Below, one piece after another: positions 1 to 64,000 of a stretch of DNA of 64,000 nucleotides. Both the position numbers and the translations under genes were made by a program. The stretch spans positions 40,137 through 104,136 of the forward strand of contig JAOZHS010000003.1 of the NCBI GenBank assembly GCA_026014745.1, given 5' to 3'. The stretch is from Candidatus Bathyarchaeota archaeon (lineage in GTDB: Archaea > Thermoproteota > Bathyarchaeia > Bathyarchaeales > Bathycorpusculaceae). Numbering within the stretch: the stretch's first letter is position 1; the number at the start of each line of letters is the position of its first letter. The notes beneath the pieces are model-generated. The model searched no databases. It saw only the letters and a program-made list of their open reading frames with translations, and had not been told where the DNA came from.

Positions 1-2
1 GC

Positions 3-641
3 ATGAATGAGGTTTCCACCATGGTTGCACATGACCTCCGCAATCCCCTCTCAGGCATCAAAAACGCTGTTTACGTCCTCAAAAAGAAGTATGCCAACAC
101 GTTGGGTGATGATGGGCAAGCAATGCTTAACACAATTGAGGATTGCATTAGCTACTCTGACAAAATCGTGCAGGACCTCTTTGATTATTCCTCTGAAATT
201 CGCCCAGTAAAAGTACCTGCCAGCCCCAAAAAACTAGTCGATGTAGCGCTCTCAAAGTTTGTTTTACCCCTAAACATTGTGGTCATTAATGAAACCCAAG
301 ACGAACAAACCCTCCTAGTAGACCACCTCAAAATCGAGCGCGTCTTCACAAACCTCATAAACAATGCCCTAGACGCAATGCACGAAGGAGGAACCCTTAC
401 AATAACCAGTTCCCATGTGAAAGACTACATCCAGATTGATTTTGCGGACACTGGAGCCGGTATGCCCTCTGAGGTGCTTGAGAAGTTATGGACGCCGTTT
501 TTTACCACCAAAGCCAAGGGTATGGGTATTGGTTTAGCGATTTGTAAGCGTATTGTAGATGCTCACGGTGGAAAAATTGAGGTTCAAAGCGTTGAGGGCG
601 AAGGAACCATTTTTTCAGTGTTTTTGCCCTCCTCGAAATAG
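3..641 (+). CDS. Sensor histidine kinase, C-terminal HisKA + HATPase_c part (5' truncated by window edge)
   Basis: H-box HDLRNPL, N-box [11 protein letters not shown]1 DTGAG, F-box PFFTTK, G2 GMGIGL. Confidence 0.93.
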
Positions 642-744
642 GTCACTGCGTGTTTTACCTTAACTGTACCTTTATCTAACAGTTGGCGATTTTTCTATAT
701 GGTAAACGCAAGAATAAAATGGCATATTCTAAACTCACTTTTTA

Positions 745-1917
745 TTGGAAGGTGCCGTAGCCATAAAAAGTAAAATTAGCAGCATTGGATACGTTAACCG
801 AATCCAAGAAAACATCATGAACATTAAACGCAAAGAACTCGCCAACCTCTATGAGGAACTCAAGGCTGCGGACTGCGTCATCTGTGGAGGCTCAGGTCGT
901 TCATTGTATTCTCTTAATGCTGCCCTAAGCCAAATTGCTCTGGCGCAGGCGGGTGGGCGTAACAAAGTTGTCTTAACACCCGATGACCCTGGTTTTCCTG
1001 GTAAAGACATGTATGAAGCTGCCGCGAACCTCGAACGCCGCTACAAAAAAACCTTGCTTCTCATGAATAGTGGTAGCGGATATAGCGACGACCCCCTTGT
1101 CATGGCCCAGGACCTTGCTAAATATATTGAAGAAAAGAAAAGCAACAATTTCTCCATGGGGCTATTAACTTCCTCTTATGAATCGCCCCTTGCGGACATC
1201 ACTGCCAAATATGGTCGAGTTGTGCAGCTTAAAGGCCGCGGCAAACTCAAACCGAGCTTTGAATATAACGAAACTGGCATGATGGGTGACATCTTTGAGC
1301 TTGGTACGCTGGAGCTCCTAAACGGCATGATAGAAGGGATATTTCGCAACCTTGAAGTCGATGATATCTTTACGCTTTGTGAAGAAGAATTCAAAATATT
1401 GGGTGACATGATTGACTCCCACGTTAACTCCGATACTTACACCCAACTCGTCGACTTACTTGAGAAACGCACAGACCTCTTTTTAGGCGGTAAAGGAACC
1501 GCGAACGAAATCGCCAAAATGACTGGCGTAAGATTATTCCACATAAAAAGCTTCCTAGGTGACAACGTCTACATAACCCGCGGCGTAAACACACCTCACC
1601 CACGCGCAGGAGACCTAGAAATCCTGCTCTCTTACTCAGGCGAAACCCGCCCTGTCATCTTGTGGGCTGATGTCATCAAAAAATTCGCGGGCACCGTGTT
1701 TGCTATAACCGCAAACAAAAACTCCGCTCTTGCCAAAAAAGCTGACCTCAAAATCATCCTTCCCGAAGAGCCTAAACCCAACTTCCCCAGACGATTCTAC
1801 ACCCGCGCCGCCTACGTGCTAAGCCCAATCCCCGTCAAACTTGCGGAAAGACTCGCTGAACGCGGCTTAAACCTGCCCGAATACATCATCAGCTGGTACC
1901 ACTCAGTAACTCAATAA
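745..1917 (+). CDS. Tandem SIS-domain sugar-phosphate isomerase-like protein (two PHI/HxlB-like halves)
   Basis: N-half GGSGRS...NSGSG and C-half GGKGTA...GDLEILLSYSGET...AITANKNSALAKKAD both resemble PHI-type SIS motifs; start codon uncertain. Confidence 0.7.
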   Translation: MEGAVAIKSKISSIGYVNRIQENIMNIKRKELANLYEELKAADCVICGGSGRSLYSLNAALSQIALAQAGGRNKVVLTPDDPGFPGKDMYEAAANLERRYKKTLLLMNSGSGYSDDPLVMAQDLAKYIEEKKSNNFSMGLLTSSYESPLADITAKYGRVVQLKGRGKLKPSFEYNETGMMGDIFELGTLELLNGMIEGIFRNLEVDDIFTLCEEEFKILGDMIDSHVNSDTYTQLVDLLEKRTDLFLGGKGTANEIAKMTGVRLFHIKSFLGDNVYITRGVNTPHPRAGDLEILLSYSGETRPVILWADVIKKFAGTVFAITANKNSALAKKADLKIILPEEPKPNFPRRFYTRAAYVLSPIPVKLAERLAERGLNLPEYIISWYHSVTQ

Positions 1918-2053
1918 ACCCCAACCCCGTTTCCTGTTCAGTTTCTTTTCCATTTAACATTTTAAAAGTGAACAAATCTATACGCCCTAAAATAGCTAAA
2001 AAAGGCAAGTTTGGGGTTTTCAACTACATTAACTTGATCGATCCTTGTCCGAT

Positions 2054-2256
2054 AGACTTGACGCGCCCTTTTGCGGTCACGAACCTATTTGGATGCTAAT
2101 ATTCAAGCTATGCAGAAAACGATAGAGGGGGAGGGGCTAAGCGGGTATATTTGGATCCTATTAGAGGTTCTATGCAGAAACCTAAGAGGGGTAGGTCACT
2201 ATTGGTTGAAAACAAGCGCATTAGCATGTTGAAATCCAGTAGAATGCCCTTGATTA
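2054..2256 (-). repeat. Dispersed ~200-bp non-coding element, copy 1 (inverted relative to 46591-46796), containing two 62-bp-spaced subrepeats
   Basis: Manual alignment to reverse complement of 46591-46796 gives roughly 80-85% identity over ~170 bp; TATTTGGA at 2086/2148, TGCAGAAA at 2111/2173. Confidence 0.85.
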
Positions 2257-2279
2257 GGGTTACAAAAAAGGGGTGGGGT

Positions 2280-2702
2280 TTAGATGGTTGTGAATTGTGT
2301 GGGTATGGGTAGCCATTGTGTTGCGATGCCGACTAATGCGAGTACGAAGCCGATGACGAGCATGATGACGATGGCGACGACGAGGGCTATGATGCTGATG
2401 AGGAAGGCTTTGACCCAGCCGCAATCAAAGAAGTGCTTCACCAGTCCGAGCCAAATCACTAACATCACAAAGTAAGCTACCAGTGTCATGATGATTCCGC
2501 TGACCAAGCTTGCCACGAAGGCGTTGAAGAGGTACATGACGGCGGCGCCAAGCATCACTATCCAAAATGCGTCGGTGAATTTGGCGTTGTTTTTGCCTGC
2601 AAGCAGTCTGCCGCTAAGCCAGAGGGGGGGCACCACAAAGATTACGAGCACTATGACGGTTACTATGAGTCCTATTAGGGAGGCAACTATGTCAAATTCC
2701 AT
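2280..2702 (-). CDS. Hypothetical membrane protein (4 TM)
   Basis: 140-aa ORF almost entirely hydrophobic helices. Confidence 0.75.
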   Translation of the reverse strand: MEFDIVASLIGLIVTVIVLVIFVVPPLWLSGRLLAGKNNAKFTDAFWIVMLGAAVMYLFNAFVASLVSGIIMTLVAYFVMLVIWLGLVKHFFDCGWVKAFLISIIALVVAIVIMLVIGFVLALVGIATQWLPIPTQFTTI

Positions 2703-2796
2703 AGGGGTCTTCTCTTAAAATTGCTTAGTGCTCCTTTATCGAGGTTAGCGCTTTTAAGGTTTGCGTGCAAAGAAGCAACCAAGCCTACCGGAGGTT

Positions 2797-3909
2797 TCAG
2801 AGGCGGAATTTGCCCTTCTTAGAAACATCCGAGCCGAACTCCTTAGCCAACTGCTCAAGTAGCTCGCGCTGTGGACCCGTCAACTTATCAGGAACCGAAA
2901 TGCCTATGCGCACCAACAAATCACCGCGACCGTAACCGCGAAAACGCGGCATCCCCTTACCCCGCAGTGTCACAACTTCCCCGACCTGTGTTCCAGGACG
3001 GATTTTTATCGGAGTCGGACCCTCAAGAGTTGGGACAGTGATTTCAGCACCCAAAGCTGCCTGCGGATAACTAACGACAGCCACATGCCAGAGGTCATCA
3101 CCCTCCCGGATGAAATAGGGATTTTGCCGAACATGCACCTGCACATAGAGGTCGCCGGGTTCACCGCCGTTAGGAGCATAATCGCCCTCGCCGCGCAACC
3201 GAAGTTGCAACCCCTCATCCACGCCAGCAGGTATTTTAACGGTAATTTTTCGCCGCTTACGCATAACGCCAGACCCGCGACAGTTACTGCAAGGCGTCTC
3301 GATAATTTTGCCCTTCCCCTTACAAGTGGGGCACGCGCCAACCTGCATGTACGTGGCAAAACCTACCTTATGCATATTCTGCACACGACCCGCCCCGCCA
3401 CAACGACTACACGTCTTGGTTGTTGTGCCCGCCGCCGCGCCAGACCCGCCACAGACTTCACAGGGTTCAGTGCGGGGAATTTCAATCTCGCGTTCCGCGC
3501 CTCTAGCGGCTTCTTCAAGGCTGATTTCAAGGTCAAACCCTAAATCTTGACCCCGGTTACGTTCCTCGTAACCACCAAAACCGCCGCCACCAAAGATAGT
3601 GCGGAATAAGTCGCCAAAACCCATGTCACGGAAAATCGAGTCAAAATCTGCACCACGGAAAATATCCTCGCTAGTGTATTGTTGGTCAAAGCCAGTGTGA
3701 CCTAAAGTATCGTATTTTTGGCGTTTCTGGTCATCGCTAAGAACCGCATAAGCCTCGCTGATTTCTTTGAATTTTTCTTCCGCATCAGGGGCTTTGTTGC
3801 GGTCAGGGTGGTATTGGAGCGCCAGTTTCCTGTAGGAGTCTTTGATTTGGTCTTTAGACGCGTTTTTTGCAACGCCTAAAACCTCATAGTAGTCTCGTTT
3901 TTCCGCCAT
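2797..3909 (-). CDS. dnaJ: Chaperone DnaJ
   Basis: J-domain with HPD, G/F region, four CxxCxGxG zinc repeats, C-terminal domain. Confidence 0.98.
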
Positions 3910-3925
3910 GCAGCCTTACCGTTGA

Positions 3926-4003
3926 ATAAGTGTTTTTTGGACTTTGTAAGGATGCATCAGACCCAAATTTTAGGGTTTCCCTGCTTTGATAAGTGTTTTT
4001 TGG
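3926..4003 (-). repeat. Perfect 15-bp direct repeat ATAAGTGTTTTTTGG (3926-3940, 3989-4003) upstream of dnaJ
   Basis: Exact match seen in sequence, 63-bp spacing. Confidence 0.75.
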
Positions 4004-4078
4004 TGCAGCAGCTTTTCTTGACAGAAACGCTTAGAACAAAAGTAGATTAATTAGGCATTGCAAACGCATATGCCTAAG

Positions 4079-4894
4079 TTATTTTTTGTTGATTCTACGC
4101 ATCAAGATCAGCACGCCGACTACAGCCACTAAAGCAACTATCGCCACGACAATGAGGCTTGTTTGATCCTCAGATAAGTCGCCGAAGAGTTGGCCTAATT
4201 GGTTATCGGGAAAAATCGGGTTTTGAGTGGGGGTAGCTGTGGGATCAGGCCAGGAATAGTAGGGTGTTGCTGTAGGCGGATTCCAATTGTTGGGTGTGGG
4301 GGTTGCGCTGATGGGGTTGCCGTAGGTGACGGTTTGGGTGCCGCTCCAGCCGCTTACTTGAACCGTGTGGAAACTAGCTGAGCCACAATAGGAGCCGCTT
4401 GAATCGGTATAACCGAAGATGGCTTCAACTTGGAAGTCTATTTGTCCGCCTTGTTTGATACCCCAGTTTTGGACGTCAAACGAAACCACGGTGTCACCTG
4501 TAGTGGACGCTGCAACTGCGCTCATGCCATGGCTGCCGCCGTCGTCTCCGTACCAATCTTCAAAATGCCCTTTAGCGCGGACATTATAGTAGAGGCTAAG
4601 AGTGTGGTTTTCCTCATCGAGGCCCGGATTTATGTTCTGACGGTGTATAGTAACGTCAACGGTTATGCTCGTTACGCGATAACCGCCGTGGGGAGTCTTA
4701 ATTTCCTCGCCTGTGTAGGGGTCTTTTGAAGTAGTGTATGTTAGGGGTACATCGTAGGAGTGGTCGATGTATTGCACTGTAAAGGAGGGAACGGGGGGTG
4801 GGGAAACTGCAGATACAGGGATTGCAGTTAACACAAAAGAGACAGCTAAAACAACTGTGATTAGCAACGCGGGGATGGGGTTTCGGGTTGGCAT
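4079..4894 (-). CDS. Secreted/surface protein with signal peptide, Pro/Thr linker and C-terminal TM anchor
   Basis: Hydrophobic N-terminus ending VSA, PTP-rich linker, C-terminal TM plus basic tail. Confidence 0.85.
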   Translation of the reverse strand: MPTRNPIPALLITVVLAVSFVLTAIPVSAVSPPPVPSFTVQYIDHSYDVPLTYTTSKDPYTGEEIKTPHGGYRVTSITVDVTIHRQNINPGLDEENHTLSLYYNVRAKGHFEDWYGDDGGSHGMSAVAASTTGDTVVSFDVQNWGIKQGGQIDFQVEAIFGYTDSSGSYCGSASFHTVQVSGWSGTQTVTYGNPISATPTPNNWNPPTATPYYSWPDPTATPTQNPIFPDNQLGQLFGDLSEDQTSLIVVAIVALVAVVGVLILMRRINKK

Positions 4895-5088
4895 ACTTAA
4901 CCCTTAAGGGGGTTGCGCATATTAAGCTATCAGTAAAGAAACCTTGACTAAGCTTCGTCAAACTTTTTTGACTGCCTAAAAAACGATTTTAACCCCGTTT
5001 TGGCTTCTTTTTTATTCATATCGTTGTACCGGGGCGCTGTCCATAAGCATTATCTAGAGGGCTACACCGCTATAATCTAGGTGTTTTT

Positions 5089-5739
5089 GTGGCTTCAAGA
5101 TATCTCTCCTACACCGACCGCACAGGCGAAATCGCTTTTGCCGTCATCATGGTCATAATCATAAACGGCTACGTTGCCCTAACAGACCTCAATTCTGGAT
5201 TTACCTACATAATCGTGGTAAATTTAGGCGCCTGTGCAAGCTGGGGCTTAATTGATGGGTTAATCTATGCTTTTTCTGGTTCCATCGAACGTAATAACAT
5301 GCGGAATAAGTTGTTAAAGTTGAAAGCCTCCCTTCGGAATGGCTGCACTATAGAAGTGGTGAAAGCAACCTTAAATGACACCTACTTGTCAACCTTTGAT
5401 GACGCAGGCAAAGAAGCCATAGCCAAAGAAATCGTTGTCCACGTTTCAGGGGCTGATTTTGGAAAAGTAAAAGTTCTCACCAAAAACGAAATTATGGGCT
5501 GGCTAGCCATAATCGGCATCTACATGACCGTCGGCGTTTTGTTGGCGTTACCCTTTCTGATTTTGAGCGATAAGGTGTTAGCGTGGATACTTTCTAACAT
5601 TTGTGGCGTAACCTGGTTAACTTGGTATGGAATACAAATGGGAAAAACAGCGGGTAAAAATCGTTGGCTACTGGGCGCGTTTATGGCTATCGTCAGTATT
5701 CTTTTTATCTTGTTCTCTTATTTGGCGTGGGCAAAATAG
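5089..5739 (+). CDS. VIT1/CCC1-like membrane protein
   Basis: Two N-terminal TMs, soluble loop, three C-terminal TMs; 'GEIAFAVIM...WGLIDG' pattern. Confidence 0.55.
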   Translation: MASRYLSYTDRTGEIAFAVIMVIIINGYVALTDLNSGFTYIIVVNLGACASWGLIDGLIYAFSGSIERNNMRNKLLKLKASLRNGCTIEVVKATLNDTYLSTFDDAGKEAIAKEIVVHVSGADFGKVKVLTKNEIMGWLAIIGIYMTVGVLLALPFLILSDKVLAWILSNICGVTWLTWYGIQMGKTAGKNRWLLGAFMAIVSILFILFSYLAWAK

Positions 5740-5755
5740 GTAGGCTGGGGCGACT

Positions 5756-6298
5756 CTAAATTAGAGGGACGCCCATGATTCCTGAAGCTAAGCTTTCAAT
5801 GCCGATTAAGAGGAACACGATAGATACAAAGAACGCCCACGTGTAGACTCCGATTATCGGGAAGAAAATTATGATTATTGCAAAGACTGCGATCAAGATG
5901 CCCATCACTATGAGTAATGCTCGCAGACCACCTGATAGGTTGACGCCTGTTCCGCCGACTGCGATGCGCCCAATGGCGTAAATAAAGAGACCGATACCCA
6001 GAAGTATCACAATTGTGGCTGTCGCAAGACCTGGGAAAAACAGTATAATTAGTGCAACAATTATCGCCAAGATGCCAATAACCGCGTTGGTGCTTCTACT
6101 TGCCGTTGTAAGTGCTGAAGACGCTGCAGTTGCCAGCCGAAGGACACCGACTATCAGAAGAGCAATTGCGAACAAAACAACGATTGTAACTATGATGCCT
6201 TCGGGATAAATCAACGCTAAAATTCCCACTGCTAACGCAATTATCCCCAAAATGATTTCTAACGCGCGGTAGCCGCCCGAACTTTTTGAATCGCTCAT
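5756..6298 (-). CDS. HdeD/DUF308-family membrane protein
   Basis: Repeated 'GIIALAVGILALIYP' helical hairpin units, 6 TM. Confidence 0.8.
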   Translation of the reverse strand: MSDSKSSGGYRALEIILGIIALAVGILALIYPEGIIVTIVVLFAIALLIVGVLRLATAASSALTTASRSTNAVIGILAIIVALIILFFPGLATATIVILLGIGLFIYAIGRIAVGGTGVNLSGGLRALLIVMGILIAVFAIIIIFFPIIGVYTWAFFVSIVFLLIGIESLASGIMGVPLI

Positions 6299-6398
6299 AC
6301 AAAAACCTTCTAAATTGATTGAAACTATAAAACGCCTAAACGAATATGCTTCAATCGAACATAAAAACTATTGCTAGATAAGGGATGCTACAACTATT

Positions 6399-6836
6399 TT
6401 ACCCTACGATAGGCAAGATAGTTTTTCCCCGTATGCTACGTTTCCAGTGCCACAGTAATAACACAACCACAGCAATTCTTAGGTAAATAGACAGAGCCAT
6501 CATCCAACTGAACACGGAGACCGTTGTGAAACCTAAATTCAGGGTGAACAGCAGAGTGTTCTGGGGTACTAACCATAGGCTGTAATAGGTGTTTACGCCG
6601 ATGCTCAGAGACCCCGCTAAATATTTGAGGGCGCCATAGAAGACATCATTCATCAAAGACGCCACCAACCCTAAACCTAAGGTAAGTTCCCAGTTTCGGG
6701 GGTTAAGCAATGTGAACCCGACAAAAGGCAAAAAGTACATGATGACCAGCCAGAGGTGGTAGCCGTTGCTGGGGACAGGAGAAGCTATGTCGATGTAGTT
6801 GATGAAAACCACCCCGTAGACGACAGAGAAGAGCAC
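6399..6836 (-). CDS. Hypothetical membrane protein
   Basis: 145-aa hydrophobic ORF; frame is open further upstream, so the start is uncertain. Confidence 0.65.
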   Translation of the reverse strand: MLFSVVYGVVFINYIDIASPVPSNGYHLWLVIMYFLPFVGFTLLNPRNWELTLGLGLVASLMNDVFYGALKYLAGSLSIGVNTYYSLWLVPQNTLLFTLNLGFTTVSVFSWMMALSIYLRIAVVVLLLWHWKRSIRGKTILPIVG

Positions 6837-7014
6837 AAGATAGAGCAGCTTGCCTTCAAGAACTCCCCTAAGCAGGCTAAGTGGTGTTCGCGTGTTTGGG
6901 GCTGCGTTGGCACCCTGGAGTTCTTTTTTGGCGGTCAGGGTAGGTCACGAAAAGCGCAGCACGACCTGCTTTGTAATAAATCTTATTTTTTGAAACAGTA
7001 ATTTCGCCTGAAGT

Positions 7015-7040
7015 TTGTGACTGTATCGATACAGTCACAA
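7015..7040. promoter_or_regulatory. Perfect 26-bp palindrome TTGTGACTGTATCGATACAGTCACAA, putative operator
   Basis: Self-complementary over all 26 bp; 23/26 identical copy at 17317-17342. Confidence 0.7.
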
Positions 7041-7253
7041 GTTTTTACTTCGCGTTTGGAGATGAGAAAAACCGTCAAAGACCTCGATTAGGGTATCCCA
7101 ACGGTCAATTCAGTCTGCCTCAACACTTCGCCCAATTCGAGGCATCTTAACTTAGCCTTAATCTGCTATACCAAGACAAAAATTAACGGAGAAGGGATTT
7201 TTAACAGATGAAAAGGACTGCTTTACACGTATGAAAATGAAGAGAAAGGGCGT

Positions 7254-8213
7254 TTAAGAGAGCTCGAGGGTTCCTGCAATTCTTAGCTTGGCGCCCTCAA
7301 GATACATCAGCACCGCTTGGTCTTTAGGCTGATAAACCAGAGGCTTATCAAGACTAAATGTTACGGTTGGTTTTCGCCAGTCACCCGCGTCAGATACTGA
7401 ATCCACTTTGGCGGTTACAAACTGCGCCCAATGCCCAACATGCATAACCATACCCTCCTTTAGCGGAGTCTGCCAATACTTAACAAGCGTCGCTTGCGCC
7501 TGCAGTTTGTTGGAGGATTTCACCTCGGGGTCATTGGTTAAGACAGCGCCGCGGTCAAGGTCCTCAACATCCACGTTCTTCAAAGCAAACCCAACACGGT
7601 CGCCCAAGCCTGCAGATTCAAATTCGTCATCGTGCTTTTGGATGCTGCGAACCTGTGCAGTTTTTGTGCCCGGCAACACTTTGAGGTTGGCATGTTTTTG
7701 GATGCTTCCTTTGATGACTATGCCTAAGATGACTACGCCGACTCCCTTCACGTTAAAGGCATGGTCAACGGGGACGGTTCCGATTGTTTGGTCCTCGGCG
7801 GGTTTTATTTGGGCGGCTTCGGCTAAAAGTTTCTCCCGCAACATGTTGGCGTCGTCTTCTAAGAATTCGAAGGTTTCAAGGCTTGTGCCTTTTATGAGGG
7901 GCAAGATTTTTTCTTTAGGAATATAATTTCGCAAAATGAAGTAGCCGCTTTTGATGCCCGAACATTGCAGCATAACAAGTTGTTCGCCTAAACCTGCACT
8001 TAATTCGTCCACGACTACGAGGGCTTTGGTGGCGAGTGCGCAGGCGTAGAAGAGCGGCGCGAGGCGTTCGGGGTAACGGGTAGGTTCGATGAGGGTGACT
8101 GTGGCTTCGCCTTTTTTTAGGTCGTAGAGAGTGATGTCTGTGGATGTACCTTTCTTTGCTATGGTTCCGCTGTAACCTTGTGCGCCAAGGACGGCGACTG
8201 TGATGTTACCCAT
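7254..8213 (-). CDS. Archaeal EF-Tu/SelB-like protein with degenerate G-domain
   Basis: Domain II motif 'VPVDHAFNVKGVGVVILG', 'VRSIQKHD', 'GDRVGFALK'; P-loop, DxxG and NKxD not recognisable. Confidence 0.85.
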   Translation of the reverse strand: MGNITVAVLGAQGYSGTIAKKGTSTDITLYDLKKGEATVTLIEPTRYPERLAPLFYACALATKALVVVDELSAGLGEQLVMLQCSGIKSGYFILRNYIPKEKILPLIKGTSLETFEFLEDDANMLREKLLAEAAQIKPAEDQTIGTVPVDHAFNVKGVGVVILGIVIKGSIQKHANLKVLPGTKTAQVRSIQKHDDEFESAGLGDRVGFALKNVDVEDLDRGAVLTNDPEVKSSNKLQAQATLVKYWQTPLKEGMVMHVGHWAQFVTAKVDSVSDAGDWRKPTVTFSLDKPLVYQPKDQAVLMYLEGAKLRIAGTLELS

Positions 8214-8476
8214 AATGTTTCACCGATGGATATCGCCTACGTGCACCCGAAAGATAAGTGTTGTTGACGCAACAGATTTTTTGTTGATGCCGCCGCTAAA
8301 TTTTATGATGATACGTGTTAAAATGCATGGACGAAAGGTTCTTAAGGTATATAGTATTCTCATAAACGGCAATGTGGCGGAAGCGTTTCGCCAATTCAGG
8401 TAACGACCAATCTCCATGTGAGGCGGGTCAGACCAACTAAAAAGGTTAAAATACTCGGATGAAGAGGTGAAAAGGT

Positions 8477-8797
8477 ATGGAAAACATTTACGCAGCAATG
8501 CTCCTTCACAAGGCAGGTAAAGAAATAAACGAAGATTCCGTAACAAAAGTTCTCGAAGCAGCAGGACTCACTGTTGACGCAGTCCAGGTTAAAGCACTCG
8601 TAGCTTCACTTAGCGAAGTAAACATTGATGAAGCAATCAAAGCAGCCCCAACCATGATGGCAGCAGCTCCAGTTGCAGCCGCAGCAGCAGAATCCAAGCC
8701 AGCAGCAGCTCCAGCAGAAGACAAGAAGAAGAAAGCTGAAGACGAAAAAGCCAAGGAAGAAGCAGCACTAGAAGGATTAGGCGCCCTATTCGGGTAA
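8477..8797 (+). CDS. rpl12: 50S ribosomal stalk protein L12 (P1)
   Basis: '[16 protein letters not shown]', Ala-rich hinge, acidic tail ending GLGALFG. Confidence 0.97.
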
Positions 8798-8922
8798 ATT
8801 AGCCTCACATTTCTTATTTTTAACCAATTTTTCCCCAAAACATATTTTACCCCACATAGAAACGTAGCTAAAACGCTACATCACAATAAACTCTAAACTA
8901 AAAAAATAAAACAAAAAAGCGG

Positions 8923-10095
8923 TTACTGGATAGGCAAACCCTGCTCCTCAGGAACAGGATTTGACTGCACAACAACCGTAGCCTCAGCGGGCTTATTTCT
9001 ATTCATAAGCAACGCCACAGCCACGATAGGCGCCCAGCCTGTGAGAATCATCAGGGTTCCGGGGAAGCCGCCGATGCTACGTCCCATAAGCGGGTCAAGT
9101 ATGTTTAATATGTCTCGCAGGAAGGCTTCCCATATGCCAAACGCAACCGACATCGAGATAACCGATATCAGGGCGGTTTTTTTACCAAATTTGTTGAAGG
9201 TCTGAATTGCCAAAACGCCGGCGAAGAAGAAGTCTCCAAGTCCTAAGCCGCGGTTAAGAATCGCCTGTGTTGTAGGGTCAATAATTAACGGAACGTTAGG
9301 TAGATACACAAGCACAGGGAGCCCGATAGATGTAAACGTGTTTGCGGTTGTCATCATAACAGGTGTTACGATAACTAGGACTATGTCCATGATTGTTAAA
9401 AGTATGGCGAAGAGTCCCACGGTTTTCCAGCTAAACAACGAGCTCAAATAGAGTATGATTAGGATGGCGAATGTGAAGCCGAAAACATCCATCAAATACG
9501 GCGTCCAAATGTTAGCTGCACCGCCATAGAATACGTTGAAAAACGCGAAGAGAAGTATGAACAGAACTGGTGGCTGCACTGCAAGATACCACCGTGCCTT
9601 TGCAAGAGCTTTTCTTTGCTCATAGATTATTGAGCCAAAGCAGAAGGCGGCTAAACCAAAGAATGCCACCGCACGATAGATGCTCAAAGAGTCCGCGAGG
9701 GGCGCTGTGAGGCTTGCTGCACCCGCGATTACTGCTGCCGCGCCGAAACCAGCCGAGATAATTTGGGACCGCACCTTGGTTAGGCTGGAGAATATGTATG
9801 AAAAAGTGTAGAGCAACACAGTGTAGGAGCCCAAGAATAGCAGCATGAATACGTTTGTGAACATTTGTTCCGGAGCCACAAACGACGTGACCGCTATAAC
9901 GGAGATAACTATGGTCATGAATATGACAAGCATGATGATGTCGCGGTTTTTGAATTCTTTCTGCTCAACGGTAGCCATAAGTTTTCCTTCAACTCTCTTG
10001 TTGAGGAACATAGCAACCGTTACCACAAGGAAAAGCGCAATTGGCATAGCAATATCTAGAGATGGCATAAACTTCACAATAACCAAACGCGACAT
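8923..10095 (-). CDS. Presenilin/signal-peptide-peptidase-like GxGD intramembrane aspartyl protease
   Basis: Multi-TM; first Asp in 'TIMDIVLV', second in 'GLGLGDFF'. Confidence 0.85.
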   Translation of the reverse strand: MSRLVIVKFMPSLDIAMPIALFLVVTVAMFLNKRVEGKLMATVEQKEFKNRDIIMLVIFMTIVISVIAVTSFVAPEQMFTNVFMLLFLGSYTVLLYTFSYIFSSLTKVRSQIISAGFGAAAVIAGAASLTAPLADSLSIYRAVAFFGLAAFCFGSIIYEQRKALAKARWYLAVQPPVLFILLFAFFNVFYGGAANIWTPYLMDVFGFTFAILIILYLSSLFSWKTVGLFAILLTIMDIVLVIVTPVMMTTANTFTSIGLPVLVYLPNVPLIIDPTTQAILNRGLGLGDFFFAGVLAIQTFNKFGKKTALISVISMSVAFGIWEAFLRDILNILDPLMGRSIGGFPGTLMILTGWAPIVAVALLMNRNKPAEATVVVQSNPVPEEQGLPIQ

Positions 10096-10138
10096 TTATG
10101 CCTTTAGCCAAAACCCTCCATAAAGGCACCCGCACAAC

Positions 10139-10993
10139 TCAGTAACTTAGCTGCAAATTAAAAACAGCAAGCGTCGCCAAAAGCGCCTCTTCAGTGCGAA
10201 CCGTCACAGTGCCTTGATTGGGAACCGTGTTAACAACAAAATCCACCAGCTCCGCAAGCTTTAGGCCCTCGTCTTCAACAATTTCATGTAGCCCCCGAGA
10301 TGGAGCACCAAACCCGACCAACACCCGTTCGCTGCCCATCAATTTCGCGTTGATTTTTCCTGCAACCTCATTGAAGTTGTCGCCGATGCGTGCGGTGGCA
10401 ATCCGCAAATCAAAGTCCTTGTCCTGTACTATTTGCCCAAAGGGTCGTTTCTCGACGCGGACTTTATATGCCCAATATTGAGGTACATCGTCGCGGTTAA
10501 CGACTTGAACTTCGACATGTTCGCCAAGGTTTACCACCTGTGTAGTTAAGCGGTCACCGATGGAGAATTCTCTTTGCCTCAGCAGAGCAGGTTGTTGAAC
10601 GCCGATATCTACCCTTAAGCCTTCTTTTGTTTCAGAGAAAACCTGTCCTTCGCGGTATTCACCGAGTTGGAGGTGTTTGGTTTTGCCGCTGGATGGATGG
10701 TTAGGTGTACGCAGTGGGGGGAGTATGCCTGCGTATTCGAGGCTGGGTTGCAACGCAAACATCCGCTTCCGCAAATACTGAGGCGTCTCCAAATAATTCA
10801 ACAACAATGCCATTAGTTCGAGGTCGCGGCGTTGATCTACTCTGGCGTCGTCTGGGTAAACTATGATTTCGTCTATGCGGAAAATTGCTGCTGCTCGTCC
10901 GATTAACCCGATTTTGCCTGTTTTTTCTCGAAGATGCGGCGTGTCCGATATGACGGAGGCGGGAATGGCTATTGAGACTTTCTTTTTACTCAT
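10139..10993 (-). CDS. SPOUT-class RNA methyltransferase (DUF171/MTH1 family)
   Basis: 'IGRAAAIFRIDEI', 'YLETPQYLRK', 'GILPPLRTPNH', 'NQGTVTVRTEEA'. Confidence 0.92.
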   Translation of the reverse strand: MSKKKVSIAIPASVISDTPHLREKTGKIGLIGRAAAIFRIDEIIVYPDDARVDQRRDLELMALLLNYLETPQYLRKRMFALQPSLEYAGILPPLRTPNHPSSGKTKHLQLGEYREGQVFSETKEGLRVDIGVQQPALLRQREFSIGDRLTTQVVNLGEHVEVQVVNRDDVPQYWAYKVRVEKRPFGQIVQDKDFDLRIATARIGDNFNEVAGKINAKLMGSERVLVGFGAPSRGLHEIVEDEGLKLAELVDFVVNTVPNQGTVTVRTEEALLATLAVFNLQLSY

Positions 10994-11074
10994 ATCATAG
11001 TTTCCTGTATGTGTGTCAGTTTAGTTACTACGTTGTGCTTAAAAGGTGGAGAAGAGATATAAAAATACGGGTTA

Positions 11075-12193
11075 ATGGAGGATTACTTTGTGTCCACGCC
11101 CATTTTAGATGACCCCGAAAAAATAAAATCCGCTGATAAAAGTGACATGCTAAAGTACTGTATCCACGCTGCACAGCATTACCGAAAAGCAGCAGATATA
11201 GCAGAGTCAATAACAACCAATTATCCTAAACCAAGCAACATCATTGTGGCAGGCATGGGCGGCTCAGCCATAGGCGGCGACCTACTAAAGGACTGGTGCA
11301 AAAACAAGCTATCTGTTCCCATCGAGGTAAACCGCGAATATCATCTCCCCGCCTACGCAGATAACAAAACACTGGTACTAATCACTAGTTACTCAGGCGA
11401 CACCGAAGAAACCCTCAGTAACTACCTTGATGCCTTGCAACGTAAATGCATGATTTTCTGCGTTACAAGCGGTGGGGTCTTACTCAAAGACGCCCAGAAA
11501 CGTGGCATCCCCTCCATTCAGGTTCCCGGCGTCATGCCCCCCCGAGCAGCCTTGCCCTACATGTTTGTTCCCCTGATAATTTATCTCCAAAAGGCAGGAT
11601 TAATCGCAGGTGCCCTTGAGGAATTAGACGAAGCCATCGAGGTTATGGAACATATCAGCATCGAAAACGGTCCTGAAAAGCTAACTCGAGACAATTTTGC
11701 CAAAACAACCGCATACTATATCGGTGAAACCGCCCCCGTTGTCTATGGCTTCGGCGTTTTTCGCAGCGTTGCCCAACGCTTTAAGCAGCAATTCAACGAA
11801 AACAGCAAATCTGCCGCAAAATGGGAGTTTTTCCCCGAATTAAACCATAACGAAATCGTAGGCTGGGAAAGCCGCGACGAACAATGCAAGTATTTCTCGG
11901 TAATTCTCATTCGCGACATCGACAATGAACCCTTTGAAATCGCCGACAGAATCGATGTAACCCAACAGATCTTAGAGCGAAAGGGGCTCATAATGTTTGA
12001 GCTAAAAGTGCAGGGTAAAAGCCCGCTGGCAAAGATGCTGTCCACGATTGTTATCGGCGACTTCATCAGCGTCTACTTAGCTGTGCTGCGCAAAGCAGAC
12101 CCCACACCTGTAGCAACCATAAACTACCTCAAAGAAAGCCTCAAACAAAACGGGTTCAGAGAAAAAATAATCGAGGAATTAGAAAAGCTGTAG
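11075..12193 (+). CDS. Bifunctional phosphoglucose/phosphomannose isomerase
   Basis: 'GMGGSAIGGD', 'SYSGDTEET', 'PRAA', 'QFNENSK', 'ELNHNEI'. Confidence 0.93.
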   Translation: MEDYFVSTPILDDPEKIKSADKSDMLKYCIHAAQHYRKAADIAESITTNYPKPSNIIVAGMGGSAIGGDLLKDWCKNKLSVPIEVNREYHLPAYADNKTLVLITSYSGDTEETLSNYLDALQRKCMIFCVTSGGVLLKDAQKRGIPSIQVPGVMPPRAALPYMFVPLIIYLQKAGLIAGALEELDEAIEVMEHISIENGPEKLTRDNFAKTTAYYIGETAPVVYGFGVFRSVAQRFKQQFNENSKSAAKWEFFPELNHNEIVGWESRDEQCKYFSVILIRDIDNEPFEIADRIDVTQQILERKGLIMFELKVQGKSPLAKMLSTIVIGDFISVYLAVLRKADPTPVATINYLKESLKQNGFREKIIEELEKL

Positions 12194-12197
12194 ACGG

Positions 12198-12728
12198 TCA
12201 CCATTTTTCCTTATGCACAATCTCTTCTAGGTTTTTTCTTTGATCAGCACCCACGGCTGCACGGACACGTCTACTTGCTTCGCTATCTTCTGCAGGATAC
12301 CCCAACGGCGTCAAAGCCACCACCTTTACATCGCCAGGAACGCCAAGAGCCGCTTTAACTGACGCTTCATCGAAGGCACCTATCCAGCAAGTTCCTAACC
12401 CAAGGTTAGAGGCGGCCAAAACCAACTGCTGCAACGCAATACCAACATCAACGAGGTAGTAGTCCATGCCGTTGCGGAAACCTGACTCTTTAGGGTCAGC
12501 ACACGCCACAATCACAACGGGTGCCTGCTTTATCCAGCTAAATTTGCCACAGATTTTTTCAATTCGGGCTTTGTCTTTAACAACAATGTATCTGGCGCAT
12601 TGCCTGTTTGCCCATGAAGGCGCCCAACGTGCCGCCTCTAAAATCTGTGTTAACTTCTCTTCCTCTACAGCCTTGTTAGCATAGTCTCGAATGCTTTTTC
12701 GCGAAGTAATTACATCCGCAAAGTCCAT
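12198..12728 (-). CDS. Nitroreductase family protein
   Basis: 'RKSIRDY', 'ARWAPSWANRQ', 'LGLGTCWIG', 'LGYP'. Confidence 0.93.
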   Translation of the reverse strand: MDFADVITSRKSIRDYANKAVEEEKLTQILEAARWAPSWANRQCARYIVVKDKARIEKICGKFSWIKQAPVVIVACADPKESGFRNGMDYYLVDVGIALQQLVLAASNLGLGTCWIGAFDEASVKAALGVPGDVKVVALTPLGYPAEDSEASRRVRAAVGADQRKNLEEIVHKEKW

Positions 12729-12827
12729 AATTTCGTCACTAAAAACAAACAGAGAAACAAAGAATATACAAATATTGGCGAATAAATCGACTGTCGAAAT
12801 TTGAGGCTAATTTACAAAAAGAAAGAA

Positions 12828-13118
12828 TTATTTTTGGGTTTGTTTTGCCCATTCTTCTTTTGCCATTTTCGCTAGGGCTTCGAGGTTAGCTTGTTGAGAT
12901 AAATCGTAGACTACATTGTTTAATTCGTTTTTGACCAGCAACGCGATTTCGCCGGGGCGTAGTGGTTCAGGCCTTGTAGATTGGTAAACGCGCAGTGCAC
13001 GCATAACGAAGTGCACCATTAACTCGTTTAGGTGATTTTGCAGGTCGGTTAACTCGTTTTTGTCTTCTTTCATTTTCTGCGAATAAGTACTTGAATCCCA
13101 TTTTCCTTCGTTTGACAT
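12828..13118 (-). CDS. Hypothetical helical protein
   Basis: 96-aa ORF filling the gap co-directionally after pyrG. Confidence 0.7.
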   Translation of the reverse strand: MSNEGKWDSSTYSQKMKEDKNELTDLQNHLNELMVHFVMRALRVYQSTRPEPLRPGEIALLVKNELNNVVYDLSQQANLEALAKMAKEEWAKQTQK

Positions 13119-13180
13119 AATGATTCAATCCGTTAAGCACTCATGTCAACGGAACATTATAGCTTTTACTAAAAAAGAGA

Positions 13181-14830
13181 CTAAGAAAAGGAAAGTTTGG
13201 GCTTGCCCAGTTTCTTATTTACGCAAGCTTGGATAAAACCAAAATATTCAGGCGAGGGGCGTCCAGGTCGACTTCTGAATTCACCATGGAATTGGCTGGC
13301 AAAGTAGAAGTAATTCTTGAGGTACTCGAGGGTTTCCATGCGTCTGCCGTCACTGCTTTTGCCTGTGAAGCGCAAGCCATTGTTTTTGAGAACTTCGATA
13401 TAGTCAAGGTTGACTTCGAAGCGGTGGCGGTGGCGTTCATAGATTTCTTCACATCCAAACATATTGTAGGCTACGCTGCCCTTCTCAAGAATAACTTTGT
13501 GGGCACCCAACCGCATTGTTGCGCCTTTAGCTTCGATACCGCGTTGCTCAGGCATCAAGTCAATAACGGGATAAGGAGTGTCAGGATTGATTTCAGTGCT
13601 GTTAGCATCTTTTAGACCGCAGACGTTACGTGCAAATTCAATGACAGCCAACTGGAAGCCATAACATATGCCTAAGAAGGGGATGTCGTGTTCACGTGCA
13701 TATTTTGCGGCGGCGATTTTGCCTTCAGTGCCGCGTGGACCAAAGCCGTAGGGAACAAAGACGCCGTCATAACCAGCGAGTTCCTCAATACATTGAGGTT
13801 CACGCTCGTATTTTTCAGCTTCAAGATAGGATATGCAGACTTTGGCTTTATTTGCCGCGCCGCCGTGCCGCAGGGCTTCAGTCATGCTAACATAGCTATC
13901 AGTTAACCCTGCGTATTTGCCAACTAACGCAATTTTAACTTCATGTTCTGGATGAACCATGGCGTCAACGAATGTTTGCCATTGGCTGAAGTCTTTGGTT
14001 TCATATTTAAGACCAAGACGTTGACAGACAAAGTCGCCCATGCCCTGCTTATCCAAGATGAGTGGCACTTGATAGACAGTTTCGGCGTTGTATGAGCAGA
14101 AGACTGCTGCTTCGGGGATGGTACCGAACAAGGCGATTTTGCGGAGTGCCTCAGAATCAATCATGACGGGGCTGCGGGCAACGATGGTGTCAGGTTGAAT
14201 ACCGATGCGACGCAGTTCGTTTACGCTGTGCTGGAGCGGTTTAGTTTTCATTTCGCCGGTAACATCCAAGACGGGTACCAACGCGACATGCACATAGAGG
14301 GTGTTTTCGTAACCTTCCTCGACACGCATCTGACGAATAGCCTCCAAGAAAGGCAAGCCTTCAATGTCGCCGACCGTGCCGCCAACCTCGGTTAAAACGA
14401 TGTCGGCGTTTACGGCTTTACCCGCGTTTTTGATGCGATTTTTAATTTCGTTAGTGACGTGAGGGACGATTTGGACGCATCTGCCCAAAAAGTCGCCGTG
14501 ACGTTCTTTTTCGATTACGCTGCGGTAGATGGTTCCGGTGGTTAAATTGTTGCTTTGTTTGAGGCTGAGATCCAAGAAGCGTTCATACCAGCCCAAGTCT
14601 AGGTCTGTTTCGCCTCCGTCATCGGTGACGAAGACTTCGCCGTGCATGTATGGATTCATTGTTCCCGCGTCAATGTTAACGTAGGGGTCGATTTTTACGA
14701 CAGTGGGTTTTAAGCCTCTTGCTTGGAGCATTTTGCCGATTGAAGAAGTTAAGATACCTTTACCAACTGAGCTTAACACGCCGCCTGTTACGAAAATGTA
14801 CTTAACCATTTTTTTCCCCGTTATAACCAC
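13181..14830 (-). CDS. pyrG: CTP synthase (likely start at ATG 14809)
   Basis: '[16 protein letters not shown]', '[17 protein letters not shown]', glutaminase 'GICYG', 'QFHGEF'. Confidence 0.98.
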
Positions 14831-14920
14831 TACCTTTCAAGCAGTCTTAATATAACTCTTTTGTGTGCAACGCTGAAAAACCGTGCAATTAAGCATCATT
14901 AAAACAGAAAAAATATACAA

Positions 14921-15259
14921 TTATTGGGGTGCAGACATGGAATATTTGCGGTTGCGTCTAAGTCCCCAAATCAAAAGCCAAATGCCAATCACCACCAAAA
15001 CCAGCGGCCAGAAATACGCCCAGAACAAACCCAAGGTTCCAGTGAGTGCTGCTAAACCCAAGAAAACTATGATTAAGCCCGCGATGAGTAACCCTATGCC
15101 GCCACCCTGATGGTGATAATGATAATCGCCTTGGTAGTGACGATGCACGTGTCGATAGTTAACTCTGCAATCTACGTACAGGGGAGAACCGCAGTTTGAA
15201 CAATTCGTTGCTACTTCAGGGTTTAATGTTCCGCATTTTGTGCAATAAACCAAAGCCAT
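14921..15259 (-). CDS. Zinc-ribbon + DUF5668/LiaF-like membrane protein
   Basis: CTKCG...CSNCG, His-rich linker, two TMs with 'FWPLVLVVIG'. Confidence 0.8.
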   Translation of the reverse strand: MALVYCTKCGTLNPEVATNCSNCGSPLYVDCRVNYRHVHRHYQGDYHYHHQGGGIGLLIAGLIIVFLGLAALTGTLGLFWAYFWPLVLVVIGIWLLIWGLRRNRKYSMSAPQ

Positions 15260-15381
15260 ATCCTCGATACGCTTGTAGATGTCTGTGGACTCATAAAATT
15301 TTTGGTCGCTTTCAGAAAAGCTACAGAAATCTGCTGCATAAAATATTAATTAAAGGCAGCATATACTAAACGAGACATAAA

Positions 15382-15615
15382 ATGCCACAAGCCTTCGTAT
15401 TAATCAACGTAGAATCTGGAGCCGAAGAAGAAGTAGTCAACCAACTAAAACAGGTCGAAGGCATCCAAGAAGCCTACTTCTCCTATGGCGTTTACGACAT
15501 AATCACCAAGATAAAAGCAGACTCCATGGAGAAACTCAAAGACACAGTAACCCGCAAAATCCGAACCCTAAACAGAGTTCGTTCAACGCTAACACTCATC
15601 ATGATGGAAGAATAA
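15382..15615 (+). CDS. Stand-alone Lrp/AsnC ligand-binding (RAM) domain, copy 1
   Basis: 'AFVLINVESG...GVYDIITKI...VRSTLT'; no HTH. Confidence 0.92.
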   Translation: MPQAFVLINVESGAEEEVVNQLKQVEGIQEAYFSYGVYDIITKIKADSMEKLKDTVTRKIRTLNRVRSTLTLIMMEE

Positions 15616-15694
15616 GCCTCAACTTATCCTTGTGGAGCCTTTTTGCTATAACCCTTAAATGCCTAGGCACTGAAGGTTAAGCAAGGCAAACCCC

Positions 15695-16750
15695 ATGAAA
15701 CAGCTAAAAGCACCCACACGCCAGCAAGCAGTCATCATCCTTTTAATCGTGGGGTTAATTGCATTCGTAGCCTACTTCTACTTCTACATCAACCCCGCCC
15801 AACTAATTGAGATTCTTGCCCAAACCAACCTCGTTTACTTCGCCGGCGCGTTTATCGCCTACAGCCTCTACGTTCTTTTCTCGTCGCTGGTCTGGCAAAA
15901 CCTCCTAACAAACCTCTCCATAGACGTATCCAAACGCAAAGCCCTCCTCTACACATGGGTCGGCCTCTTCTTTGAAGCCACAGTCCCTCAACTGGGATGG
16001 TCCGCGGAGATATCCAAAACCTATCTCCTCTCCAAAGACACAAAAGTAGACGCAGAACGAATCGGTGCCTCCGTGGTTGGACAAAAAATCTTCGTCATGA
16101 CCCTGAGCGTTGTTGCGATGGCAGTCGGGTTAACTTCAGTGCTGGTTAGTTATTCATTGCCACCACTTGTCACTTTCCTGATTGGTCTGGTCTTGGGGCT
16201 TTCAGCTTTGACTTTGTCGATGGTCTACTACATCAGCGTTAAGCCTTCCGCCACACAAACCCTTCTAAAATGGGCCATACGGATTGTGTTGATTTTCCGT
16301 AAGAGTTGGAACCCGCAAAGCTTTAAAGAAAAAGCGGAAGACTGGCTGAGTAAGTTTCACCGAGACATCGAGCAACTAAAAGCTAACCCACGCCAACTCA
16401 TCTGCCCCATCATCACCTCAATTATTGCTTTTGTTTGTGAAGTTTCCGTGTTGGCCTTTGCCTTTTTAGCGTTAGGTCAAGCGGTACCTGTTAACGTAAT
16501 CTTGATCGTTTTCACCTTAACCGGAACACTACAAACTGTCGGGGTAACGTTTTTTGGTTTTCCAGAAATAATAATGGCCACGTCGTTTGAGGCGTTAGGT
16601 ATCGTGCCGGCGTCTTTAGGACTTGCGGTAACTTTGTTGGCGCGCGTAGTGAATTTGTGGTTTAGACTGATTGTTTCTTATGCGGCGTTGCAATATGCAG
16701 GGTTAGGCATACTTAAAAGAAAGCCAATCAAACAAGCAGGCAAGCAGTGA
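15695..16750 (+). CDS. UPF0104 / lysylphosphatidylglycerol-synthase TM-like flippase family protein
   Basis: Multi-TM, 'W..LL..L', 'GASVVGQK', 'TLLARVVNLWF'. Confidence 0.82.
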   Translation: MKQLKAPTRQQAVIILLIVGLIAFVAYFYFYINPAQLIEILAQTNLVYFAGAFIAYSLYVLFSSLVWQNLLTNLSIDVSKRKALLYTWVGLFFEATVPQLGWSAEISKTYLLSKDTKVDAERIGASVVGQKIFVMTLSVVAMAVGLTSVLVSYSLPPLVTFLIGLVLGLSALTLSMVYYISVKPSATQTLLKWAIRIVLIFRKSWNPQSFKEKAEDWLSKFHRDIEQLKANPRQLICPIITSIIAFVCEVSVLAFAFLALGQAVPVNVILIVFTLTGTLQTVGVTFFGFPEIIMATSFEALGIVPASLGLAVTLLARVVNLWFRLIVSYAALQYAGLGILKRKPIKQAGKQ

Positions 16751-16864
16751 ATTTTTCTCTTGAATATAGGGAGCATTTTTTACTTTCCTGTTCATTTTGC
16801 GGGTTTTTTCTGTTAGGAAAGATTTTAATGCAGTCTCCCTAATTCAATTACATAGAGGATCTTT

Positions 16865-17104
16865 ATGCCCACAGCGTTTGTGTTGATAAACACTGAGATA
16901 GGCTCAGAATCAGACGTTTTAAATGAACTCAAAAAAGTTGAGGGTGTCGAGGAATCGTCAGCTGTTTATGGAGTATATGACATCGTAGCACGAGTTAAAG
17001 CCGACACCATGGATAGACTAAAAGAAATCGTAACTTGGCGTGTAAGGCGCCTTGACAAAGTCCGCTCAACACTCACCATGATTGTTGTAGAGGACAAAGT
17101 CTAA
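16865..17104 (+). CDS. Stand-alone Lrp/AsnC RAM domain, copy 2
   Basis: 'AFVLINTEIG...GVYDIVARV...VRSTLT'. Confidence 0.92.
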   Translation: MPTAFVLINTEIGSESDVLNELKKVEGVEESSAVYGVYDIVARVKADTMDRLKEIVTWRVRRLDKVRSTLTMIVVEDKV

Positions 17105-17192
17105 ACTTTCTTTTTTCTTTCAAAAAACGGCTAATATTGATTTTTAGTTCATAAGAATTTTTAACAAAACCCACAGAGTAACTGTGATAACT

Positions 17193-17297
17193 ATGGAAAA
17201 ACAGTTTAGATGCCCTTGGTGTGGCAACAACTTTCAGAATGGGAAAGAACTTGACGCACACGCACGAGGCCACTATATTAGGCAAAGTTCAGCTTAG
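17193..17297 (+). CDS. 34-aa single C2H2 zinc-finger micro-protein (MEKQFRCPWCGNNFQNGKELDAHARGHYIRQSSA); absent from ORF track
   Basis: Hand translation; exact F-x-C-x2-C-x3-F-x5-L-x2-H-x3-H spacing; GTGA upstream of ATG. Confidence 0.8.
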   Translation: MEKQFRCPWCGNNFQNGKELDAHARGHYIRQSSA

Positions 17298-17316
17298 CCT
17301 CTTAACGCTAAACAAG

Positions 17317-17342
17317 TTGTGACTGTGCCGATACAGTCACAT
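17317..17342. promoter_or_regulatory. Second copy of 26-bp palindrome (TTGTGACTGTGCCGATACAGTCACAT)
   Basis: 23/26 identical to 7015-7040; abuts TATA-like TTTTAAA at ~17346. Confidence 0.7.
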
Positions 17343-17614
17343 AATTTTAAATTTTTTGCAAAGGAGTAGTGAGTCCTGTGCGTCATAGAGGTAGAGCCAA
17401 ATGAGTCCAAACTCAAAAAAAATCTGCATGCGACATAATACCCAACCCGCAGGCAGAGGTGACTCTACCCGTAGAAGCACCGAACTTTTTGTTGGTTGGC
17501 AGAGGAGGCTTGGAAAAATGCATGTTTTTTCGTGTATCCCTTAAAGCAGGAAGAGCACTCCAACCTCTAAAGCCAACCCAATCCGACCAAATGAAAGGAG
17601 TTGAAAGATAAATA

Positions 17615-17896
17615 ATGCCAACAGCCTACGTTCTTTTGAACACTGAGATTGGATCAGAAGACGAAGTTTTGAGCGCAATAGAAAAAGTTGAAGGCGTAAC
17701 CGAAGTCCATTGCCTTTGGGGCGTCTATGATATTATCGCGACCGTTGAAGCAGAAAGCATCGAAAAATTAACCCACATAATCACCAAAAACATCGGAAAC
17801 ATCAGCCATATAAACTCAAAACTAACTATGCTAATCCACGACGAAACATCCACTCTGCGAGACGGCTTATTGGAAGAAACACCGCTTATCCAATAA
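17615..17896 (+). CDS. Stand-alone Lrp/AsnC RAM domain, copy 3
   Basis: 'AYVLLNTEIG...GVYDIIATV'. Confidence 0.9.
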   Translation: MPTAYVLLNTEIGSEDEVLSAIEKVEGVTEVHCLWGVYDIIATVEAESIEKLTHIITKNIGNISHINSKLTMLIHDETSTLRDGLLEETPLIQ

Positions 17897-17960
17897 GGCC
17901 CACAAAATTTTTTTAGTCCCCCCGTACCCTTCTTTCTTAATATCTTAGGAGCAGCCACCC

Positions 17961-19304
17961 TTGACAAGCCATCATACAATGCATATTGGACTCGACGACA
18001 CAGACTCAACTAAAGGCGGCTGCACTACCTATCTTACCGCTTGCCTAATCGAAAAACTCGAACCGTTCCACGTTAAATTTCTTGATTATCCACGACTTAT
18101 CAGACTAAACCCCAACGTTCCTTGGAAAACCCGTGGCAACGGAGCTTTATGCCTAAGCTTCGCCTACAATCCCCAAGACGAAGAAGCCATTAAAGAAACA
18201 GCCTACAACTTCTGGGAACAACATGCCGCCGTAAAAATGAGGGGCACCGACCCGGGAATCGTCATTTACCAACAGGATGAAATTCCCGCGGAACTAAAAG
18301 CATACGCCAAAAAAACTGAAACCACCGTTATCAAACTCAAAGAAGCTATGGCGCTCATCAAACGTTTGGGCGCGGAAGCTTGTGGATACAACACCTGCCG
18401 GGGCATCATTGGCGCATTGGCAGCCATCGGCGAAACTCTCGAAGGCGACTACACTTACGAACTCATCGCTTATCGTACCCCCGAAAACTTGGGCACGAAA
18501 CGTCGCGTCGATGAAGCATCGATTTTTGAGATGGACAAACAGACCACGCCATACACGTTCAATAATGTTGACACAGAGAAAGGTCGTGTTATCATTACTC
18601 CGCGAGGACCTGACCCAATTCTCTTTGGAATCCGAGGCGAATCCGCAGATATCGTGAAGAAAGCCTTTGGTATAGTGAAGCCTCAAGAACCCGTGGAGCG
18701 CTGGGTAATTTTCCGCAGCAACCAAGGCACCGACGCCCACCTCACCCCCCTGCCAACTCTCTCAGAGCTTGCCCCCTATTGTAGCGTTATCGTCAAAGGA
18801 ACTGTATCTAAACCTCCCCGAATTGTTCCAGTCCGCCATGTAATCTTTAGCATCAAAGACGCAACAGAGGAAGTTGACTGTGCCGCCTACGAACCAACGG
18901 GCGACCTCCGAAAAATTGCGCGAGAACTCCAAATCGGCGATACCTTAGAAGTAACGGGTGCCGTCCACAAAGCCACCGCTACTAAACCCCAGACAATTAA
19001 CCTTGAAAAAATCCGTATCCTCACCCTAAAACAGCAAACAGTCGCCTCAAACCCGCTGTGCCCTAACTGTGGGAAACGCCTCAAATCCATGGGCAAAAAC
19101 CAAGGCTTCCGCTGCGACCGCTGTGGCGGCAGATATACCGAACTTAAAAAAACCGAGGTGCCGCTACCCCGAACCCTTAAACCTGGACTATATGTACCTT
19201 CTACTCGGAGCCAGCGCCACTTGACTAAACCTTTGCGGCGTTATGGACAGGAAAAAAGCTGCAACAACACACCTCGTCTGATTAATGAGTGGCATTTGCC
19301 ATAA
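17961..19304 (+). CDS. tiaS: tRNA(Ile2) agmatinylcytidine synthetase (likely start at ATG 17979)
   Basis: 'IGLDDTDS..GGCTTY', 'LNPNVPWKTRGNGA', 'GPDPILFGIRG', 'SNQGTDAH', C-terminal CPNC...CDRC ribbon. Confidence 0.97.
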   Translation: MTSHHTMHIGLDDTDSTKGGCTTYLTACLIEKLEPFHVKFLDYPRLIRLNPNVPWKTRGNGALCLSFAYNPQDEEAIKETAYNFWEQHAAVKMRGTDPGIVIYQQDEIPAELKAYAKKTETTVIKLKEAMALIKRLGAEACGYNTCRGIIGALAAIGETLEGDYTYELIAYRTPENLGTKRRVDEASIFEMDKQTTPYTFNNVDTEKGRVIITPRGPDPILFGIRGESADIVKKAFGIVKPQEPVERWVIFRSNQGTDAHLTPLPTLSELAPYCSVIVKGTVSKPPRIVPVRHVIFSIKDATEEVDCAAYEPTGDLRKIARELQIGDTLEVTGAVHKATATKPQTINLEKIRILTLKQQTVASNPLCPNCGKRLKSMGKNQGFRCDRCGGRYTELKKTEVPLPRTLKPGLYVPSTRSQRHLTKPLRRYGQEKSCNNTPRLINEWHLP

Positions 19305-19353
19305 GCTGCCGTTAACAGACAAGATTTGTGGTTTTTTGACTCACTATAAGTGA

Positions 19354-19716
19354 GTGAGGCTTATTACGGTGGGCAGAAGGTTCTTTGAGAGAATATCCTA
19401 TGAGAGGAGAATAGGGAAAGTGACCGTGAAGAGTAAAATAACGCCGATAGAAATCGGGAAATTAAGCAACGTGAAATGCTCTATTTGCGGTCGTTTTCTT
19501 TCTGAGTACTCCATCAAAGGCAATGGCAAGTATCCGACTATGTGTACCCGTTGCGTCCTGAATACACCTGCAGTAAAAGAAATCGCCAGCACAGGCAATA
19601 ACGAGCGAATACTTGCAGCATTGGTTAAACAATGGGACATCGACTACGAAAAAGAGCTAGAAAAAAAGTTTGCTAAGATTATCAGGCGCAAACCCACCGC
19701 TGTTGAACCACAATAA
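19354..19716 (+). CDS. Hypothetical basic protein with CxxC...CxxC zinc finger
   Basis: CSIC and CTRC pairs; start uncertain. Confidence 0.55.
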   Translation: MRLITVGRRFFERISYERRIGKVTVKSKITPIEIGKLSNVKCSICGRFLSEYSIKGNGKYPTMCTRCVLNTPAVKEIASTGNNERILAALVKQWDIDYEKELEKKFAKIIRRKPTAVEPQ

Positions 19717-19722
19717 TTCCAA

Positions 19723-20202
19723 TTAATTGAAATATCCTGATAAGGTTTGAGGCGACGTGAAACTGTTACCATTACTTGTGGTGAGCGTTAACGAGTAGCC
19801 TCCCCCATAAGAGAGCGCAACATTGTTTTGGTTGATTGTGAGTTTTTTTACGGTTCCATCCGCGGGAAGGATGCTTTGGACTGTCGTGTCGGTTGCTAGG
19901 GTTTTTCCGTCTGCGTCCTTGAGCGTCAACTGCGTCACAATTATTTCTTGCTCAGACTCTGAGTAGGCTTCAACCGACAAAGCACTGCTACTGTCGACGC
20001 TCACTGATTTGAAGGCAATGGTCTCTACGGGGGTAGCCGTTGGTGTAGGCGTAACTTCAGCAGTAGGAGCAGGAGAGGCAGAAGGGGTTGCGGTAGGGCT
20101 GGAGTCTTTTTGGGGAGCCCAATCAATCTGGGAGGCGCCGACAAGCACCAAAATCACTACGATTAACGTGGTGGCGACAGCTATTACAGTTTTTTGTTTC
20201 AT
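19723..20202 (-). CDS. Hypothetical exported/membrane-anchored protein
   Basis: N-terminal TM, P/T linker, beta-rich domain. Confidence 0.75.
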   Translation of the reverse strand: MKQKTVIAVATTLIVVILVLVGASQIDWAPQKDSSPTATPSASPAPTAEVTPTPTATPVETIAFKSVSVDSSSALSVEAYSESEQEIIVTQLTLKDADGKTLATDTTVQSILPADGTVKKLTINQNNVALSYGGGYSLTLTTSNGNSFTSPQTLSGYFN

Positions 20203-20400
20203 TTTAACTCAAAGCAGTTATCAACAATCTTTGTATATTAAACTAATTAAAAGAACAGCACACAAACGATTCAGGATATATTCTCAAGTTTGATTTCTAT
20301 CGACTTGCATTCGAAAAAGTTATTGAAAGTCTTTAAATCCGACAACCCCATAAACCCCTTTCACAACAAATCAAACTCCAACGACTAGAGGCAAGCTCAC

Positions 20401-23208
20401 ATGGTTGAAAAAACGTTCCCAGCAGAAGCCTACCAGCTTCCCTTCTTCAAACAAGAAGGCTTCATACGTAAACATTGCCCAAAATGCGGCGAATGGTTCT
20501 GGACGCAAAACGCAGAGCAGGAAACCTGCGGCGAATCAGGCAGCGACGAATGCGGCTGCTACAGCTTCCTTGGCAACCCCGCCACATCCAAAAAATTCAC
20601 TCTCAGCGAAATGCGCGAAGCGTTCCTGAGCTTCTTTGAAAAAAACGGCCACACCCGCATAAAACCCTACCCAGTTGTGGCCCGCTGGCGCAAAGACATC
20701 TACCTAACACACGCCAGCATAATCGACTTCCAGCCCTATGTCACCGAAGGCATTGCACCTCCACCAGCGAACCCCTTGGTGATTTCACAGCCATCCATTA
20801 GGCTAACGGACATATCAAACACGGGTCCAACTTTTGGCAGGCACTTAACCATTTTCGAGATGGGAGGCGCCCACGCTTTCAATTACCCTGATAAAGAAGT
20901 TTACTGGAAAGACGACACGGTACGCTTCCACCACCGCTTCGCAACCGAGTGTCTGGGCATTAAATCTGAAGAAGTCATTTACAAAGAAGGCGTCTGGGTA
21001 GGCGGCGGCAACGCTGGTCCCGATGTGGAATGCATCTGCCGCGGACTCGAAGTTGGTACCCTTGTCTTTATGCAATACAAAGTAGTCGGCGACGACTTCG
21101 TAGAGTTGCCTATCCGTACAGTCGACACAGGCTATGGCATTGACCGCTTCACATGGATTAGCCAAGGCGTCCCAAGCCTATTTCAAGCCATCTACGGTAA
21201 CCTGCTTGACAAAGTCATGAGCATGGCAGGCATAACTAACATAGATAACGACTTCTTGTTTCAAGTCGCAAAGTACTCTGGGCTGGTCAGCGTGGATAAA
21301 CGAGCTAACCGTATGGTTGCCCGTCGACGCGTCTCCGAACTAACTGGCATAGACCTCGCGACACTCGAGAAGGTCTTGGTCCCGATCGAAAACGCGTGGG
21401 CAGTCACCGACCACACCAAAACCCTTAGCTTCATGCTATCTGAAGGCGTGGTGCCCTCAAACATCCAAGAAGGCTACCTCGCAAGGCTCCTCTTCCGACG
21501 CGTCTACCGCCTCATGCGCACCCTCAACATTGAACCCGCCAAACTCTACGACATCATCGACATGCAAGCAGACTACTGGGCAAAAGACTTCCCTCACATA
21601 AAAGAAATGCAAAACGAAATCATCGAAATGCTCAAAGTCGAAGAAGAAAAATTCGTAGAAACCCTCAACCGCGGAGAAGGCATGGTTAAACGCATCGCAA
21701 CGGACCTTAAATCCAAAGGCACAGGCAAACTCTCCAACGACCTGCTTGCCGAACTCTATGACAGCCACGGATTACCCCCAGAAATCGTCAAACAAGCCGC
21801 AGAAAAAGAAGGCGTCGAAGTTGATGTCCCAGAAAACTTCTATGCACTAATAGCGAATCGTCACATGGCGGCATCTAAACCTGTTGAGGAAGAAGAGGCA
21901 AAAGCAGAGAAGACGATTGAAGAAGTCGTCGAGCAACTTCCCCAAACCGAACCTCTCTACTACACTGACGTTTATCAGCGTGAATTTAACGCTACAGTCC
22001 TCAAAATCGTCGGAGGCATCTACGTCGTGCTGGGCAGTACCTGCTTCTATCCTGAAGGCGGCGGCCAACCCAACGACCTAGGCAAACTGGTCTACGACCA
22101 CACTGCCTACGACGTTGTGGATGTTCAGAAAATCGGCAAAGTTATAGTCCATAAACTAAAAACCCCCGCAACATTCAAAGAAGGCTCCACCGTGCATGGC
22201 ATACTGGATTGGGAACGACGATACAGTCTCATGAAAGCTCACACCGTCACGCACCTAATTAACGGCGCAGCTCGACGCGTACTGGGCGAACATGTCTGGC
22301 AAAGCGGCACCCAAAAAGGGCTAGAAACCTCACGCCTCGACATATCCCACTACCGCAGATTAAGCCAAGAAGAAATCCACAAAATCGAAACCCAAGCAAA
22401 CCAAGCCATCGCCGCCAACATGAAAATCGAAACCAAATGGTACCCCCGCAACGAAGCTGAGAAACTCTACGGATTCCGACTCTATCAAGGCGGCGCCGTC
22501 CCAGGCAAAGACATCCGCGTCGTTAAAACCGGCGATTGGGATGTGGAAGCCTGCGCGGGCACTCACCTTGGCAGCACCAGCGAGGTCGGATTGGTCAAAA
22601 TCGTCTATACAGAGCGTGTTCAAGATGGCGTTGAACGATTGGGCTACGCGGTCGGCTTAAAGGCGCTCAAAGCGGTGCAGGATCAAGAAAGTCTGCTTTG
22701 GAAAGTCAGCGAAACCCTCAGCGCACCAATCGACAAGCTCGATAAAACCGCCGAAAAAATGCTCTGCGAACTCAAAGACGCCCGAAGCGAAAACAAACGC
22801 CTACTAAAAGAACTCGCAGCTAAAGAAAGCGACCTCGGCCAAGCTCAAGCAGCAGAAGCCGCAGTTGAAATCAACGGAGTAGCCCTCGTCAAGCGGGATT
22901 TCGGAGATTGCGTCGATACTAATCGCATGGTTCAGACCGCCTCAGAAGTACTCAAACGCAACCCCGCAGCTGTCACGCTGTATTATGGCTGTGATGGGAA
23001 AAGCTGTCGGCTTATGGTTATGGCTGGAGAGGCTGCTGTGCAAAAAGGCGTCCACGCAGGCAACGTCGTCAAAGAAGCAGCGCCGATTATGGGAGGCGGA
23101 GGCGGCGGAAGACCTAACTTTGCGCAGGGCGGCGGCACTCAATGCCAAAAACTCGCGGATGCAGTGGCGGCAGCGCTGGACGTTGTCAAAAAGCAGCTGA
23201 AAACTTAG
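20401..23208 (+). CDS. alaS: Alanine--tRNA ligase (archaeal type)
   Basis: 'HLTIFEMGGAHAF', 'DTGYGIDR', editing 'HTVTH...CAGTH', C-terminal 'GGGGGRPNFAQGGG'. Confidence 0.98.
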   Translation: MVEKTFPAEAYQLPFFKQEGFIRKHCPKCGEWFWTQNAEQETCGESGSDECGCYSFLGNPATSKKFTLSEMREAFLSFFEKNGHTRIKPYPVVARWRKDIYLTHASIIDFQPYVTEGIAPPPANPLVISQPSIRLTDISNTGPTFGRHLTIFEMGGAHAFNYPDKEVYWKDDTVRFHHRFATECLGIKSEEVIYKEGVWVGGGNAGPDVECICRGLEVGTLVFMQYKVVGDDFVELPIRTVDTGYGIDRFTWISQGVPSLFQAIYGNLLDKVMSMAGITNIDNDFLFQVAKYSGLVSVDKRANRMVARRRVSELTGIDLATLEKVLVPIENAWAVTDHTKTLSFMLSEGVVPSNIQEGYLARLLFRRVYRLMRTLNIEPAKLYDIIDMQADYWAKDFPHIKEMQNEIIEMLKVEEEKFVETLNRGEGMVKRIATDLKSKGTGKLSNDLLAELYDSHGLPPEIVKQAAEKEGVEVDVPENFYALIANRHMAASKPVEEEEAKAEKTIEEVVEQLPQTEPLYYTDVYQREFNATVLKIVGGIYVVLGSTCFYPEGGGQPNDLGKLVYDHTAYDVVDVQKIGKVIVHKLKTPATFKEGSTVHGILDWERRYSLMKAHTVTHLINGAARRVLGEHVWQSGTQKGLETSRLDISHYRRLSQEEIHKIETQANQAIAANMKIETKWYPRNEAEKLYGFRLYQGGAVPGKDIRVVKTGDWDVEACAGTHLGSTSEVGLVKIVYTERVQDGVERLGYAVGLKALKAVQDQESLLWKVSETLSAPIDKLDKTAEKMLCELKDARSENKRLLKELAAKESDLGQAQAAEAAVEINGVALVKRDFGDCVDTNRMVQTASEVLKRNPAAVTLYYGCDGKSCRLMVMAGEAAVQKGVHAGNVVKEAAPIMGGGGGGRPNFAQGGGTQCQKLADAVAAALDVVKKQLKT

Positions 23209-23224
23209 CTGGCTTTCTTTCTCT

Positions 23225-23337
23225 TTTTTTGGTTTCTCTCTTTGTGTGGGTGTAGCGGTTTACGGGGTGCCACAAGACTGCCAAAGGTTTAAGCCCTGTT
23301 TTGTTGCTGCATTGTTTTTCTGCGTCTGTTATGGTGT
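23225..23337 (+). repeat. Dispersed ~113-bp non-coding element, copy 1 (partner 60499-60611)
   Basis: Exact 14-mer TGCCACAAGACTGC plus two conserved blocks separated by an equal-length 26-nt variable spacer. Confidence 0.8.
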
Positions 23338-23503
23338 GGGGTGCGGCGTGTTCCTTCACATCCTGCATGGTTTCGGTTGATTTTGCGTGTGGCGGCATGC
23401 AGCGACCGCACAAAACCATACAAGAATTGCAGCTTCCTTGGGCATGCATAAGGGAAGGCTTCTTGACGAATCCAAGCTAAAGGTTCTTGACTACCCCGCC
23501 GCT

Positions 23504-24070
23504 TTACTCGTCCCTTTTTGCCTGCGTGTAGGCTTCTTGGATGACTGAAAAGTTTTTCTCCGCCAAGTCAACTCGGAAACGTTTGTGCAGCGTTTTTTCC
23601 ATGCCCTCGAGCGTGACAATGTTGGTTGCTTTGGCAACAACAGCCAACAATGCGGTGTTAGTGATGGGGACGCCGAGGATTTTTAGGGCAATTTCGGTTG
23701 CTGGAACGGTCCAGACTTTTCCTTTGTTGACTCCGAGGGCTTCTTTTAAGACCGCGGGGTCTTTATTTGAGTTGATGATTAAGCAGCCGCCATTGTGTTT
23801 TAGCCCCGCAGTCACTGGTAAATTCTTGATTAGCGTGTTATCTAAAACAATTACAACATCAGGGTAGTAAACTCCGCAATGCAGCCTTATGGGTTCGGTG
23901 CTGATGCGGGTGAAGGCAGTTACGGGTGCACCCATGCGTTCAGTTCCAAACTCGGGGAAGGATTGGATGTATTTGCCTGTTTCGAGGGCGGTACGTGCCA
24001 GCAGGTCACTTGCGGTCCAAGCTCCCTGCCCCCCTCGTCCATGCCACCTGAACTCTACCATTGTTTTCAA
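23504..24070 (-). CDS. porG: 2-oxoacid:ferredoxin oxidoreductase gamma subunit (orphan)
   Basis: 'EFRWHGRGGQGA', 'QSFPEFGTERMGAPV', 'PITNTALL'. Confidence 0.92.
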   Translation of the reverse strand: MKTMVEFRWHGRGGQGAWTASDLLARTALETGKYIQSFPEFGTERMGAPVTAFTRISTEPIRLHCGVYYPDVVIVLDNTLIKNLPVTAGLKHNGGCLIINSNKDPAVLKEALGVNKGKVWTVPATEIALKILGVPITNTALLAVVAKATNIVTLEGMEKTLHKRFRVDLAEKNFSVIQEAYTQAKRDE

Positions 24071-24444
24071 AGGTACAATCGCTCCGCTGAGGGCATCACT
24101 GACATGTTACTAAATACAGAGATATACATTTTTCCGTAAAAATTCCCAAAAAAATAAGCCAATGTAAATTCAAGTAGGAGCAAATGGAAAACTAAAATTT
24201 ACATAATAATTTATTACGGAAAGCATTTGACTTAGAAAACGCCAGAGGTCAAAAAAGTATCCTAGCAAACAACACCTCATAAGATGCAGCCATACTAGAT
24301 GGTGAGGTTGGGCAGCATGGTTTTTTTTATTGTAGTTTGTTCATGGTTTTATGCATATTTTTTAGGCAATATATTTTTAAGCGAGCATGCACAGGTGTGC
24401 TTAAGGTGAAGCGTGCATGAGCACGCGTACACAGGTGAATATGA

Positions 24445-24873
24445 GTGCGTAGAAGTTTAACCGTAACCCCAGAAAACGACAAAAAAATCCTACTCACCAA
24501 AGGCCTCTTCCTAACAGGAGACGACCCCTTCGACATAGACTACACCACACTCGTCAACATCTTTCTCGAACTCGGACACAAAGTCATGGCCAGCGCCCTA
24601 AACGAACCCAACAACCCCACCTTTACCATGAACAAAAACGAAGTCTTCGAAGTCTTCAAGAAATACGCGTTCAGCAACGAACTAAAAGAAGACGCTGTCG
24701 GAGACCAATTCGCCGAAATCGTCATACGCAAACTCATCGAACAATACAACAAATCTGTAACCCAAGCCCTCAAACAACCCCAAAACCCCGAACTATCACC
24801 CCAACCGCCCCAAGAGGAACCACAACCCGACGCCGCCCAAGCAGAAACCAAACACCACGTCTACATAAGATAA
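24445..24873 (+). CDS. Hypothetical protein, possible N-terminal ribbon-helix-helix
   Basis: AGGTGA RBS 6 nt before GTG; strand-helix-helix pattern 'RRSLTV...DYTTLVNIFLELG'. Confidence 0.7.
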   Translation: MRRSLTVTPENDKKILLTKGLFLTGDDPFDIDYTTLVNIFLELGHKVMASALNEPNNPTFTMNKNEVFEVFKKYAFSNELKEDAVGDQFAEIVIRKLIEQYNKSVTQALKQPQNPELSPQPPQEEPQPDAAQAETKHHVYIR

Positions 24874-24970
24874 ACCGAGGAAAAACAATGCCCACCACAA
24901 AAAATACTCCAGCAAAAACCACAATATATGCAAAAAATCCATCCCCCTCCCAAAGGTTACGTAAAAAATG

Positions 24971-25032
24971 CAGTTCCGCCACAGAACAAATTTTAATTCC
25001 CCGACGGGTTTGTTCTGTTATAACTGGAACTG
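24971..25032 (+). promoter_or_regulatory. Nested inverted repeat abutting the grpE Shine-Dalgarno
   Basis: CAGTTCC/GGAACTG, CAGAACAAA/TTTGTTCTG, CCC/GGG nested; GGAGG at 25032-25036. Confidence 0.55.
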
Positions 25033-25047
25033 GAGGGCAAATGTGAC

Positions 25048-25578
25048 ATGGTTGAAGACCAAGTGCCCGCGCCAGATAGTTTTGAGCAGCTTCTTGAATG
25101 TGAGAAGAAGCGTTCCCAAGATTATCTGACTCGGCTAAAATATATGCAGGCAGACTACGAAAACGCAAAGAAACGCTTTGAACGTGAAGCTGAACAAATC
25201 CGAAGTCACTGCAACGAACGCATAGTGTTGGAGTTGCTTGATGTCGTGGATGAGTTAGAATTAGCCACAAAAAACGGCTCTGATTCGCCTTCTACGCAGT
25301 GCCTCATACAAGGGGTCGAAATGACTCTCAAGAAATTACGGAAAGTTCTTGAGCAGGAAGGAGTCAGCGAGATTCCTAACCCAGAAGGCAAATGCTTTGA
25401 CCCCAAACTCCACAACGCCATATGTGTTGTGGAATGTGACGATAAAGACGAATCCACAGTCATGGAACAGATCCGTAAAGGATACCAAATGAGGGACCGT
25501 GTGATTCGACCAAGCATCGTCAAAGTTTCCGTAAAACCAAAAAATCAAAGTAATCAAACGGAGGAAAAACAAAATTGA
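25048..25578 (+). CDS. grpE: Nucleotide exchange factor GrpE
   Basis: '[10 protein letters not shown]', 'FDPKLHNA', '[17 protein letters not shown]'. Confidence 0.96.
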
Positions 25579-27494
25579 GTAACCAAAAAACAAATGAAAA
25601 AATATTAGGAATCGATTTGGGAACAACCAACTCGGCAGCCGCCATCTATGAGGGGGGACACTCAACCGTTATCCCCAGCGCGGAGGGACCAACGATGGCT
25701 GGAAAAATGTTCCCATCCGTCGTTGCCTTCACAAAAGATGGACAGCTCCTCGTCGGTGAACCCGCTAAACGCCAAGCAACCACCAACTCAGAGGGCACCT
25801 TCTTTGAAATAAAACGCAAAATGGGCCAAGACGTCAAGGTATCCGCCTATGGCAAAGAATACAGCCCCCAACAAATCTCAGCATTCATACTACAAAAAAT
25901 CAAAAAAGACGCAGAAACCTACCTCGGAGGCACCATAAACAAAGCCGTCATCACCGTCCCAGCCCACTTCAACGACAACCAAAGACAGGCAACTAAAGAC
26001 GCTGGCGAAATCGCAGGCTTCCAAGTCATGCGCATCATCAACGAACCCACCGCAGCCTGCCTCGCCTATGGCATCGACAAACTACAGCATGAAATGAAAA
26101 TCCTCGTCTTCAGCTTCGGCGGAGGCACCCATGACGTAACCCTCATGGATTTCGGCAAAGGAGTCTTCCAAGTACTATCCACAAGCGGCGACACCCAACT
26201 CGGCGGAACCGACGTGGACAAAGCAGTCGTAGGCTACCTCGTAGAGGAATTTAAACGCCAAACTGGCGTAGACATCTCCAACGACCGCATGGCTATGTCA
26301 CGGCTCAAAGACGCGGCAGAAAAAGCTAAAATCGAACTATCAACCTTGATGAGCACCGACATCGACTTACCCTTCTTAACCGCAAATGCCTCAGGACCCA
26401 AACACCTACACATGACACTTACCCGAACCAAACTCGAAGCCCTCGCCCAACCCATCGTTGAGAGAACAAGACCAACCTTACTCAAGGCGCTTGAAGACGC
26501 TAAACTCACACCCCAACAGGTCGACAAAATCATCCTCATCGGCGGCATGACCCGCATGCCAATGGTTCAACGCTTCGTAGAGCAGCTCCTTGGCAAAGCC
26601 CCTGAACGTGGAATTGACCCTATGGAATCCGTCGCTATCGGCGCAGCCATCCAAGGCGGAGTCGTCACAGGCGAAGTCACTGACCTCTTGCTCCTCGACG
26701 TTACCCCCCTTAGTCTAGGCGTTGAAACTATGGGCAGCGTCATGACCAAAGTCATCGAGAAAAACACCACCATACCCACCAAACGCAGCCAAGTCTTCAC
26801 CACCGCAGCCGACTTCCAAACCGCAGTCACCATCCACGTACTACAAGGCGAACGCGCCATGGCAAGCGATAACGTGTCTTTAGGCATGTTTAACCTCGTA
26901 GACCTACCCCCCGCACCTAGAGGTGTACCTCAAATCGAGGTTACCTTTGACATTGACGCAAACGGCATCCTAAACGTAACCGCCAAAGATCGCGGCACAG
27001 GCAAAGAATCCAAAATCACCATAACCGCATCCACTAAACTCTCTAAAGAAGAAAAAGACCGACTCATCAAAGACGCAGAGCAATTTGCTGAGCAAGACCG
27101 CAAGAAGAGAGAAGAAGCCGAAACCCGCAACACCGCCGACAGCCTCGTCTACACTGCTGAACGCACAAAGCAAGATCTTGCAGGCAAACTCTCGGCAGAG
27201 GAAACAGGCAAAATCGACGCAGCAGTTACCGAACTTAAAAACGCCCTGGCAAGCAATGACATGGCACAAGTGAAAGCCAAATCTGACGCGCTACAAAAGG
27301 TGCTCCAAGAAGTCGGAACCAAAGTCTATCAGCAAGCAGCCGCAGAAGCAGCCAAACAGCAACAGGCCCAAGGCCAAACAGGCCCCGGACCCCAAGGCGG
27401 CGCGGGACCCACCATGCCCCCAGGCGGAGAATCTGGACCTCAAGGACCAGAAGGCGACAACGTCGTCGACTCAAACGACTACAAAGTAAAGTAA
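25575..27494 (+). CDS. dnaK: Chaperone DnaK (Hsp70)
   Basis: 'GIDLGTTNS', 'IINEPTAA', '[10 protein letters not shown]'; 4-nt overlap with grpE. Confidence 0.99.
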
Positions 27495-27504
27495 CCCAAG
27501 TCTG

Positions 27505-27535
27505 CCCCTTCTTCTTTTTTCTTTTTTAATATAAC
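27505..27535 (+). terminator. Archaeal oligo-T terminator after dnaK
   Basis: CTTCTTCTTTTTTCTTTTTT directly after stop. Confidence 0.5.
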
Positions 27536-27716
27536 TCGAATACTCAATTTTTCTTTGTGCACAAATTATTAACTTCTCACTTCAATAGTTTGTTTTATAA
27601 GCGCTATCTGACGAAATTTTTATTTTTTTAACAATTCAAAAAGTATTATTGCATCAGAAATGCAAACCGTTAAATATTGAGAGCAAGCGATAAGCCTCTA
27701 TAAGGAAAAGGTTGTT

Positions 27717-29312
27717 ATGTCACAAAGAAAAACCAAATTGCCAAAAAGCATGCTACTCCTATCTTGTCTGCTTCTGTTACTTGTTTGTCTTGTGCCATCT
27801 GTGCAAGCAGCACCAGTTTGGGTTATTGAAACTGCGGACTCAACTTCAGATGTTGTTAGTTCCGCCACGTCACTTGCATTGGACTCAAATGGTGACCCAC
27901 ACATCAGCTACTGTAACGATCCACATGATTTGTTATACGCAAAAAAAACAGGCAGTAGTTGGACGATTGAAACAGTTGATTACCTCAAGGTTGTAGGTGA
28001 AGACTCGTCTATTGCGTTAGACGCTGCTGGAAATCCCCACATAACCTATGTCATGAGTTCGCCTTCAACTAACATCTCTTATGTAACAAAAACTGGCTCA
28101 GGTTGGCACCATGAGACAATCGCTGCACGCGGCAGCCTAATGTATACATCACTTAAGTTGGATTCAAGCGGAAGCCCACACGTGGTCTTTCTAAACAATA
28201 CCGACAGCGTCTTGAAATATGCAACTAAATTAGGCGGCGGATGGACCATTGAGAACGTTGACACCAATGTTATGTCTAGTAACTCGCTTGCGTTAGACTC
28301 ATCAGGTAATCCACACATAAGCTACTTTGACCAAACCGGCAGGGCTTTGAAGTATGCCACCAAAACATCCACAGGATGGATGATTGAAACAGTAGACGAT
28401 ACGGGCTATTCAGCAGGCCTATACTCTGGCATAGCCATAGACTCATACGATAATCCACACATAGCCTACTACTTCACGGAAGGCTCCACAGCTTGCTTAA
28501 AATACGCCAACAAAACTGCAACAGGCTGGACGACCGAAACAGTGGACAACCCTGGCAGTGGTAAGAATGTTGGTTGGTACATTTCGCTTGCCATCGATTC
28601 GGCAGATAGACCGCATATCAGTTACTATGATTCGTACAACGATGATTTGAAATATGCCACCAATACGGGCACCACATGGACTAAAACAGTTGTTGATTCA
28701 ACTGGAAATGTCGGGATGTTCAACTCGATAGCAATTGATTCTTCGAATAAGCCACACATAAGTTACTTTGACTGGGACCACAGCTACCTAAAATACGCAA
28801 GCCTATGTGACCGTGAAACAATATCAACGGCCACTGGAACAGGAATCGCGGCCCTAACCACAAGCGTTGGAGAAATAACAAGCCTCACCGCAGTCTCAGA
28901 AGACTCTTTACCCGAGACAGGTAAACCAAGCATGGATTTCCCACATGGCTTCTTCTCCTACAACATTGAAGGGCTAACACCCGGACAATCCGTAACTGTC
29001 GAAATAACTTTGCCAAACAACGTACCCGTAGGTTCACAATACTGGAAATACCAAAACAACCAGTGGATCCAAATACCCATCGGCAGCGACAACGGCGACA
29101 ATGTCATCTATATAGTCTTAACTGACGGCGGCCTAGGGGACTCAGACGGCTTGGCCAATGGGGTAATTTCCGATCCAGGCGGAGTAGCAGTCAACGGAGG
29201 CTACTTCGTCGTTCCCGAGACACCCTTTGCCACAGCTCTCATAAGCATGTTTGCGGCGCTGTCCATCTTTGTTCTCTTCAAACGGCAAAAACAGAAATCT
29301 CTGCTAGCTTAG
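27717..29312 (+). CDS. Secreted 7-bladed beta-propeller + choice-of-anchor-U-like domain + PEF-CTERM-like tail
   Basis: Seven ~47-aa repeats 'W..E.VD....S.A.DS...PHISY....LKYA'; 'FPHGFFSY...YWKY...LTDGGLGDSDG..NGVISDPG'; 'FVVPETP'-TM-KR. Confidence 0.85.
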   Translation: MSQRKTKLPKSMLLLSCLLLLLVCLVPSVQAAPVWVIETADSTSDVVSSATSLALDSNGDPHISYCNDPHDLLYAKKTGSSWTIETVDYLKVVGEDSSIALDAAGNPHITYVMSSPSTNISYVTKTGSGWHHETIAARGSLMYTSLKLDSSGSPHVVFLNNTDSVLKYATKLGGGWTIENVDTNVMSSNSLALDSSGNPHISYFDQTGRALKYATKTSTGWMIETVDDTGYSAGLYSGIAIDSYDNPHIAYYFTEGSTACLKYANKTATGWTTETVDNPGSGKNVGWYISLAIDSADRPHISYYDSYNDDLKYATNTGTTWTKTVVDSTGNVGMFNSIAIDSSNKPHISYFDWDHSYLKYASLCDRETISTATGTGIAALTTSVGEITSLTAVSEDSLPETGKPSMDFPHGFFSYNIEGLTPGQSVTVEITLPNNVPVGSQYWKYQNNQWIQIPIGSDNGDNVIYIVLTDGGLGDSDGLANGVISDPGGVAVNGGYFVVPETPFATALISMFAALSIFVLFKRQKQKSLLA

Positions 29313-29364
29313 AGCCAGCTAGCTCATTTTCCTTTTTTTAGCTCCATGAATCTTAGCGGATAGT

Positions 29365-31122
29365 TTACTTTGCTTTTTGGGGGTCTTTGGGCTGTATGGG
29401 CAACTGGATTTGGATTGTGGTTCCTAAGCTGGGTACGCTTTCGGCGCGGACTGTACCGTTGTGGGCTTCAACGTTGCGTTTACAAATCGCTAACCCAAAA
29501 CCCATCCCCTTAGCCTTCGTCGTAAACAACGGTCCCCACAACTTTGAGAGCGTCTCCGCGGTCATCCCATGACCAGTGTCCTTAAACGTGAAAACCACTG
29601 ATTCCCCAATTTGCTGCGACGCAATTTCTAGTGTGCCACCTTCGGGCATGGCGTCAAAGGCGTTTTTTATGATGTTAGCAAAGCCCCGGCAGATACGGCT
29701 CTCATCCACCCGTAGCGTCGGTACGTCTTGGGTGTGGTTTTCTACAGTTACGTCTTGTGGAATTTCGTTGTAGATTAAGGCGTCTCTGACAAGGTTTCGA
29801 GGCGTGGTTGTTTTTAGGTCCAGTTGGATTTCGCTTGAATAATCAACGAGGTCAGTGATGATTTTATTCGCGTAAACAATGCTTTTATCGATGCTTTCAA
29901 ACATGGCTTCGTCTTCTTCATCAAGAATGTGGGCGTTGACGTATTTCTTTTTAAGAAAATAGGTTGCTCCCCTGATCCCTGACAACGGGTTGCGCATGTC
30001 ATGACCTAAAATACCCGCTAATTCTCCAATCGATGCCAGTCTTTCCGTGTTAAGAAGTTTCTGTTCCATCTCCTTGTGGTCAGTAATGTCATGCAACACA
30101 AAGGAAGCCCCGACGTCTTGACCGTTGCTGTCGGTAACCATCGAGCAAGAAACCATCCCCGATTTCCGTTCCCCCGCCTTTGTGGTGAAGGTTATTTCTC
30201 GGTTCTTTATTTCCCGCTTTATCTTCAAATGCGCAATAATTTCTGGCCGCGCGTTATCTTTATCCCGGACCGTAGCTTTATACAGCATTGAACTTACGGA
30301 TTGACCAAGGATTTCTTTTTCAGTATAACCGCAGAGTTCCGTGAGGGAAGGGTTGATTTTGATAATAGTGCCCTTCAGATTGACGAGTATGATGGCGTCG
30401 GGCATTGTTGAGAATACGTGTTCTGCCGCGAATTCTGACCTAAAGGTGAAAAGGCTGTATTTAGACATTGCATAGAGAACAAAAAAGGCAGTTGCGCTTC
30501 CTGCAATGTGACCAAGTACCGGAAAAGATATTCCCAAAAGGGCAATGAAGGAGTCTGTTACTATTGATGTGATTATGGGAATACAGAATCCTAGGGCTAC
30601 GAATTCAGTTTGTTTCTTGCGAGTTTTATCTAAGACATTTCTGTGATAATTGATAAAGAGAAAAACCATTAGTAAACCCAGTGTGCATGCCCACAGAGCG
30701 CCAATGGCAGACACAATTGACGACTGGAAAGGAGCTGAGTATCCCCAGGGCTCAAGCACAGGAGTTGCTGTAATCCCGCCAGCGGTCAAATCAATTAAAG
30801 AGAACACTACCGCGGGCAAATAAATGGCTAGATAACTTAGTCTATGTCTTGAAAAGTCGCTTTCTGTGAAGACCAATGTGAAGTGCAGCATTAGCGCAAC
30901 CAGAAACGGCCAAAATGAAAGAACCTTAGTCCACAAAAACGCATCAGCCACAGTGTGAGCTTGAGAGATCATTAATTGGCAAAACGCCCAATACGCATTT
31001 GCAGCCATAGTCAACAAGAAAAGTTTGTTCAGGGTGGCTTTTCGGTTGAGAAAGTACACACTTAACCCTAAAGCGATGGAGATTGCGCTGGCACATAGGG
31101 ATACTATAGCGTAGATGTTCAT
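29365..31122 (-). CDS. Membrane sensor histidine kinase (7TM + PAS + HisKA + HATPase)
   Basis: 7 N-terminal TMs, PAS 'MPDAIILVN...INPS', 'HDMRNPL', 'GMGFGL'. Confidence 0.93.
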   Translation of the reverse strand: MNIYAIVSLCASAISIALGLSVYFLNRKATLNKLFLLTMAANAYWAFCQLMISQAHTVADAFLWTKVLSFWPFLVALMLHFTLVFTESDFSRHRLSYLAIYLPAVVFSLIDLTAGGITATPVLEPWGYSAPFQSSIVSAIGALWACTLGLLMVFLFINYHRNVLDKTRKKQTEFVALGFCIPIITSIVTDSFIALLGISFPVLGHIAGSATAFFVLYAMSKYSLFTFRSEFAAEHVFSTMPDAIILVNLKGTIIKINPSLTELCGYTEKEILGQSVSSMLYKATVRDKDNARPEIIAHLKIKREIKNREITFTTKAGERKSGMVSCSMVTDSNGQDVGASFVLHDITDHKEMEQKLLNTERLASIGELAGILGHDMRNPLSGIRGATYFLKKKYVNAHILDEEDEAMFESIDKSIVYANKIITDLVDYSSEIQLDLKTTTPRNLVRDALIYNEIPQDVTVENHTQDVPTLRVDESRICRGFANIIKNAFDAMPEGGTLEIASQQIGESVVFTFKDTGHGMTAETLSKLWGPLFTTKAKGMGFGLAICKRNVEAHNGTVRAESVPSLGTTIQIQLPIQPKDPQKAK

Positions 31123-31284
31123 AGTTCTCCTCGGTTTTTAGGCAAGTTACAGGTTTAAGTGAGCACAAATTTACTGGCGGTTTTAGTCATAAAATGGTGT
31201 GTGTGAATTTTTCGGTATAGACACTTTTAGCAGAACACTAACAGCCCTCAACGTGTAAGGTGTTGCTGAATCAGCACACTTTTA

Positions 31285-32874
31285 TTGGTGACCCACAAAC
31301 TACACTTAACAACATTCACACTGGTACCACGAAGGTTACATGTTATGGTTGAACTCCGAGCGCAAGAACAACAACTCCTCACCAGCCTACAAAAATTAAA
31401 CGGCAAAGCCTCAGTCGAACAACTCATGGAAGCATGCCAATTTCCCGACGCCGCCGTTATGCGCTCTGGACTAACGCTGCAAGAAAAAAACCTGCTAACC
31501 ATACATGCCGATACCCAAAATCTCATCAAACTCACCCCCGAAGGCCAAACCTACGCCCAAAACGGTCTCCCCGAACGAAAACTGATACTGGCAACGGCAG
31601 AAATGGGCGGTTCCGCAGACCTGCGCCAAGCCGCTGAGAAGGCGGGGATTCAGCAGCAGTTTATTCAGATTGCTTTAGGCTGGGTTATACGCAAAAAATG
31701 GGCCCTCTTAAACTCCCAAACAAACACCCTAAACATCTCCGAAACTCTACTTCATCAAACCGTAATTCCCGAGGGTTGCGACGAAACACTCCTCAAATAC
31801 CTCTACAACAAAGAAACAACGGCGCTTGATGATTTAAGCAAAGACCTCAAGGACGCCGCTGAGCAGCTTAAAAAGCGTAAGCTCGTAACCATAGAACCCA
31901 AAACCAGCCGTGTACTCCAAATTACCGAAGAAGGCAAAATAGCCGCTTCTGAAGCAACCACCGCACCTCCAGAAGTCACCCAACTCACCCCAGAACTAAT
32001 AATTACAGGCAAATGGCGAAACATCCGCATCCAAAAATACAACATAGAAGCACCCGTCGCCAAAACCTACGGCGGCAAAAAACATCCCTACCTTCAATTC
32101 CTCGATGAAGTCCGCGAAAAACTTGTCCAGTTGGGTTTTCAGGAGATGACGGGAACAGCGGTGGAAACCAGCTTCTTCAACTTTGACACGCTCTACGTGC
32201 CACAGGACCATCCCGCACGGGAAGATAGCGACATTTACTACATAAAAGACCCCCCGCTCGGTGATATAAACGAACATAAAAAAGCCGCCGAACACGTCAA
32301 GACAACTCACGAGAACGGCGACGCAACAGGCTCTACGGGCTGGGGTTACAAATGGAGCCTTGACGCCGCCCGACGCCTTATCTTGCGAGGCCACGGCACA
32401 TGTCTTAGCGCCCGCACGCTCGAAGCACACCGCTACGCTGTGCCAAGCCGACACTTCAGCATAGCCCGCGTGTATCGCCCCGAAATCACCGACCGCACGC
32501 ATCTTAGCGAATTCAACCAAGTTGAAGGCATCATCATCGATCAAAACCTAAATTTAAAAGACCTCTTAGGGGTACTTGGCAAATTCGCGCGTGAAATCGC
32601 TGGTGCCGACAAAGTGCGTTTCAAACCCGACTACTTCCCATTTACTGAACCCAGCGTTGAACTCTCCGCCTACAAGGAGGGGTATGGCTGGATAGAATTT
32701 GGCGGTTCAGGCATATTCCGTCCTGAAGTCACCCAACCCTTAGGCGTTAAGGAACCCGTCATCGCGTGGGGACTAGGCGTAGACCGTCTGTTTATGATGC
32801 GCGCGGGGATAGAGGATATTCGGATGATTTTTAGCCAAGATCTTGCTTGGCTTAGGAGTAAACAGGTGACCTAA
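31285..32874 (+). CDS. pheS: Phenylalanine--tRNA ligase alpha subunit (likely start at ATG 31345)
   Basis: 'FFNFDTLYVPQDHPARE', 'THLSEFNQVEG', 'YFPFTEPS', 'AWGLGVDRL'. Confidence 0.97.
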   Translation: MVTHKLHLTTFTLVPRRLHVMVELRAQEQQLLTSLQKLNGKASVEQLMEACQFPDAAVMRSGLTLQEKNLLTIHADTQNLIKLTPEGQTYAQNGLPERKLILATAEMGGSADLRQAAEKAGIQQQFIQIALGWVIRKKWALLNSQTNTLNISETLLHQTVIPEGCDETLLKYLYNKETTALDDLSKDLKDAAEQLKKRKLVTIEPKTSRVLQITEEGKIAASEATTAPPEVTQLTPELIITGKWRNIRIQKYNIEAPVAKTYGGKKHPYLQFLDEVREKLVQLGFQEMTGTAVETSFFNFDTLYVPQDHPAREDSDIYYIKDPPLGDINEHKKAAEHVKTTHENGDATGSTGWGYKWSLDAARRLILRGHGTCLSARTLEAHRYAVPSRHFSIARVYRPEITDRTHLSEFNQVEGIIIDQNLNLKDLLGVLGKFAREIAGADKVRFKPDYFPFTEPSVELSAYKEGYGWIEFGGSGIFRPEVTQPLGVKEPVIAWGLGVDRLFMMRAGIEDIRMIFSQDLAWLRSKQVT

Positions 32875-34584
32875 ATGCCCACAATCGACGTTGACTACAA
32901 AGAACTTGAAAGCTTACTCGGCGTGCAGCTTAATGGCGACATGGAAAAACTCGACGATATCTTAGCCTTCGTGAAAGCTGAAGTGAAGGGTCATGACCCC
33001 AAAGAAGGCACCGTAACCGTAGAGATGAAAGATACCGCACGCGCCGATCTCTGGAGCGTTGAGGGACTAAGCCGCGCCCTTCAAGGTTACATCGGCAAGG
33101 CCAAAGGCATCAAACCCTACAAGGTGGGCAAATCTGTTATTGATGTTTACGTGGACGATGACCTGCACAACATTCGTCCCTTCATCTGCTGCGCCGTCGT
33201 CAAGGGCATCCATCTAAGCGACGAAGTCATCAAAGGTATCATGCACCTACAAGACAAACTTGACCAAACTCATGGTCGAAGCCGCCGCAAAACCAGCATC
33301 GGCATCTACAACCTCGACCTCATCAAACCCCCAATCCAATACAAAGCCGTCAACCCAAGCGACGTGCGGTTTGTGCCGTTGGGCTTTACTGAGCAAATGG
33401 GACTTGATGAGGTTCTGGAGCGGCATCCTAAAGGCCTCGAATACGGGCACATCGTGAAACGTAACCCGCTCTACCCAATGCTTTTTGACAGCGAAGGCAA
33501 AGTCCTCTCCTTCCCGCCTATCATTAATTCCTGCGATTTGGGCAAAATCACCGAAGACTCCCGCAACCTCCTCGTCGAAGTCACAGGTACACTGCACAAA
33601 ACTGTGCTGGACGTCCTAGACCTTGTAGTGTTGGCGCTCATAGACCGAGGCGGAGAAGCGTTTGGAGCAACCATCCACTACCCCCAAGGCAAATTCTACA
33701 CCCAAGCAACCGTGCAAACCCCAGATTTCTGCAACCGCCGATATCAACTCAGCGTACAAGAGACCAATAGTCTCCTTGGATTAGATTTGTCAGTAGAAAA
33801 AATCCGCGAGTTGCTACTGGTTGCGGGTTTAGACACCGAAAAAGTCGAGGGCGACTGCCTCAACGTCTTGGTGCCCTGTTATCGCGTCGACGTCATGCAC
33901 GCCGTGGACATAATCGAAGACGTTGCCGTCGCCTATGGCTACAACAACATCGAACCCGTCTGGCGTGAACTCGCCACTACTGGGCAGGCGAAACCCAGCC
34001 AACGCCTCATAAACGTCGCCCGTGACCTTATGGTGGGTTTGGGTTATCAAGAAACACTCAATACCACACTAACCAACCCCGAGGAGCTCTTCACAAAAAT
34101 GAACGCAGAGCCCACGCCGTTTGTTGAGTTGGCTAACCCCAAAGTCGTCACCATGACCTGCCTACGAAACAGGCTCCTACCCAGCCTCATGGAGTTTCTC
34201 AGCATTAACCAATCCGTAGAGTTTCCTCAGAAAATCTTTGAACTTAGCAAGGTCACCATACCCGACTCTGAAGCAGAGACGAGGACACGCGACGAAGACT
34301 GGCTCGCAGCCGCTACTAGCCACCCCAACGCCAACTTTACCGAAATCAAATCCGCATTGGACTCATTCATGACCAACATGGGCGTACAATGGACCATAAA
34401 AGAAAACACTGACCCCAGCTTCATAGAAGGACGTGTCGGCAAAATCCTCGTCGGCGACGTCGAAGTCGGCTTGGTTGGCGAAATCAGCCCCGCAGTGCTG
34501 GAAGCATGGAAACTAGAAAACCCCACCGCAGCCTTCGAACTAAACTTCCAAACAATCCTCAACAAAAAACAAAAACAGCCATAG
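32875..34584 (+). CDS. pheT: Phenylalanine--tRNA ligase beta subunit
   Basis: 'RADLWSVEG', 'LSFPPIIN', 'PCYRVDVMH..DIIEDVAVAYGY'. Confidence 0.97.
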   Translation: MPTIDVDYKELESLLGVQLNGDMEKLDDILAFVKAEVKGHDPKEGTVTVEMKDTARADLWSVEGLSRALQGYIGKAKGIKPYKVGKSVIDVYVDDDLHNIRPFICCAVVKGIHLSDEVIKGIMHLQDKLDQTHGRSRRKTSIGIYNLDLIKPPIQYKAVNPSDVRFVPLGFTEQMGLDEVLERHPKGLEYGHIVKRNPLYPMLFDSEGKVLSFPPIINSCDLGKITEDSRNLLVEVTGTLHKTVLDVLDLVVLALIDRGGEAFGATIHYPQGKFYTQATVQTPDFCNRRYQLSVQETNSLLGLDLSVEKIRELLLVAGLDTEKVEGDCLNVLVPCYRVDVMHAVDIIEDVAVAYGYNNIEPVWRELATTGQAKPSQRLINVARDLMVGLGYQETLNTTLTNPEELFTKMNAEPTPFVELANPKVVTMTCLRNRLLPSLMEFLSINQSVEFPQKIFELSKVTIPDSEAETRTRDEDWLAAATSHPNANFTEIKSALDSFMTNMGVQWTIKENTDPSFIEGRVGKILVGDVEVGLVGEISPAVLEAWKLENPTAAFELNFQTILNKKQKQP

Positions 34585-34595
34585 CCGACGCAGAC

Positions 34596-35393
34596 TTAGA
34601 ACCATGAGAGGGTTCCGTTTTTTCGCGCTGTTTTCAGACACCAAGCATACACCCCATACCCCAAAGGCACAATGATTGCGCATTCCAGCGCCAAAATCAG
34701 AATGTACGGCAGCACTGCGCCAATTGTTGAGCCTGTGAGCATGAGTCGTATTGAGGTGAAGAAGTAGTATTGGGGTATGATGTAGGCGATGGCTTGCAGA
34801 AAAGGCGGCATAATCTGCGGTGGAAACAGCACATTGCCAAAGAGGCTGGTGGCGAGGGTTATGAATGCGGTTACAGGGTCGCCTTGTTTGGTTACAATGA
34901 GGATACCTGCGCCTATCATGCTGAAACCGAGGAAGGTTCCGATGCCGAGCGCCAAAACAAGTAGGGTCCCCACAATGTTGACGCTTAGGTTTACTCCAAA
35001 GACCAGCACACCGATGGCAAGGTAGACTATGACGACGGCGGTGCTCCAAACGAATCCCCAAATCGAACTGCCGATGATGAATGTGGAGAGGCGCGTGGGG
35101 GAGACCAGCACCTCTTCGAGCGCCCAGGGATTAATGGTTTTCTGCACCAAAGTCAATGCCTGGTTGAGGTAGGTGCTAAACGCCACGCCGATGATGAGGT
35201 ACGTGGTGAAGTTCATGCCATACAGGTCCATAACGGTCTGGCTTGTTGCGCTGGTGCCCAAAAAGGCAAAGGACAACGCGCCGAAGAGCGCGGTTAGGAT
35301 GAGGATGGCGATGTTGGTTTTGTAGGTGGAGAAGCTAATCATGTCCCGTTTCATGAAGTACCAGATTTTTTCAAGTTCCGCCCCAAATCCCAC
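34596..35393 (-). CDS. ABC-2 type transporter permease
   Basis: 6 TMs, 'LEEVLVSP', 'FPPQIMP'; follows ATPase. Confidence 0.9.
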   Translation of the reverse strand: MGFGAELEKIWYFMKRDMISFSTYKTNIAILILTALFGALSFAFLGTSATSQTVMDLYGMNFTTYLIIGVAFSTYLNQALTLVQKTINPWALEEVLVSPTRLSTFIIGSSIWGFVWSTAVVIVYLAIGVLVFGVNLSVNIVGTLLVLALGIGTFLGFSMIGAGILIVTKQGDPVTAFITLATSLFGNVLFPPQIMPPFLQAIAYIIPQYYFFTSIRLMLTGSTIGAVLPYILILALECAIIVPLGYGVYAWCLKTARKNGTLSWF

Positions 35394-35395
35394 CT

Positions 35396-36406
35396 CTAAG
35401 ACCTCCGCGTAAGCTCGATAAATGCATCTTCAAGCGTGGGTTCAACCCGTCGAAAGTTAACAAGCTTAATTTTTTGCTCAAACAAAAACCCAAACAGCAC
35501 CGGCAACTGGTCTATGTTGCGTAGTTTGATGCGCACGCCCGTCTGGCCGGGCAGGACGTTCTCGCTATGTTCCACGAGTCCTGTCACGCCTTGAAGCCCA
35601 CTTATAGCTTCAACCTGTTGAGGTGTAACTGCCTCAAGGACGAGGAATATGCGTTCTTCTTGCTTAATTTTCTCAATTAGCGCGGCAGGGGTATCGCAGG
35701 CTATGAGGTGACCGTGGCTGAGGATGCCGATTCTGTCGCATATCTGCGCTGCTTCCTCGATGTAGTGGGTTGTGTAGAGCACGGTTTTTCCTGTTTCTTT
35801 GTTGACGGTATTCTTTACGAATTCACGTACGTTGCGGGCTGAAATGGCGTCTAAGCCAGTGGTGGGTTCGTCGAGGAGCAGAACTGCTGGGTCGGGAAGA
35901 AGCGTACGTGCCAAGGAGAGTTTTCGTTTCATGCCGCCGCTGTAGCGTTGATAGAGGTCAAAGGCGCTGTTTTCTAAGCCCACCAACTTGAGGACGTCTA
36001 GGATGCGTTCGCGGCGTCTGTGGCGGGGCACATTGTAGATGGCGGCGAAGAATTCGAGGTTACGGTACCCTGTTAGGCGCCAAAAAAACCCGCGCTCCCC
36101 GACGCTAAAAAGTGTGCCCAAAGACTGTTTGACTTTCATGGGTTGACTTTTTATGTTGTAGCCATTGATGAGGGCGGTTCCCGAGTCGGGGGGTAGGAGA
36201 GTGCAGAGCATTTTGACGAGGGTGGTTTTGCCTGCGCCGTTAGGTCCCAAGAGCCCGAAGAGTTCGCCGCGTTTGATGTTTAGGTTGAGGTTGTCTATGG
36301 CGTTTATGTGGACTGTTTTTTTGAGGTTCCAACGTGAGGCAGTGGGTGGTCTGGTTTTGTAGGTTTTGGTTAAATTGATTATTTGGATTGCGTTTACTTC
36401 CTGCAC
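35396..36406 (-). CDS. ABC transporter ATP-binding protein
   Basis: Walker A GPNGAGKT, signature YSGGM, Walker B LLLDEPT. Confidence 0.95.
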   Translation of the reverse strand: MQEVNAIQIINLTKTYKTRPPTASRWNLKKTVHINAIDNLNLNIKRGELFGLLGPNGAGKTTLVKMLCTLLPPDSGTALINGYNIKSQPMKVKQSLGTLFSVGERGFFWRLTGYRNLEFFAAIYNVPRHRRRERILDVLKLVGLENSAFDLYQRYSGGMKRKLSLARTLLPDPAVLLLDEPTTGLDAISARNVREFVKNTVNKETGKTVLYTTHYIEEAAQICDRIGILSHGHLIACDTPAALIEKIKQEERIFLVLEAVTPQQVEAISGLQGVTGLVEHSENVLPGQTGVRIKLRNIDQLPVLFGFLFEQKIKLVNFRRVEPTLEDAFIELTRRS

Positions 36407-36500
36407 GCCTACCCCTCATTTTTTTGACGGATAAATTGTGTATTTTTCATCATTTTATGCGCTTTTATGGCTCAATTAGACGCTAACTTGCTCAATAAGC

Positions 36501-37199
36501 TTGAAATATCGAGCTCTCCAAAGTATGGGTATGTTGCCAAAAGTGGTTTTGTATAATTCTGTTAGCGTAGACGGCGCAATTAAGGATTTCGACGTAGACA
36601 TTGGTTTGCATTACCAGTTGCTGGGCAAGCTGGCTGCGGATGCGTTGCTGGTGGGTTCTGACACTGCAAAAAGCGGGATTACCCTCTTTAACAAAGAGGT
36701 CCTACCTGAAGAAGCCAGCGACTTCAACAAACCCGTCAGAGCAACCGATGACACACGCCTCTTCTGGGTAATCGCTGACAGCCAAGGCAAACTCCAAGAC
36801 CTCATGCATGTCCACCGCAAATCAGGCTACGCCAAAGACATCATCGTCCTCGTCTCCAAAACCACCCCCCAAACATATCTTGATTATTTGACGGCGCGGC
36901 ACTACGACTTCATAATGGCAGGCGAAGACCATGTTGACTATCGCTTGGCGCTAGAGCAGCTAAACAGCCGTTATGGCATGGAAACGGTTATCACGGATTC
37001 TGGCGGTGCCTTATCGGGGGTTCTTTTGGAGGCAGGGCTGGTCAATGAGGTACAACTGCTGATTGCCCCCGAGATTGTTGGTAAAAAAGCTGTTAACCTG
37101 TTTAGAAACGTTAAAAACAAGGTTAAACTTAAACTGACAAAATGTTTTGTGGTCGACAAAAACCATGCTCTGCTGGTCTACACTGTGATAGGCAACTAG
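36501..37199 (+). CDS. RibD C-terminal / archaeal pyrimidine-nucleotide reductase family
   Basis: 'SVSVDG', 'ADALLVGSDT', 'DSGG.L..LLEAGLVNEVQLLIAP'. Confidence 0.85.
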   Translation: MKYRALQSMGMLPKVVLYNSVSVDGAIKDFDVDIGLHYQLLGKLAADALLVGSDTAKSGITLFNKEVLPEEASDFNKPVRATDDTRLFWVIADSQGKLQDLMHVHRKSGYAKDIIVLVSKTTPQTYLDYLTARHYDFIMAGEDHVDYRLALEQLNSRYGMETVITDSGGALSGVLLEAGLVNEVQLLIAPEIVGKKAVNLFRNVKNKVKLKLTKCFVVDKNHALLVYTVIGN

Positions 37200-37313
37200 T
37201 GAGTTGAAAATAGGCTTTTTTTTAAAATCATTTTGCCATATATTGTTTGTTTATTCGATAAGGGCTTGGGGCTGGAATTTTGAGAAAGAGTATTATGTTA
37301 CCATATCAGAATT

Positions 37314-38606
37314 GTGGGTATGGGCAAATTGCGTCTCACTCTGATTATACTTACCACATTACTCGTGGGGGTCGTTGCAGGCGATAACTTTAACGTCGGC
37401 GCCCAAGCCGAGACCGAGCCAAACGTGTACGTAGGCATCGACATATCGTATGGTGACGTCCCCGAAGCCAAAGCAATGATTGACCAAGTCAGCGGCTACA
37501 CCAACCTCTTCTGCGTCGGAACCACACGCATAACATGGTACCCCCAATCCTTAACCGACACTTTCCAATACGCTTACGACAAAGGCATGTACCTTATGAG
37601 CATACCCACAGGTTTCTTCTTTGACTCTGAGCGCCAACAATGGTATGCAAACACCAATAGCACTTTTGGCGACAAATTGCTCGGATTCTATTGGATGGAT
37701 GAGGTCGGCGGCAAACAGCTTGACAAACGAGAATCCGCGCTAACCAGCGACAACTCCAGCTTAGAAGCCGCCGCAGAAGATTTTGTGCACCAACTCTCCA
37801 TGAGGGTAGGTAACTCACAGACCGAAAAATACGGCTACAAAGCCTACACATCCGATTACGGTCTTTATTGGTTTGATTATAAAGTGTTTGACACTGTTTT
37901 TGCGGAGTTCGGCTGGAACTATAGCCGCCACATTAACATAGCTACGTGCCGAGGCGCGGCAGAAGCCCAAAACAAGGATTGGGGCATGATAATCACCTGG
38001 ACCTACACCCAACCACCATACATCGAGTCAGGAGAAGAACTCTACAATGATATGGTCTTAGCCTATGACAACGGCGCCAAATACATCCTCATCTTTGACG
38101 GCAACGAAGGCTGGACAGGGGGAATCCTGCAGCAAGAACACCTCGACGCCATCCAACGCTTCTGGACCTACCAACAAACGCATCCCCCCAAAACTACACC
38201 CAAAAGCGAACGCACAGCCTTTGTGTTGCCTAAAGATTACGGGTTTGGCTTCCGCGGACCAAACGACCACATCTGGGGACTCTGGGCACCTGACGAATTC
38301 GCATATAACATTAGCATCACCGTTAGCAACCTAATCGAGCAGTACGGCGATAAACTCGACATTATCTATGATGACGGGTTAGCAAGCGGCAACAACGGAT
38401 ACCAGCAACTCCTCTACTGGGACACCTACACCGCATCTTCGACGCCGCAGCCCACAACTGAATCCGACGAACCCCTAACAGCCAACGGACACTCTACTTT
38501 GCTTATAGTTGCTGCAGTCGTCCTCGTTTCCGCCGCCGCCCTAACTGGGGTTTTTTTGGTGTATCAAGGAAAACAAAACAAACCCAACAAACCTAAAATC
38601 GCCTAA
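37314..38606 (+). CDS. Secreted, C-terminally anchored protein, possible glycoside-hydrolase-like TIM barrel
   Basis: Signal peptide, 'GFYWMDEVGG', aromatic-rich core, C-terminal TM; fold is inference. Confidence 0.75.
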   Translation: MGMGKLRLTLIILTTLLVGVVAGDNFNVGAQAETEPNVYVGIDISYGDVPEAKAMIDQVSGYTNLFCVGTTRITWYPQSLTDTFQYAYDKGMYLMSIPTGFFFDSERQQWYANTNSTFGDKLLGFYWMDEVGGKQLDKRESALTSDNSSLEAAAEDFVHQLSMRVGNSQTEKYGYKAYTSDYGLYWFDYKVFDTVFAEFGWNYSRHINIATCRGAAEAQNKDWGMIITWTYTQPPYIESGEELYNDMVLAYDNGAKYILIFDGNEGWTGGILQQEHLDAIQRFWTYQQTHPPKTTPKSERTAFVLPKDYGFGFRGPNDHIWGLWAPDEFAYNISITVSNLIEQYGDKLDIIYDDGLASGNNGYQQLLYWDTYTASSTPQPTTESDEPLTANGHSTLLIVAAVVLVSAAALTGVFLVYQGKQNKPNKPKIA

Positions 38607-39486
38607 CGCAACATGCCACAAACTCGCCTGAGTCAGGATACTTTTTGGCAAGCGGTACCTCTAGGTACGAGCCGTATCGGTTGTGGTAGGGGGCGCCTTT
38701 GCAGGAAAACAACGTTAACACCCTGCCGCCATGGTTTAGTTGGTAGCCTCGTTGGTTTGGTTGGTGTCCCCGAATCAGCATACCTACATTCAGAGTCTCC
38801 AGAACGGTTTGGGTAACATCCGCCCCGAACAAGTGCCCAAATCCCCTAGGCGACGCCTCTATACCCCGCAGCGAATCGTCAGGGTCGCTCCAGAGCAAAT
38901 CCACCAGCATCGTACCCTTTGGGTCTGCAAGGTCTTGGATACTACGAATTTTTGGGGACACACCGCCATGCACCATCAAGTATTGTCCCTCTACCAGCAC
39001 CGCGTTTGCCAGTTCTGCCCATAGTTCCCAGAGGGCGTCGTAGGCTTGTTCCCAGTCGTCGTCAAAGTGTCGCCGAAATTCGTAGGGCAGATCATGCGGA
39101 GAAGCCATCATGCCCCTCGGGGCTTCATGGTTGCCTCGCAGCAGTACAACCTGATCAGGATATGCGACTTTGAGGCTTAGCACGATATGGTAGACTTCGG
39201 CTGAGTGTCTGCCGCGGTCGCCGTAGTCGCCCAAAAACACCATCGTTGCCTCTTTGGATTGCAGTTTTTCTGTGGCGCTGCTTTTTTGGAGAATGGTTTG
39301 GAGGCTTTTGAGGTCGCCGTGTAAGTCGCCAATCACTATGCCGCTGCCTTCTGGCTTCAACTGCACCAATCCTTTTCGGACGCCCTTTCGTTCTTTTAGG
39401 AGCTGATGCGTCACTTTCTGAGTTAGCTCTACAAAATCGGGGGTCGCCGCCGCTTTGGCTCCGCTAACAAGACTATCCACATCCAA
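38593..39486 (-). CDS. PPP-family Ser/Thr protein phosphatase
   Basis: GDLHG, GDYGDRG, RGNHE, HGG, DLLWSDP, IRGHQ motifs. Confidence 0.92.
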   Translation of the reverse strand: MDVDSLVSGAKAAATPDFVELTQKVTHQLLKERKGVRKGLVQLKPEGSGIVIGDLHGDLKSLQTILQKSSATEKLQSKEATMVFLGDYGDRGRHSAEVYHIVLSLKVAYPDQVVLLRGNHEAPRGMMASPHDLPYEFRRHFDDDWEQAYDALWELWAELANAVLVEGQYLMVHGGVSPKIRSIQDLADPKGTMLVDLLWSDPDDSLRGIEASPRGFGHLFGADVTQTVLETLNVGMLIRGHQPNQRGYQLNHGGRVLTLFSCKGAPYHNRYGSYLEVPLAKKYPDSGEFVACCVRRF

Positions 39487-39498
39487 AAATTTTGCCTC

Positions 39499-40761
39499 TT
39501 AGAGAAGTTGGATTTTTAGGTTAAGAGAGGATGCAACGTTTTTTTCTATGGTGCGTTTAAGGGTGCTTATGCGGTCTACGGTTTCGTTATAGGTGTTGAC
39601 TTTGACGGTTTCGTGGGTTTCGACGCTGGTTTTGCGTGCTTTTAGCTGGTCAACTTGTTCTTGGAACTGGCTAAGATGCTGTTTTATCTCATCCATCTTC
39701 GATGACTCCACGAGTTGGTTGCGGGTGTTGGCCATTTCTAGGCAGCGCACCTGTAGCTGTGCTAGGGAGTTGTTGTGGAGAATTTCTTTGATGGATTGGT
39801 CAGCTTTACGTGCCTTGTCTGGTTTGAGCTTTAACTTGTCCTCGGTTAGCATGACTTCGAGTTTTTCAAGTATCTCCTTTAACACTGGATACCCCTCGGG
39901 TTCTATAACCAACGCTTCAAAGGGTGTGTCGAGATATTGGTTGATTTTGGTTAGCTCGTCTGGGGTTATGCCTGCTCCACCACCGGAAGTCGCCAACGCC
40001 TGCATCTTAATAAAGGGTTTTTGCAAATGGCGTAGTGTATATTTGAGTTCGTTGCTTAACTCTTCGATTTCGGAGTTGACCAGGTTAAGTTTATCGATGG
40101 GACCGCGGCTTGTGAGCGCGTCGATTTTTGCTTCTAACTCGCTTATTTCTTGTTCGATGGGTAAGCGTTCGTTGCGGATTTGTTCTTTGTCTTCGACTAT
40201 GGTGTTTAGTTGTTTTTCTATGGTTTGAATTTCGTTGAGGAGTTGGAACGTTTCTTGCAGGGTTTTGGTTTTGACGTATTCTTTGTTTATGAAATCGTTT
40301 AGGGTGTTGTAGGTTTGTTTGGCTTTTTCGTATACGGCGAGGAATTTGCGTCGGTCCATGATGAAGAAGGGGCTGATGCGGGGGAACCAGTTTTTGATGT
40401 CGATGTCGGTGACCATGAGCACCTTTTGGGTTTCCTGTGCGTATTTGCAGAGTTGGTCGTAGGAGATGTCGTCGGGTGCGGGAAGTTTTTTGAATCTGTC
40501 CATGAAGAGGCGGGCGAGTTTGTTTAGTGCGCGGGCGCGGTTGTAGACTTTCATGTTGCGTTTTTCGATTTCTTTGCTGCTGGTGTCGAAGAGTTGTTTG
40601 CTGATTTCGCCTATGCCTTGGATGGCGAAGTTCATTTCGTCGCGGAGTTGTTTGGCTTGGTTGCGTACGGGTGTTAGTGTAGTGTTGGTTTGGGTTTCGA
40701 GCCAGCGTTTGGCTTCTTGCGAACTTGTGAACTGGGTGGGTGTTTCCGACAAGGCAATCAC
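39499..40761 (-). CDS. Long coiled-coil protein of unknown function
   Basis: Heptad-rich E/K/Q/L sequence, no nucleotide-binding motif; 12 bp upstream of the phosphatase. Confidence 0.85.
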   Translation of the reverse strand: MIALSETPTQFTSSQEAKRWLETQTNTTLTPVRNQAKQLRDEMNFAIQGIGEISKQLFDTSSKEIEKRNMKVYNRARALNKLARLFMDRFKKLPAPDDISYDQLCKYAQETQKVLMVTDIDIKNWFPRISPFFIMDRRKFLAVYEKAKQTYNTLNDFINKEYVKTKTLQETFQLLNEIQTIEKQLNTIVEDKEQIRNERLPIEQEISELEAKIDALTSRGPIDKLNLVNSEIEELSNELKYTLRHLQKPFIKMQALATSGGGAGITPDELTKINQYLDTPFEALVIEPEGYPVLKEILEKLEVMLTEDKLKLKPDKARKADQSIKEILHNNSLAQLQVRCLEMANTRNQLVESSKMDEIKQHLSQFQEQVDQLKARKTSVETHETVKVNTYNETVDRISTLKRTIEKNVASSLNLKIQLL

Positions 40762-40887
40762 TGGTAGTAGGTTGTTTTGGTTGTTTTTTAATTTTGGGTT
40801 AAAAACGGGAAGAACAAATCATACTCGTTTTTGAGTAGTTACTCTTAAATAGTTAGCGAAGGAAAATAACCAACCAAGGACTCAACC

Positions 40888-41475
40888 ATGAACACCAAAA
40901 ACCTCACCTTCGCAGTAATGATGGGCGCACTTGGAACCGCCCTATTCGCCATATCATACACCGTCGCCCCACTCGCCCCCTCCCTCGCCGTTGACCTCAG
41001 CCTAATCGGCGTACTGGTCGCAGGCTACTACGGCGGACCCAAAATCGGCTTCATAACAGGCCTAATCGCCGGCATCGTCCCCGGCATAGTATTTGGTCCA
41101 ATGGGTTCGGGTGGCGTATTGGGTCTCATCGGTTTACCCTTCGGCAAAGCCCTCACAGGCATGAGCGCCGGTTTACTTAGCAACGCAATGGGATTTAAAG
41201 AAAACAAACATTCACCTCTGTTTGCTATCCCCGTCACATTTATCGCGTACATACCTGAAGCGCTCTTCACGTGGGGCTACTTCATGCTGGTAACACAAGA
41301 CATAACCACGGGAACCGCAATCTACTCAACCATCATCGTCAAAGCACTCATCGAAGTAGGCATAATGAGCATCATCATGGTTGCATTGCTAAGAAACACT
41401 GGCTTTAGCTGCTACGTCCGAAACCACTTCTTCACCGAAAAACCCAAACAACAACTTCCCCCAGTTTCTATCTAA
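40888..41475 (+). CDS. ECF transporter S-component (solitary)
   Basis: 6 TMs, 'AGYYGGPKIGFITG' motif. Confidence 0.75.
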   Translation: MNTKNLTFAVMMGALGTALFAISYTVAPLAPSLAVDLSLIGVLVAGYYGGPKIGFITGLIAGIVPGIVFGPMGSGGVLGLIGLPFGKALTGMSAGLLSNAMGFKENKHSPLFAIPVTFIAYIPEALFTWGYFMLVTQDITTGTAIYSTIIVKALIEVGIMSIIMVALLRNTGFSCYVRNHFFTEKPKQQLPPVSI

Positions 41476-41499
41476 AAAACAAAAAGATATAAAAAAAAT

Positions 41500-42462
41500 T
41501 TAGAAGCCTAAGGCTTGCGCAAGCACCTTAGGATTTATTTGCCCTGCCTTGAAGGTTCGGCCAGTTTTAGCGTTATTAATCATGAGCACCGCGGGGGCAA
41601 ATAGTCCGCCGTCGATTTTGTAAAAGTCTTTACCGGCATCTAAGAAGATTTGTAGGAACGGTTTGCCGTAGTCTTTGGAGTTGATTGAGGGGGCATCTTT
41701 TACTAGTTGCTGGAGTTTGGCTTCATCGTCGTAATCGACGGTTAAGTAGACGGTTCCGCCGTATAGGATGACATCGTTGGTTCTTGCCATTGCGACTTCG
41801 AAGTCTGGTCCGACTGGCGGGATGGGCGCATAACCCGTGGCGTAGCGGATGACTTTGGGGTCGAGTCCGAGTGTTTTGAGTTTGTGAATACCAACCTCGA
41901 CGACGCGTCCTGTAACTTGCGTTAAGCCAGCGACGCTTGCGGTTGGAGCAACAACTACAATTAAGTTTTGGGCGGAAACGTTGCTGCAGTTTTTGAGGAC
42001 TTTCTCTATTAATACGTCGGAGGGTAGAACATTGCTTTCCAATGTGATGACTGCTTTGTCAGATTGGTCGATGTAGTCTATTTCTTCGTAGACTTCTTTT
42101 GGTTTGAGTGCGATTGCACGTGCAGGTCCGGAGCCGATGGCGATTTGGTCGCCGTCTTTGATTCGCCAGCCAGCGAATTGGCTGCCTAACATGGCTACTG
42201 CGGGGTGGTCAGATGTGATTGTTACGGATGGGAACGTGTAGTCGCCGTAGCTTTTGAAGCCCAACTCTACTGTGGCAGCAGCGCCTAAGCAGAGTTCAGT
42301 GAAGAGTTTGCCTGCCGCAAATCCGCCGGGGGCTTTGACGCCTGCATCAATGATGGTTGCGCCCGCCGAGGACTTGCTGATGGCGACGCCGTATAGGTCG
42401 GGGTTATCGAGGAATTTCTGGGCTTTTTGCCAAGCTAATTGGTTTACGCTGATTTTACCCAT
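41500..42462 (-). CDS. mch: Methenyl-H4MPT cyclohydrolase
   Basis: 'IDAGV...GG..AG', 'GSQFAGW', 'GSGPARA', 'GRVVEVG.HK', 'RTND..LYGG', 'FYKID..LFAP'. Confidence 0.96.
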   Translation of the reverse strand: MGKISVNQLAWQKAQKFLDNPDLYGVAISKSSAGATIIDAGVKAPGGFAAGKLFTELCLGAAATVELGFKSYGDYTFPSVTITSDHPAVAMLGSQFAGWRIKDGDQIAIGSGPARAIALKPKEVYEEIDYIDQSDKAVITLESNVLPSDVLIEKVLKNCSNVSAQNLIVVVAPTASVAGLTQVTGRVVEVGIHKLKTLGLDPKVIRYATGYAPIPPVGPDFEVAMARTNDVILYGGTVYLTVDYDDEAKLQQLVKDAPSINSKDYGKPFLQIFLDAGKDFYKIDGGLFAPAVLMINNAKTGRTFKAGQINPKVLAQALGF

Positions 42463-42627
42463 TTACACTTTCACCTTAAGACAAACAGACAGGAAACAAC
42501 ACTAAAATATTAAAGCTAACGCCTTCAAACCGTAAATTTCGGTATTACATATACCAATTGATAGCAAAGGGGTTCTAACGTTTGAATAATGTGGGACATG
42601 TGTAACCTTTCAGCAAGAAACACAAAA

Positions 42628-42689
42628 TTGCTCAAAAAAGGCAATTTTGCCCCTATTAAGCAATTTGTTGTATCACGGGTGAGACAACA
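42628..42689. promoter_or_regulatory. Operator array 1: TTGC-N9-GCAA x2 (42628-44, 42647-63) + TGTTG-N14-CAACA (42666-89)
   Basis: Exact motifs and spacings read from sequence; duplicated 290 bp downstream. Confidence 0.75.
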
Positions 42690-42741
42690 TCAATTCATAT
42701 AGTGTAGTGGTTGAAGTATGACCCTCCAAATGTGGTGCTGG

Positions 42742-42894
42742 ATGGCTGTCTGCCCAAACTGCGGTAATGCCGTAGACAAACCCTTGCGAGAGATAGAGAA
42801 CGTCGTATTTTATGCGGCGATCTTCGTTTGTCCTAAATGCGGCTGCGAATTTAAGGTTCAGCGTTATCGGGATTCTTGGCTTAAGAAAAAGTGA
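42742..42894 (+). CDS. 50-aa CPxCG zinc-ribbon micro-protein A (MAVCPNCGNAVDKPLREIENVVFYAAIFVCPKCGCEFKVQRYRDSWLKKK); absent from ORF track
   Basis: Hand translation; two CPxCG knuckles; paralog at 43039. Confidence 0.88.
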   Translation: MAVCPNCGNAVDKPLREIENVVFYAAIFVCPKCGCEFKVQRYRDSWLKKK

Positions 42895-42917
42895 TTGGCA
42901 GCAGCCACTTCCAAAAG

Positions 42918-42979
42918 TTGCTCTGTTAAAGCAATTTTGCTATTTTAAAGCAATTTGTTGTTGCTTTGCTGAAACAACA
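42918..42979. promoter_or_regulatory. Operator array 2: TTGC-N9-GCAA x2 (42918-34, 42937-53) + TGTTG-N14-CAACA (42956-79)
   Basis: Same architecture as array 1, with diverged spacers. Confidence 0.75.
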
Positions 42980-43038
42980 TTCTTTCTTATTTGGGTGTGA
43001 GGTTGTGTATGAGTCATCTATTTCAGACGTGATGTTGG

Positions 43039-43191
43039 ATGACCGTTTGTCCTGAATGCGGGCATACCGTAACTGTCCCTTGCCGAGAAATCAAGAACAC
43101 CATGTTTTATGTGGCGCTATTCTATTGCCCAAAATGTGGATGCAGCTTCCGAGTTCAACGCTACAGCGACTGCTGGTTCATAAAACAATAA
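43039..43191 (+). CDS. 50-aa CPxCG zinc-ribbon micro-protein B (MTVCPECGHTVTVPCREIKNTMFYVALFYCPKCGCSFRVQRYSDCWFIKQ); absent from ORF track
   Basis: Hand translation; same length as A and aligns without gaps. Confidence 0.88.
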   Translation: MTVCPECGHTVTVPCREIKNTMFYVALFYCPKCGCSFRVQRYSDCWFIKQ

Positions 43192-43333
43192 ACTACAGCC
43201 TCAGACTTTCTTGCAAATTCTCTAACAGGGTAAACCGGTAAGCATCTAAACAAATCAGAAACCCTTGAAATCTACGTTAAATAAAGAGGGGGTACCTCGA
43301 AAGAGTTATCAGAGCCAGCAAGCGCGCTAATTT

Positions 43334-43350
43334 TTGCAGAAAAATAGCAA
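43334..43350. promoter_or_regulatory. Fifth TTGC-N9-GCAA site, upstream of thpR-cca
   Basis: TTGCAGAAAAATAGCAA. Confidence 0.5.
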
Positions 43351-43407
43351 GATACACTTAACTTGGCTCATGAAAGCATTTATGTATCGTCTCTGTTTTT
43401 TTAGATA

Positions 43408-43992
43408 TTGAAGAGAGTTAAATCAAATATGTCCGAACAAATTAGGAGCTTCATAGCTTTCGACATCCAAAACGACAGCGTTATGAGCAGGATCGCCGCG
43501 GCACAGCGCCTTCTTATTCAGACCAACGCTGACCTAAAACTCGTAGAACCCGTCAATATTCATGTAACTGTTCGTTTCTTGGGAGCCATCAGCCCCGAGA
43601 TGGTGGAGAAAGTTTATGCAGCCATGAAAAACATAAAATTCAGCCCATTCACCATCCGACTAAACGGTTTAGGAGTCTTCCCGACACTCAATTATCCCCG
43701 AGTGGTCTGGGCAGGCATCAAAGATGGAGCCGAACAACTCAGAAGCATCTTTGAGCAACTCGAGCCCCAAATTCACGATTTAGGATTCGCACCCGACCCC
43801 AACGGTTTTAGCCCGCACTTAACCATCGCGCGGGTACGGTCAGGCGCAAACAAACAGAGACTCGTCGATTTGGTGCAACGCCAAGAAGACTATGACTTCG
43901 GCGTCATCAGAGCAGACTGTCTGCGGCTTAAAAAAAGCGAACTGACACCCCGCGGCCCCACCTACACTACGCTTAAAGAATACTGCCCATAA
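43408..43992 (+). CDS. thpR: RNA 2',3'-cyclic phosphodiesterase (2H family; likely start at ATG 43429)
   Basis: Two HxT motifs: IHVTVRFLG and PHLTIARV. Confidence 0.93.
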   Translation: MKRVKSNMSEQIRSFIAFDIQNDSVMSRIAAAQRLLIQTNADLKLVEPVNIHVTVRFLGAISPEMVEKVYAAMKNIKFSPFTIRLNGLGVFPTLNYPRVVWAGIKDGAEQLRSIFEQLEPQIHDLGFAPDPNGFSPHLTIARVRSGANKQRLVDLVQRQEDYDFGVIRADCLRLKKSELTPRGPTYTTLKEYCP

Positions 43993-44007
43993 AGCCAGGC
44001 GAATCGG

Positions 44008-45420
44008 ATGGAGAGCGTCACCCAACAAATCCTCAAAAAAATAACGCCCACACCAGAGGAACGCCAAAGGGTTGACGCATTAAGCCGCCGACTTCAGCAA
44101 CAAATCATAGAGGCTTGCCAAACCGAAGGGGTGCCCGCAAAGGTGCGCGTGGAAGGTTCCGTAGCCAAAGACACTTACCTTAACGAAAACCCCGACATCG
44201 ACATCTTCATCCGACTACCCAAAAGCATTCCCCGCAAAAACCTCGGTGAAGTCGGCTTAAAAATCGCCAAAAAAGCCGCAGGAGACGCTGAACAACTCGA
44301 ACGCTTCGCAGAACATCCTTACCTTGAAATCATCGTTGACGATTACCGCGTAGATATCGTTCCCTGTTACGATGCGGCACGTGGAGAGTGGCAAAGCGCA
44401 ACTGACCGCACACCGTATCACACTGACTACATCAAAACTCACCTCTCGGAGCCGCTTCATGGCGAGGTGCGGTTGCTTAAGCGGTTCATGCAGGGCATCG
44501 GAGTGTATGGCGCCGAAATCAAAGTAGGCGGATTTAGCGGTTATCTGTGTGAGCTTTTGGTGATGCATTACGGCTCCTTTGCAGGCGTCATAGAGGCGTT
44601 TGCCGCGTACAGCGAACGAGTGGTCATTGACCCCGAAGGCTACTATAAAGAAAGACAAACCGAACTACCGCTACTGTTCCCCGAACCCTTGGTTATTGTA
44701 GACCCCGTGGATAAGGGTCGAAACGTCGCGTCCGCGGTGCAGCCCCAAAAACTCTACAGCTTCATCGCCGCATCCCGAGCCTTCCAAACCAAACCATCCG
44801 AGCAGTTCTTTTATCCGCCTAAAACCCACGCCGTCTCACCTGACATCATCCAAAAACAACTTACCAACCGCGGCTCAGCATTTGTGTTTCTGTTTGTAGG
44901 CGAAGCAGCGGCTGTTCCAGACGTGTTATGGGGGCAACTTTACCGTAGCAAACGCTCGCTGCGTAGACTACTCGAAACCAACGGCTACACGGTTCTGCAG
45001 GACGCCGTCTGGAGCAACGAACGGTCCATGACTGCGTTTGTGTTCGAGTTGGAGCAGCAGTTGTTGCCTAACGTTAAGAAGCATCTTGGGCCACCCTTGG
45101 AGCGGGGTGTGGAGTGTGAAAAGTTTCTCGCCAAATACGTCTCCGACAAGTCTGTGTTGGCGGGTCCCTATGTTGAAGAGGGGCATTGGGTGGTGGAGTT
45201 GCCCAGAAAAAGCACCAACGCCGTTGCGTTACTTTATGAGCGGTTGGCGGATGGCGGCAAAAACGCTGGCGTCGCCGATTTAGTTGCCCAAGCCGCGCGG
45301 GAGCGTCTGGAAGTGCTGGTTAATGGTGAGGTGCTTAAAGTTTATGTGGAGCACTCGGATTTTGCGGTGTTTTTAACAGAGTTCCTCTCGGGTAAGCCGT
45401 TTTGGTTAGAAGCCCAGTAG
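44008..45420 (+). CDS. cca: Archaeal class I CCA-adding enzyme
   Basis: 'GSVAKDTYL...DIDIF', 'AEHPY', 'DRTPYHT', 'GGFSGYLCELL', 'DPVDKGRNVASAV'. Confidence 0.97.
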   Translation: MESVTQQILKKITPTPEERQRVDALSRRLQQQIIEACQTEGVPAKVRVEGSVAKDTYLNENPDIDIFIRLPKSIPRKNLGEVGLKIAKKAAGDAEQLERFAEHPYLEIIVDDYRVDIVPCYDAARGEWQSATDRTPYHTDYIKTHLSEPLHGEVRLLKRFMQGIGVYGAEIKVGGFSGYLCELLVMHYGSFAGVIEAFAAYSERVVIDPEGYYKERQTELPLLFPEPLVIVDPVDKGRNVASAVQPQKLYSFIAASRAFQTKPSEQFFYPPKTHAVSPDIIQKQLTNRGSAFVFLFVGEAAAVPDVLWGQLYRSKRSLRRLLETNGYTVLQDAVWSNERSMTAFVFELEQQLLPNVKKHLGPPLERGVECEKFLAKYVSDKSVLAGPYVEEGHWVVELPRKSTNAVALLYERLADGGKNAGVADLVAQAARERLEVLVNGEVLKVYVEHSDFAVFLTEFLSGKPFWLEAQ

Positions 45421-46200
45421 GCTCAACACGATTAGGACTGCGCCCATTGCAAAGCAGTAGATGGCAAATAGGTAGAATTTGTTGGCGGTGAGCACTTTCC
45501 AGAGGATTTTTAGCGCCACAAAACTCACAGCAACCGTGACGGCTAGGGCGGCGACTAATTCAAGCATGCCGATGCCCGATGTTAGGAGAACGCCGCTGCC
45601 TTCTTGGTAGAGTGTGACGCCTAATGCTCCGATGATTGCGGGGATTGAGAGCAGGAAAGAGAATTTGAAGGCTACTTCTTTTTTGATGCCTAAGAGTAGG
45701 GCGGTGGCGATGGTGAATCCGCTACGGGATATGCTAGGCACAATTGATAAGCCTTGCATGATGCCGATGAGCAACGCTGCGAGGGGGCTGATGGTGCTTT
45801 TGGTTTCTTTGGTGAAGCGAGTGGCGAGCAGAAATACTCCGCTGACTATGAAGCCTACACCCAAAAAGAGTAGGGTACTGAAGTAGATGTCTAAGTCGTT
45901 GCCGACGAGTAGGGCTATGGCGCCGGTGGGGATGGAGCCGATGATTATGGGCACGATTAGTTTGCCGTCTGGGCTTTTTAAGTCTCGGTGCCAAAGTGCA
46001 GTTAGCACGTTTTTGAGGTCTCGGCGGAAGTAGAATAAAATGACAAACAGGGTTCCCACGTGCAGGGTGACGTCGAAGAGCAGGGGTACGCTTAAGCCAA
46101 AGAAGATTTCGGCGAGACGCAGATGCCCCGTGCTGGATATGGGGAGCCACTCAGTGGTGCCTTGGATGAAGCCTAAGATGATTGATTGAAGTAAATCCAT
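45406..46200 (-). CDS. uppP: Undecaprenyl-diphosphate phosphatase (BacA family)
   Basis: 'QGTTEWLPISSTGHL', 'PSISRSG', 'FSFLLSIPAIIGA'. Confidence 0.93.
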   Translation of the reverse strand: MDLLQSIILGFIQGTTEWLPISSTGHLRLAEIFFGLSVPLLFDVTLHVGTLFVILFYFRRDLKNVLTALWHRDLKSPDGKLIVPIIIGSIPTGAIALLVGNDLDIYFSTLLFLGVGFIVSGVFLLATRFTKETKSTISPLAALLIGIMQGLSIVPSISRSGFTIATALLLGIKKEVAFKFSFLLSIPAIIGALGVTLYQEGSGVLLTSGIGMLELVAALAVTVAVSFVALKILWKVLTANKFYLFAIYCFAMGAVLIVLSLLGF

Positions 46201-46344
46201 GGGAACCGCTGTATCTGGTTATGGGCTGATATATTTAAATCAACCCTAACTCCGAAAAGACAAGTTAGCCAGCTTTTGTTGTGGCAGGCTAAGACGCATA
46301 AATGCAGATACCTAAACCTAACATAACATTAGTGAGGCAAACCA

Positions 46345-46593
46345 ATGAGTGCACCATCAGCGGTTACAAACAAACCCAACCACACAAACCGATACATCGC
46401 TTTAGGACTCATCGCCATCACAGTACTTGTCATTTTCGTCGCGTTAGGAACCATGATGTCCATATCAGCAAGCACCGCCCAATCACAGAACAACCCTGCT
46501 CTAAAGGAGCACACAGAAAACAACCTAACCCCAAAAGGCTACATCGACAGCCCAACATGCAGCAGAACAGCTACCCCGCCCTCTCTTGAATAA
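46345..46593 (+). CDS. Small single-TM hypothetical protein
   Basis: 82-aa ORF with one TM and GTGAGG RBS. Confidence 0.5.
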   Translation: MSAPSAVTNKPNHTNRYIALGLIAITVLVIFVALGTMMSISASTAQSQNNPALKEHTENNLTPKGYIDSPTCSRTATPPSLE

Positions 46594-46796
46594 TCAGGGG
46601 CTTTCTACTGGTTTTCAACATACTAATGAGCCTGTTTTCAGCCAATAGTGATCTACCCCTCTTAGGATTCTGCAATGAGTTTCTAATAGCCTCCAAATAT
46701 ACAGGCGTCGCCTCCCCCTCTATCGTTTCTGCATACCTTGGATATTAGGATCCAAATAGACGCCAAATAGGTTAATGACCCGATTCTGTCAAGTCT
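46591..46796 (+). repeat. Dispersed ~200-bp non-coding element, copy 2
   Basis: Aligns to reverse complement of 2054-2256. Confidence 0.85.
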
Positions 46797-46865
46797 GTGT
46801 CTATTTGGGGGTTCATGAACTTTCGTCTGTTCATGGGTTTGGTGATTTGATTTCTGAAAAGAATG

Positions 46866-47378
46866 CTAATTACTTTTATTTTTCTCAAGCAACGAAATGG
46901 TTGAGAAATGATATGCTTTATGCGTGTGAAAGATTTTAAATTCACAGGGAATTTTCTCAATGATTTCTTTTATTTCATCAGAATAAAAATCAAACCAGAT
47001 ATAATCGGTAATTGTTTGACAAGCCTCAGCCTGAACTCTGGCTGGTTCGTTGTCTTCCAAACGCATAACATTCCTTATCTCTTTATTAACGGAATATTTT
47101 TTGCCTTTGTGTAAAAAAGTTAACTGGATTTCATTAAGCGTAGTTGGTCTGTTGCCTTTATTACTTAGTAAAAATTCAAAATGAAATTTAATTACTGATG
47201 GATTGATTCCTTGTTCATGTGTTAAACTCTTAACTTTGACCTTTAGTATAGGTTTTTCTTGAGAATGAGTCCAATAAGATATGAAGAGAGCGATAACCCC
47301 TGTTATGGTGCCAATTATTCCTAGCGCAAGGTTGATTATAGGATATTCGCTCATGCTTTTTGTAAGCACTGAAGACAT
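46866..47378 (-). CDS. AT-rich hypothetical protein, N-terminal TM + beta-rich domain (likely start at ATG 47354)
   Basis: Visibly far more AT-rich than its neighbours; 'LALGIIGTITGVIALFISYW' TM. Confidence 0.7.
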   Translation of the reverse strand: MSSVLTKSMSEYPIINLALGIIGTITGVIALFISYWTHSQEKPILKVKVKSLTHEQGINPSVIKFHFEFLLSNKGNRPTTLNEIQLTFLHKGKKYSVNKEIRNVMRLEDNEPARVQAEACQTITDYIWFDFYSDEIKEIIEKIPCEFKIFHTHKAYHFSTISLLEKNKSN

Positions 47379-47526
47379 ATTTCTTTCTTGGGGTAACTAT
47401 AGAGGGATAGCGGAACTCTGTGCCTTTACCGCACCCTTACGGGTGTTTCGCAATACTGTCCGTTAAGCTTATCGCTATCTTTTTCTATCTTCGGCTAAGC
47501 GCTCGAAGGTCTTTTATTGCATTACG

Positions 47527-48600
47527 TTGATTATTGGGAACTATAGCAGCAAGCTGGCTTGCGTTTGGGTGATGGTTGTGGTTTCGGAATCTGTTTGGTT
47601 TACTGTTAAAGAGCGGAAGTGGAAAATCGGCTTCTTCGGCAGATTCTTCTGGACTGGCAGGAAGGAGTTGTGGGACTCTGACAATTGCACCATCGATTTT
47701 GCAAGAACACTTGACAATAAGTGTTTGATTGTGGTTCGGAGTAGCCAGACCAAATACAGCAGTTACATGGAAAAGGACGTTTTGCTTCGGTACATGTTAG
47801 CCTTTGAAATTTCAAGTAAGCCTATGGAACCCCAAACTGAGCTGTACACTGCCAGAAATAACCGTCCCAAACGGCGCGAAGGACCCAAAAAGCGCTGGGT
47901 GATGCAGCTTGACAATAAGCATTGGGTCTGGGAGTGGGCGCAGACAGGCAAAGACATCACGCAATCCACAGTTTACGGTTTGTACCGTGCCATAGTCAGC
48001 GAGTTAGAGCATCCCACCATCGCTGGCGATAGCATCATCAAGGCACAAATCACTGAGCAATCCGACGAATTAATGCCCGTAATTTACCAGCCCAGTGTGG
48101 ATGCGCTGAAGAACTTTGTCCGCGAGGTTCACTGCGCCAAAGGACCACAAAACCCAGACGGTTCCTACGCTGTGGAGGTTTCAGTTCTCTTTAACAATGA
48201 GCGTCTTCGTCAGCACGGCTTTTGGAATTTCATCTATGAAGCCTTCCGCAGATTACGCTATGGCAGGGTTATGGACCTTGAGTCTTTCAAAATATTGGTA
48301 GGTAAGGATGCTGATAGTGACCGCTTTGTCTTTGAGGGCATTTACAGTAACGATGAGCAGATGAATGCTGATTCAATCCATGGCGATGCGCCGCCTGCAC
48401 CCGAGCGTCCAGTGAAGTATTATTTTTTGGACCGCAACCATCCTGTTGTGTTTGTTAATACGTCGAATCATGCGATGGCGGAGCGTGATACGAACCTTAG
48501 GCTCTGGAAATGGGAGTATGTTGCGTGGTTGGGTGATGCTCCGATAAAGCGTGGAACTTTGTCAAGAAAGGAACTTGAAGAACGCCTCAGAAAACGGTAA
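47527..48600 (+). CDS. Conserved-looking hypothetical protein
   Basis: 357-aa ORF; aromatic/His-rich C-terminal motif 'HPVVFVNTSNHAMAE...WKWEY'; start uncertain. Confidence 0.75.
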   Translation: MIIGNYSSKLACVWVMVVVSESVWFTVKERKWKIGFFGRFFWTGRKELWDSDNCTIDFARTLDNKCLIVVRSSQTKYSSYMEKDVLLRYMLAFEISSKPMEPQTELYTARNNRPKRREGPKKRWVMQLDNKHWVWEWAQTGKDITQSTVYGLYRAIVSELEHPTIAGDSIIKAQITEQSDELMPVIYQPSVDALKNFVREVHCAKGPQNPDGSYAVEVSVLFNNERLRQHGFWNFIYEAFRRLRYGRVMDLESFKILVGKDADSDRFVFEGIYSNDEQMNADSIHGDAPPAPERPVKYYFLDRNHPVVFVNTSNHAMAERDTNLRLWKWEYVAWLGDAPIKRGTLSRKELEERLRKR

Positions 48601-48674
48601 ACCCCCGCCACATGTGGGCGAGACTTTAAAAGAATAACCCGCCATCTTTAGCACTATCTAGGAGCAGACTGCAT

Positions 48675-49949
48675 ATGCCTACGTTCCAAACTGTCCGCGG
48701 AATGCGCGACCTCATCGGAGAAGAAGCCCAAACCTTCACCTACATCATCACAAACGCCAGACAAACCGCCTCCCTCTATGGCTTTAGAGAAGTCATCACC
48801 CCCCACGTCGAACCCCTCGAACTCTTAAGCGCCAAATCAGGCGAAGAAATCCGCCAACGCATGTTCATCTTCGAAGACCTCGGCAAACGCCAAGTAGCCC
48901 TACGCCCCGAATTCACCGCCTCCATCGCACGCCTAACCACCACCGCCCTCAAAAACGAACCCAAACCGCTACGCCTCTTCTCAGTAGGCACTGTCTATCG
49001 CTACGATGAACCCCAACGCGGCAGATACCGAGAATTCTGGCAATCAAACTTCGAAATAATGGGCTCCCCCAGACCCGAAGCAGACGCCGAAATCGTGCTC
49101 CTAACCAACAACCTGATGTCCAAGCTGGGCTTGCGGGGGTATGCGTTTAAAATCGGTCATATCGGCGTCATCCGTGGCATCCTCACCCAAGAAGGCGTGG
49201 ATGAGAAAACCCAAAACGCTGTGTTGCAGCGGATGGACAAAAAAGAATACGAAGCCGCCCAAAAGCTGCTTGAATCGCCAAAGGCGCAGCAGATGCTCCA
49301 AGGCTTAATCGCAATAAAAGGCGCAGACTGGCAAGACACCCTTAGCCAAATTAAATCCTTGGTCGCAGGCTACACGGCAGCCACAGCAGCCGCAGACAAC
49401 CTCGCCGAAATCCTAACCCTCATAACTCAAAGCACGGAACTTACCCTAACTGTAGACCCTGCGTTTGCCCGTGGACTCGAATACTACACAGGCATGATTT
49501 TTGAAGTCTACATCCCTCAACTCGAAATCGCGTTGGGCGGCGGCGGACGCTACGACAAACTTATCGAAGCCTTCGGCGGCGACCCCACCCCCGGAGTCGG
49601 ATGCGCACATGGCATCGACCGAGTCGCCATCGCATTGCAAACCCAAAACGCAGCGATAACCGATAATGCTATCAAACGTGTCGCTGTGCTTGCCATCACC
49701 GAGAACCTTAAACCTCAATCCCTAAAAATCGCCCAACAACTCCGCGCAGAAGGCTTATCCGTTGAGTTTGAGGTTATGGGTCGTAAAATGGCGAAGGCGC
49801 TTGAAGATGCGGATAAGCGGGGTGCGGACTTTGCGGTTATTGTCGGTGAGCGGGAACTCAAAGAGGGCGCGGTTATGCTAAAAGACCTTGTGGGTCGCCA
49901 GCAGAGTGTGGTGCCCATAGCTGAGTTGGCTCAAAAAATCAAAAATTAA
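48675..49949 (+). CDS. hisS: Histidine--tRNA ligase
   Basis: 'VRGMRD', 'LRPEFTAS', 'RYDEPQRGRYREFWQ', 'ARGLEYYTG', 'GGGRYD'. Confidence 0.98.
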   Translation: MPTFQTVRGMRDLIGEEAQTFTYIITNARQTASLYGFREVITPHVEPLELLSAKSGEEIRQRMFIFEDLGKRQVALRPEFTASIARLTTTALKNEPKPLRLFSVGTVYRYDEPQRGRYREFWQSNFEIMGSPRPEADAEIVLLTNNLMSKLGLRGYAFKIGHIGVIRGILTQEGVDEKTQNAVLQRMDKKEYEAAQKLLESPKAQQMLQGLIAIKGADWQDTLSQIKSLVAGYTAATAAADNLAEILTLITQSTELTLTVDPAFARGLEYYTGMIFEVYIPQLEIALGGGGRYDKLIEAFGGDPTPGVGCAHGIDRVAIALQTQNAAITDNAIKRVAVLAITENLKPQSLKIAQQLRAEGLSVEFEVMGRKMAKALEDADKRGADFAVIVGERELKEGAVMLKDLVGRQQSVVPIAELAQKIKN

Positions 49950-49993
49950 AGTAAAGAAAAATTTTTGCCCCAAAAGGGGCTTTTTGGTTGGGT

Positions 49994-51394
49994 TTAGAGT
50001 CGTTTGATGTAGCGGTTAACTTCCCATTCGGTGACTTGTAGGCGGTAGAGGTCCCATTCGTGGCGTTTCTCTTTGAGGAAGTTATCAAAGGTCACTGGAC
50101 CCAATGTTTCGCGCATTAATTCGCTGGTTTCAAGTTCATCTAGTGCTTCTTTGAGGTTCTCTGGCAGTGAGACGATTCCGCGTTGTTTGCGTTCTTCGTA
50201 GCTCATGTGGTAAACGTTTAGTTCCACTGCTTCTCCGGGATCAATCTTGTTCTTGATACCGTCTAAGCCTGCGGATAAGAGCACTGCGAACTGGAGGTAT
50301 GGGTTGCCGGCGCCGTCGGGGCAGCGGATTTCCATTCTTGCAGCGTTCTTTCTTCCGCCGAAGTTAGGAACGCGGATAAGTGGACTACGGTTTTTGTGTG
50401 CCCACGCCAAGTAGACTGGTGCTTCATAACCTGGGACTAAGCGTTTGAAGCTGTTTGGCCAACTGTTGAGCACTGCGCACATTTTTCGTCCATGTGCTAG
50501 TTGTCCACCGATGAAGTTGCGAGCAATGTCGGAGAGGTAACCGTTCTTTGCGTCTTCGGCATAGAACAAGTTCTGGGTCATTTCTTTGTTCCAGAGGCTC
50601 TGGTGAGTGTGCATGCCTGATCCGTTGATGCCTTGGAATGGTTTAGGCATGTATGTGGTGATGTAGCCTGCGCGTGCCGCGACAACTTTGCCGCACATCT
50701 TCATGGTGATTGCGCGGTCAGCGGTTTCTAGAGCTTCACCATATTTGAAGTCGATTTCGTTTTGTCCTAGTGCGACTTCGTGGTGGCTGATTTCGATATC
50801 TATGCCGAATGCTTCGGCTGTGTCTGCGATTTCGCGGCGGAGGTCGTCGGTTAAGTCTCCGGGGTGGAAGTCAAAGTAGCCTGCTAAGTCGATTGGGGTT
50901 GGTAACCCGCCTGTTTCGCTTTCTTTAACTATGAAAAACTCTAGTTCTGGTGCGCATATGAAGGTGTAATTTGCTTTGGTTGCTTTTTCGATGGCGCGTT
51001 CAAGGATGTAGCGGGGGTCACCTTCGAAGCGTTTGTTTTGTGGAGTATAAACGTCACATATTAGTCTGGCGCTGGATTTTTCTTTTGGTCTCCAGGGCAA
51101 TACTGCGAAGGTGGTTGGGTCTGGGTAGAGAACCATGTCGGACTCTTCAATTGGCCTGTAGCCAGTGATCGAGGATCCGTCGAAGGATTGTCCGTTTTCG
51201 AAGATGCTTTCCATGTTTTTGGCGCTAACTGCCAGATTCTTTAGGAAACCGTTAATGTCGGTGAATTGCAGCCTAACAAATTTTATGTCTTTTTCTTGAA
51301 TTTGTTGGATGACTTTTGTTACCTGTTCTTTCCAGGTTGGGTTTTTGAAATTTTTCATTTCTTTCCATGCCTCGCTATCATACAGGACATTCAA
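49994..51394 (-). CDS. glnA: Glutamine synthetase type I
   Basis: 'FDGSSI', 'PELEFF', 'HHEVA..QNEI', 'NGSGMHTHQS', 'RLVPGYEAP', 'NPYL'. Confidence 0.98.
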   Translation of the reverse strand: MNVLYDSEAWKEMKNFKNPTWKEQVTKVIQQIQEKDIKFVRLQFTDINGFLKNLAVSAKNMESIFENGQSFDGSSITGYRPIEESDMVLYPDPTTFAVLPWRPKEKSSARLICDVYTPQNKRFEGDPRYILERAIEKATKANYTFICAPELEFFIVKESETGGLPTPIDLAGYFDFHPGDLTDDLRREIADTAEAFGIDIEISHHEVALGQNEIDFKYGEALETADRAITMKMCGKVVAARAGYITTYMPKPFQGINGSGMHTHQSLWNKEMTQNLFYAEDAKNGYLSDIARNFIGGQLAHGRKMCAVLNSWPNSFKRLVPGYEAPVYLAWAHKNRSPLIRVPNFGGRKNAARMEIRCPDGAGNPYLQFAVLLSAGLDGIKNKIDPGEAVELNVYHMSYEERKQRGIVSLPENLKEALDELETSELMRETLGPVTFDNFLKEKRHEWDLYRLQVTEWEVNRYIKRL

Positions 51395-51441
51395 TTATTG
51401 GATAGCATTTGTGTTCGAATGTATTTAAGTTTATGTGAGAG

Positions 51442-51464
51442 TACTTATGAAAACTGCATAAGTA
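51442..51464. promoter_or_regulatory. Palindrome TACTTATG-N7-CATAAGTA just upstream of the glnA BRE/TATA
   Basis: Perfect 8-bp arms; minus-strand TATA-like CTTAAATA at ~51422-51429. Confidence 0.6.
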
Positions 51465-51857
51465 TCCACATCGTTGCTGCAGCATTGAAAATTTAAACAA
51501 AAAAAGGATAAAATTTTAAACAATAGTGCCAATCATGGCTGATTGGGAAATAAAAAAGATGTGCAAAAATGAGATTTTACCCCAGTTTTATATTCATTTG
51601 TTCAGTAGCTTCAGCACTTAATCATGTCTCCAGAGCACTATATGGGAGTGGGCTCGATGGGTGTAAAGGAAAAATTTTCACTCGCTGGGAAAAAGACGCA
51701 GCCTAACTCAATTCTTGGGTACGCTTGGCTACTTATTTGCAGTAACTTCTGACAAAGGAACATATCAAGCGGATGCTTCAAGAATGTCAGCATATTCTGG
51801 CTGTCGAAGCTATGCTTGGTGACTACGCCGCCGAGTCCTGCTTGGTTGGTATGAACC

Positions 51858-52337
51858 CTAATACATACGGCGTTCGCGGCGCAGAAAATCCCCTACATCC
51901 ACAACATTCCGCAACGCAACCTGCTCCTGAGTCGCTTCAGTTTCTAAACCGCCCAAAATTCTTCCAAAACCCAGACAATCCCCAAACTCGTTAAGAACCA
52001 ACGTAGCCTCTCCTTTACGTTTAGCGCCCATCACTTTAATGATGCCTGAGGCGAAGACGTCTCTGCCGCAGATAAACAGCCAAGCGGCTTTGCGTTCCAA
52101 AATTACCTTATTTGCGGCAGCTGGGACTAGCATATCTAGTAGGTTAAAGCTTGGGAAGAATACGCCATTTTTCATTTTGCCCAAATATAATCCTGCATAG
52201 AAGTAAACCCGTGATCCCGTATACTTTCGCAATTGGGCGTTTAGGAGGTAATATCTGTTGCCTCGCTCCACGATGGATTCGGGGTTGAGGCTGATTTTTG
52301 CCCCTAACTGTTCAGCAAACCGCAAAAGCTGCTTCAT
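51858..52337 (-). CDS. Nip7-like PUA-domain ribosome biogenesis protein
   Basis: 'AGLYLG', PUA 'LFICGRDVF..GI', 'GDCLGFG', 'DVGDFLRRE'. Confidence 0.85.
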   Translation of the reverse strand: MKQLLRFAEQLGAKISLNPESIVERGNRYYLLNAQLRKYTGSRVYFYAGLYLGKMKNGVFFPSFNLLDMLVPAAANKVILERKAAWLFICGRDVFASGIIKVMGAKRKGEATLVLNEFGDCLGFGRILGGLETEATQEQVALRNVVDVGDFLRRERRMY

Positions 52338-53257
52338 TTTTGGGTCCTCCGAAGTTTAGCTACAAAGAACCCCTGCGTTTCGCCAGGCCAAAACCGCTTA
52401 CACCGCGCGACGGTTGGGTCTAACTGTTTGCCAAACACGTTAACTAATCCCGAAGCTCCGTTGCAGATGACTTCTTCAAGTTGGACAGGGAGATTTTTGA
52501 TTGCCCAATCCATATTCAACTCGTCTTCTTCGGGCTCCAGCGAACACGTTGAATACACTAATTCCCCATCAGGGGAGAGGCAGTCAACGGCTTTTGCGAG
52601 AATTTCGCGTTGCACTCGAGCGTTGCGTTCGACGTCTGTGAGGGTGCGGTTTTTGAGCCAGTCGCGGTCAGCAGCGAAATTCCCTGAGCAGGGCGCATCG
52701 ACGAGTACGCGGTCAAATTTGGCGTTTAAGCTGGGGGCTTGGCGGGCATCAAGCTGATAAACCACAGTGTTGCTTATGTGACAGCGTTCAAGATGGTTGG
52801 ATAAGGCTGCGAGGCGCCGTTTATCCACGTCTATGGCGGTTATTATGCCTGAGTTTTCCATGGAGTCGGCGAGTTGGATGGTTTTGCCGCCGGGTGCAGC
52901 AGCCGCATCGAGTACACGTTTGCCCCTTAAGTTAGAGAAAAGCGTCACGGGAAGTTGGGCGGCGGCTTCTTGAATTGAATAATAGCCCAGAAGGTACTCA
53001 GCGGTTGCGCCGGGGGAAACCTGCGCGTCAAGTACCCAGTAGCCTTCTTTGAGCCATGAAATTTTTTGGAGATGGATCCCTATGGCTTCGAGTCTGCCGG
53101 GGATGTTTTTGCCTTTTGCGTTGGAGTTGTTGAGGCGAATAGCCTGCCGTAGTTTAACGGTTTGGGGTTTCCATCCTAATTGTTCGTAGCGACTAAAGAA
53201 GAAATCTTTGCCCGACATCAGCCATAGATTCTTTACGGGTCGATAAAAACCTTTCAA
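52334..53257 (-). CDS. RsmB/Nop2-family RNA m5C methyltransferase
   Basis: 'IQEAAAQLP', 'LDAAAAPGGKT', 'DAPCSG', 'YSTCSL..EEDE', 'GFFVAKL'. Confidence 0.94.
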   Translation of the reverse strand: MKGFYRPVKNLWLMSGKDFFFSRYEQLGWKPQTVKLRQAIRLNNSNAKGKNIPGRLEAIGIHLQKISWLKEGYWVLDAQVSPGATAEYLLGYYSIQEAAAQLPVTLFSNLRGKRVLDAAAAPGGKTIQLADSMENSGIITAIDVDKRRLAALSNHLERCHISNTVVYQLDARQAPSLNAKFDRVLVDAPCSGNFAADRDWLKNRTLTDVERNARVQREILAKAVDCLSPDGELVYSTCSLEPEEDELNMDWAIKNLPVQLEEVICNGASGLVNVFGKQLDPTVARCKRFWPGETQGFFVAKLRRTQK

Positions 53258-53344
53258 ACCGTGCGCTGACTTTTTTGGTCTGCAAGGGGGCTGGTGTGAT
53301 AAAGCCTTTTAGGGAGAAGAGGCAATCATACAACGTGACTTATA

Positions 53345-53752
53345 ATGTCAAAAATTGTCCGCGTAGGTGTAACTTTTCCTCCTGACTTGCTCCAAGACTT
53401 CGATGAGATCATCTCAAAAATGGGGTATGAAAGCCGCAGCAAAGCAATCCAAGACGCAGTGCGGCTCTACGTGTCCGAGCGGAAATGGGTAAAAGAAGAA
53501 AACTCCACCCAAACAGGCGTCATTTTAATGGTTTATGACCACGACACCCGAGGACTCGAAAGCGAATTAACCGACTCCCAACACCACCACACCGACCTCA
53601 TCTCCTCCACCATGCACATTCACCTAGGCGAACATGACTGCCTGGAAGTAATCGCTGTAAAAGGAAAAGGCTCAGAAATCCGACACCTAGCCGACGACTT
53701 AACCCGACGAAGAGGAGTAAAAATCCTCAAAACAATGATAGCAACGGTCTAA
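53345..53752 (+). CDS. nikR: Nickel-responsive regulator NikR
   Basis: RHH 'RVGVTF...GYESRSKAIQDA' + ACT domain 'HIHLGEHDCLE'. Confidence 0.9.
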   Translation: MSKIVRVGVTFPPDLLQDFDEIISKMGYESRSKAIQDAVRLYVSERKWVKEENSTQTGVILMVYDHDTRGLESELTDSQHHHTDLISSTMHIHLGEHDCLEVIAVKGKGSEIRHLADDLTRRRGVKILKTMIATV

Positions 53753-54660
53753 GCTTTTAGCTGAATCATCCGTTCCAGCGAAGTCCGCGCCTTGTCAGCC
53801 ACGTCAAGCGGGATTTCCACTACATGCTTTTCTTCTTTAAGTGAGGCGTAGAGGCGTTCAAGCGTAGTTAATTTCATGTTGGGGCAAATCGCGCCGTCAT
53901 AGGCGAGGTAGAATGCTTTTGTGGGGTTTTCTTTCTTGAGTCTATGCATAATTCCCTCTTCAGTTCCAACAATGAAGCTTTTCGCATTCGATTCCTTTGC
54001 GTAAAGACACATCTTTGAAGTGCTGCCGACGAAGTCAGCGATTTTACGCATTTCACTACTACATTCAGGATGAACCATGACAACAGCGTCAGGATGCTGC
54101 AACTTGAGGACTTTGACATCTTCAGGTTGGAACAACAGGTGCGTGGGGCAGAAACCGTTGGCGGGTATGGGAATTATTGTTTTGCCAGTTTTTTCCGCAA
54201 CAAATTCGGCAAGGTTCTTGTCGGGGCCAAACAGCACTGTATCCGCGTCAAGACTCTTTACGACTTCGACCGCGTTGGCGCTGGTGCAGCAAATGTCGCT
54301 CTCAGCCTTGCAGGCAGCCAAGGTATTAACATAGAGAACAACGGGAGCTTTGGGGTACTGTTTTTTGGCGCGTTTAATCTCGTCCACAGTTAACATTTGC
54401 GCCATGGGGCACCTTGCACCCAGACTAGGTAGAAGCACTTTTTTGTGAGGGTTCATGATGACTGCGGATTCTGCCATGAAATCAACTGCGCAAAACACAA
54501 TCATTTCCGCGTCTTTGACTGCGGCGGCTTTACGGCTCAATTCAATGCTGTCGCCGACGTAGTCTGCTAACTCTTGAATCTCGGCACGCTGATAATTGTG
54601 CGCTAAGATGATGGCTTTCTTTTCTTTTTTAAGTTCAAGGATTTTTTGGGGTAAATCCAT
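53749..54660 (-). CDS. nadA: Quinolinate synthase
   Basis: 'ILAHNYQ', 'GDSIELS', 'FMAES', 'CPMA', 'YVNT', 'CTSANA', 'HPEC'. Confidence 0.97.
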   Translation of the reverse strand: MDLPQKILELKKEKKAIILAHNYQRAEIQELADYVGDSIELSRKAAAVKDAEMIVFCAVDFMAESAVIMNPHKKVLLPSLGARCPMAQMLTVDEIKRAKKQYPKAPVVLYVNTLAACKAESDICCTSANAVEVVKSLDADTVLFGPDKNLAEFVAEKTGKTIIPIPANGFCPTHLLFQPEDVKVLKLQHPDAVVMVHPECSSEMRKIADFVGSTSKMCLYAKESNAKSFIVGTEEGIMHRLKKENPTKAFYLAYDGAICPNMKLTTLERLYASLKEEKHVVEIPLDVADKARTSLERMIQLKA

Positions 54661-54866
54661 ATTTTCGCCTTGTGCCCGCTAAAGTGAAAAAATACAAGGA
54701 AAACTAATGAAATATATTCTTTTACCTCAAATAGAGGGTCTTTAACCTTAAAAACATATAAAACAAAACCACTAAACCCCTGCGTTGGCTGTTCGCGCCC
54801 ATTTTTTGGCGGTAAACCCATTTAAATCCTCAGGGCATATAGAACTATAACACGGAGAAGCCTCCC

Positions 54867-55904
54867 ATGCCTTATAACGAATTACGAAAAGATTACTTGC
54901 TAAATCGCTGGGTCGTAATTGCCACAGAACGCGGTCGCCGACCAACCGATTTTAAACCCAAACCCAGCGCAGCCTCAAATGCTGTTTGCCCGCTTTGCGT
55001 AGGCAATGAACATATGACGCCGCCTGCCGTACTGCTCTACCTCAAAGATAACGATGGCATCAAAAAAAGCCACGACCCCCCTGAAGGCACGCGCCCCCAG
55101 AATTGGCTCCTCCGCGTCATACCCAATCTGTTCCCCGCTTTCACACCGCCTAAACAGCCCCAAGACGCCGAGCACATGGCCAAGAATGATTGCCTTTGGG
55201 ACGCAATTGGGCACCATGAAGTCATCATTGAATCACCCATCCATAACGATGGACCCGCAGAAGCGTCTCTATCCCAGTTAGAACTCGTCATAAACGCCTA
55301 TCTTGACCGTTTTCACGCCTTAGCAGCTGAACCCTACGTGAGATACATCTCGATTTTTCGCAATTTCGGCATTGAAGCAGGCGCGTCTCTTTCCCATCCG
55401 CATAGCCAAATCATCGCCACCCCGATGGTTCCCACGATTTTGCAGGCTGAATACGATGCAAGCAGAACTTACCATCAAGAGCACGGCAGCTGCATGTTCT
55501 GTGACATCATCAAACGAGAACGTAACGGTCCCCGTTGGATTACTGAAACCACAGATTTCGTGGTCTTTGCCCCCTACGCCAGCATTGGACCAATGGAATT
55601 TTGGATATTGCCTAAAAAACACGCAGCAAACATCGCTGAATTAAGCCCCGCAGAGATAGCTGCGTTTGCAGAGACCCTAAAAGATAGTCTTAAGGCTCTA
55701 AAAGAGGTAGTTTCAGATCCGCCCTACAACTATGGTATCCACCTCTCCCTTGATTCGCAGGATAAGGATAGTTATCATTGGCATCTGGAGGTTTACCCCA
55801 AGTTGGCGACTTGGGCAGGGTTTGAGAAGAGCACAGGTGTCTACATTAACACGGTGACGCCTGAAGCCGCTGCTGAAAGCCTAAAAAAAGCCATTAGCAC
55901 CTGA
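54867..55904 (+). CDS. galT: Galactose-1-phosphate uridylyltransferase (GalT/HIT family)
   Basis: 'ERGRRP', 'CPLC', 'RVIPNLFPA', 'GASLSHPHSQI', 'GFEKSTG'. Confidence 0.92.
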   Translation: MPYNELRKDYLLNRWVVIATERGRRPTDFKPKPSAASNAVCPLCVGNEHMTPPAVLLYLKDNDGIKKSHDPPEGTRPQNWLLRVIPNLFPAFTPPKQPQDAEHMAKNDCLWDAIGHHEVIIESPIHNDGPAEASLSQLELVINAYLDRFHALAAEPYVRYISIFRNFGIEAGASLSHPHSQIIATPMVPTILQAEYDASRTYHQEHGSCMFCDIIKRERNGPRWITETTDFVVFAPYASIGPMEFWILPKKHAANIAELSPAEIAAFAETLKDSLKALKEVVSDPPYNYGIHLSLDSQDKDSYHWHLEVYPKLATWAGFEKSTGVYINTVTPEAAAESLKKAIST

Positions 55905-55931
55905 GCAGGACATCCTTTGGAGGGTACCTGT

Positions 55932-56375
55932 TTATGTGTATTCTCTGAATGTGTAGCCGCATTTTACGCAGCGTATGAACTGCGTGGACGATTCGTCGCT
56001 GCCTCGTGTCTGAACCTGCCACACGTTGGCCGTGTTGTTCCCGCATTTCGGACAATCGGAGCGTATAGTAGGCAGTATGTGAAGGTCTTGTTCTTCTCGG
56101 CTTATAACGGCGACTAACTGTTTAGGGCTGTGTTCGATGACTTTTCCGTTAACTACTTCGCTGGGGTCGATTGTTTCTTGCTTTTTGCTTCCACATTTAG
56201 TGCAAGTCAAAATCAGAAGAACTTGGTCTTGGGAACGAATTTTTGTCGGTTGAAGTCGTGAACCGCATTCCGCACAAAATTCCATTCTTTTTTCCACCTC
56301 AAAATCGGCGAATCCTCGGTTAACCTTGGCGTAAACGAGCGGTTGGGGAAGAGGGGGAAACAGATAATCGTCCAC
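55932..56375 (-). CDS. tfs: Transcription factor S (likely start at ATG 56285)
   Basis: Two zinc ribbons; 'QTRGSDE' acidic hairpin. Confidence 0.93.
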   Translation of the reverse strand: MDDYLFPPLPQPLVYAKVNRGFADFEVEKRMEFCAECGSRLQPTKIRSQDQVLLILTCTKCGSKKQETIDPSEVVNGKVIEHSPKQLVAVISREEQDLHILPTIRSDCPKCGNNTANVWQVQTRGSDESSTQFIRCVKCGYTFREYT

Positions 56376-56571
56376 GTTGCAGTTAACCGTTGATTCAACT
56401 GACGCTTTGGTTGTTTATCCACAGCGTAGTTAATCCCAATAGGGCGCTTGTTTGATAAAAAACAATGTGACTGTACGAACACTACAACAAATAGCGAATA
56501 AGCGTTAACAAGATTTTTTAAAAACCAAAAAAAGGAAAGGGGAAATTGATTTTTTTTTCTCAGCTTTCAGC

Positions 56572-59337
56572 TTATGGTCGTTTTCTGAGCACTAGGATTA
56601 TTACTAATCCGATGAGTGCCATAGCGACTATAATGCCGATGACGGCTGGGACGAAGTATTGTTCAACCATTGAGGCTGGTGCTGGTGTTGGTGCTGCTGT
56701 TGCTGCGGGTGCATCGCCTACATTTATGTAGGTAGTTCCGTAGGATGAACCATATGCATTGGAACCTCCGAAGGTTGCAATGATCTGGTAGGTGCCTGGA
56801 ACTTCTGGAGTGTATGCGAATGCATAGTTGCCTGTTGCGTCGCTGGTTGTGTCGCCAATGTGGACGTAGTTGCCGTTGGGGTCAACTGTGTCTAAGCTGA
56901 CTGGTACACCGGTTGCATCTGCTGGGTATGCTTGCTGCATGAATTTGTATTCCATCCATGCTTGCATGCTTTCATCAGAGATTGCTGGTGTGCCTTTTAG
57001 TGGTTCAACTAAGACGTTGTTGGTGTCGCGTCTGCCTGTTGCTGTTTGGTCAGTGACGGTGCCTTTGAGCATTATGGTGTTGCCTAAGGTTGACACGTCG
57101 TCTGAGCATGTAACGGTGGTTGCGCTTGGGCCTCTGCCGAATGCGTAGAGTTGGTTGTCGAAGAGGTTGAGTCCTACTAGGATGCCATCAGCCATCAGGA
57201 TGTTTGATGTCGTCGGGGACATGCCGCCGAAGAATCCGAGTATCTTCCAGACTTCTTCGCCTGTGGTTGCGTCGATGCAGCGTAGGTTAGGTCCTCGCAT
57301 GAGTGGCTGTGTAGGTGAGTGTTCACCTGTGACTGTGTAAAGTCTGTTGTTGCCAACCATAACGATGCCACATGGGTAGTTACCGCCGTATGCGGATTCT
57401 GTGCCTATGCTTGTTGCATCGTACTTCCACAGTACTGCGCCGGTTTTAATGTTGTATGCAGTGATTTGGCCACCGTAGCCTGAGGTGTACATTGTGCTGT
57501 TGTAGACTTGTATGCCTGTTCCGTAGTATTGGAATTGAACTTCTGGTTCGCTAATCCATGCTTGGGTCATAGTGTCGAGGTTGTAGGCGATCCATTGGAG
57601 TGTGGTTGCTTTAGCGAAGATTACAATGTTGTCTTCAGGGTAGATGCCTGATAGAGCGACAGTTTCACGACCTGCTGATGATGGTGGTGTGAATTCTTTG
57701 CGGTAGATTACTTGACCGATTTCTCCAGGTTTGAGGCTGATTTTTTCTATGTAGCCAGGAACTATGCCTGCTTCGTTGTTTATGCCGTTGGCTTCAACCA
57801 GAAGGTAATCATCTTGGCGTACTGCCACGATGCTGCCTGTTTGGTTGGAGATTGAGTTGCGTGGGCCTTGTAAGACGTTGCTGGGTAGTGAAACGTTTGC
57901 TGAGAAGAATAGGCTGCCATCATGTACGTTGTTGTAGTCCATTGCAGCGCTTAAAGTGAACATGCCTGTGCCGAAGTATGGGTCAGATGCGCCGAAGTCT
58001 CCGCCTGCTGGTCTCCATTGCCAGTAGCCAGTTCCGTTCTGGCATGCAACCATGGTTCCAGCGGAAGAGTTCCAGATTTGCAAGTAGGGTGCACCGTTAA
58101 CAGATGCAATGTTGTATCTTAGTATGCTTCCGTCGAGTCCATAGACTGGTATGCCGCCTGAACTAACGTTTGCAATGTAGCAGACTGTTTTTCCTGTGTA
58201 GCCATCAAGCATTTCCCAAAGGGTGCCAGTTTTTATTGAGGAGCTGCTTACTGTTTCGGGTCCTGCGGTTCTTATTACTGCGCCATCAGGCATAAGTTTT
58301 GCATGAGCAATCTTTACTTGGCTTGGTAATTGTACGCCAGAAGTTCTCCACAAGTAACTAAAGCCACCGTGTTGGTTAGGTGATTCGTAGTTATAGATTT
58401 GGCCTTGTGAAGGTGCAGTTTGGTTATAGTCGAGTCTTAGGATTTCACCAGTGTATAAGTCTAATGTTTCCCATCCTTGTGTTCCGTGTGCTGTTATGCG
58501 TGGCGAGAAGTGTAGTTGACCGTTAAGGACAACACCTGAGAAGCTGAGACCTTGGTAGTGTGCGGTTTGGAAGCCAGTGCCGCCATCACGTTCATCCATT
58601 AGACCTCCAGCATAATACTGGTTTGTCCAGAGGATGTGTGCTGTGTCGGTAGTTTGACCCCATGCATAGTTGGTAGTGACTGATGCGCTGCCTGGACCGA
58701 ACATTGCAGCTGCACCACAGCCTGTGCCGACTGGGTAATAGTTAGCTGCGCTGCCTAGCCAGCTGCCTGCCAAGACAAACCATTCTCGGTTGGCACTGTT
58801 TAAGGGGCGAGTCCACCAGTCAGTAGTGAGTGGTGTTTCTATCCAGTTGGGTGTTGCTTCTTGTTGGACGGTGAGGTTCACTGGTTGGCTCCATGCGGGT
58901 TGCCAGTAGGTGTGTGCAGCGGTTGTGTTCTTCCATTCGCCTGGGAAGTAAACCTGTATCATGTATTCGCCGACTGCATCAGGGGTATATCCGATGTAGG
59001 TTGCGCCGACGGGGTCGGTGCGTGGCAAGGTTTTGGTTTCGTTTGTACCGTCAGGTTTCACGATGTTGACGGTCATGAGGTTGTTCCATGCGGCGCGGCC
59101 GTTAGGTGCAGAAACTGTTCCTGCAGTTTCGCCAACGTCCGTGGGCATGTCTGCTGTCCAGGCTACAATGAGTGTCTCTTGTCCGAGACCAATAGTGTGT
59201 GGTGAGACGCCGACGTAGAGAAATGACCTGTTGGATGCTTCTGTTGCTGCACTAGCTGCGGGTAAGCTAATTGCTAGTGGAGCGGCCATTGATGTCAACA
59301 GCAATAACGCTAACAATATAGTGGTGTTCTTTTTCAT
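56572..59337 (-). CDS. Large secreted PQQ-like beta-propeller protein with C-terminal TM anchor
   Basis: Signal peptide, 'AYNIKTGAVLWKY' and 'CIDATTGEEVWKI' repeats, C-terminal TM + RKRP. Confidence 0.88.
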   Translation of the reverse strand: MKKNTTILLALLLLTSMAAPLAISLPAASAATEASNRSFLYVGVSPHTIGLGQETLIVAWTADMPTDVGETAGTVSAPNGRAAWNNLMTVNIVKPDGTNETKTLPRTDPVGATYIGYTPDAVGEYMIQVYFPGEWKNTTAAHTYWQPAWSQPVNLTVQQEATPNWIETPLTTDWWTRPLNSANREWFVLAGSWLGSAANYYPVGTGCGAAAMFGPGSASVTTNYAWGQTTDTAHILWTNQYYAGGLMDERDGGTGFQTAHYQGLSFSGVVLNGQLHFSPRITAHGTQGWETLDLYTGEILRLDYNQTAPSQGQIYNYESPNQHGGFSYLWRTSGVQLPSQVKIAHAKLMPDGAVIRTAGPETVSSSSIKTGTLWEMLDGYTGKTVCYIANVSSGGIPVYGLDGSILRYNIASVNGAPYLQIWNSSAGTMVACQNGTGYWQWRPAGGDFGASDPYFGTGMFTLSAAMDYNNVHDGSLFFSANVSLPSNVLQGPRNSISNQTGSIVAVRQDDYLLVEANGINNEAGIVPGYIEKISLKPGEIGQVIYRKEFTPPSSAGRETVALSGIYPEDNIVIFAKATTLQWIAYNLDTMTQAWISEPEVQFQYYGTGIQVYNSTMYTSGYGGQITAYNIKTGAVLWKYDATSIGTESAYGGNYPCGIVMVGNNRLYTVTGEHSPTQPLMRGPNLRCIDATTGEEVWKILGFFGGMSPTTSNILMADGILVGLNLFDNQLYAFGRGPSATTVTCSDDVSTLGNTIMLKGTVTDQTATGRRDTNNVLVEPLKGTPAISDESMQAWMEYKFMQQAYPADATGVPVSLDTVDPNGNYVHIGDTTSDATGNYAFAYTPEVPGTYQIIATFGGSNAYGSSYGTTYINVGDAPAATAAPTPAPASMVEQYFVPAVIGIIVAMALIGLVIILVLRKRP

Positions 59338-59594
59338 TTTTTTTCATTTTCCTTATGTTTTTTGAAGGAAAGCTTACGCCTTCCTTCCTCAGCCTATAGC
59401 AAACAAGGGCTATATAAAATTAACTTGAGAACCCTTGACTTGAAAACCCCCTATTGCATCTAATTTGCATTATTTATTTAAAAAGCGATGTTTGAGATTA
59501 CAATTTGTTGAAGTGTTTATTGCATTTATGTTAATAAAAAGTCGTCTATTGATTTGGCTTTAACACTTAACTATGGGGGCAAACAAAAGAAGGT

Positions 59595-60215
59595 TTACTT
59601 CTTTTTTTTCGTGGGCTTAGGTTTTGTCATGGACGCAGCTTTTTTGAGGTCCAGCGGCGAATTTACTCTAAAAAACGTGCGCAAATCTGGGTCTATCTGC
59701 TCAATAACAAGCGTAGACACATAGCGCACTCCACGAAGCTTCTCAACAATTACTTCTACATCAACCTCGCCCTCATCAACAGCCTCCTTAGCTGCAATTA
59801 GGGCTTGCTTCACATTATACACGGCATGTAGCGCTTCAATTTCGCTGCTGGTGCGTCTTACAACAACCGCTGATTTGCCACCACACAATTCTAAAAGCAA
59901 AGAGAGAACTTCACGAGATAGAAATGGGCTGTTTTCGGGTAAGAGCAATGCATATTCTCCGCTGGCAACTTGGAGTCCAGTGACGGCGCCAACTAGGGGG
60001 CTGCCTGAATTGGACGCATCAACTGCGAATTTTACTTTAGCCGGTAGCAGCCCTGCATATGCGGTTGAGTGTTCCTCCGAAGTGGTCACCACAATGATTT
60101 CATCTACTAAGTCTTTAACTGCATCTACAACGAGTTTTATGAGGGGGTTTCCATCAACATCGCCGTTGAAACCCTTGGATGAATTGCCGGCTAAAATAAT
60201 TGCTGACTTATCCAA
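59595..60215 (-). CDS. MobA-like NTP-transferase, apparently degenerate
   Basis: 'AIILAG', 'SPLVG..TGL', 'EALHAVY', 'FFRVNSPLDL'; catalytic loop shortened. Confidence 0.8.
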   Translation of the reverse strand: MDKSAIILAGNSSKGFNGDVDGNPLIKLVVDAVKDLVDEIIVVTTSEEHSTAYAGLLPAKVKFAVDASNSGSPLVGAVTGLQVASGEYALLLPENSPFLSREVLSLLLELCGGKSAVVVRRTSSEIEALHAVYNVKQALIAAKEAVDEGEVDVEVIVEKLRGVRYVSTLVIEQIDPDLRTFFRVNSPLDLKKAASMTKPKPTKKKK

Positions 60216-60498
60216 ATCAAATCACACAAGGCACTCAATCCAATCGGAAAGTTTAAGGCTTTTGCACTAGAAACCACGAAAGCATTGCCTTAGCGTCCCC
60301 TGCAAAAGCCAAAGGGCAAACCCCTTAAACAAAGAATGCTAAACAAGCAGTTTTTCTATCTGCTCACATAACGCGCGCAATCTTGAGCAAGCCAATTTTC
60401 TGCGTGAAAAAATAAGGGTAGCCTACATGGATTCACATGCACACCGCGACGCTTCAACATAGATGCATGTTGGGCGTGTGGTGAAATTTGCTTATGCA

Positions 60499-60611
60499 AC
60501 ACCGAAACAGGCGCAAAGAAGCATTGCAAATTAGGTTTGCAACCGCTGCTGGTTGCAGTCTTGTGGCAGCCGTAGAATCGCCGCACGCACATAAAGAGAG
60601 AAACCCAAAAA
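60499..60611 (-). repeat. Dispersed ~113-bp non-coding element, copy 2
   Basis: GCAGTCTTGTGGCA at 60555-60568 is the reverse complement of 23268-23281. Confidence 0.8.
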
Positions 60612-60619
60612 GGGTGGGT

Positions 60620-61405
60620 TTAGGTGACTTCGTTGTTCTCTATTTTTCTTGCCATATCTTGAAGTATCCTGTTTAGCGGGTGGTCTGGTTTATCTTGTAC
60701 AAAGATAAAGTTGCCTTCCGCTCTCAAGATTTCACAGAAGCATGGCACAATGCCCAGTAAAGGCACCTGATAGGTTTCTTTAACTCGGTTTTGGATTTCG
60801 TTTTTCTTAGCCGCTGCCGTGGGGTCTAAGACTTTGTTTAACACTAACCCCGTCTTTTTCTCAAAGAGGTTGTAGAGTTCAGCAAGCATTCGTTTAGTGC
60901 CATTCACGTCAGAACGGTCCCCGGTTGTTGCAACCACAACAAAATCCGCAGCCACAATGGCGTTAATGGATGAATACTGGAGTCCTGGGCTTGTGTCAAA
61001 GACCAGGTAGTCAAATTTTTGTTCTTTAATCATCGTTTCTCTTAGAGCCAAGATTCGGCCCAAAGCACGCATTTCCCATTTGCGATCTTTGCTGGATATA
61101 TCACGGATAGCTTCGGTGGCTGGATTAGCAAGTGCAGCGTAAAAGTTGTTCTTTCCGCCTACTCTGTCGCTAAGGTCAACGAGGACTTTGTTAATTTCAC
61201 AGTTGTTGTTGAGATAGTCGTTAAACCAGGTTTCGGTGTTCTCAGCTTTTAGTATTGCAAAGAGGCTTGGGGCTCGAAAGTCTAAGTCAAAAACGCAGAC
61301 TTTTTTACCGCTTTTAGCAAACGTCGCGGCAAGGTTCACTGACAGTAATGTTTTGCCTGTTCCGCCTTTATACGAATGGACTGCTATAATTTTTCCCATA
61401 ATCAT
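60620..61405 (-). CDS. MinD/ParA-family ATPase
   Basis: Deviant Walker A KGGTGKT, 'DLDFRAPSL', 'FDTSPG'. Confidence 0.93.
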   Translation of the reverse strand: MIMGKIIAVHSYKGGTGKTLLSVNLAATFAKSGKKVCVFDLDFRAPSLFAILKAENTETWFNDYLNNNCEINKVLVDLSDRVGGKNNFYAALANPATEAIRDISSKDRKWEMRALGRILALRETMIKEQKFDYLVFDTSPGLQYSSINAIVAADFVVVATTGDRSDVNGTKRMLAELYNLFEKKTGLVLNKVLDPTAAAKKNEIQNRVKETYQVPLLGIVPCFCEILRAEGNFIFVQDKPDHPLNRILQDMARKIENNEVT

Positions 61406-61414
61406 TCCTCTCCT

Positions 61415-61792
61415 CTAAGGGTCTCTATCCACGTAGAAGTATGCCTTGCGGCCCTTACGTTCCTTCTTAAGATACCCCATAATTACCAACTGATTAAGAT
61501 AAGCGCTCTCCACTGCGCGGGCACGATTCGTTTGCTCAGAGATCTCTTCAGCTGTCGCTCGCCCGCTTCGACATATTGTCATGGCCGTTTTACGCAAATG
61601 GTCGGGCATGGATAACAATGTCATGACATCTAGGGATGCATCAGGTAAAGCCGGTGAAGCTTTGGTCTCTCCCCCGACAGACTTCTGCAGCTCAATCATG
61701 ACTTCAACTTTCTCATTGAGCTTCTCAAGACTGTCTTCTATGCGTTCCAAAACACTCAATGGCTTTTTGTTCAACGTTTCGTCTTTAATCAA
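61415..61792 (-). CDS. Coiled-coil + winged-HTH DNA-binding protein
   Basis: 'LERIEDSLEKLNEKV' heptads; 'TAEEISEQTNRARAVESAYLNQLVIMGYLKKERKGRKAYF'. Confidence 0.85.
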   Translation of the reverse strand: MIKDETLNKKPLSVLERIEDSLEKLNEKVEVMIELQKSVGGETKASPALPDASLDVMTLLSMPDHLRKTAMTICRSGRATAEEISEQTNRARAVESAYLNQLVIMGYLKKERKGRKAYFYVDRDP

Positions 61793-61969
61793 GATGATTT
61801 CCCCCGACTTGTTTTTCAGGTGTACAAGTGGCTTGTTAAAGCAAAGTGTTTATTAAATCTTGCGACATAGCACTACATATTTTGTTTGACGAAAAATAAC
61901 GAGGATTCAAAATAAAGATAAAACAAAAATAAACTTTAAAGGCTAAAAGTGAAGATTGAAGAAGGAAGT

Positions 61970-62263
61970 TTAGTAGGGGATGGGTGCCTGGTTTCTAGCT
62001 TCCTCTACAATTGGCAATACTTGTTTTAGTTCTTTGAAGTACTTCAGAACGGTGATGCCACGCTGGGTAACAGCAAAGACAACACGTTTTTTCCCTACGG
62101 TACGTTCTTCAACAAGGCCTTGCTTGATGAGGAAGTCTAAGTATTCTTTTAGAACACTGCAGTTGACGTTTGCTTTGTACATGACGTGCGTTAGCTTTAG
62201 GGGGCCTCGGTGAGCGAGCACTGTGAGGATGTCTACATACATTTCGAGTTTTGATCGACGCAC
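61970..62263 (-). CDS. Archaeal winged-HTH transcriptional regulator (HTH_45-like)
   Basis: 'RRSKLEMYVDIL...THVMYKANVN...YLDFLIKQGLV...VTQRG'. Confidence 0.9.
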   Translation of the reverse strand: MRRSKLEMYVDILTVLAHRGPLKLTHVMYKANVNCSVLKEYLDFLIKQGLVEERTVGKKRVVFAVTQRGITVLKYFKELKQVLPIVEEARNQAPIPY

Positions 62264-62318
62264 TTTTGTTTTCCTCTTGGTTGTGTCTTATTTCTTGCAT
62301 CTTTATATAAATCATTTA

Positions 62319-62620
62319 TGTATTACTAATCAGTATTATTGACCATGTATTGGTTTAGTTGGCAGTTTTATCGATGGCATTATTTAACACGTTTAACCTA
62401 CTTTCGAAGGCCGTGACCATGTCATCTAGCAATATTTCACGCAATTCTGTCGACAATCCTTTGATTTCTTTGCCGAAAACATCCGCTAATTTCTCTTCTA
62501 ATTCTTTTCGAGCTTTATCCGCAATTTGCTTCAAATATTTTCACCCAATTTGTATAAACTCACAATGCCTGAAGCGATATAACTCATTTATGAAGCCAAC
62601 ATGTGTATTACTAATCAATA
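62319..62620. promoter_or_regulatory. Repeated motif TGTATTACTAATCA (62319-32, 62604-17); second copy forms GTATT-N7-AATAC
   Basis: Exact 14-bp duplication, each copy upstream of a minus-strand gene. Confidence 0.55.
62355..62534 (-). CDS. 59-aa helical protein (MKQIADKARKELEEKLADVFGKEIKGLSTELREILLDDMVTAFESRLNVLNNAIDKTAN); below ORF-track cutoff
   Basis: Hand translation; GGGTGA RBS before TTG; amphipathic protein-like composition; overlaps only a spurious + strand ORF. Confidence 0.75.
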   Translation of the reverse strand: MKQIADKARKELEEKLADVFGKEIKGLSTELREILLDDMVTAFESRLNVLNNAIDKTAN

Positions 62621-62801
62621 CCTGAAACCCCAAAAAACCGTATTTTAATAAAGAATCGCCTGCATACTTTGTTACTCTTTATTGACCCGCGGGACTTTTT
62701 GGTTGAAAATATTCAAAAACGTAACTGCATAGACGCAGTCACAAATCCATTTAAGGTTACTTCTATATTGCATCAACGGAAAACCTCAAGAAATAGAATG
62801 A

Positions 62802-63071
62802 TTGTTTTTCAGGAACGGCTATTTTTTAATGTTGCAAGCACCTAAAGAAAAATCTTGGAGCGTATTACTCGTAAAAGGTTACGTCTTAAACGATCAAGTG
62901 CGTGCGAAACGATGTCAAAACTGCAAATCAACAACAGAGGTATTGACTAAGAACTACAACAACCCTAACCTTTTGCTCTATGGGTGTAAAGATAGTAAAT
63001 GTAGGCATAGACTGTTGCGTCTTGATTTTGAGGCTGTTATGTCTCCTGAATACGCCTCTCGTAGTGGATAA
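62802..63071 (+). CDS. Small Cys-containing hypothetical protein, possible zinc ribbon (likely start at ATG 62829)
   Basis: CQNC...CKDSKC. Confidence 0.45.
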   Translation: MFFRNGYFLMLQAPKEKSWSVLLVKGYVLNDQVRAKRCQNCKSTTEVLTKNYNNPNLLLYGCKDSKCRHRLLRLDFEAVMSPEYASRSG

Positions 63072-63189
63072 TTAGACGGCGGAATTTCGAGTGAAGGGTG
63101 GCTTACTATATCGAGATTTATAGTATTTCACGATTCGCAATCTCTTAAATAGACAACCGCTAATACCTCCCATATAGGGAGGTAAAAAA

Positions 63190-63705
63190 TTGAAAAAACC
63201 AGTAAAGATCATACTAGCATTAGCTCTCCTTGCCACGTTCTGTCTGATTTCTGTTGCAGCAGCTTCTACACCCGACCCACATTTCTACTCTGTCGATAAG
63301 ACTTCGCCAGTCGACCCCGTTAAACTTGGTGACTCAGTCGTTATAACCGCAACCACAGACAACCCCAAAGTCAATAGGGTTGAATTCAAATGGTGGGCTC
63401 CAGGCAGCCCTCTTGATGGTCTCGCAGACTACTCTGAAGTTGACATAACTCCTGCTGATGGCTTCACTTCTAGTCACATAGTCAATAAACCCGGCGAATG
63501 GACTATGACTGCTAATTTCACTAACGTTCAAGCTAGCGGTGAATACAAGTACATATGGTCAGGCGATGCAGTATGGACCGTGACGAAGGACGGTAACTTC
63601 TTTGTCGTTGCTGAATACCCCTTGATCGGCGCTGCAGGTGCATCCATTGCTATGATGTTTGGTCTACTAGTCTTCAAACGCAAAGAAATCGTTAACCAAC
63701 TTTGA
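63190..63705 (+). CDS. Secreted Ig-like protein with PEF-CTERM-like tail
   Basis: Signal peptide; 'FFVVAEYP'-TM-KRK; GGAGGT RBS. Confidence 0.85.
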   Translation: MKKPVKIILALALLATFCLISVAAASTPDPHFYSVDKTSPVDPVKLGDSVVITATTDNPKVNRVEFKWWAPGSPLDGLADYSEVDITPADGFTSSHIVNKPGEWTMTANFTNVQASGEYKYIWSGDAVWTVTKDGNFFVVAEYPLIGAAGASIAMMFGLLVFKRKEIVNQL

Positions 63706-63858
63706 TCTTGATCAAAGGTTACTTTCGTTTGTTTGGTTCTATCCCTTTTTTTTATAACTTGATACTTTATACTTTATACAGAGCTATTAAGTAAATTGAT
63801 AACCGAAATAAACTTTTTAAGCATCGATTAACCGCTTGTTTTCTGAAGGGAGAGAAAA

Positions 63859-64000
63859 ATGAAAAATATAAAGAAAACTCTATTACTCTTATGCCTCATC
63901 TTACTATCAACCACAACTGTACTAGCAACAACAAAAGGCGCAACTTGGCCAAACTTGCCTTCCGACCCCGTAAAAATGCAACTCGGTTCGGGAAGTCCGA
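63859..64000 (+). CDS. Start of a secreted protein, truncated by window end (MKNIKKTLLLLCLILLSTTTVLA...)
   Basis: Hand translation; class I signal peptide, frame open to 64000. Confidence 0.7.
   Translation, partial: MKNIKKTLLLLCLILLSTTTVLATTKGATWPNLPSDPVKMQLGSGSP

Follow-up and report, generated by a model that had tools for sequence, protein, structure and literature searches.

The 64-kb stretch of DNA analysed here (hereafter the window) belongs to contig C2 of a 2.7-Mb genome in three contigs from the Bathy-6 Bathyarchaeia, a subgroup that takes in Candidatus Bathycorpusculum as well as peat and soil metagenome-assembled genomes (MAGs). Near one end of the window, a gene for a SIS-domain protein is followed by a non-coding element of about 200 bp (copy A), and then by the genes for a 140-aa membrane protein (P140, a conserved protein with 706 homologues) and DnaJ on the opposite strand. 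About 44 kb further on, the genes for a CCA-adding enzyme and UppP/BacA and a small ORF, for which a called counterpart is present in a close relative, lead up to a second copy of the element in inverted orientation (copy B), beyond which lies a short stretch specific to this genome. Both copies are located between convergent gene ends, as the initial annotation of this DNA had stated. The positions of these features, and of the modules into which each copy could be divided, are shown in Table 1.

Table 1. Copies A and B, their modules and the genes and segments around them (window positions unless a contig or locus is named)
Feature	Position	Strand	Remarks
SIS-domain gene	745..1917	+	outer flank of copy A
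Copy A, whole	2054..2256	+	a-b-tail type
5' extension, copy A (GATAGACTTGAC...)	2051..2067	+	among the 76 loci common only to copy B (1 of 76 by regular expression, plus copy A by eye)
Leader module, 3'-end remnant (CTTTTGCGGTCACGAA)	2068..2083	+	seen when the upstream flanks of 21 copies were aligned
Unit a, copy A (CCTATTTGGATGCTAATATTCAAGCTATGCAGAAAACGATAGAGGGGGAGGGGC...)	2084..2145	+	
Unit b, copy A (TATATTTGGATCCTATTAGAGGTTCTATGCAGAAACCTAAGAGGGGTAGGTC)	2146..2197	+	
Tail module, copy A (ACTATTGG..CATTAGCATGTTGAAATCCAGTAGAA), with 12-nt extension TGCCCTTGATTA	2198..2256	+	
Segment of 44.3 kb	2257..46570	.	ends flipped relative to the genus-wide order (neighbourhoods of 75 relatives)
P140 gene	2280..2702	-	flank of copy A
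P140 and DnaJ genes	2280..3909	-	inner flank of copy A
CCA-adding enzyme gene	44008..45420	+	inner flank of copy B; ancestral neighbour of the SIS gene
UppP/BacA gene	45406..46200	-	inner flank of copy B; ancestral neighbour of the SIS gene
Small ORF	46345..46593	+	flank of copy B
Degenerate G-box of an older TATA+G-box cassette (TTCAAGAGAGGGCGGGGTAG)	46571..46590	-	intact cassette at the same place in the close relative R1
Copy B, whole	46591..46796	-	a-b-tail type
Tail module, copy B, with extension AGCCCCTGATTA	46591..46649	-	
Unit b, copy B	46650..46699	-	
Unit a, copy B	46700..46760	-	
5' extension, copy B (ATAGACACAGACTTGAC...), with extra CCTATTTGGCG half-motif	46761..46804	-	
Genome-specific stretch, 34% GC	46797..47420	-	outer flank of copy B; 170-aa ORF inside
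Genome-specific ORF	46866..47378	-	flank of copy B
TATA+G-box cassette, examples	window 46571-46590; C2:28185-28215; L253:7610-7660; L256:1825-1880, 17110-17160; L257:8390-8440		

The initial annotation had described the two copies as an inverted pair ~44 kb apart with 80-85% identity, and formal alignment agreed with this description. Comparison of copy A with copy B by blastn gave 85% identity over query positions 16-187 (~172 bp), and MAFFT showed a near-continuous match from CCTATTTGG to CTTGATTA (~2084 to 2256 in copy A); the collapse of identity against which the annotation had warned did not occur. Positions 2126-2256 and 46591-46721 form a gapless inverted repeat that is 82% complementary. 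The claim of two sub-repeat units in each copy was also borne out: the motif TATTTGG-N14-18-TGCAGAA-N5-9-AGAGGGG occurs four times in the window, twice in copy A (starts at 2086 and 2148) and twice in copy B (46758(-) and 46699(-)), against an expectation of 0 based on 100 shuffles. The unit spacing, given previously as ~60-62 bp, proved to be 62 bp for copy A and 59 bp for copy B. Units a and b have diverged from each other (76% identity in a 33-nt core), and Tandem Repeats Finder made no call on them in either copy, the divergence being too high. Terminal inverted repeats, said to be absent, were indeed found in neither copy. The sole inverted repeat of copy A is an internal palindrome centred on GGATCC, and copy B adds only short inverted matches of the CTATTTGG type, which are internal or upstream and none of them terminal. 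Similarly, the absence of a convincing ORF was upheld. A small protein was considered both in the frame that begins at the ATG of the unit (a basic peptide, MQKPKRGRSLL...) and in a frame of the leader module (a hydrophobic one, MLVP...), and was rejected for both, as indels of 1-2 nt from copy to copy disrupt these frames.

The picture of just two copies, however, was too narrow. Both copies are real, but they are only two of the 76 loci of a repeat family that blastn detected in this genome, essentially all of which are intergenic. On crude ORF maps, in which ORFs cover 88% of the genome, 61 of the 76 loci overlap no ORF of at least 70 aa; the other 15 mostly overlap short ORFs of 72-122 aa, and one extends 47 bp into a 300-aa ORF. 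The loci are split between the plus and minus strands (40 and 36, respectively), and their orientation to the neighbouring genes is unbiased (convergent 20, divergent 20, tandem 20 and 16).

The order of modules in the family is fixed, that is, leader, unit a, unit b and tail, and any of them may be absent or doubled. The leader, which is present at ~15-20 loci, consists of a T/G-rich run, then AAATTGCTTATAGG, and then ...GGGCCATGCTAGTGCCCGCTTGCATTG...CTTTCTTTTGCTTTCAACGAA. The consensus is CTATTTGGATGCTAATATCCAAGCTATGCAGAAACGATAGAGGGGGAGGGGC for unit a, TATTTGGATCCTATTAGTGGTTCTATGCAGAAACCTAAGAGGGGTAGGTC for unit b and ACTATTGG-N14-16-CATTAGCATGTTGAAAACCAGTAGAA for the tail. When forms with and without the leader are pooled, the 76 loci include 16 of the a-b-tail type (the type of copies A and B), 19 with unit b and tail, 15 with unit b alone and 9 with the tail alone, the rest being a-b, a-tail or b-b with or without a tail. 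The pairwise identity of full copies is 85% on average and ranges from 71% to 95%. Within a unit, CTAW recurs every 11-12 bp (CTATTTGGATC, CTATTAGTGGTT, CTATGCAGAAAC, CTAAGAGG). Read from the consensus, the ~60-bp unit is a short array of helically phased sub-motifs. The suggestion in the initial annotation that the spacing of the units follows the helical repeat survives as an observation only.

The ends of the unit (CCTATTT... and ...GGGGTAGGTC) are common to a shorter cassette, CCTATTTATAC-TTTAAATAA-GGGAGGGGGTAGGTC-CTCTAACTGA, which is scattered in intergenic DNA and resembles the BRE/TATA boxes of the host, as in tRNA promoters, followed by a G-box (TATA+G-box cassette). Throughout the genome, this cassette is found either upstream of a co-directional gene, at a distance of 80-200 bp, or past the stop of a convergent gene, at 24-46 bp (examples in Table 1). 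A covarying 'variable hairpin' 3' of the tail, suspected in ~20 copies, proved on inspection to be a diverged form of the same cassette.

The distribution of the family among Bathy-6 relatives was patchy: more than 100 candidate matches were found in several species of the genus, few in some and none detectable in others. The module grammar was identical in six other species. Matches in other species were 75-90% identical to the copy A query, compared with 75-79% at the DNA level for a flanking housekeeping gene; such strong conservation of sequence blocks across species could reflect a function for the host. The occupied sites differ between species and are not orthologous. Six of 39 element-centred loci of other species were syntenic here, corresponding to five distinct sites, all of which are empty in this genome, and one intergenic region that is empty here carries the element in three other species. 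No empty site that might show a target-site duplication could be aligned: between species, intergenic DNA has diverged too far, and in the close relative R1 the DNA is rearranged or replaced at both the copy A and the copy B sites. A gene flanking another copy, used as a probe for an empty site, codes for a fast-evolving beta-helix protein, of which no close orthologue was found. With regard to a possible enrichment of synteny breaks at the elements, we make no claim, the five syntenic sites standing against a baseline of only ~53% at a repeat-free junction. Copies A and B belong to a non-coding repeat family of Bathy-6 Bathyarchaeia that is lineage-restricted, intergenic and modular ('mosaic'). 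To our knowledge, small mosaic intergenic repeats have been much studied in bacteria and hardly described in archaea. In the literature searched, which included the report of the first complete Bathy-6 genome, we found no description of such repeats in Bathyarchaeia.

Relative to the gene order of most relatives, this genome carries a 44.3-kb inversion, and copies A and B, which are oppositely oriented, occupy its two breakpoints. We collected the neighbourhoods of SIS-gene orthologues from 80 relatives, 75 of which had downstream DNA at this locus. In 64 of these 75 relatives, the SIS gene is followed within 1.5 kb downstream by orthologues of the CCA-adding enzyme and/or UppP/BacA, which are without exception inverted with respect to this genome; the genus-wide order is the SIS gene, then UppP, then the CCA-adding enzyme. 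Thus, compared with the order usual in the genus, the ends of the segment between the two copies are flipped. P140 and DnaJ were downstream neighbours of the SIS gene in none of the 75 relatives. The upstream side of the SIS gene served as a control, and its neighbourhood was retained in 39 of 73 relatives. With 76 loci, ~3% of the approximately 2,700 intergenic regions are occupied, and the probability that both breakpoints would carry a copy at random is roughly estimated to be of the order of 10^-3.

A single clean inversion was rejected because the reciprocal junction that it predicts, P140 beside the gene at 46866, was not found: P140 is next to another segment in R1 and next to a third gene in distant relatives. 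In the latter, grpE-dnaK-dnaJ-P140 are contiguous and P140 is followed by a different gene, whose orthologue in this genome adjoins a repeat copy at C3:25627. It should be noted that the hsp70 operon is split in the window, with grpE-dnaK at 25033-27362 (+) and dnaJ at 2797-3909 (-), ~21 kb apart and on opposite strands.

Further information came from R1, a 169-kb contig of a JGI metagenome that is 88-93% identical to this genome. R1 also has the flipped CCA-UppP arrangement and is collinear with this genome across window positions 40122-53220; therefore, the inversion predates the split of the two and is no artefact of assembly. Neither copy A nor copy B is present in R1, and no repeat copy was found in the about 46 kb of it that were examined. 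Homology to R1 stops at window position 2030, ~20 bp before copy A, and resumes exactly at 2257, that is, at the 3' end of copy A. The R1 DNA that is homologous from 2257 onwards lies elsewhere, in a 2.8-kb block of a 270-aa gene, DnaJ and P140; in R1 this block is attached to the beginning of the segment whose other end carries the SIS gene. At the other breakpoint, homology stops at 46575, ~20 bp outside the tail end of copy B, and resumes at 47420; the interval comprises 845 bp here (copy B and the 34%-GC sequence with its 170-aa ORF) versus 1,463 unrelated bp in R1. At both sites R1 carries an intact TATA+G-box cassette, where this genome has an a-b-tail element (copy A site) or an element together with a degenerate G-box (copy B site). 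On the basis of the comparisons with R1 and with distant relatives, the repeat-bearing junctions are places of repeated rearrangement and replacement. The stretch adjoining copy B, which has 34% GC compared with 46.6% for the genome, looks like a small strain-specific insertion; its 170-aa ORF is membrane-anchored and had no significant match in Pfam, with one sub-threshold match to CP2 (E 0.0018).

We consider it likely that these observations reflect a mosaic repeat family, comparable to BOX, BIME and STAR, that is located at rearrangement hot spots. In this reading, the repeat marks hot spots of recombination and probably feeds them as well. The family would have no enzyme of its own and would spread and be reshuffled by recombination or gene conversion between shared module ends, although a protein acting in trans might be the spreading agent instead. 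Dispersed copies would in turn provide substrates or hot spots for ectopic recombination, by which segments of the chromosome would be inverted and relocated. Within this reading, the balance is roughly even as to whether copies A and B themselves caused the 44-kb inversion. The order of events may have been the other way round, with the copies settling after the inversion in junctions that were already fragile, because R1 has the inversion without either copy and because copies A and B, at 85% identity, resemble each other no more closely than full copies of the family do on average.

Several other explanations were weighed against this one. The repeat might be a cis-acting cassette of the host, that is, a candidate array of binding sites, or a promoter or terminator cassette, for an archaeal DNA-binding or transcription factor, whose units are kept for organising chromatin or for setting the boundaries of transcription units. 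The CTAW sub-motifs, phased at 11-12 bp on one helix face, would suit such a role, as would the resemblance of AAATTGCTTATAGG in the leader to the tRNA promoter boxes of this genome, the placement of the related TATA+G-box cassette relative to genes and the higher conservation of the blocks across species than that of the flanking gene. Yet the 76 loci show no preference in orientation or distance to neighbouring genes, the element is missing from orthologous intergenic regions of this genome or of close relatives, and many congeners have few or no detectable matches, so that we regard this explanation as rather doubtful. A more speculative possibility, which we consider unlikely, is that the units and the TATA+G-box cassettes are recognition sites of an as yet unrecognised archaeal recombination system that carries out 'cassette exchange' without a classical transposase. 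Such a machine, either site-specific or homology-guided, would transfer copies of modules from one intergenic region to another and cause inversions and block relocations in Bathy-6 Bathyarchaeia, and the phased CTAW motifs might be its protein-binding array.

Among the three candidates of the initial annotation (protein-binding iterons, an ncRNA and a non-autonomous mobile element), the last comes closest: high copy number, intergenic placement and site variability all stood, but no terminal inverted repeats were found and, in the two transposase families searched, no partner transposase. Its specific form would be a classical MITE, descended from an insertion sequence by deletion and mobilised in trans by a transposase that is encoded elsewhere or was formerly present, and the patchy occurrence among species and the polymorphic sites are what might be expected of it. 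Nevertheless, we regard a classical MITE as improbable. Not only do the copies lack terminal inverted repeats that could match an insertion sequence, with no arm pairing of the ends in alignments of 68-83 copies, but their modules also vary in number while keeping a fixed order. No multi-copy insertion-sequence-like repeat of more than 300 bp was found in the genome, the largest repeats of which (2.5 kb) are paralogous beta-propeller surface proteins. The search for transposases in this genome covered two families: PF01797 (Y1) had no match, and PF07282 (TnpB Zn-ribbon) had one weak match below the Pfam cut-off and none at or above it; a TnpB omega-RNA or an IS200/605 end was rejected on the same results. 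Y1 transposase genes occur in 28 of 81 congeners, none of which is repeat-rich (they are absent from G005, G008, G054, G056, G067, G072, G075 and G076). The absence of Y1 transposases from repeat-rich genomes also bears on REP/BIME elements proper, in which palindromic units are recognised by a REP-associated tyrosine transposase (RAYT). This explanation, prompted by the GTAG tetranucleotide within the conserved GGGGTAGGTC box and consistent with the mosaic architecture, was rejected and is hardly credible, as no stable palindrome was present in the 68 copies examined and the units are direct rather than alternating in orientation. Viral carriers were dismissed too, the unit core having no exact match in IMG/VR.

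The ncRNA candidate fared poorly. In the form considered, a multi-copy small RNA gene, the unit would be the promoter and the tail the transcript, with copies and fragments scattered over the genome. Tail-only copies start near a conserved ATGCAGAAAC/CCTAAG, ~25 nt after the TATA-like CTATTTGG, T-rich runs lie 3' of the tail in other species, and a small tail hairpin shows some compensatory changes by eye. On the other hand, RNAalifold found no consensus structure in 83 aligned b-tail copies from seven species (-0.7 kcal/mol). When 68 copies were compared with dinucleotide shuffles, mean folding z-scores for unit, tail and whole element lay between +0.2 and -0.6 on both strands (unit, +0.22 on the plus and -0.59 on the minus strand; tail, -0.52 on each), and the value of -2.4 for copy A was not general across the family. 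As minimum free energies were no better than those of shuffles on either strand, a folded RNA and a single-stranded DNA hairpin were both rejected. Rfam had no match to the repeat at gathering thresholds, and even at E values up to 5 only a chance-level match to the snoRNA sR41 appeared, outside the repeat (E 2.2, 16.9 bits, cut-off 54). Considering in addition that the unit or the tail is missing from many copies, we think a small RNA gene very improbable. Origins of replication in archaea have a few inverted ORB or mini-ORB boxes flanking an AT-rich unwinding element beside a cdc6/orc1 initiator gene. The phased sub-repeats and the G-string had suggested origin, partition or ORB-like iterons in the initial annotation; however, with 76 dispersed loci in random orientation, sites that are not conserved between species, and SIS, DnaJ, UppP and CCA-enzyme genes as the neighbours of copies A and B, the probability of this explanation is close to nil.

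The mosaic family located at rearrangement hot spots, which remains our preferred reading, may be compared with known systems. The BOX elements of Streptococcus pneumoniae (Croucher et al., 2011; PMC3049150) are similar in that they are intergenic, have modules in a fixed order (boxA-boxB(n)-boxC) with a varying number of the internal module, occur in ~100 copies per roughly 2-Mb genome, lack a transposase of their own and vary in size between genomes. The census of the 76 loci revealed the same combination of fixed order and variable internal-module number. Unlike BOX, which is bacterial and has a predicted stable stem-loop formed by boxA and boxC, the Bathy-6 repeat has an archaeal host and no stable fold, its terminal modules showing neither consensus structure nor excess stability, and there is no sequence similarity between the two. 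The BIME/REP elements of Proteobacteria (Nunvar et al., 2010; PMC2817692) are likewise high-copy mosaic intergenic arrays, known as protein-binding sites and recombination hot spots; however, they consist of GC-rich palindromes in alternating orientation and are accompanied by a RAYT gene, whereas the units of the Bathy-6 repeat are direct and non-palindromic. The STAR elements of staphylococci (Purves et al., 2012; PMC3532100) resemble it in being interspersed intergenic direct repeats whose loci vary between species and expand or contract, with no known mobilising enzyme, but they have a short GC-rich motif with variable spacers, in contrast with conserved modules of 50-60 bp and a defined tail. 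Prokaryotic MITEs, as defined in PMC3049150 (surveys in PMC11602168 and PMC3184786), share with the Bathy-6 repeat a non-autonomous nature, intergenic location, size below ~250 bp, many copies and patchy occurrence, but they are defined by terminal inverted repeats. Because the defining tests of MITE, REP/BIME and BOX failed, the family is classed only in general terms, as a small mosaic interspersed intergenic repeat.

The A/B pair is explained by the family, which also marks both ends of the 44-kb inversion and lies where close genomes differ. Therefore, it can serve in practice as a marker of genome rearrangement, and is a candidate driver of it, in an uncultured lineage that is abundant in soil and sediment. 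It also matters for the assembly and binning of Bathy-6 genomes, and to those who could take such repeats for origins, RNAs or regulatory sites.

Several additional observations were made on the window and the genome. The TATA+G-box cassette was found at every junction where this genome and R1 differ. Two more pairs of repeat copies face inward ~3.9 kb apart (C1:312297-316317 and C1:748925-752904; loci L085 and L086). The genes inside such pairs are those for MFS and CorA transporters and for cobalamin salvage, with no recombinase; a composite transposon was rejected, since only these ordinary genes are enclosed. C1:1-2001 and C3:1276134-1278155 are 96% identical over 2 kb in inverted orientation, representing either an overlap of contig ends or a large repeat at which the assembly stopped. 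The window also contains a second dispersed repeat family, at 23225-23281 and 60555-60611. Another copy of this family, at C2:28230-28290, lies exactly at a breakpoint relative to R1 and is bracketed by the 10-bp inverted repeats CAGTAGATCA and TGATCTACTG, because of which the second family may be a true MITE. Finally, ~51-nt direct repeats in sets of six and five copies with 135-282-bp spacing occur within a coding region at 27867-28772, which probably codes for a repeat-domain surface protein.

Follow-up and report, generated by a model that had tools for sequence, protein, structure and literature searches.

The window, a 64,000-nucleotide stretch of a contig from a Bathyarchaeia metagenome-assembled genome (G000; an uncultured lineage of soil archaea, with an archaeal SSU model match of 1487 bits), carries two similar intergenic stretches. 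Copy 1 lies between alaS and a convergent gene for an oxidoreductase subunit, and copy 2 lies in the spacer between a ParA/MinD-type ATPase gene and a gene for a MobA-like NTP-transferase. Genes were called by a simple ORF heuristic, and Pfam matches confirmed the calls of alaS (AlaRS) and the ParA-like gene that a preliminary description of this DNA had made. The features of the two sites are as follows.

20401-23208, plus strand: alaS, alanyl-tRNA synthetase, 935 aa, upstream of copy 1 (Pfam tRNA-synt_2c, tRNA_SAD and DHHA1)
23226-23428, plus strand: repeat core of copy 1 (match of family model R1 at G000:C2:63362-63564, model positions 3-217, 105.6 bits)
23233-23261, plus strand: most conserved 5' blocks of copy 1, a T-rich leader and CTCTTT, then TGTGGGTGTGGCGGTTT
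23268-23281, plus strand: 14-mer TGCCACAAGACTGC common to both copies, whose CCACAAGA part is a conserved block of the family (alignment A2)
23282-23307, plus strand: 26-nt "variable spacer" of copy 1, whose best non-family match in the genome is 14 nt (28.2 bits)
23504-24070, minus strand: gene for a pyruvate/2-oxoacid:ferredoxin oxidoreductase gamma-type subunit, convergent with alaS (Pfam POR, E = 3e-39)
59595-60215, minus strand: gene for a MobA-like NTP-transferase, downstream of copy 2 (Pfam NTP_transf_3)
60216-60619, minus strand: 404-bp spacer between the ParA-like and MobA-like genes, a filled site made of copy 2 and ~180 bp of unique DNA
60400-60610, minus strand: repeat core of copy 2 (R1 match at G000:C2:100536-100746, model positions 3-214, 127.7 bits)
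60620-61405, minus strand: gene for a ParA/MinD-type ATPase, upstream of copy 2 (Pfam AAA_31, ParA and CbiA)

Both loci were read again and aligned, and every sequence detail given in the preliminary description was recovered, indicating that the similarity is real. The first block begins TTTTTGG(G)TTTCTCTCTTT, and the match over this block, described as 57 nt long, reached 84.5% identity over 58 nt in a BLAST search against the whole genome (E = 2.7e-9), a value that excludes chance similarity. The 14-mer is exact in both copies (23268-23281 on the plus strand and 60568-60555 on the minus strand), the spacer that follows is 26 nt long in both with unrelated sequences, the second block is identical at 23 of 30 positions, and the GCAACC/GGTTGC pair is found in copy 2. 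The two copies start 17 nt after the alaS stop codon and 9 nt after that of the ParA-like gene, respectively, in agreement with the reported stop-codon proximity. The extent of the element had to be revised: the family model traced the similarity further in the 3' direction, so that each copy spans ~205 nt and not ~113 bp. The equal spacer length is thereby accounted for, because the whole core is homologous.

The concern that only these two copies exist was dispelled by searches of the complete 2.7-Mb, three-contig genome. The BLAST search described above returned ~35 further loci, and an iterated nhmmer search converged on 36 copies (copy 1 matching at E = 3e-24), all 36 of which are intergenic; copies 1 and 2 are the only members within the 64-kb window. 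The family model R1 was built from 74 copies, 36 from this genome and 38 from other genomes. The unit is ~205 bp long and G+T-richer on one strand, running from a T-rich leader and CTCTTTRTGTGGGTGTGGCGGTTT to ...CCACAAGAA. Its core has a G+C content of 48.6%, compared with 46.5% for the genome, and is thus not AT-rich. Near-invariant columns are interspersed with variable stretches: among the 74 copies, which come from ten or more species, 35% of the core columns (66 columns) are at least 90% conserved and 16% are conserved at 50% or less. Columns 11-39 of alignment A2 have a mean conservation of 0.87-0.95, and copy 1 agrees with them at 26 of 28 positions. The same alignment revealed at least six motifs of the GTGTGG/CCACAC type per unit, in both orientations. 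The ends of the core (TCTTTGTGTGG and CCACAAGA) form a weak 8-nt inverted match, as judged by eye.

Around this core, additional modules were recognised. In ~25 copies of this genome a long form of ~280-290 bp was found, in which the arms of a 17-20 bp inverted repeat (TATCAGTAGATCAAA / TTTGATCTACTGATA; left ...CCCCTCCC-TTATTTATCAGTAGATCAAA, right AAACTTTTTGATCTACTGTTAAAG) flank the core. The left arm is present in ~24 of the 36 copies and both arms in ~10 of the 36. Because conservation between copies extends into the sequence on its left, this inverted repeat is not strictly terminal. The same long form occurs in one other species (L009, L028), and the inverted-repeat motif stays at background level in G039, G014 and G005, each of which has at least 37 cores; the inverted repeat thus marks some sublineages only. 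Alternative 5' and 3' modules are joined to the core in other copies. At L008:4380-4460, L013, L026, L027:5670-5750 and L034:4270-4350 as well as at G000 C1:871600-871760, the position of the inverted-repeat arm after the core is taken by a second conserved module (...AATGAACAGCRCAATGCAGTCGGGCACTAGCATGGC...), and its occurrence in several species points to a modular build. An upstream module consisting of CTCTGCC, 5-10 nt and CCCCTCCCC-TATAAAAGG/TTTAAAGG precedes the core in L006, L008/L035, L020, L030 and L031 and was also seen downstream in L038; it resembles a TATA box whose upstream part is unusually rich in C.

The genome holds at least 116 dispersed intergenic repeats in total, namely the 36 of this family and ~80 of a second, mosaic family. 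Identity of the two families was rejected: profile searches separate them, 4 of the 36 copies adjoin modules of the mosaic family, and one short motif is common, the end motif GGGGTA...GATCA / CAGTAGA resembling one in the ~80-copy family. Two copies (G000 C1:243668 and C1:248246) have ~100 nt of near-identical upstream flank that includes the 3' part of a gene, so one of them was duplicated passively within a ~4.6 kb segmental duplication. The 16S (G000 C3:688790-690278) and 23S (C1:449518-452552, minus strand) rRNA genes of this genome are unlinked and on different contigs. One family copy is located ~220 nt downstream of the 16S gene (C3:690498, plus strand) and another ~1 kb upstream of the 23S gene (C1:453752, minus strand), each in the same orientation as the rRNA gene.

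The two window copies are old, somewhat degenerate members from sublineages without the inverted repeat. Copy 1 has lost the ATGTT-GAA block through a 13-nt deletion and has no 3' T-run; copy 2 keeps the T-run; neither has flanking inverted repeats. Of the 66 columns conserved at 90% or more, copy 1 retains 91% and copy 2 retains 88%, ranking 10th and 7th worst of the 74 copies, respectively. Their mutual identity across the entire core is 56.5%, and each is 71-72.5% identical to its nearest copies in other species.

To define the distribution, relatives were scanned with the family model. Of 60 other species in the genus, 31 contained the family; copy number ranged from 0 to at least 37 (the scoring cap), and the genomes with zero copies include single-contig, 97%-complete ones. 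In a 140-genome sample of the class it was found in one sister genus only; the 127 genomes sampled from 30 other families all lacked it. When the most conserved 24-nt motif was sought in named public genomes, almost all matches were in Bathyarchaeia/Bathyarchaeota MAGs, and a single match in a bacterial MAG (33 nt) was dismissed as chance-level. No family copy was found on viral contigs. In a phylogenetic tree, the inverted-repeat copies form one clade of ~25 copies specific to this genome, with a mean pairwise identity of 76.5%, whereas the 11 copies without the inverted repeat, including both window copies, are interleaved with copies of other species. To judge from this divergence, the burst that gave rise to the ~25 inverted-repeat copies is old by now.

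Comparison of orthologous sites provided filled and empty states. MFD01299.bin.2.100 and fen_992, two close species, differ by two copies, each of which has no counterpart at the orthologous gene end of the other species, and homology ends at the stop codon, 4-25 nt before the 5' end of the element. The ParA-like site of the window behaves similarly. Orthologs of the ParA-like and MobA-like genes are adjacent in G001, G002 and G010, where an element-free spacer of 77-80 bp is conserved as a T-run followed by AAAAAGCTTAAACAAT; in this genome the extra DNA sits exactly between the conserved T-run and the conserved promoter box. The ~180 bp of 3' DNA that accompanies copy 2 there is unique, with no repeats elsewhere in the genome. 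In G005, an element copy occupies the same ParA site and looks like a different subtype from copy 2. The MobA-like promoter (60216-60260 of the window, AAAAGCCTTAAAC...) comprises an A-rich BRE and a TATA box, is conserved between species (spacers L089, L090 and L092) and fits the consensus upstream of this genome's tRNA genes. At the other site, no element was found after alaS in any of 11 same-genus relatives, which rules out a conserved alaS 3'-UTR element. The alaS and POR gamma-type genes are not adjacent in relatives, so their junction, in which copy 1 is located, is peculiar to this genome. The POR gamma-type gene (23504-24070, minus strand) has a paralog 264 kb away at G000 C2:327407-328189, with ~76% DNA identity. 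Taken together, the filled and empty sites, the patchy copy number and the tree show that the unit is gained and lost. Of the suggestions made earlier, that of a small mobile element was therefore upheld in substance, given 36 dispersed copies and a burst clade specific to one genome.

The shared position and orientation of the window copies beside alaS and the ParA-like gene had raised the idea of a 3'-UTR function. Among the 36 copies, spacers between tandem, convergent and divergent genes number 18, 7 and 11, compared with 18.5, 6.2 and 11.3 expected from spacer lengths (p = 0.94). The 5' side of the element faces a gene 3' end in 15 of 36 copies, and the split is about even in other genomes. 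A family-wide preference for gene 3' ends or for one orientation was therefore rejected, since the context equals the genome background. Copies that are very near a gene do adjoin 3' ends, which is to be expected because insertions by gene starts would hit promoters. The common placement of the two window copies is a coincidence and no mark of a 3'-UTR function.

The structured RNA that had been proposed for this position found no support in folding analyses either. RNAalifold predicted 0 pairs for the 74 sequences. With relaxed settings and 36 copies, the G/U-rich strand folded at -59.7 kcal/mol and its complement at -40.7 kcal/mol, an advantage that G-U wobble alone would give it, and helix enumeration showed that dozens of mutually exclusive wobble helices fit the alignment. 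When a five-hairpin structure was evaluated explicitly, 81.4% of cells were paired compared with 81.1% after column shuffling, and covariation was 0.136 in both; a variant with a long-range helix gave 79.8% pairing compared with 79.7% in shuffles, with covariation equal to the shuffle mean. Counts over these explicit structures showed that substitutions often break the proposed pairs. Compared with dinucleotide shuffles, the window copies show no extra folding stability (z = -0.9 and -1.2), and no fold emerged from mapping per-sequence minimum free energies and base-pair probabilities. Rfam 15 yielded no match at gathering scores on the window and none at E <= 1 on five copies.

The guide-like variant of the proposal fared no better. 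The supposedly variable spacer is not variable within the main subfamily, the burst clade, and in the window copies its complementarity to the genome (28.2 bits) equals the mean of shuffled sequences (28.1 bits). Neither TnpB nor IS110 was found. The mobilising enzymes sought were TnpB, IS4-type DDE (DDE_Tnp_1), Y1/HUH (Y1_Tnp), IS110 (DEDD_Tnp_IS110) and reverse transcriptase (RVT_1), and none of these was detected in the 97.5%-complete genome. An origin from TnpB omega-RNA, IS200/IS605, IS110 bridge RNA or a retroelement was discarded on account of these absences. No protein in the genome has more than one close paralog, so that two copies are the maximum for any protein. Away from family copies the inverted-repeat motif is essentially absent, and it brackets no kb-sized segment in this genome; a search of five relatives for an autonomous insertion sequence with the same inverted repeats gave nothing conclusive.

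Coding capacity was considered as well, since the two loci could be remnants of a pair of protein-coding paralogs or of a small-peptide gene. On its G/T-rich strand the consensus can be read as an open frame, and ORFs of 80-140 codons coincide in part with several copies. However, a stop-free frame occurs in 37 of 74 forward and 38 of 74 reverse sequences, as a composition effect would produce; 26 of 39 indels are 1 nt long; and a 3-base periodicity is absent (entropy by phase 0.90/0.82/0.84; power at 1/3 is 1.6 times the median). The ORFs that overlap the window copies, at 23186-23449 and 60356-60592 (both minus strand, 87 and 78 codons), have no Pfam match and are most likely artefacts of a stop-poor, strand-skewed composition. 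Indels, periodicity and stop-free frames thus all speak against coding, and a protein-coding origin is almost certainly wrong.

The combined evidence favours, with a probability of about 0.6, the reading that both stretches belong to a family of dispersed, non-coding intergenic repeats that is restricted to a single family-level lineage of Bathyarchaeia. Two other readings draw on the conservation of the blocks in place. Three orthologous copies in MFD01299.bin.2.100 and fen_992 are 97.6%, 92.2% and 96.7% identical, amounting to 22 differences in 484 nt (4.5%), compared with 12.9% in the flanks and 10-22% over the whole aligned regions. The block conservation and this low divergence exceed what a decaying selfish element would show and point to some function, a suggestive indication drawn from three loci; it does imply that the conserved blocks matter, either for mobilisation or for a function in place. 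One candidate is a family of ~200-nt G/U-rich small ncRNA genes that act by primary sequence, through protein binding or base-pairing, and for which dispersal is secondary; they would be transcribed from their own promoter or by read-through from the upstream gene. Such genes would agree with the strong strand asymmetry and the better fold of the G/T-rich strand, with blocks that are near-invariant across species, and with orthologous copies kept at least as well as their flanks (two of the three pairs clearly better than one adjacent flank). Furthermore, a TATA-like box (TTATTTAT, TATAAAAGG or TTTAAAGG) lies 25-35 nt upstream of the conserved start in many copies from several species, and a 3' run of at least five T's ends 25 of the 36 copies here. 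However, the box is similar to the TATA boxes upstream of tRNA genes in this genome but does not have the A-rich BRE that real promoters here possess; the T-run is found in just 10 of 38 copies in other genomes; G-U pairing alone would account for the better fold; and covariation, stability above shuffles and an Rfam match are all missing. Half of the species of the genus, complete genomes included, do without the element, and the ncRNA-gene reading is accordingly held to be unlikely.

The same conservation could also reflect a DNA-level array of protein-binding sites, in which GTGG/CCAC motifs in both orientations serve a host protein involved in chromatin, topology or regulation, much as REP/BIME elements are bound by gyrase and IHF. 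Conservation in primary-sequence blocks and not in pairing, the repeated GTGTGG/CCACAC-type motifs, the indifference to the orientation of neighbouring genes and the apparent constraint on copies in place are all in keeping with such an array. A strong strand asymmetry would be unexpected for a purely double-stranded array, though, and no candidate binding protein was identified. The patchy presence within the genus implies that no core cellular process can depend on the element, and the binding-site array is regarded as very unlikely. A reading that combines function and mobility holds the ~205-nt core to be a functional sequence-specific RNA or protein-bound DNA platform that is under purifying selection at each locus and spreads without the known transposase classes. 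It is quite unlikely; if true, the core would be a new kind of archaeal mobile non-coding element, with an undescribed host or episomal factor recognising the invariant blocks.

For the favoured reading, that of a dispersed mobile repeat, the following course of events is proposed. The unit enters and leaves intergenic DNA whole, for example between the T-run of one gene and the BRE/TATA box of the next, as the filled and empty ParA-like sites show. Copies would be left near stop codons, since insertions near gene starts would destroy promoters. Extra flanking modules are present in some lineages, one of which, with the 17-20 bp inverted repeat, expanded to ~25 copies here. Mobilisation would probably occur in trans, by an enzyme lost from this genome or not yet recognisable. 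The conserved blocks are most likely cis-acting sequences for mobilisation, possibly with a host-level role that slows decay in place. Several observations count against the mobile-repeat explanation: besides the block conservation and the low divergence of orthologous copies, the family has no common inverted repeat, a core that is not AT-rich, no autonomous partner among the enzyme families sought, and no readable target-site duplication. The last was neither visible at copies with both inverted-repeat arms nor read in the two filled-versus-empty pairs, in which the far flank is unalignable and the relatives are at least 10-25% diverged.

Among known systems, the family behaves most like ERIC-type or MITE-like elements. 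With ERIC, REP and BOX-type repeats it shares intergenic, multi-copy occurrence, a consensus conserved across relatives and the lack of a linked mobilising gene, a likeness that is descriptive and does not imply homology. ERIC in particular is likewise non-coding and intergenic, measures 100-200 bp, keeps its consensus across relatives at varying copy number and is found in part at gene 3' ends; it is not known to have a dedicated transposase. ERIC is imperfectly palindromic and its transcript folds into a single long hairpin, whereas the Bathyarchaeia core is non-palindromic, folds no better than shuffles, belongs to an archaeal host and has no sequence similarity to ERIC. Reported ERIC copy numbers are ~30 in E. 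coli K-12, 150 in Salmonella LT2 and 711 in Photorhabdus (PMC10969869).

Small size (50-500 bp), non-coding sequence without an internal transposase, multiple intergenic copies and presence that varies between relatives are features in common with MITEs, as exemplified by Sulfolobus SM1-SM4 (25-44 copies; PMC10969869), the Correia elements of Neisseria and QMITE2 of Coxiella, all of which are 50-500 bp long, non-coding and intergenic and occur in tens of copies with presence/absence between relatives. QMITE2 is mostly located in 3' UTRs of ORFs, and one subfamily here has the 17-20 bp inverted repeats around the core. Unlike prokaryotic MITEs, however, the Bathyarchaeia repeat does not have terminal inverted repeats throughout the family or a detectable target-site duplication, its genome yielded no related IS or transposase, and its core is neither AT-rich nor folded into a stable stem-loop. 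The modular build recalls the BOX elements of Streptococcus pneumoniae and the ~80-copy mosaic family, from which the repeat differs in having no tandem sub-repeats. TnpB omega-RNA and IS110 bridge RNA combine conserved scaffold blocks with short variable segments, the likeness behind the earlier guide idea. In contrast to them, the copies here are dispersed and orphaned, with no adjacent effector gene, no conserved fold and no target complementarity.

No description of dispersed repeats of this type for Bathyarchaeia was found in the literature searched, and the family appears to be previously undescribed. For the annotation of this genome, the analysis removes two false leads, an alaS/ParA 3'-UTR riboregulator and the short ORFs over the copies. 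A Bathyarchaeia lineage with more than 110 intergenic repeats and no recognisable insertion sequence thereby gains a second family of dispersed repeats. The family is a useful marker for insertion polymorphism and rearrangement in uncultured Bathyarchaeia, and the spread of copies with near-invariant blocks, without a visible transposase, poses a modest but real puzzle.

Follow-up and report, generated by a model that had tools for sequence, protein, structure and literature searches.

A probable two-module control region upstream of duplicated micro-protein genes in a Bathyarchaeia archaeon, with a wHTH-DUF1724 protein as candidate palindrome binder

Introduction

Archaeal activators usually bind upstream of the BRE and TATA elements. 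Proteins of the TrmB family act as dimers on inverted repeats, and TrmB and TrmBL1 use short inverted repeats near BRE/TATA from which they repress or activate by position. The TrmB inverted repeats differ in both sequence and spacing from TTGC-N9-GCAA, the palindrome with which this report is concerned. Ss-LrpB of Saccharolobus solfataricus and Ptr2 of Methanocaldococcus jannaschii are autoregulated through arrays of regularly spaced palindromes, and the ends of the Ss-LrpB box (TTGYAW...WTRCAA) resemble the TTGC/GCAA half-site.

Regulators of the Msr/FilR1 type have been characterised genetically in methanogens (PMC3419521; PMC3991700; bioRxiv 10.1101/2021.03.04.434021). The Msr proteins act on specific promoters, for the most part by activation, and in Methanosarcina acetivorans members of this family activate methyltransferase genes (PMC3419521; bioRxiv 10.1101/2021.03.04.434021). 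FilR1 is a 54 kDa protein with a receiver domain (PMC3991700). We found no operator motif for the DUF1724/Msr/FilR1 family in the accessible literature, so the TTGC motif described here cannot be set beside Msr or FilR1 operators.

The DNA analysed is a stretch of 64,000 nucleotides (the window) from an uncultured Bathyarchaeia archaeon with a genome of 2.7 Mb (G000). In this window a pair of TTGC-N9-GCAA palindromes precedes each of two micro-protein genes, and the same pair recurs elsewhere in the genome beside a gene for a wHTH-DUF1724 regulator.

Results

Two copies of a cassette precede two micro-protein genes

The palindromes lie between mch and thpR. For comparison we used contig L088 of the Logan assembly, which represents a sister strain (mch 99%) and is orthologous over the region of mch, micro-protein 1, micro-protein 2 and thpR. 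The features of the locus are as follows, with positions counted from the first letter of the window.

41500-42462, minus strand: mch, from the gene order of the window
42628-42644, no strand: distal palindrome TTGC-N9-GCAA of array 1; sister strain with the same arms and 6 of 9 spacer bases changed
42647-42663, no strand: proximal palindrome TTGC-N9-GCAA of array 1; sister strain with the same arms and 1 of 9 spacer bases changed
42666-42689, plus strand: TGTTG-N14-CAACA box of array 1, its TATA-proximal half extending to GAGACAACA
42694-42701, plus strand: TATA-like box TTCATATA of micro-protein gene 1, putative core promoter judged from conservation, 4 nt past the CAACA arm
42742-42894, plus strand: micro-protein gene 1, encoding a 50-aa protein with two CPxCG knuckles
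42918-42934, no strand: distal palindrome TTGC-N9-GCAA of array 2; right arm GAAA in the sister strain, the only change in 52 arm positions
42937-42953, no strand: proximal palindrome TTGC-N9-GCAA of array 2, identical in the sister strain
42956-42979, plus strand: TGTTG-N14-CAACA box of array 2; sister strain with the same arms and 3 of 14 spacer bases changed
42984-42991, plus strand: TATA-like box TTCTTATT of micro-protein gene 2, putative, fitting the genus pattern TGTTG-N13/14-CAACA-N3-5-TTCWTAT
43039-43191, plus strand: micro-protein gene 2, likewise encoding a 50-aa protein with two CPxCG knuckles; 61% identity to gene 1
43334-43350, no strand: fifth, lone TTGC-N9-GCAA, 27 nt upstream of the thpR TATA, of doubtful function
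43429-43992, plus strand: thpR, with cca next in order

A preliminary description of this DNA had placed five TTGC-N9-GCAA palindromes and two TGTTG-N14-CAACA boxes here, and all seven were recovered at the positions it gave, the palindromes within 720 bp. The duplicated arrays do have the equal spacing of 9, 2, 9, 2 and 14 that had been claimed, and they start 290 bp apart. The order at each micro-protein promoter is two palindromes, the TGTTG box, 4 nt and the TATA-like box.

The window contains eight matches to TTGC-N9-GCAA (2.4 expected), a count that none of 100 shuffles reached and that chance does not explain. Over the whole genome the single palindrome occurs 58 times, which is no enrichment and fewer than for most other spacer lengths. 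We therefore take the tandem as the informative unit; an attempt to define a genome-wide regulon from the single palindrome was dropped, because the 58 copies are no excess over other spacer lengths. The exact tandem, TTGC-N9-GCAA-N2-TTGC-N9-GCAA, has only three copies in 2.7 Mb. The same genome contains none with linker lengths of 0, 1 or 3-7 and none with one mismatch. Tandem matches with two or three mismatches looked random, and one pair of them (C2:107015/107091) lies inside an open frame of 246 codons. The composite of array and TGTTG box gave four matches in each of the genome and metagenome contig collections, all in unrelated bacterial or repeat DNA.

Judged from their substitutions and conservation, the two micro-protein ORFs are real genes. 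Relative to the sister strain, gene 1 shows seven synonymous and four non-synonymous differences and gene 2 three and two, which gives 10 against 6 for both and a rough dN/dS of ~0.2. Each product is shorter than 70 aa with two CxxC knuckles about 20 residues apart, and the gene is conserved, as is expected of CPxCG micro-proteins. The family is multi-copy, and 32 of 36 genomes of the genus have homologues. Pfam returned zinc-ribbon matches, HVO_2753_ZBP among them, all weak and below threshold. A homologue search with micro-protein 2 returned only the query itself, probably because such small ORFs are seldom called. The start of gene 1 is set at 42742, because the upstream ATG at 42718 runs into an in-frame stop in L088.

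Both micro-protein promoters contain such an upstream ATG (42718-42741 and 43009-43032), which heads a short frame and lies about 5 nt ahead of where transcription is expected to start. At gene 2 the frame is a mini-ORF of 7 codons (MSHLFQT, stop TGA), which is conserved in the sister strain; that of gene 1 is in frame with the gene in G000 and is stopped after three codons in L088. In several relatives a conserved gene of ~80 aa that has no Pfam family (MNRDEAVAIYKEII...) is convergent with the micro-protein gene and almost touches it (L007:1259-1507, L011:1226-1498, L019:1617-1904). At five loci a long unannotated ORF, which by eye we call a B12-binding/radical-SAM-type enzyme, adjoins the micro-protein gene.

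The tandem array recurs beside a DUF1724 regulator across the genus

The third exact tandem lies outside the window, at a divergent gene pair.

G000:C1:199114-199149: third exact tandem, between the divergent regulator gene and the gene for a small Cys/His protein
G000:C1:199265-200047: wHTH-DUF1724 regulator gene

The small protein carries the motifs IKCxCGFEIP...HxEEHRR. The array abuts the TATA box of its gene; on the other side, the regulator gene has a conserved TTAAATAC box of its own, 68 bp downstream of the array. This arrangement of regulator, array and small Cys/His gene is conserved across the genus. We collected 27 regulator orthologues by protein similarity alone, and 16 of them have an array at up to three mismatches. 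All eight orthologues that are at least 50% identical have an array in which no more than one of the 16 arm positions is mismatched; two mismatches or fewer turned up in 0.04% of shuffled controls. The array of a 97%-identical orthologue differs from that of G000 by one base, which is in a spacer.

Across 15 regulator-linked arrays, a set partly ascertained by the pattern itself, information content is 1.92 bits per position in the arms, 0.69 in the spacers and 0.53 in the flanks. Their consensus is TTGCY-N7-RGCAA, with palindromes of 17 bp placed 19 bp centre to centre, and a ATATAAAT-type TATA follows at a fixed 2-3 nt on the small-gene side.

A scan of the genus found arrays with at most one mismatch in 24 of 101 genomes, compared with 4 for a reversed control. 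Exact arrays are present in 13 of the 101, and all 13 encode the regulator. The regulator itself is encoded in 39 genomes. The remaining 62 lack it, and no exact array occurs in any of them. By hand calculation the hypergeometric probability of this co-occurrence is ~1e-6, a value that overstates significance, as do other such p-values here, because related genomes are not independent. Other genes adjoining arrays encode a PadR-family regulator in three species (L047, L052, L070) and small wHTH proteins. Among the genomes searched, arrays before micro-protein genes occur in this species only (G000, L088), so the link between array and micro-proteins is without replication across species.

Some features of the regulator locus are recorded here as separate observations. 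In L083, L084 and L085 the gene order is thiolase, zf-ChsH2/OB protein, small Cys/His gene, array, DUF1724 regulator, UbiA prenyltransferase and DUF1638; immediately upstream in L083 are a PadR gene and an ABC transporter. For the small Cys/His gene (L001:4846-5070, minus strand, equivalent to G000:C1 ~198845-199069), G000 offers none of the start codons ATG, GTG and TTG, and the frame opens at ACG after a GGAGGT Shine-Dalgarno. The equivalent position is ATA in L083, L084 and L085 and ATG in G011 and G078. The gene may start at a near-cognate codon.

The regulator as candidate binder of the palindromes

The regulator has 261 aa and matches PF08350 (FilR1_middle/DUF1724) at 94.5 bits, the cut-off being 27. 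It is the only G000 ORF above that threshold; two further DUF1724-like ORFs of this genome fall below it. The match to HVO_A0261_N is also sub-threshold, and Pfam gave no match to a REC domain. Because the protein is 261 aa long and without a REC match, we class it as a stand-alone, Msr-like regulator and not as a FilR1 orthologue. In the AlphaFold model (pLDDT 88) a wHTH is followed by a long helix and an alpha/beta domain. The N-terminal wHTH consists of helices at 26-33 and 37-49 and a hairpin at 53-62, all predicted with pLDDT >90, and the C-terminal domain of the model resembles PLD/NucT folds. The top Foldseek matches among PDB entries are all TrmBL2 (best 5bpd, E = 2e-12, at a TM-score of only 0.45). 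A sequence search of the PDB with the regulator gave no match, Pfam gave none to TrmB, and exact-protein look-ups of the regulator, thpR and mch returned no record.

From co-location and co-occurrence, the regulator is the likely binder of the tandem palindromes. A dimer on each palindrome fits, because TrmB-family proteins bind inverted repeats as dimers. For a wHTH dimer, half-sites of only 4 bp with centres separated by 13 bp are unusual.

The palindromes could also be a genuine operator that is bound by something else, either an unlinked transcription factor or the small Cys/His protein, which might act by itself or as a co-factor. The association of the array with the small gene is even tighter than that with the regulator gene. 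In every species the array abuts the small-gene TATA, and in G012 both array and small gene are found away from the regulator homologue; on these grounds the small protein or an unlinked factor could be the binder. In G012 and G095 the array stands beside the small gene with no close regulator orthologue adjacent, and the arrays in the three species with the PadR-family gene precede that gene. The small protein, however, has no recognisable DNA-binding domain or Pfam family. The regulator itself has both a wHTH and a predicted TrmB-like fold, and exact arrays are confined to genomes that encode it. We judge another binder to be unlikely, if worth keeping in view, and proceed with the DUF1724 regulator as the candidate.

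The TGTTG box belongs to the micro-protein family

The second element of the cassette behaves differently from the first. Within 150 nt upstream, 15 of 22 homologue promoters have an exact TGTTG-N13/14-CAACA, compared with 0 of 4400 shuffles. In every case a TTCATATA-type TATA-like box follows 4-5 nt after the TGTTG box, which itself lies 50-70 nt ahead of the start codon, and the TTCWTAT element at a fixed distance past the box is conserved genus-wide. A reverse search for box plus TTCWTAT gave 30 matches in 25 genomes and none in the control, and every one of the 30 is directly upstream of a CxxC...CxxC micro-protein ORF. By this pattern the TGTTG box is private to the micro-protein family across the genus.

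No TTGC array was found upstream of the micro-protein genes of relatives, and regulator-linked arrays are followed by a TATA box and have no TGTTG box. The combination of palindromes and TGTTG was found solely in this species (G000, L088) among the genomes searched. We regard the two modules as independent because the TGTTG promoters of relatives have no TTGC array, many of these relatives have no regulator, and the regulator arrays have no TGTTG box.

It could be supposed that one factor reads the entire 62-bp cassette and treats the TGTTG box as a third, degenerate site in the same 19-bp phase. The elements begin at exact 19-bp steps (42628, 42647, 42666), and none of the four copies departs from the fixed linker lengths. 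Yet in 24 other genomes the TGTTG box stands before a further 28 micro-protein genes with no TTGC array, many of these genomes also being without the regulator, and the regulator-linked arrays carry a TATA next and not TGTTG. A single factor is thus very improbable, and two independent modules remain the preferred reading.

As to what binds the TGTTG box, we looked for a recurrent regulator beside the micro-protein homologues and rejected this candidate, since the only recurrent neighbours are the long ORF and the convergent ~80-aa gene. Other targets of the box in G000 were not convincing. At G000:C2:173120 a one-mismatch TGTTG-N14-CCACA followed by TTATAT stands before a different small Cys-rich ORF (CPLC...HMHECLC). 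The micro-proteins, zinc-ribbon proteins of 40-50 aa, might themselves bind the box, which would make them minimal autoregulating transcription factors, every paralogue with a private operator 4-5 bp from its TATA box. In this species the DUF1724 regulator would add a further layer and, with the small Cys/His protein at its own locus included, the regulon would contain tiny metal-binding proteins only and might be a metal- or redox-sensing circuit; we offer this as a long shot.

Subfamilies of micro-protein promoters have other conserved blocks in common immediately before the TGTTG box, gattggttgaagtgaaagcggtggaaa...catt and ...aaaaccaaccacaagctaa..., found in L098, L100, L110, L122 and L124 and in L104, L109, L111 and L112. 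These blocks may be different distal modules that take the place of the TTGC array.

Arms and spacing are conserved while spacers drift

The two 290-bp units of promoter and gene arose by tandem duplication and are ~60% identical overall. Between their 62-bp cassettes the arm and linker positions are identical at 30 of 30, and the spacers at 15 of 32 (hand count). At a background identity of 60% the probability of 30/30 is ~2e-7. A similar result was obtained between G000 and L088, in which 51 of 52 arm positions, 46 of 64 spacer positions and 5 of 8 linker positions are conserved (Fisher p = 3e-5). No indel occurs in any of the four copies of the cassette (two per strain), and indels are present just outside it.

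The preliminary description had proposed that arms and spacing are under selection while spacers drift, and both the paralogue and the sister-strain comparison bear this out. It had named arms no better conserved than spacers in an orthologous region as the result that would count against it; in L088 the arms are clearly the better conserved (51/52 vs 46/64). We infer from these alignments that the arms and spacing are under selection and that the spacers drift. Conserved half-sites at conserved spacing with drifting spacers, as is typical of operators, are seen in the paralogues, in the sister strain and across the genus.

Two further explanations bear on these data. In one, the palindromes form RNA or single-strand structure, as leader hairpins, a small RNA or a terminator of gene 1. 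The 71-nt cassette does fold as nested hairpins (z = -3.1 for copy 1 and -1.6 for copy 2), and copy 2 begins 24 nt past the stop codon of gene 1 and has T runs. However, any palindrome yields such folds trivially, and the stems are just 4 bp with loops of 9 nt. The arms are also invariant in sequence over ~20 species with no compensatory changes, the cassette is upstream of a conserved TATA-like box, and there was no Rfam match at E <= 1 in 41000-45000. We give structural RNA scarcely any weight. The other, that the arrays are a neutral remnant of recent duplication or gene conversion, or chance, starts from the fact that they did arise by tandem duplication of a 290-bp unit, and it is hardly credible when spacers 47% identical, near saturation, accompany 30/30 arm and linker positions, when gene conversion would have homogenised the spacers too, when the asymmetry of arms and spacers is repeated in the sister strain and when the array is kept at another locus across the genus.

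mch and thpR have promoters of their own

The core promoters of the flanking genes are placed as follows.

42507-42514, minus strand: mch core promoter TTTAATAT, kept upstream of mch in L088, L089 and L091
43378-43385, plus strand: thpR core promoter ATTTATGT within aaagcatttatgta, kept in five species, ~45-50 nt before the ATG

The preliminary description had suggested that the elements also control mch, and with it H4MPT C1 metabolism. The mch promoter is more than 100 bp from array 1, and it is kept in L089 and L091, in which the arrays are absent and mch has other neighbours. The suggestion is therefore not supported, the promoter of mch being conserved in species that lack the arrays. Control of thpR-cca, and so of RNA repair, fares no better: thpR has its own TATA, with aaagcATTTATGTa conserved at its promoter; TTGC-N9-GCAA is absent upstream of thpR in four other species, which have no micro-protein synteny either; and the right arm of the fifth site has decayed to GCAG in L088. 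The fifth base of that site is A, where the genus arrays have TTGCY as their consensus. We doubt that the fifth TTGC site is functional. These negative outcomes remove the suggested tie to H4MPT metabolism and RNA repair.

The stretch between micro-protein gene 2 and the thpR promoter (43203-43330) is the least conserved relative to the sister strain and has several indels. Conservation restarts exactly at the fifth TTGC site.

Discussion

We propose that the cassette is control DNA that stays untranscribed, situated immediately before the micro-protein core promoter, and that it comprises two independent protein-binding modules. The first, the palindrome pair, would be the operator of the stand-alone wHTH-DUF1724 regulator, of which two dimers would probably sit side by side. 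The second, TGTTG-N13/14-CAACA, would be the promoter-proximal site of another factor. On this proposal the family promoter, box plus TATA, acquired a distal tandem operator in this species, and the unit of promoter and gene was duplicated in tandem after that gain. The micro-proteins would thereby have come under the DUF1724 regulator with their family-specific control retained. Taken as a whole, this two-module model with the DUF1724 regulator as binder of the palindromes seems to us probable, on evidence drawn from comparison of genomes.

The preliminary description had envisaged two regulators, both unnamed, acting jointly on the micro-proteins. What stands is the presence of two independent elements in a cassette free of indels; what needs amending is that one of the regulators is no longer anonymous, the DUF1724 protein being a candidate. 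That the 62-bp cassette is without indels in four copies fits joint action of two factors, and the fixed length of the 2-bp linker between modules in these copies suggests contact between the bound factors. The position of the modules upstream of BRE/TATA suggests activation of the micro-protein promoters. At the regulator locus the array lies over the BRE of the small Cys/His gene, and this suggests either repression or recruitment of TFB/TBP.

These results matter in three ways. The DUF1724 family is widespread among archaeal regulators, and we can now point to a footprinted candidate operator, TTGCY-N7-RGCAA in tandem, at three putative target promoters. The private box of an unannotated zinc-ribbon micro-protein family, present genus-wide, provides a handle on the control of this family and hence on its function; we know of no conserved promoter box private to a micro-protein family that has been described. 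The micro-protein promoters would also be a case of evolution by addition of modules, in which an operator gained from another regulon was followed by duplication.

Among described systems, the candidate binder is most like MsrA-G of M. acetivorans, in being a stand-alone protein of ~260 aa with an N-terminal wHTH and PF08350 above threshold. It differs from these in its inferred targets, which here are small Cys-rich proteins and not methyltransferases, and from FilR1 of Methanothrix harundinacea in the absence of a receiver domain. The host of our candidate is a member of the Bathyarchaeia, whereas Msr and FilR1 are from methanogens. Like the TrmB-family regulators (TrmB, TrmBL1 and TrmBL2) of the Thermococcales, the regulator is predicted to combine a wHTH and a long helix with a PLD-like alpha/beta domain; by contrast with that family, it has no sequence-level similarity to any PDB chain, and the TM-score is 0.45. 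The micro-proteins resemble the Haloferax CPxCG micro-proteins of the HVO_2753 type in having 50 aa, two CPxCG knuckles and a weak HVO_2753_ZBP match, and differ in that all their Pfam matches are sub-threshold.

In its layout the system is like Ss-LrpB and Ptr2: the divergent region that controls the regulator gene contains several palindromes at a fixed spacing, and these lie just upstream of BRE/TATA or overlap it. The candidate binder belongs to a family other than Lrp/AsnC, and the boxes here are 17 bp with a 9-bp core that is not conserved, two of them abutting across a 2-bp linker where those of Ss-LrpB and Ptr2 are widely spaced. On the proposed reading the system would pair an autoregulated palindromic operator with a promoter-proximal box, a kind of control already known.
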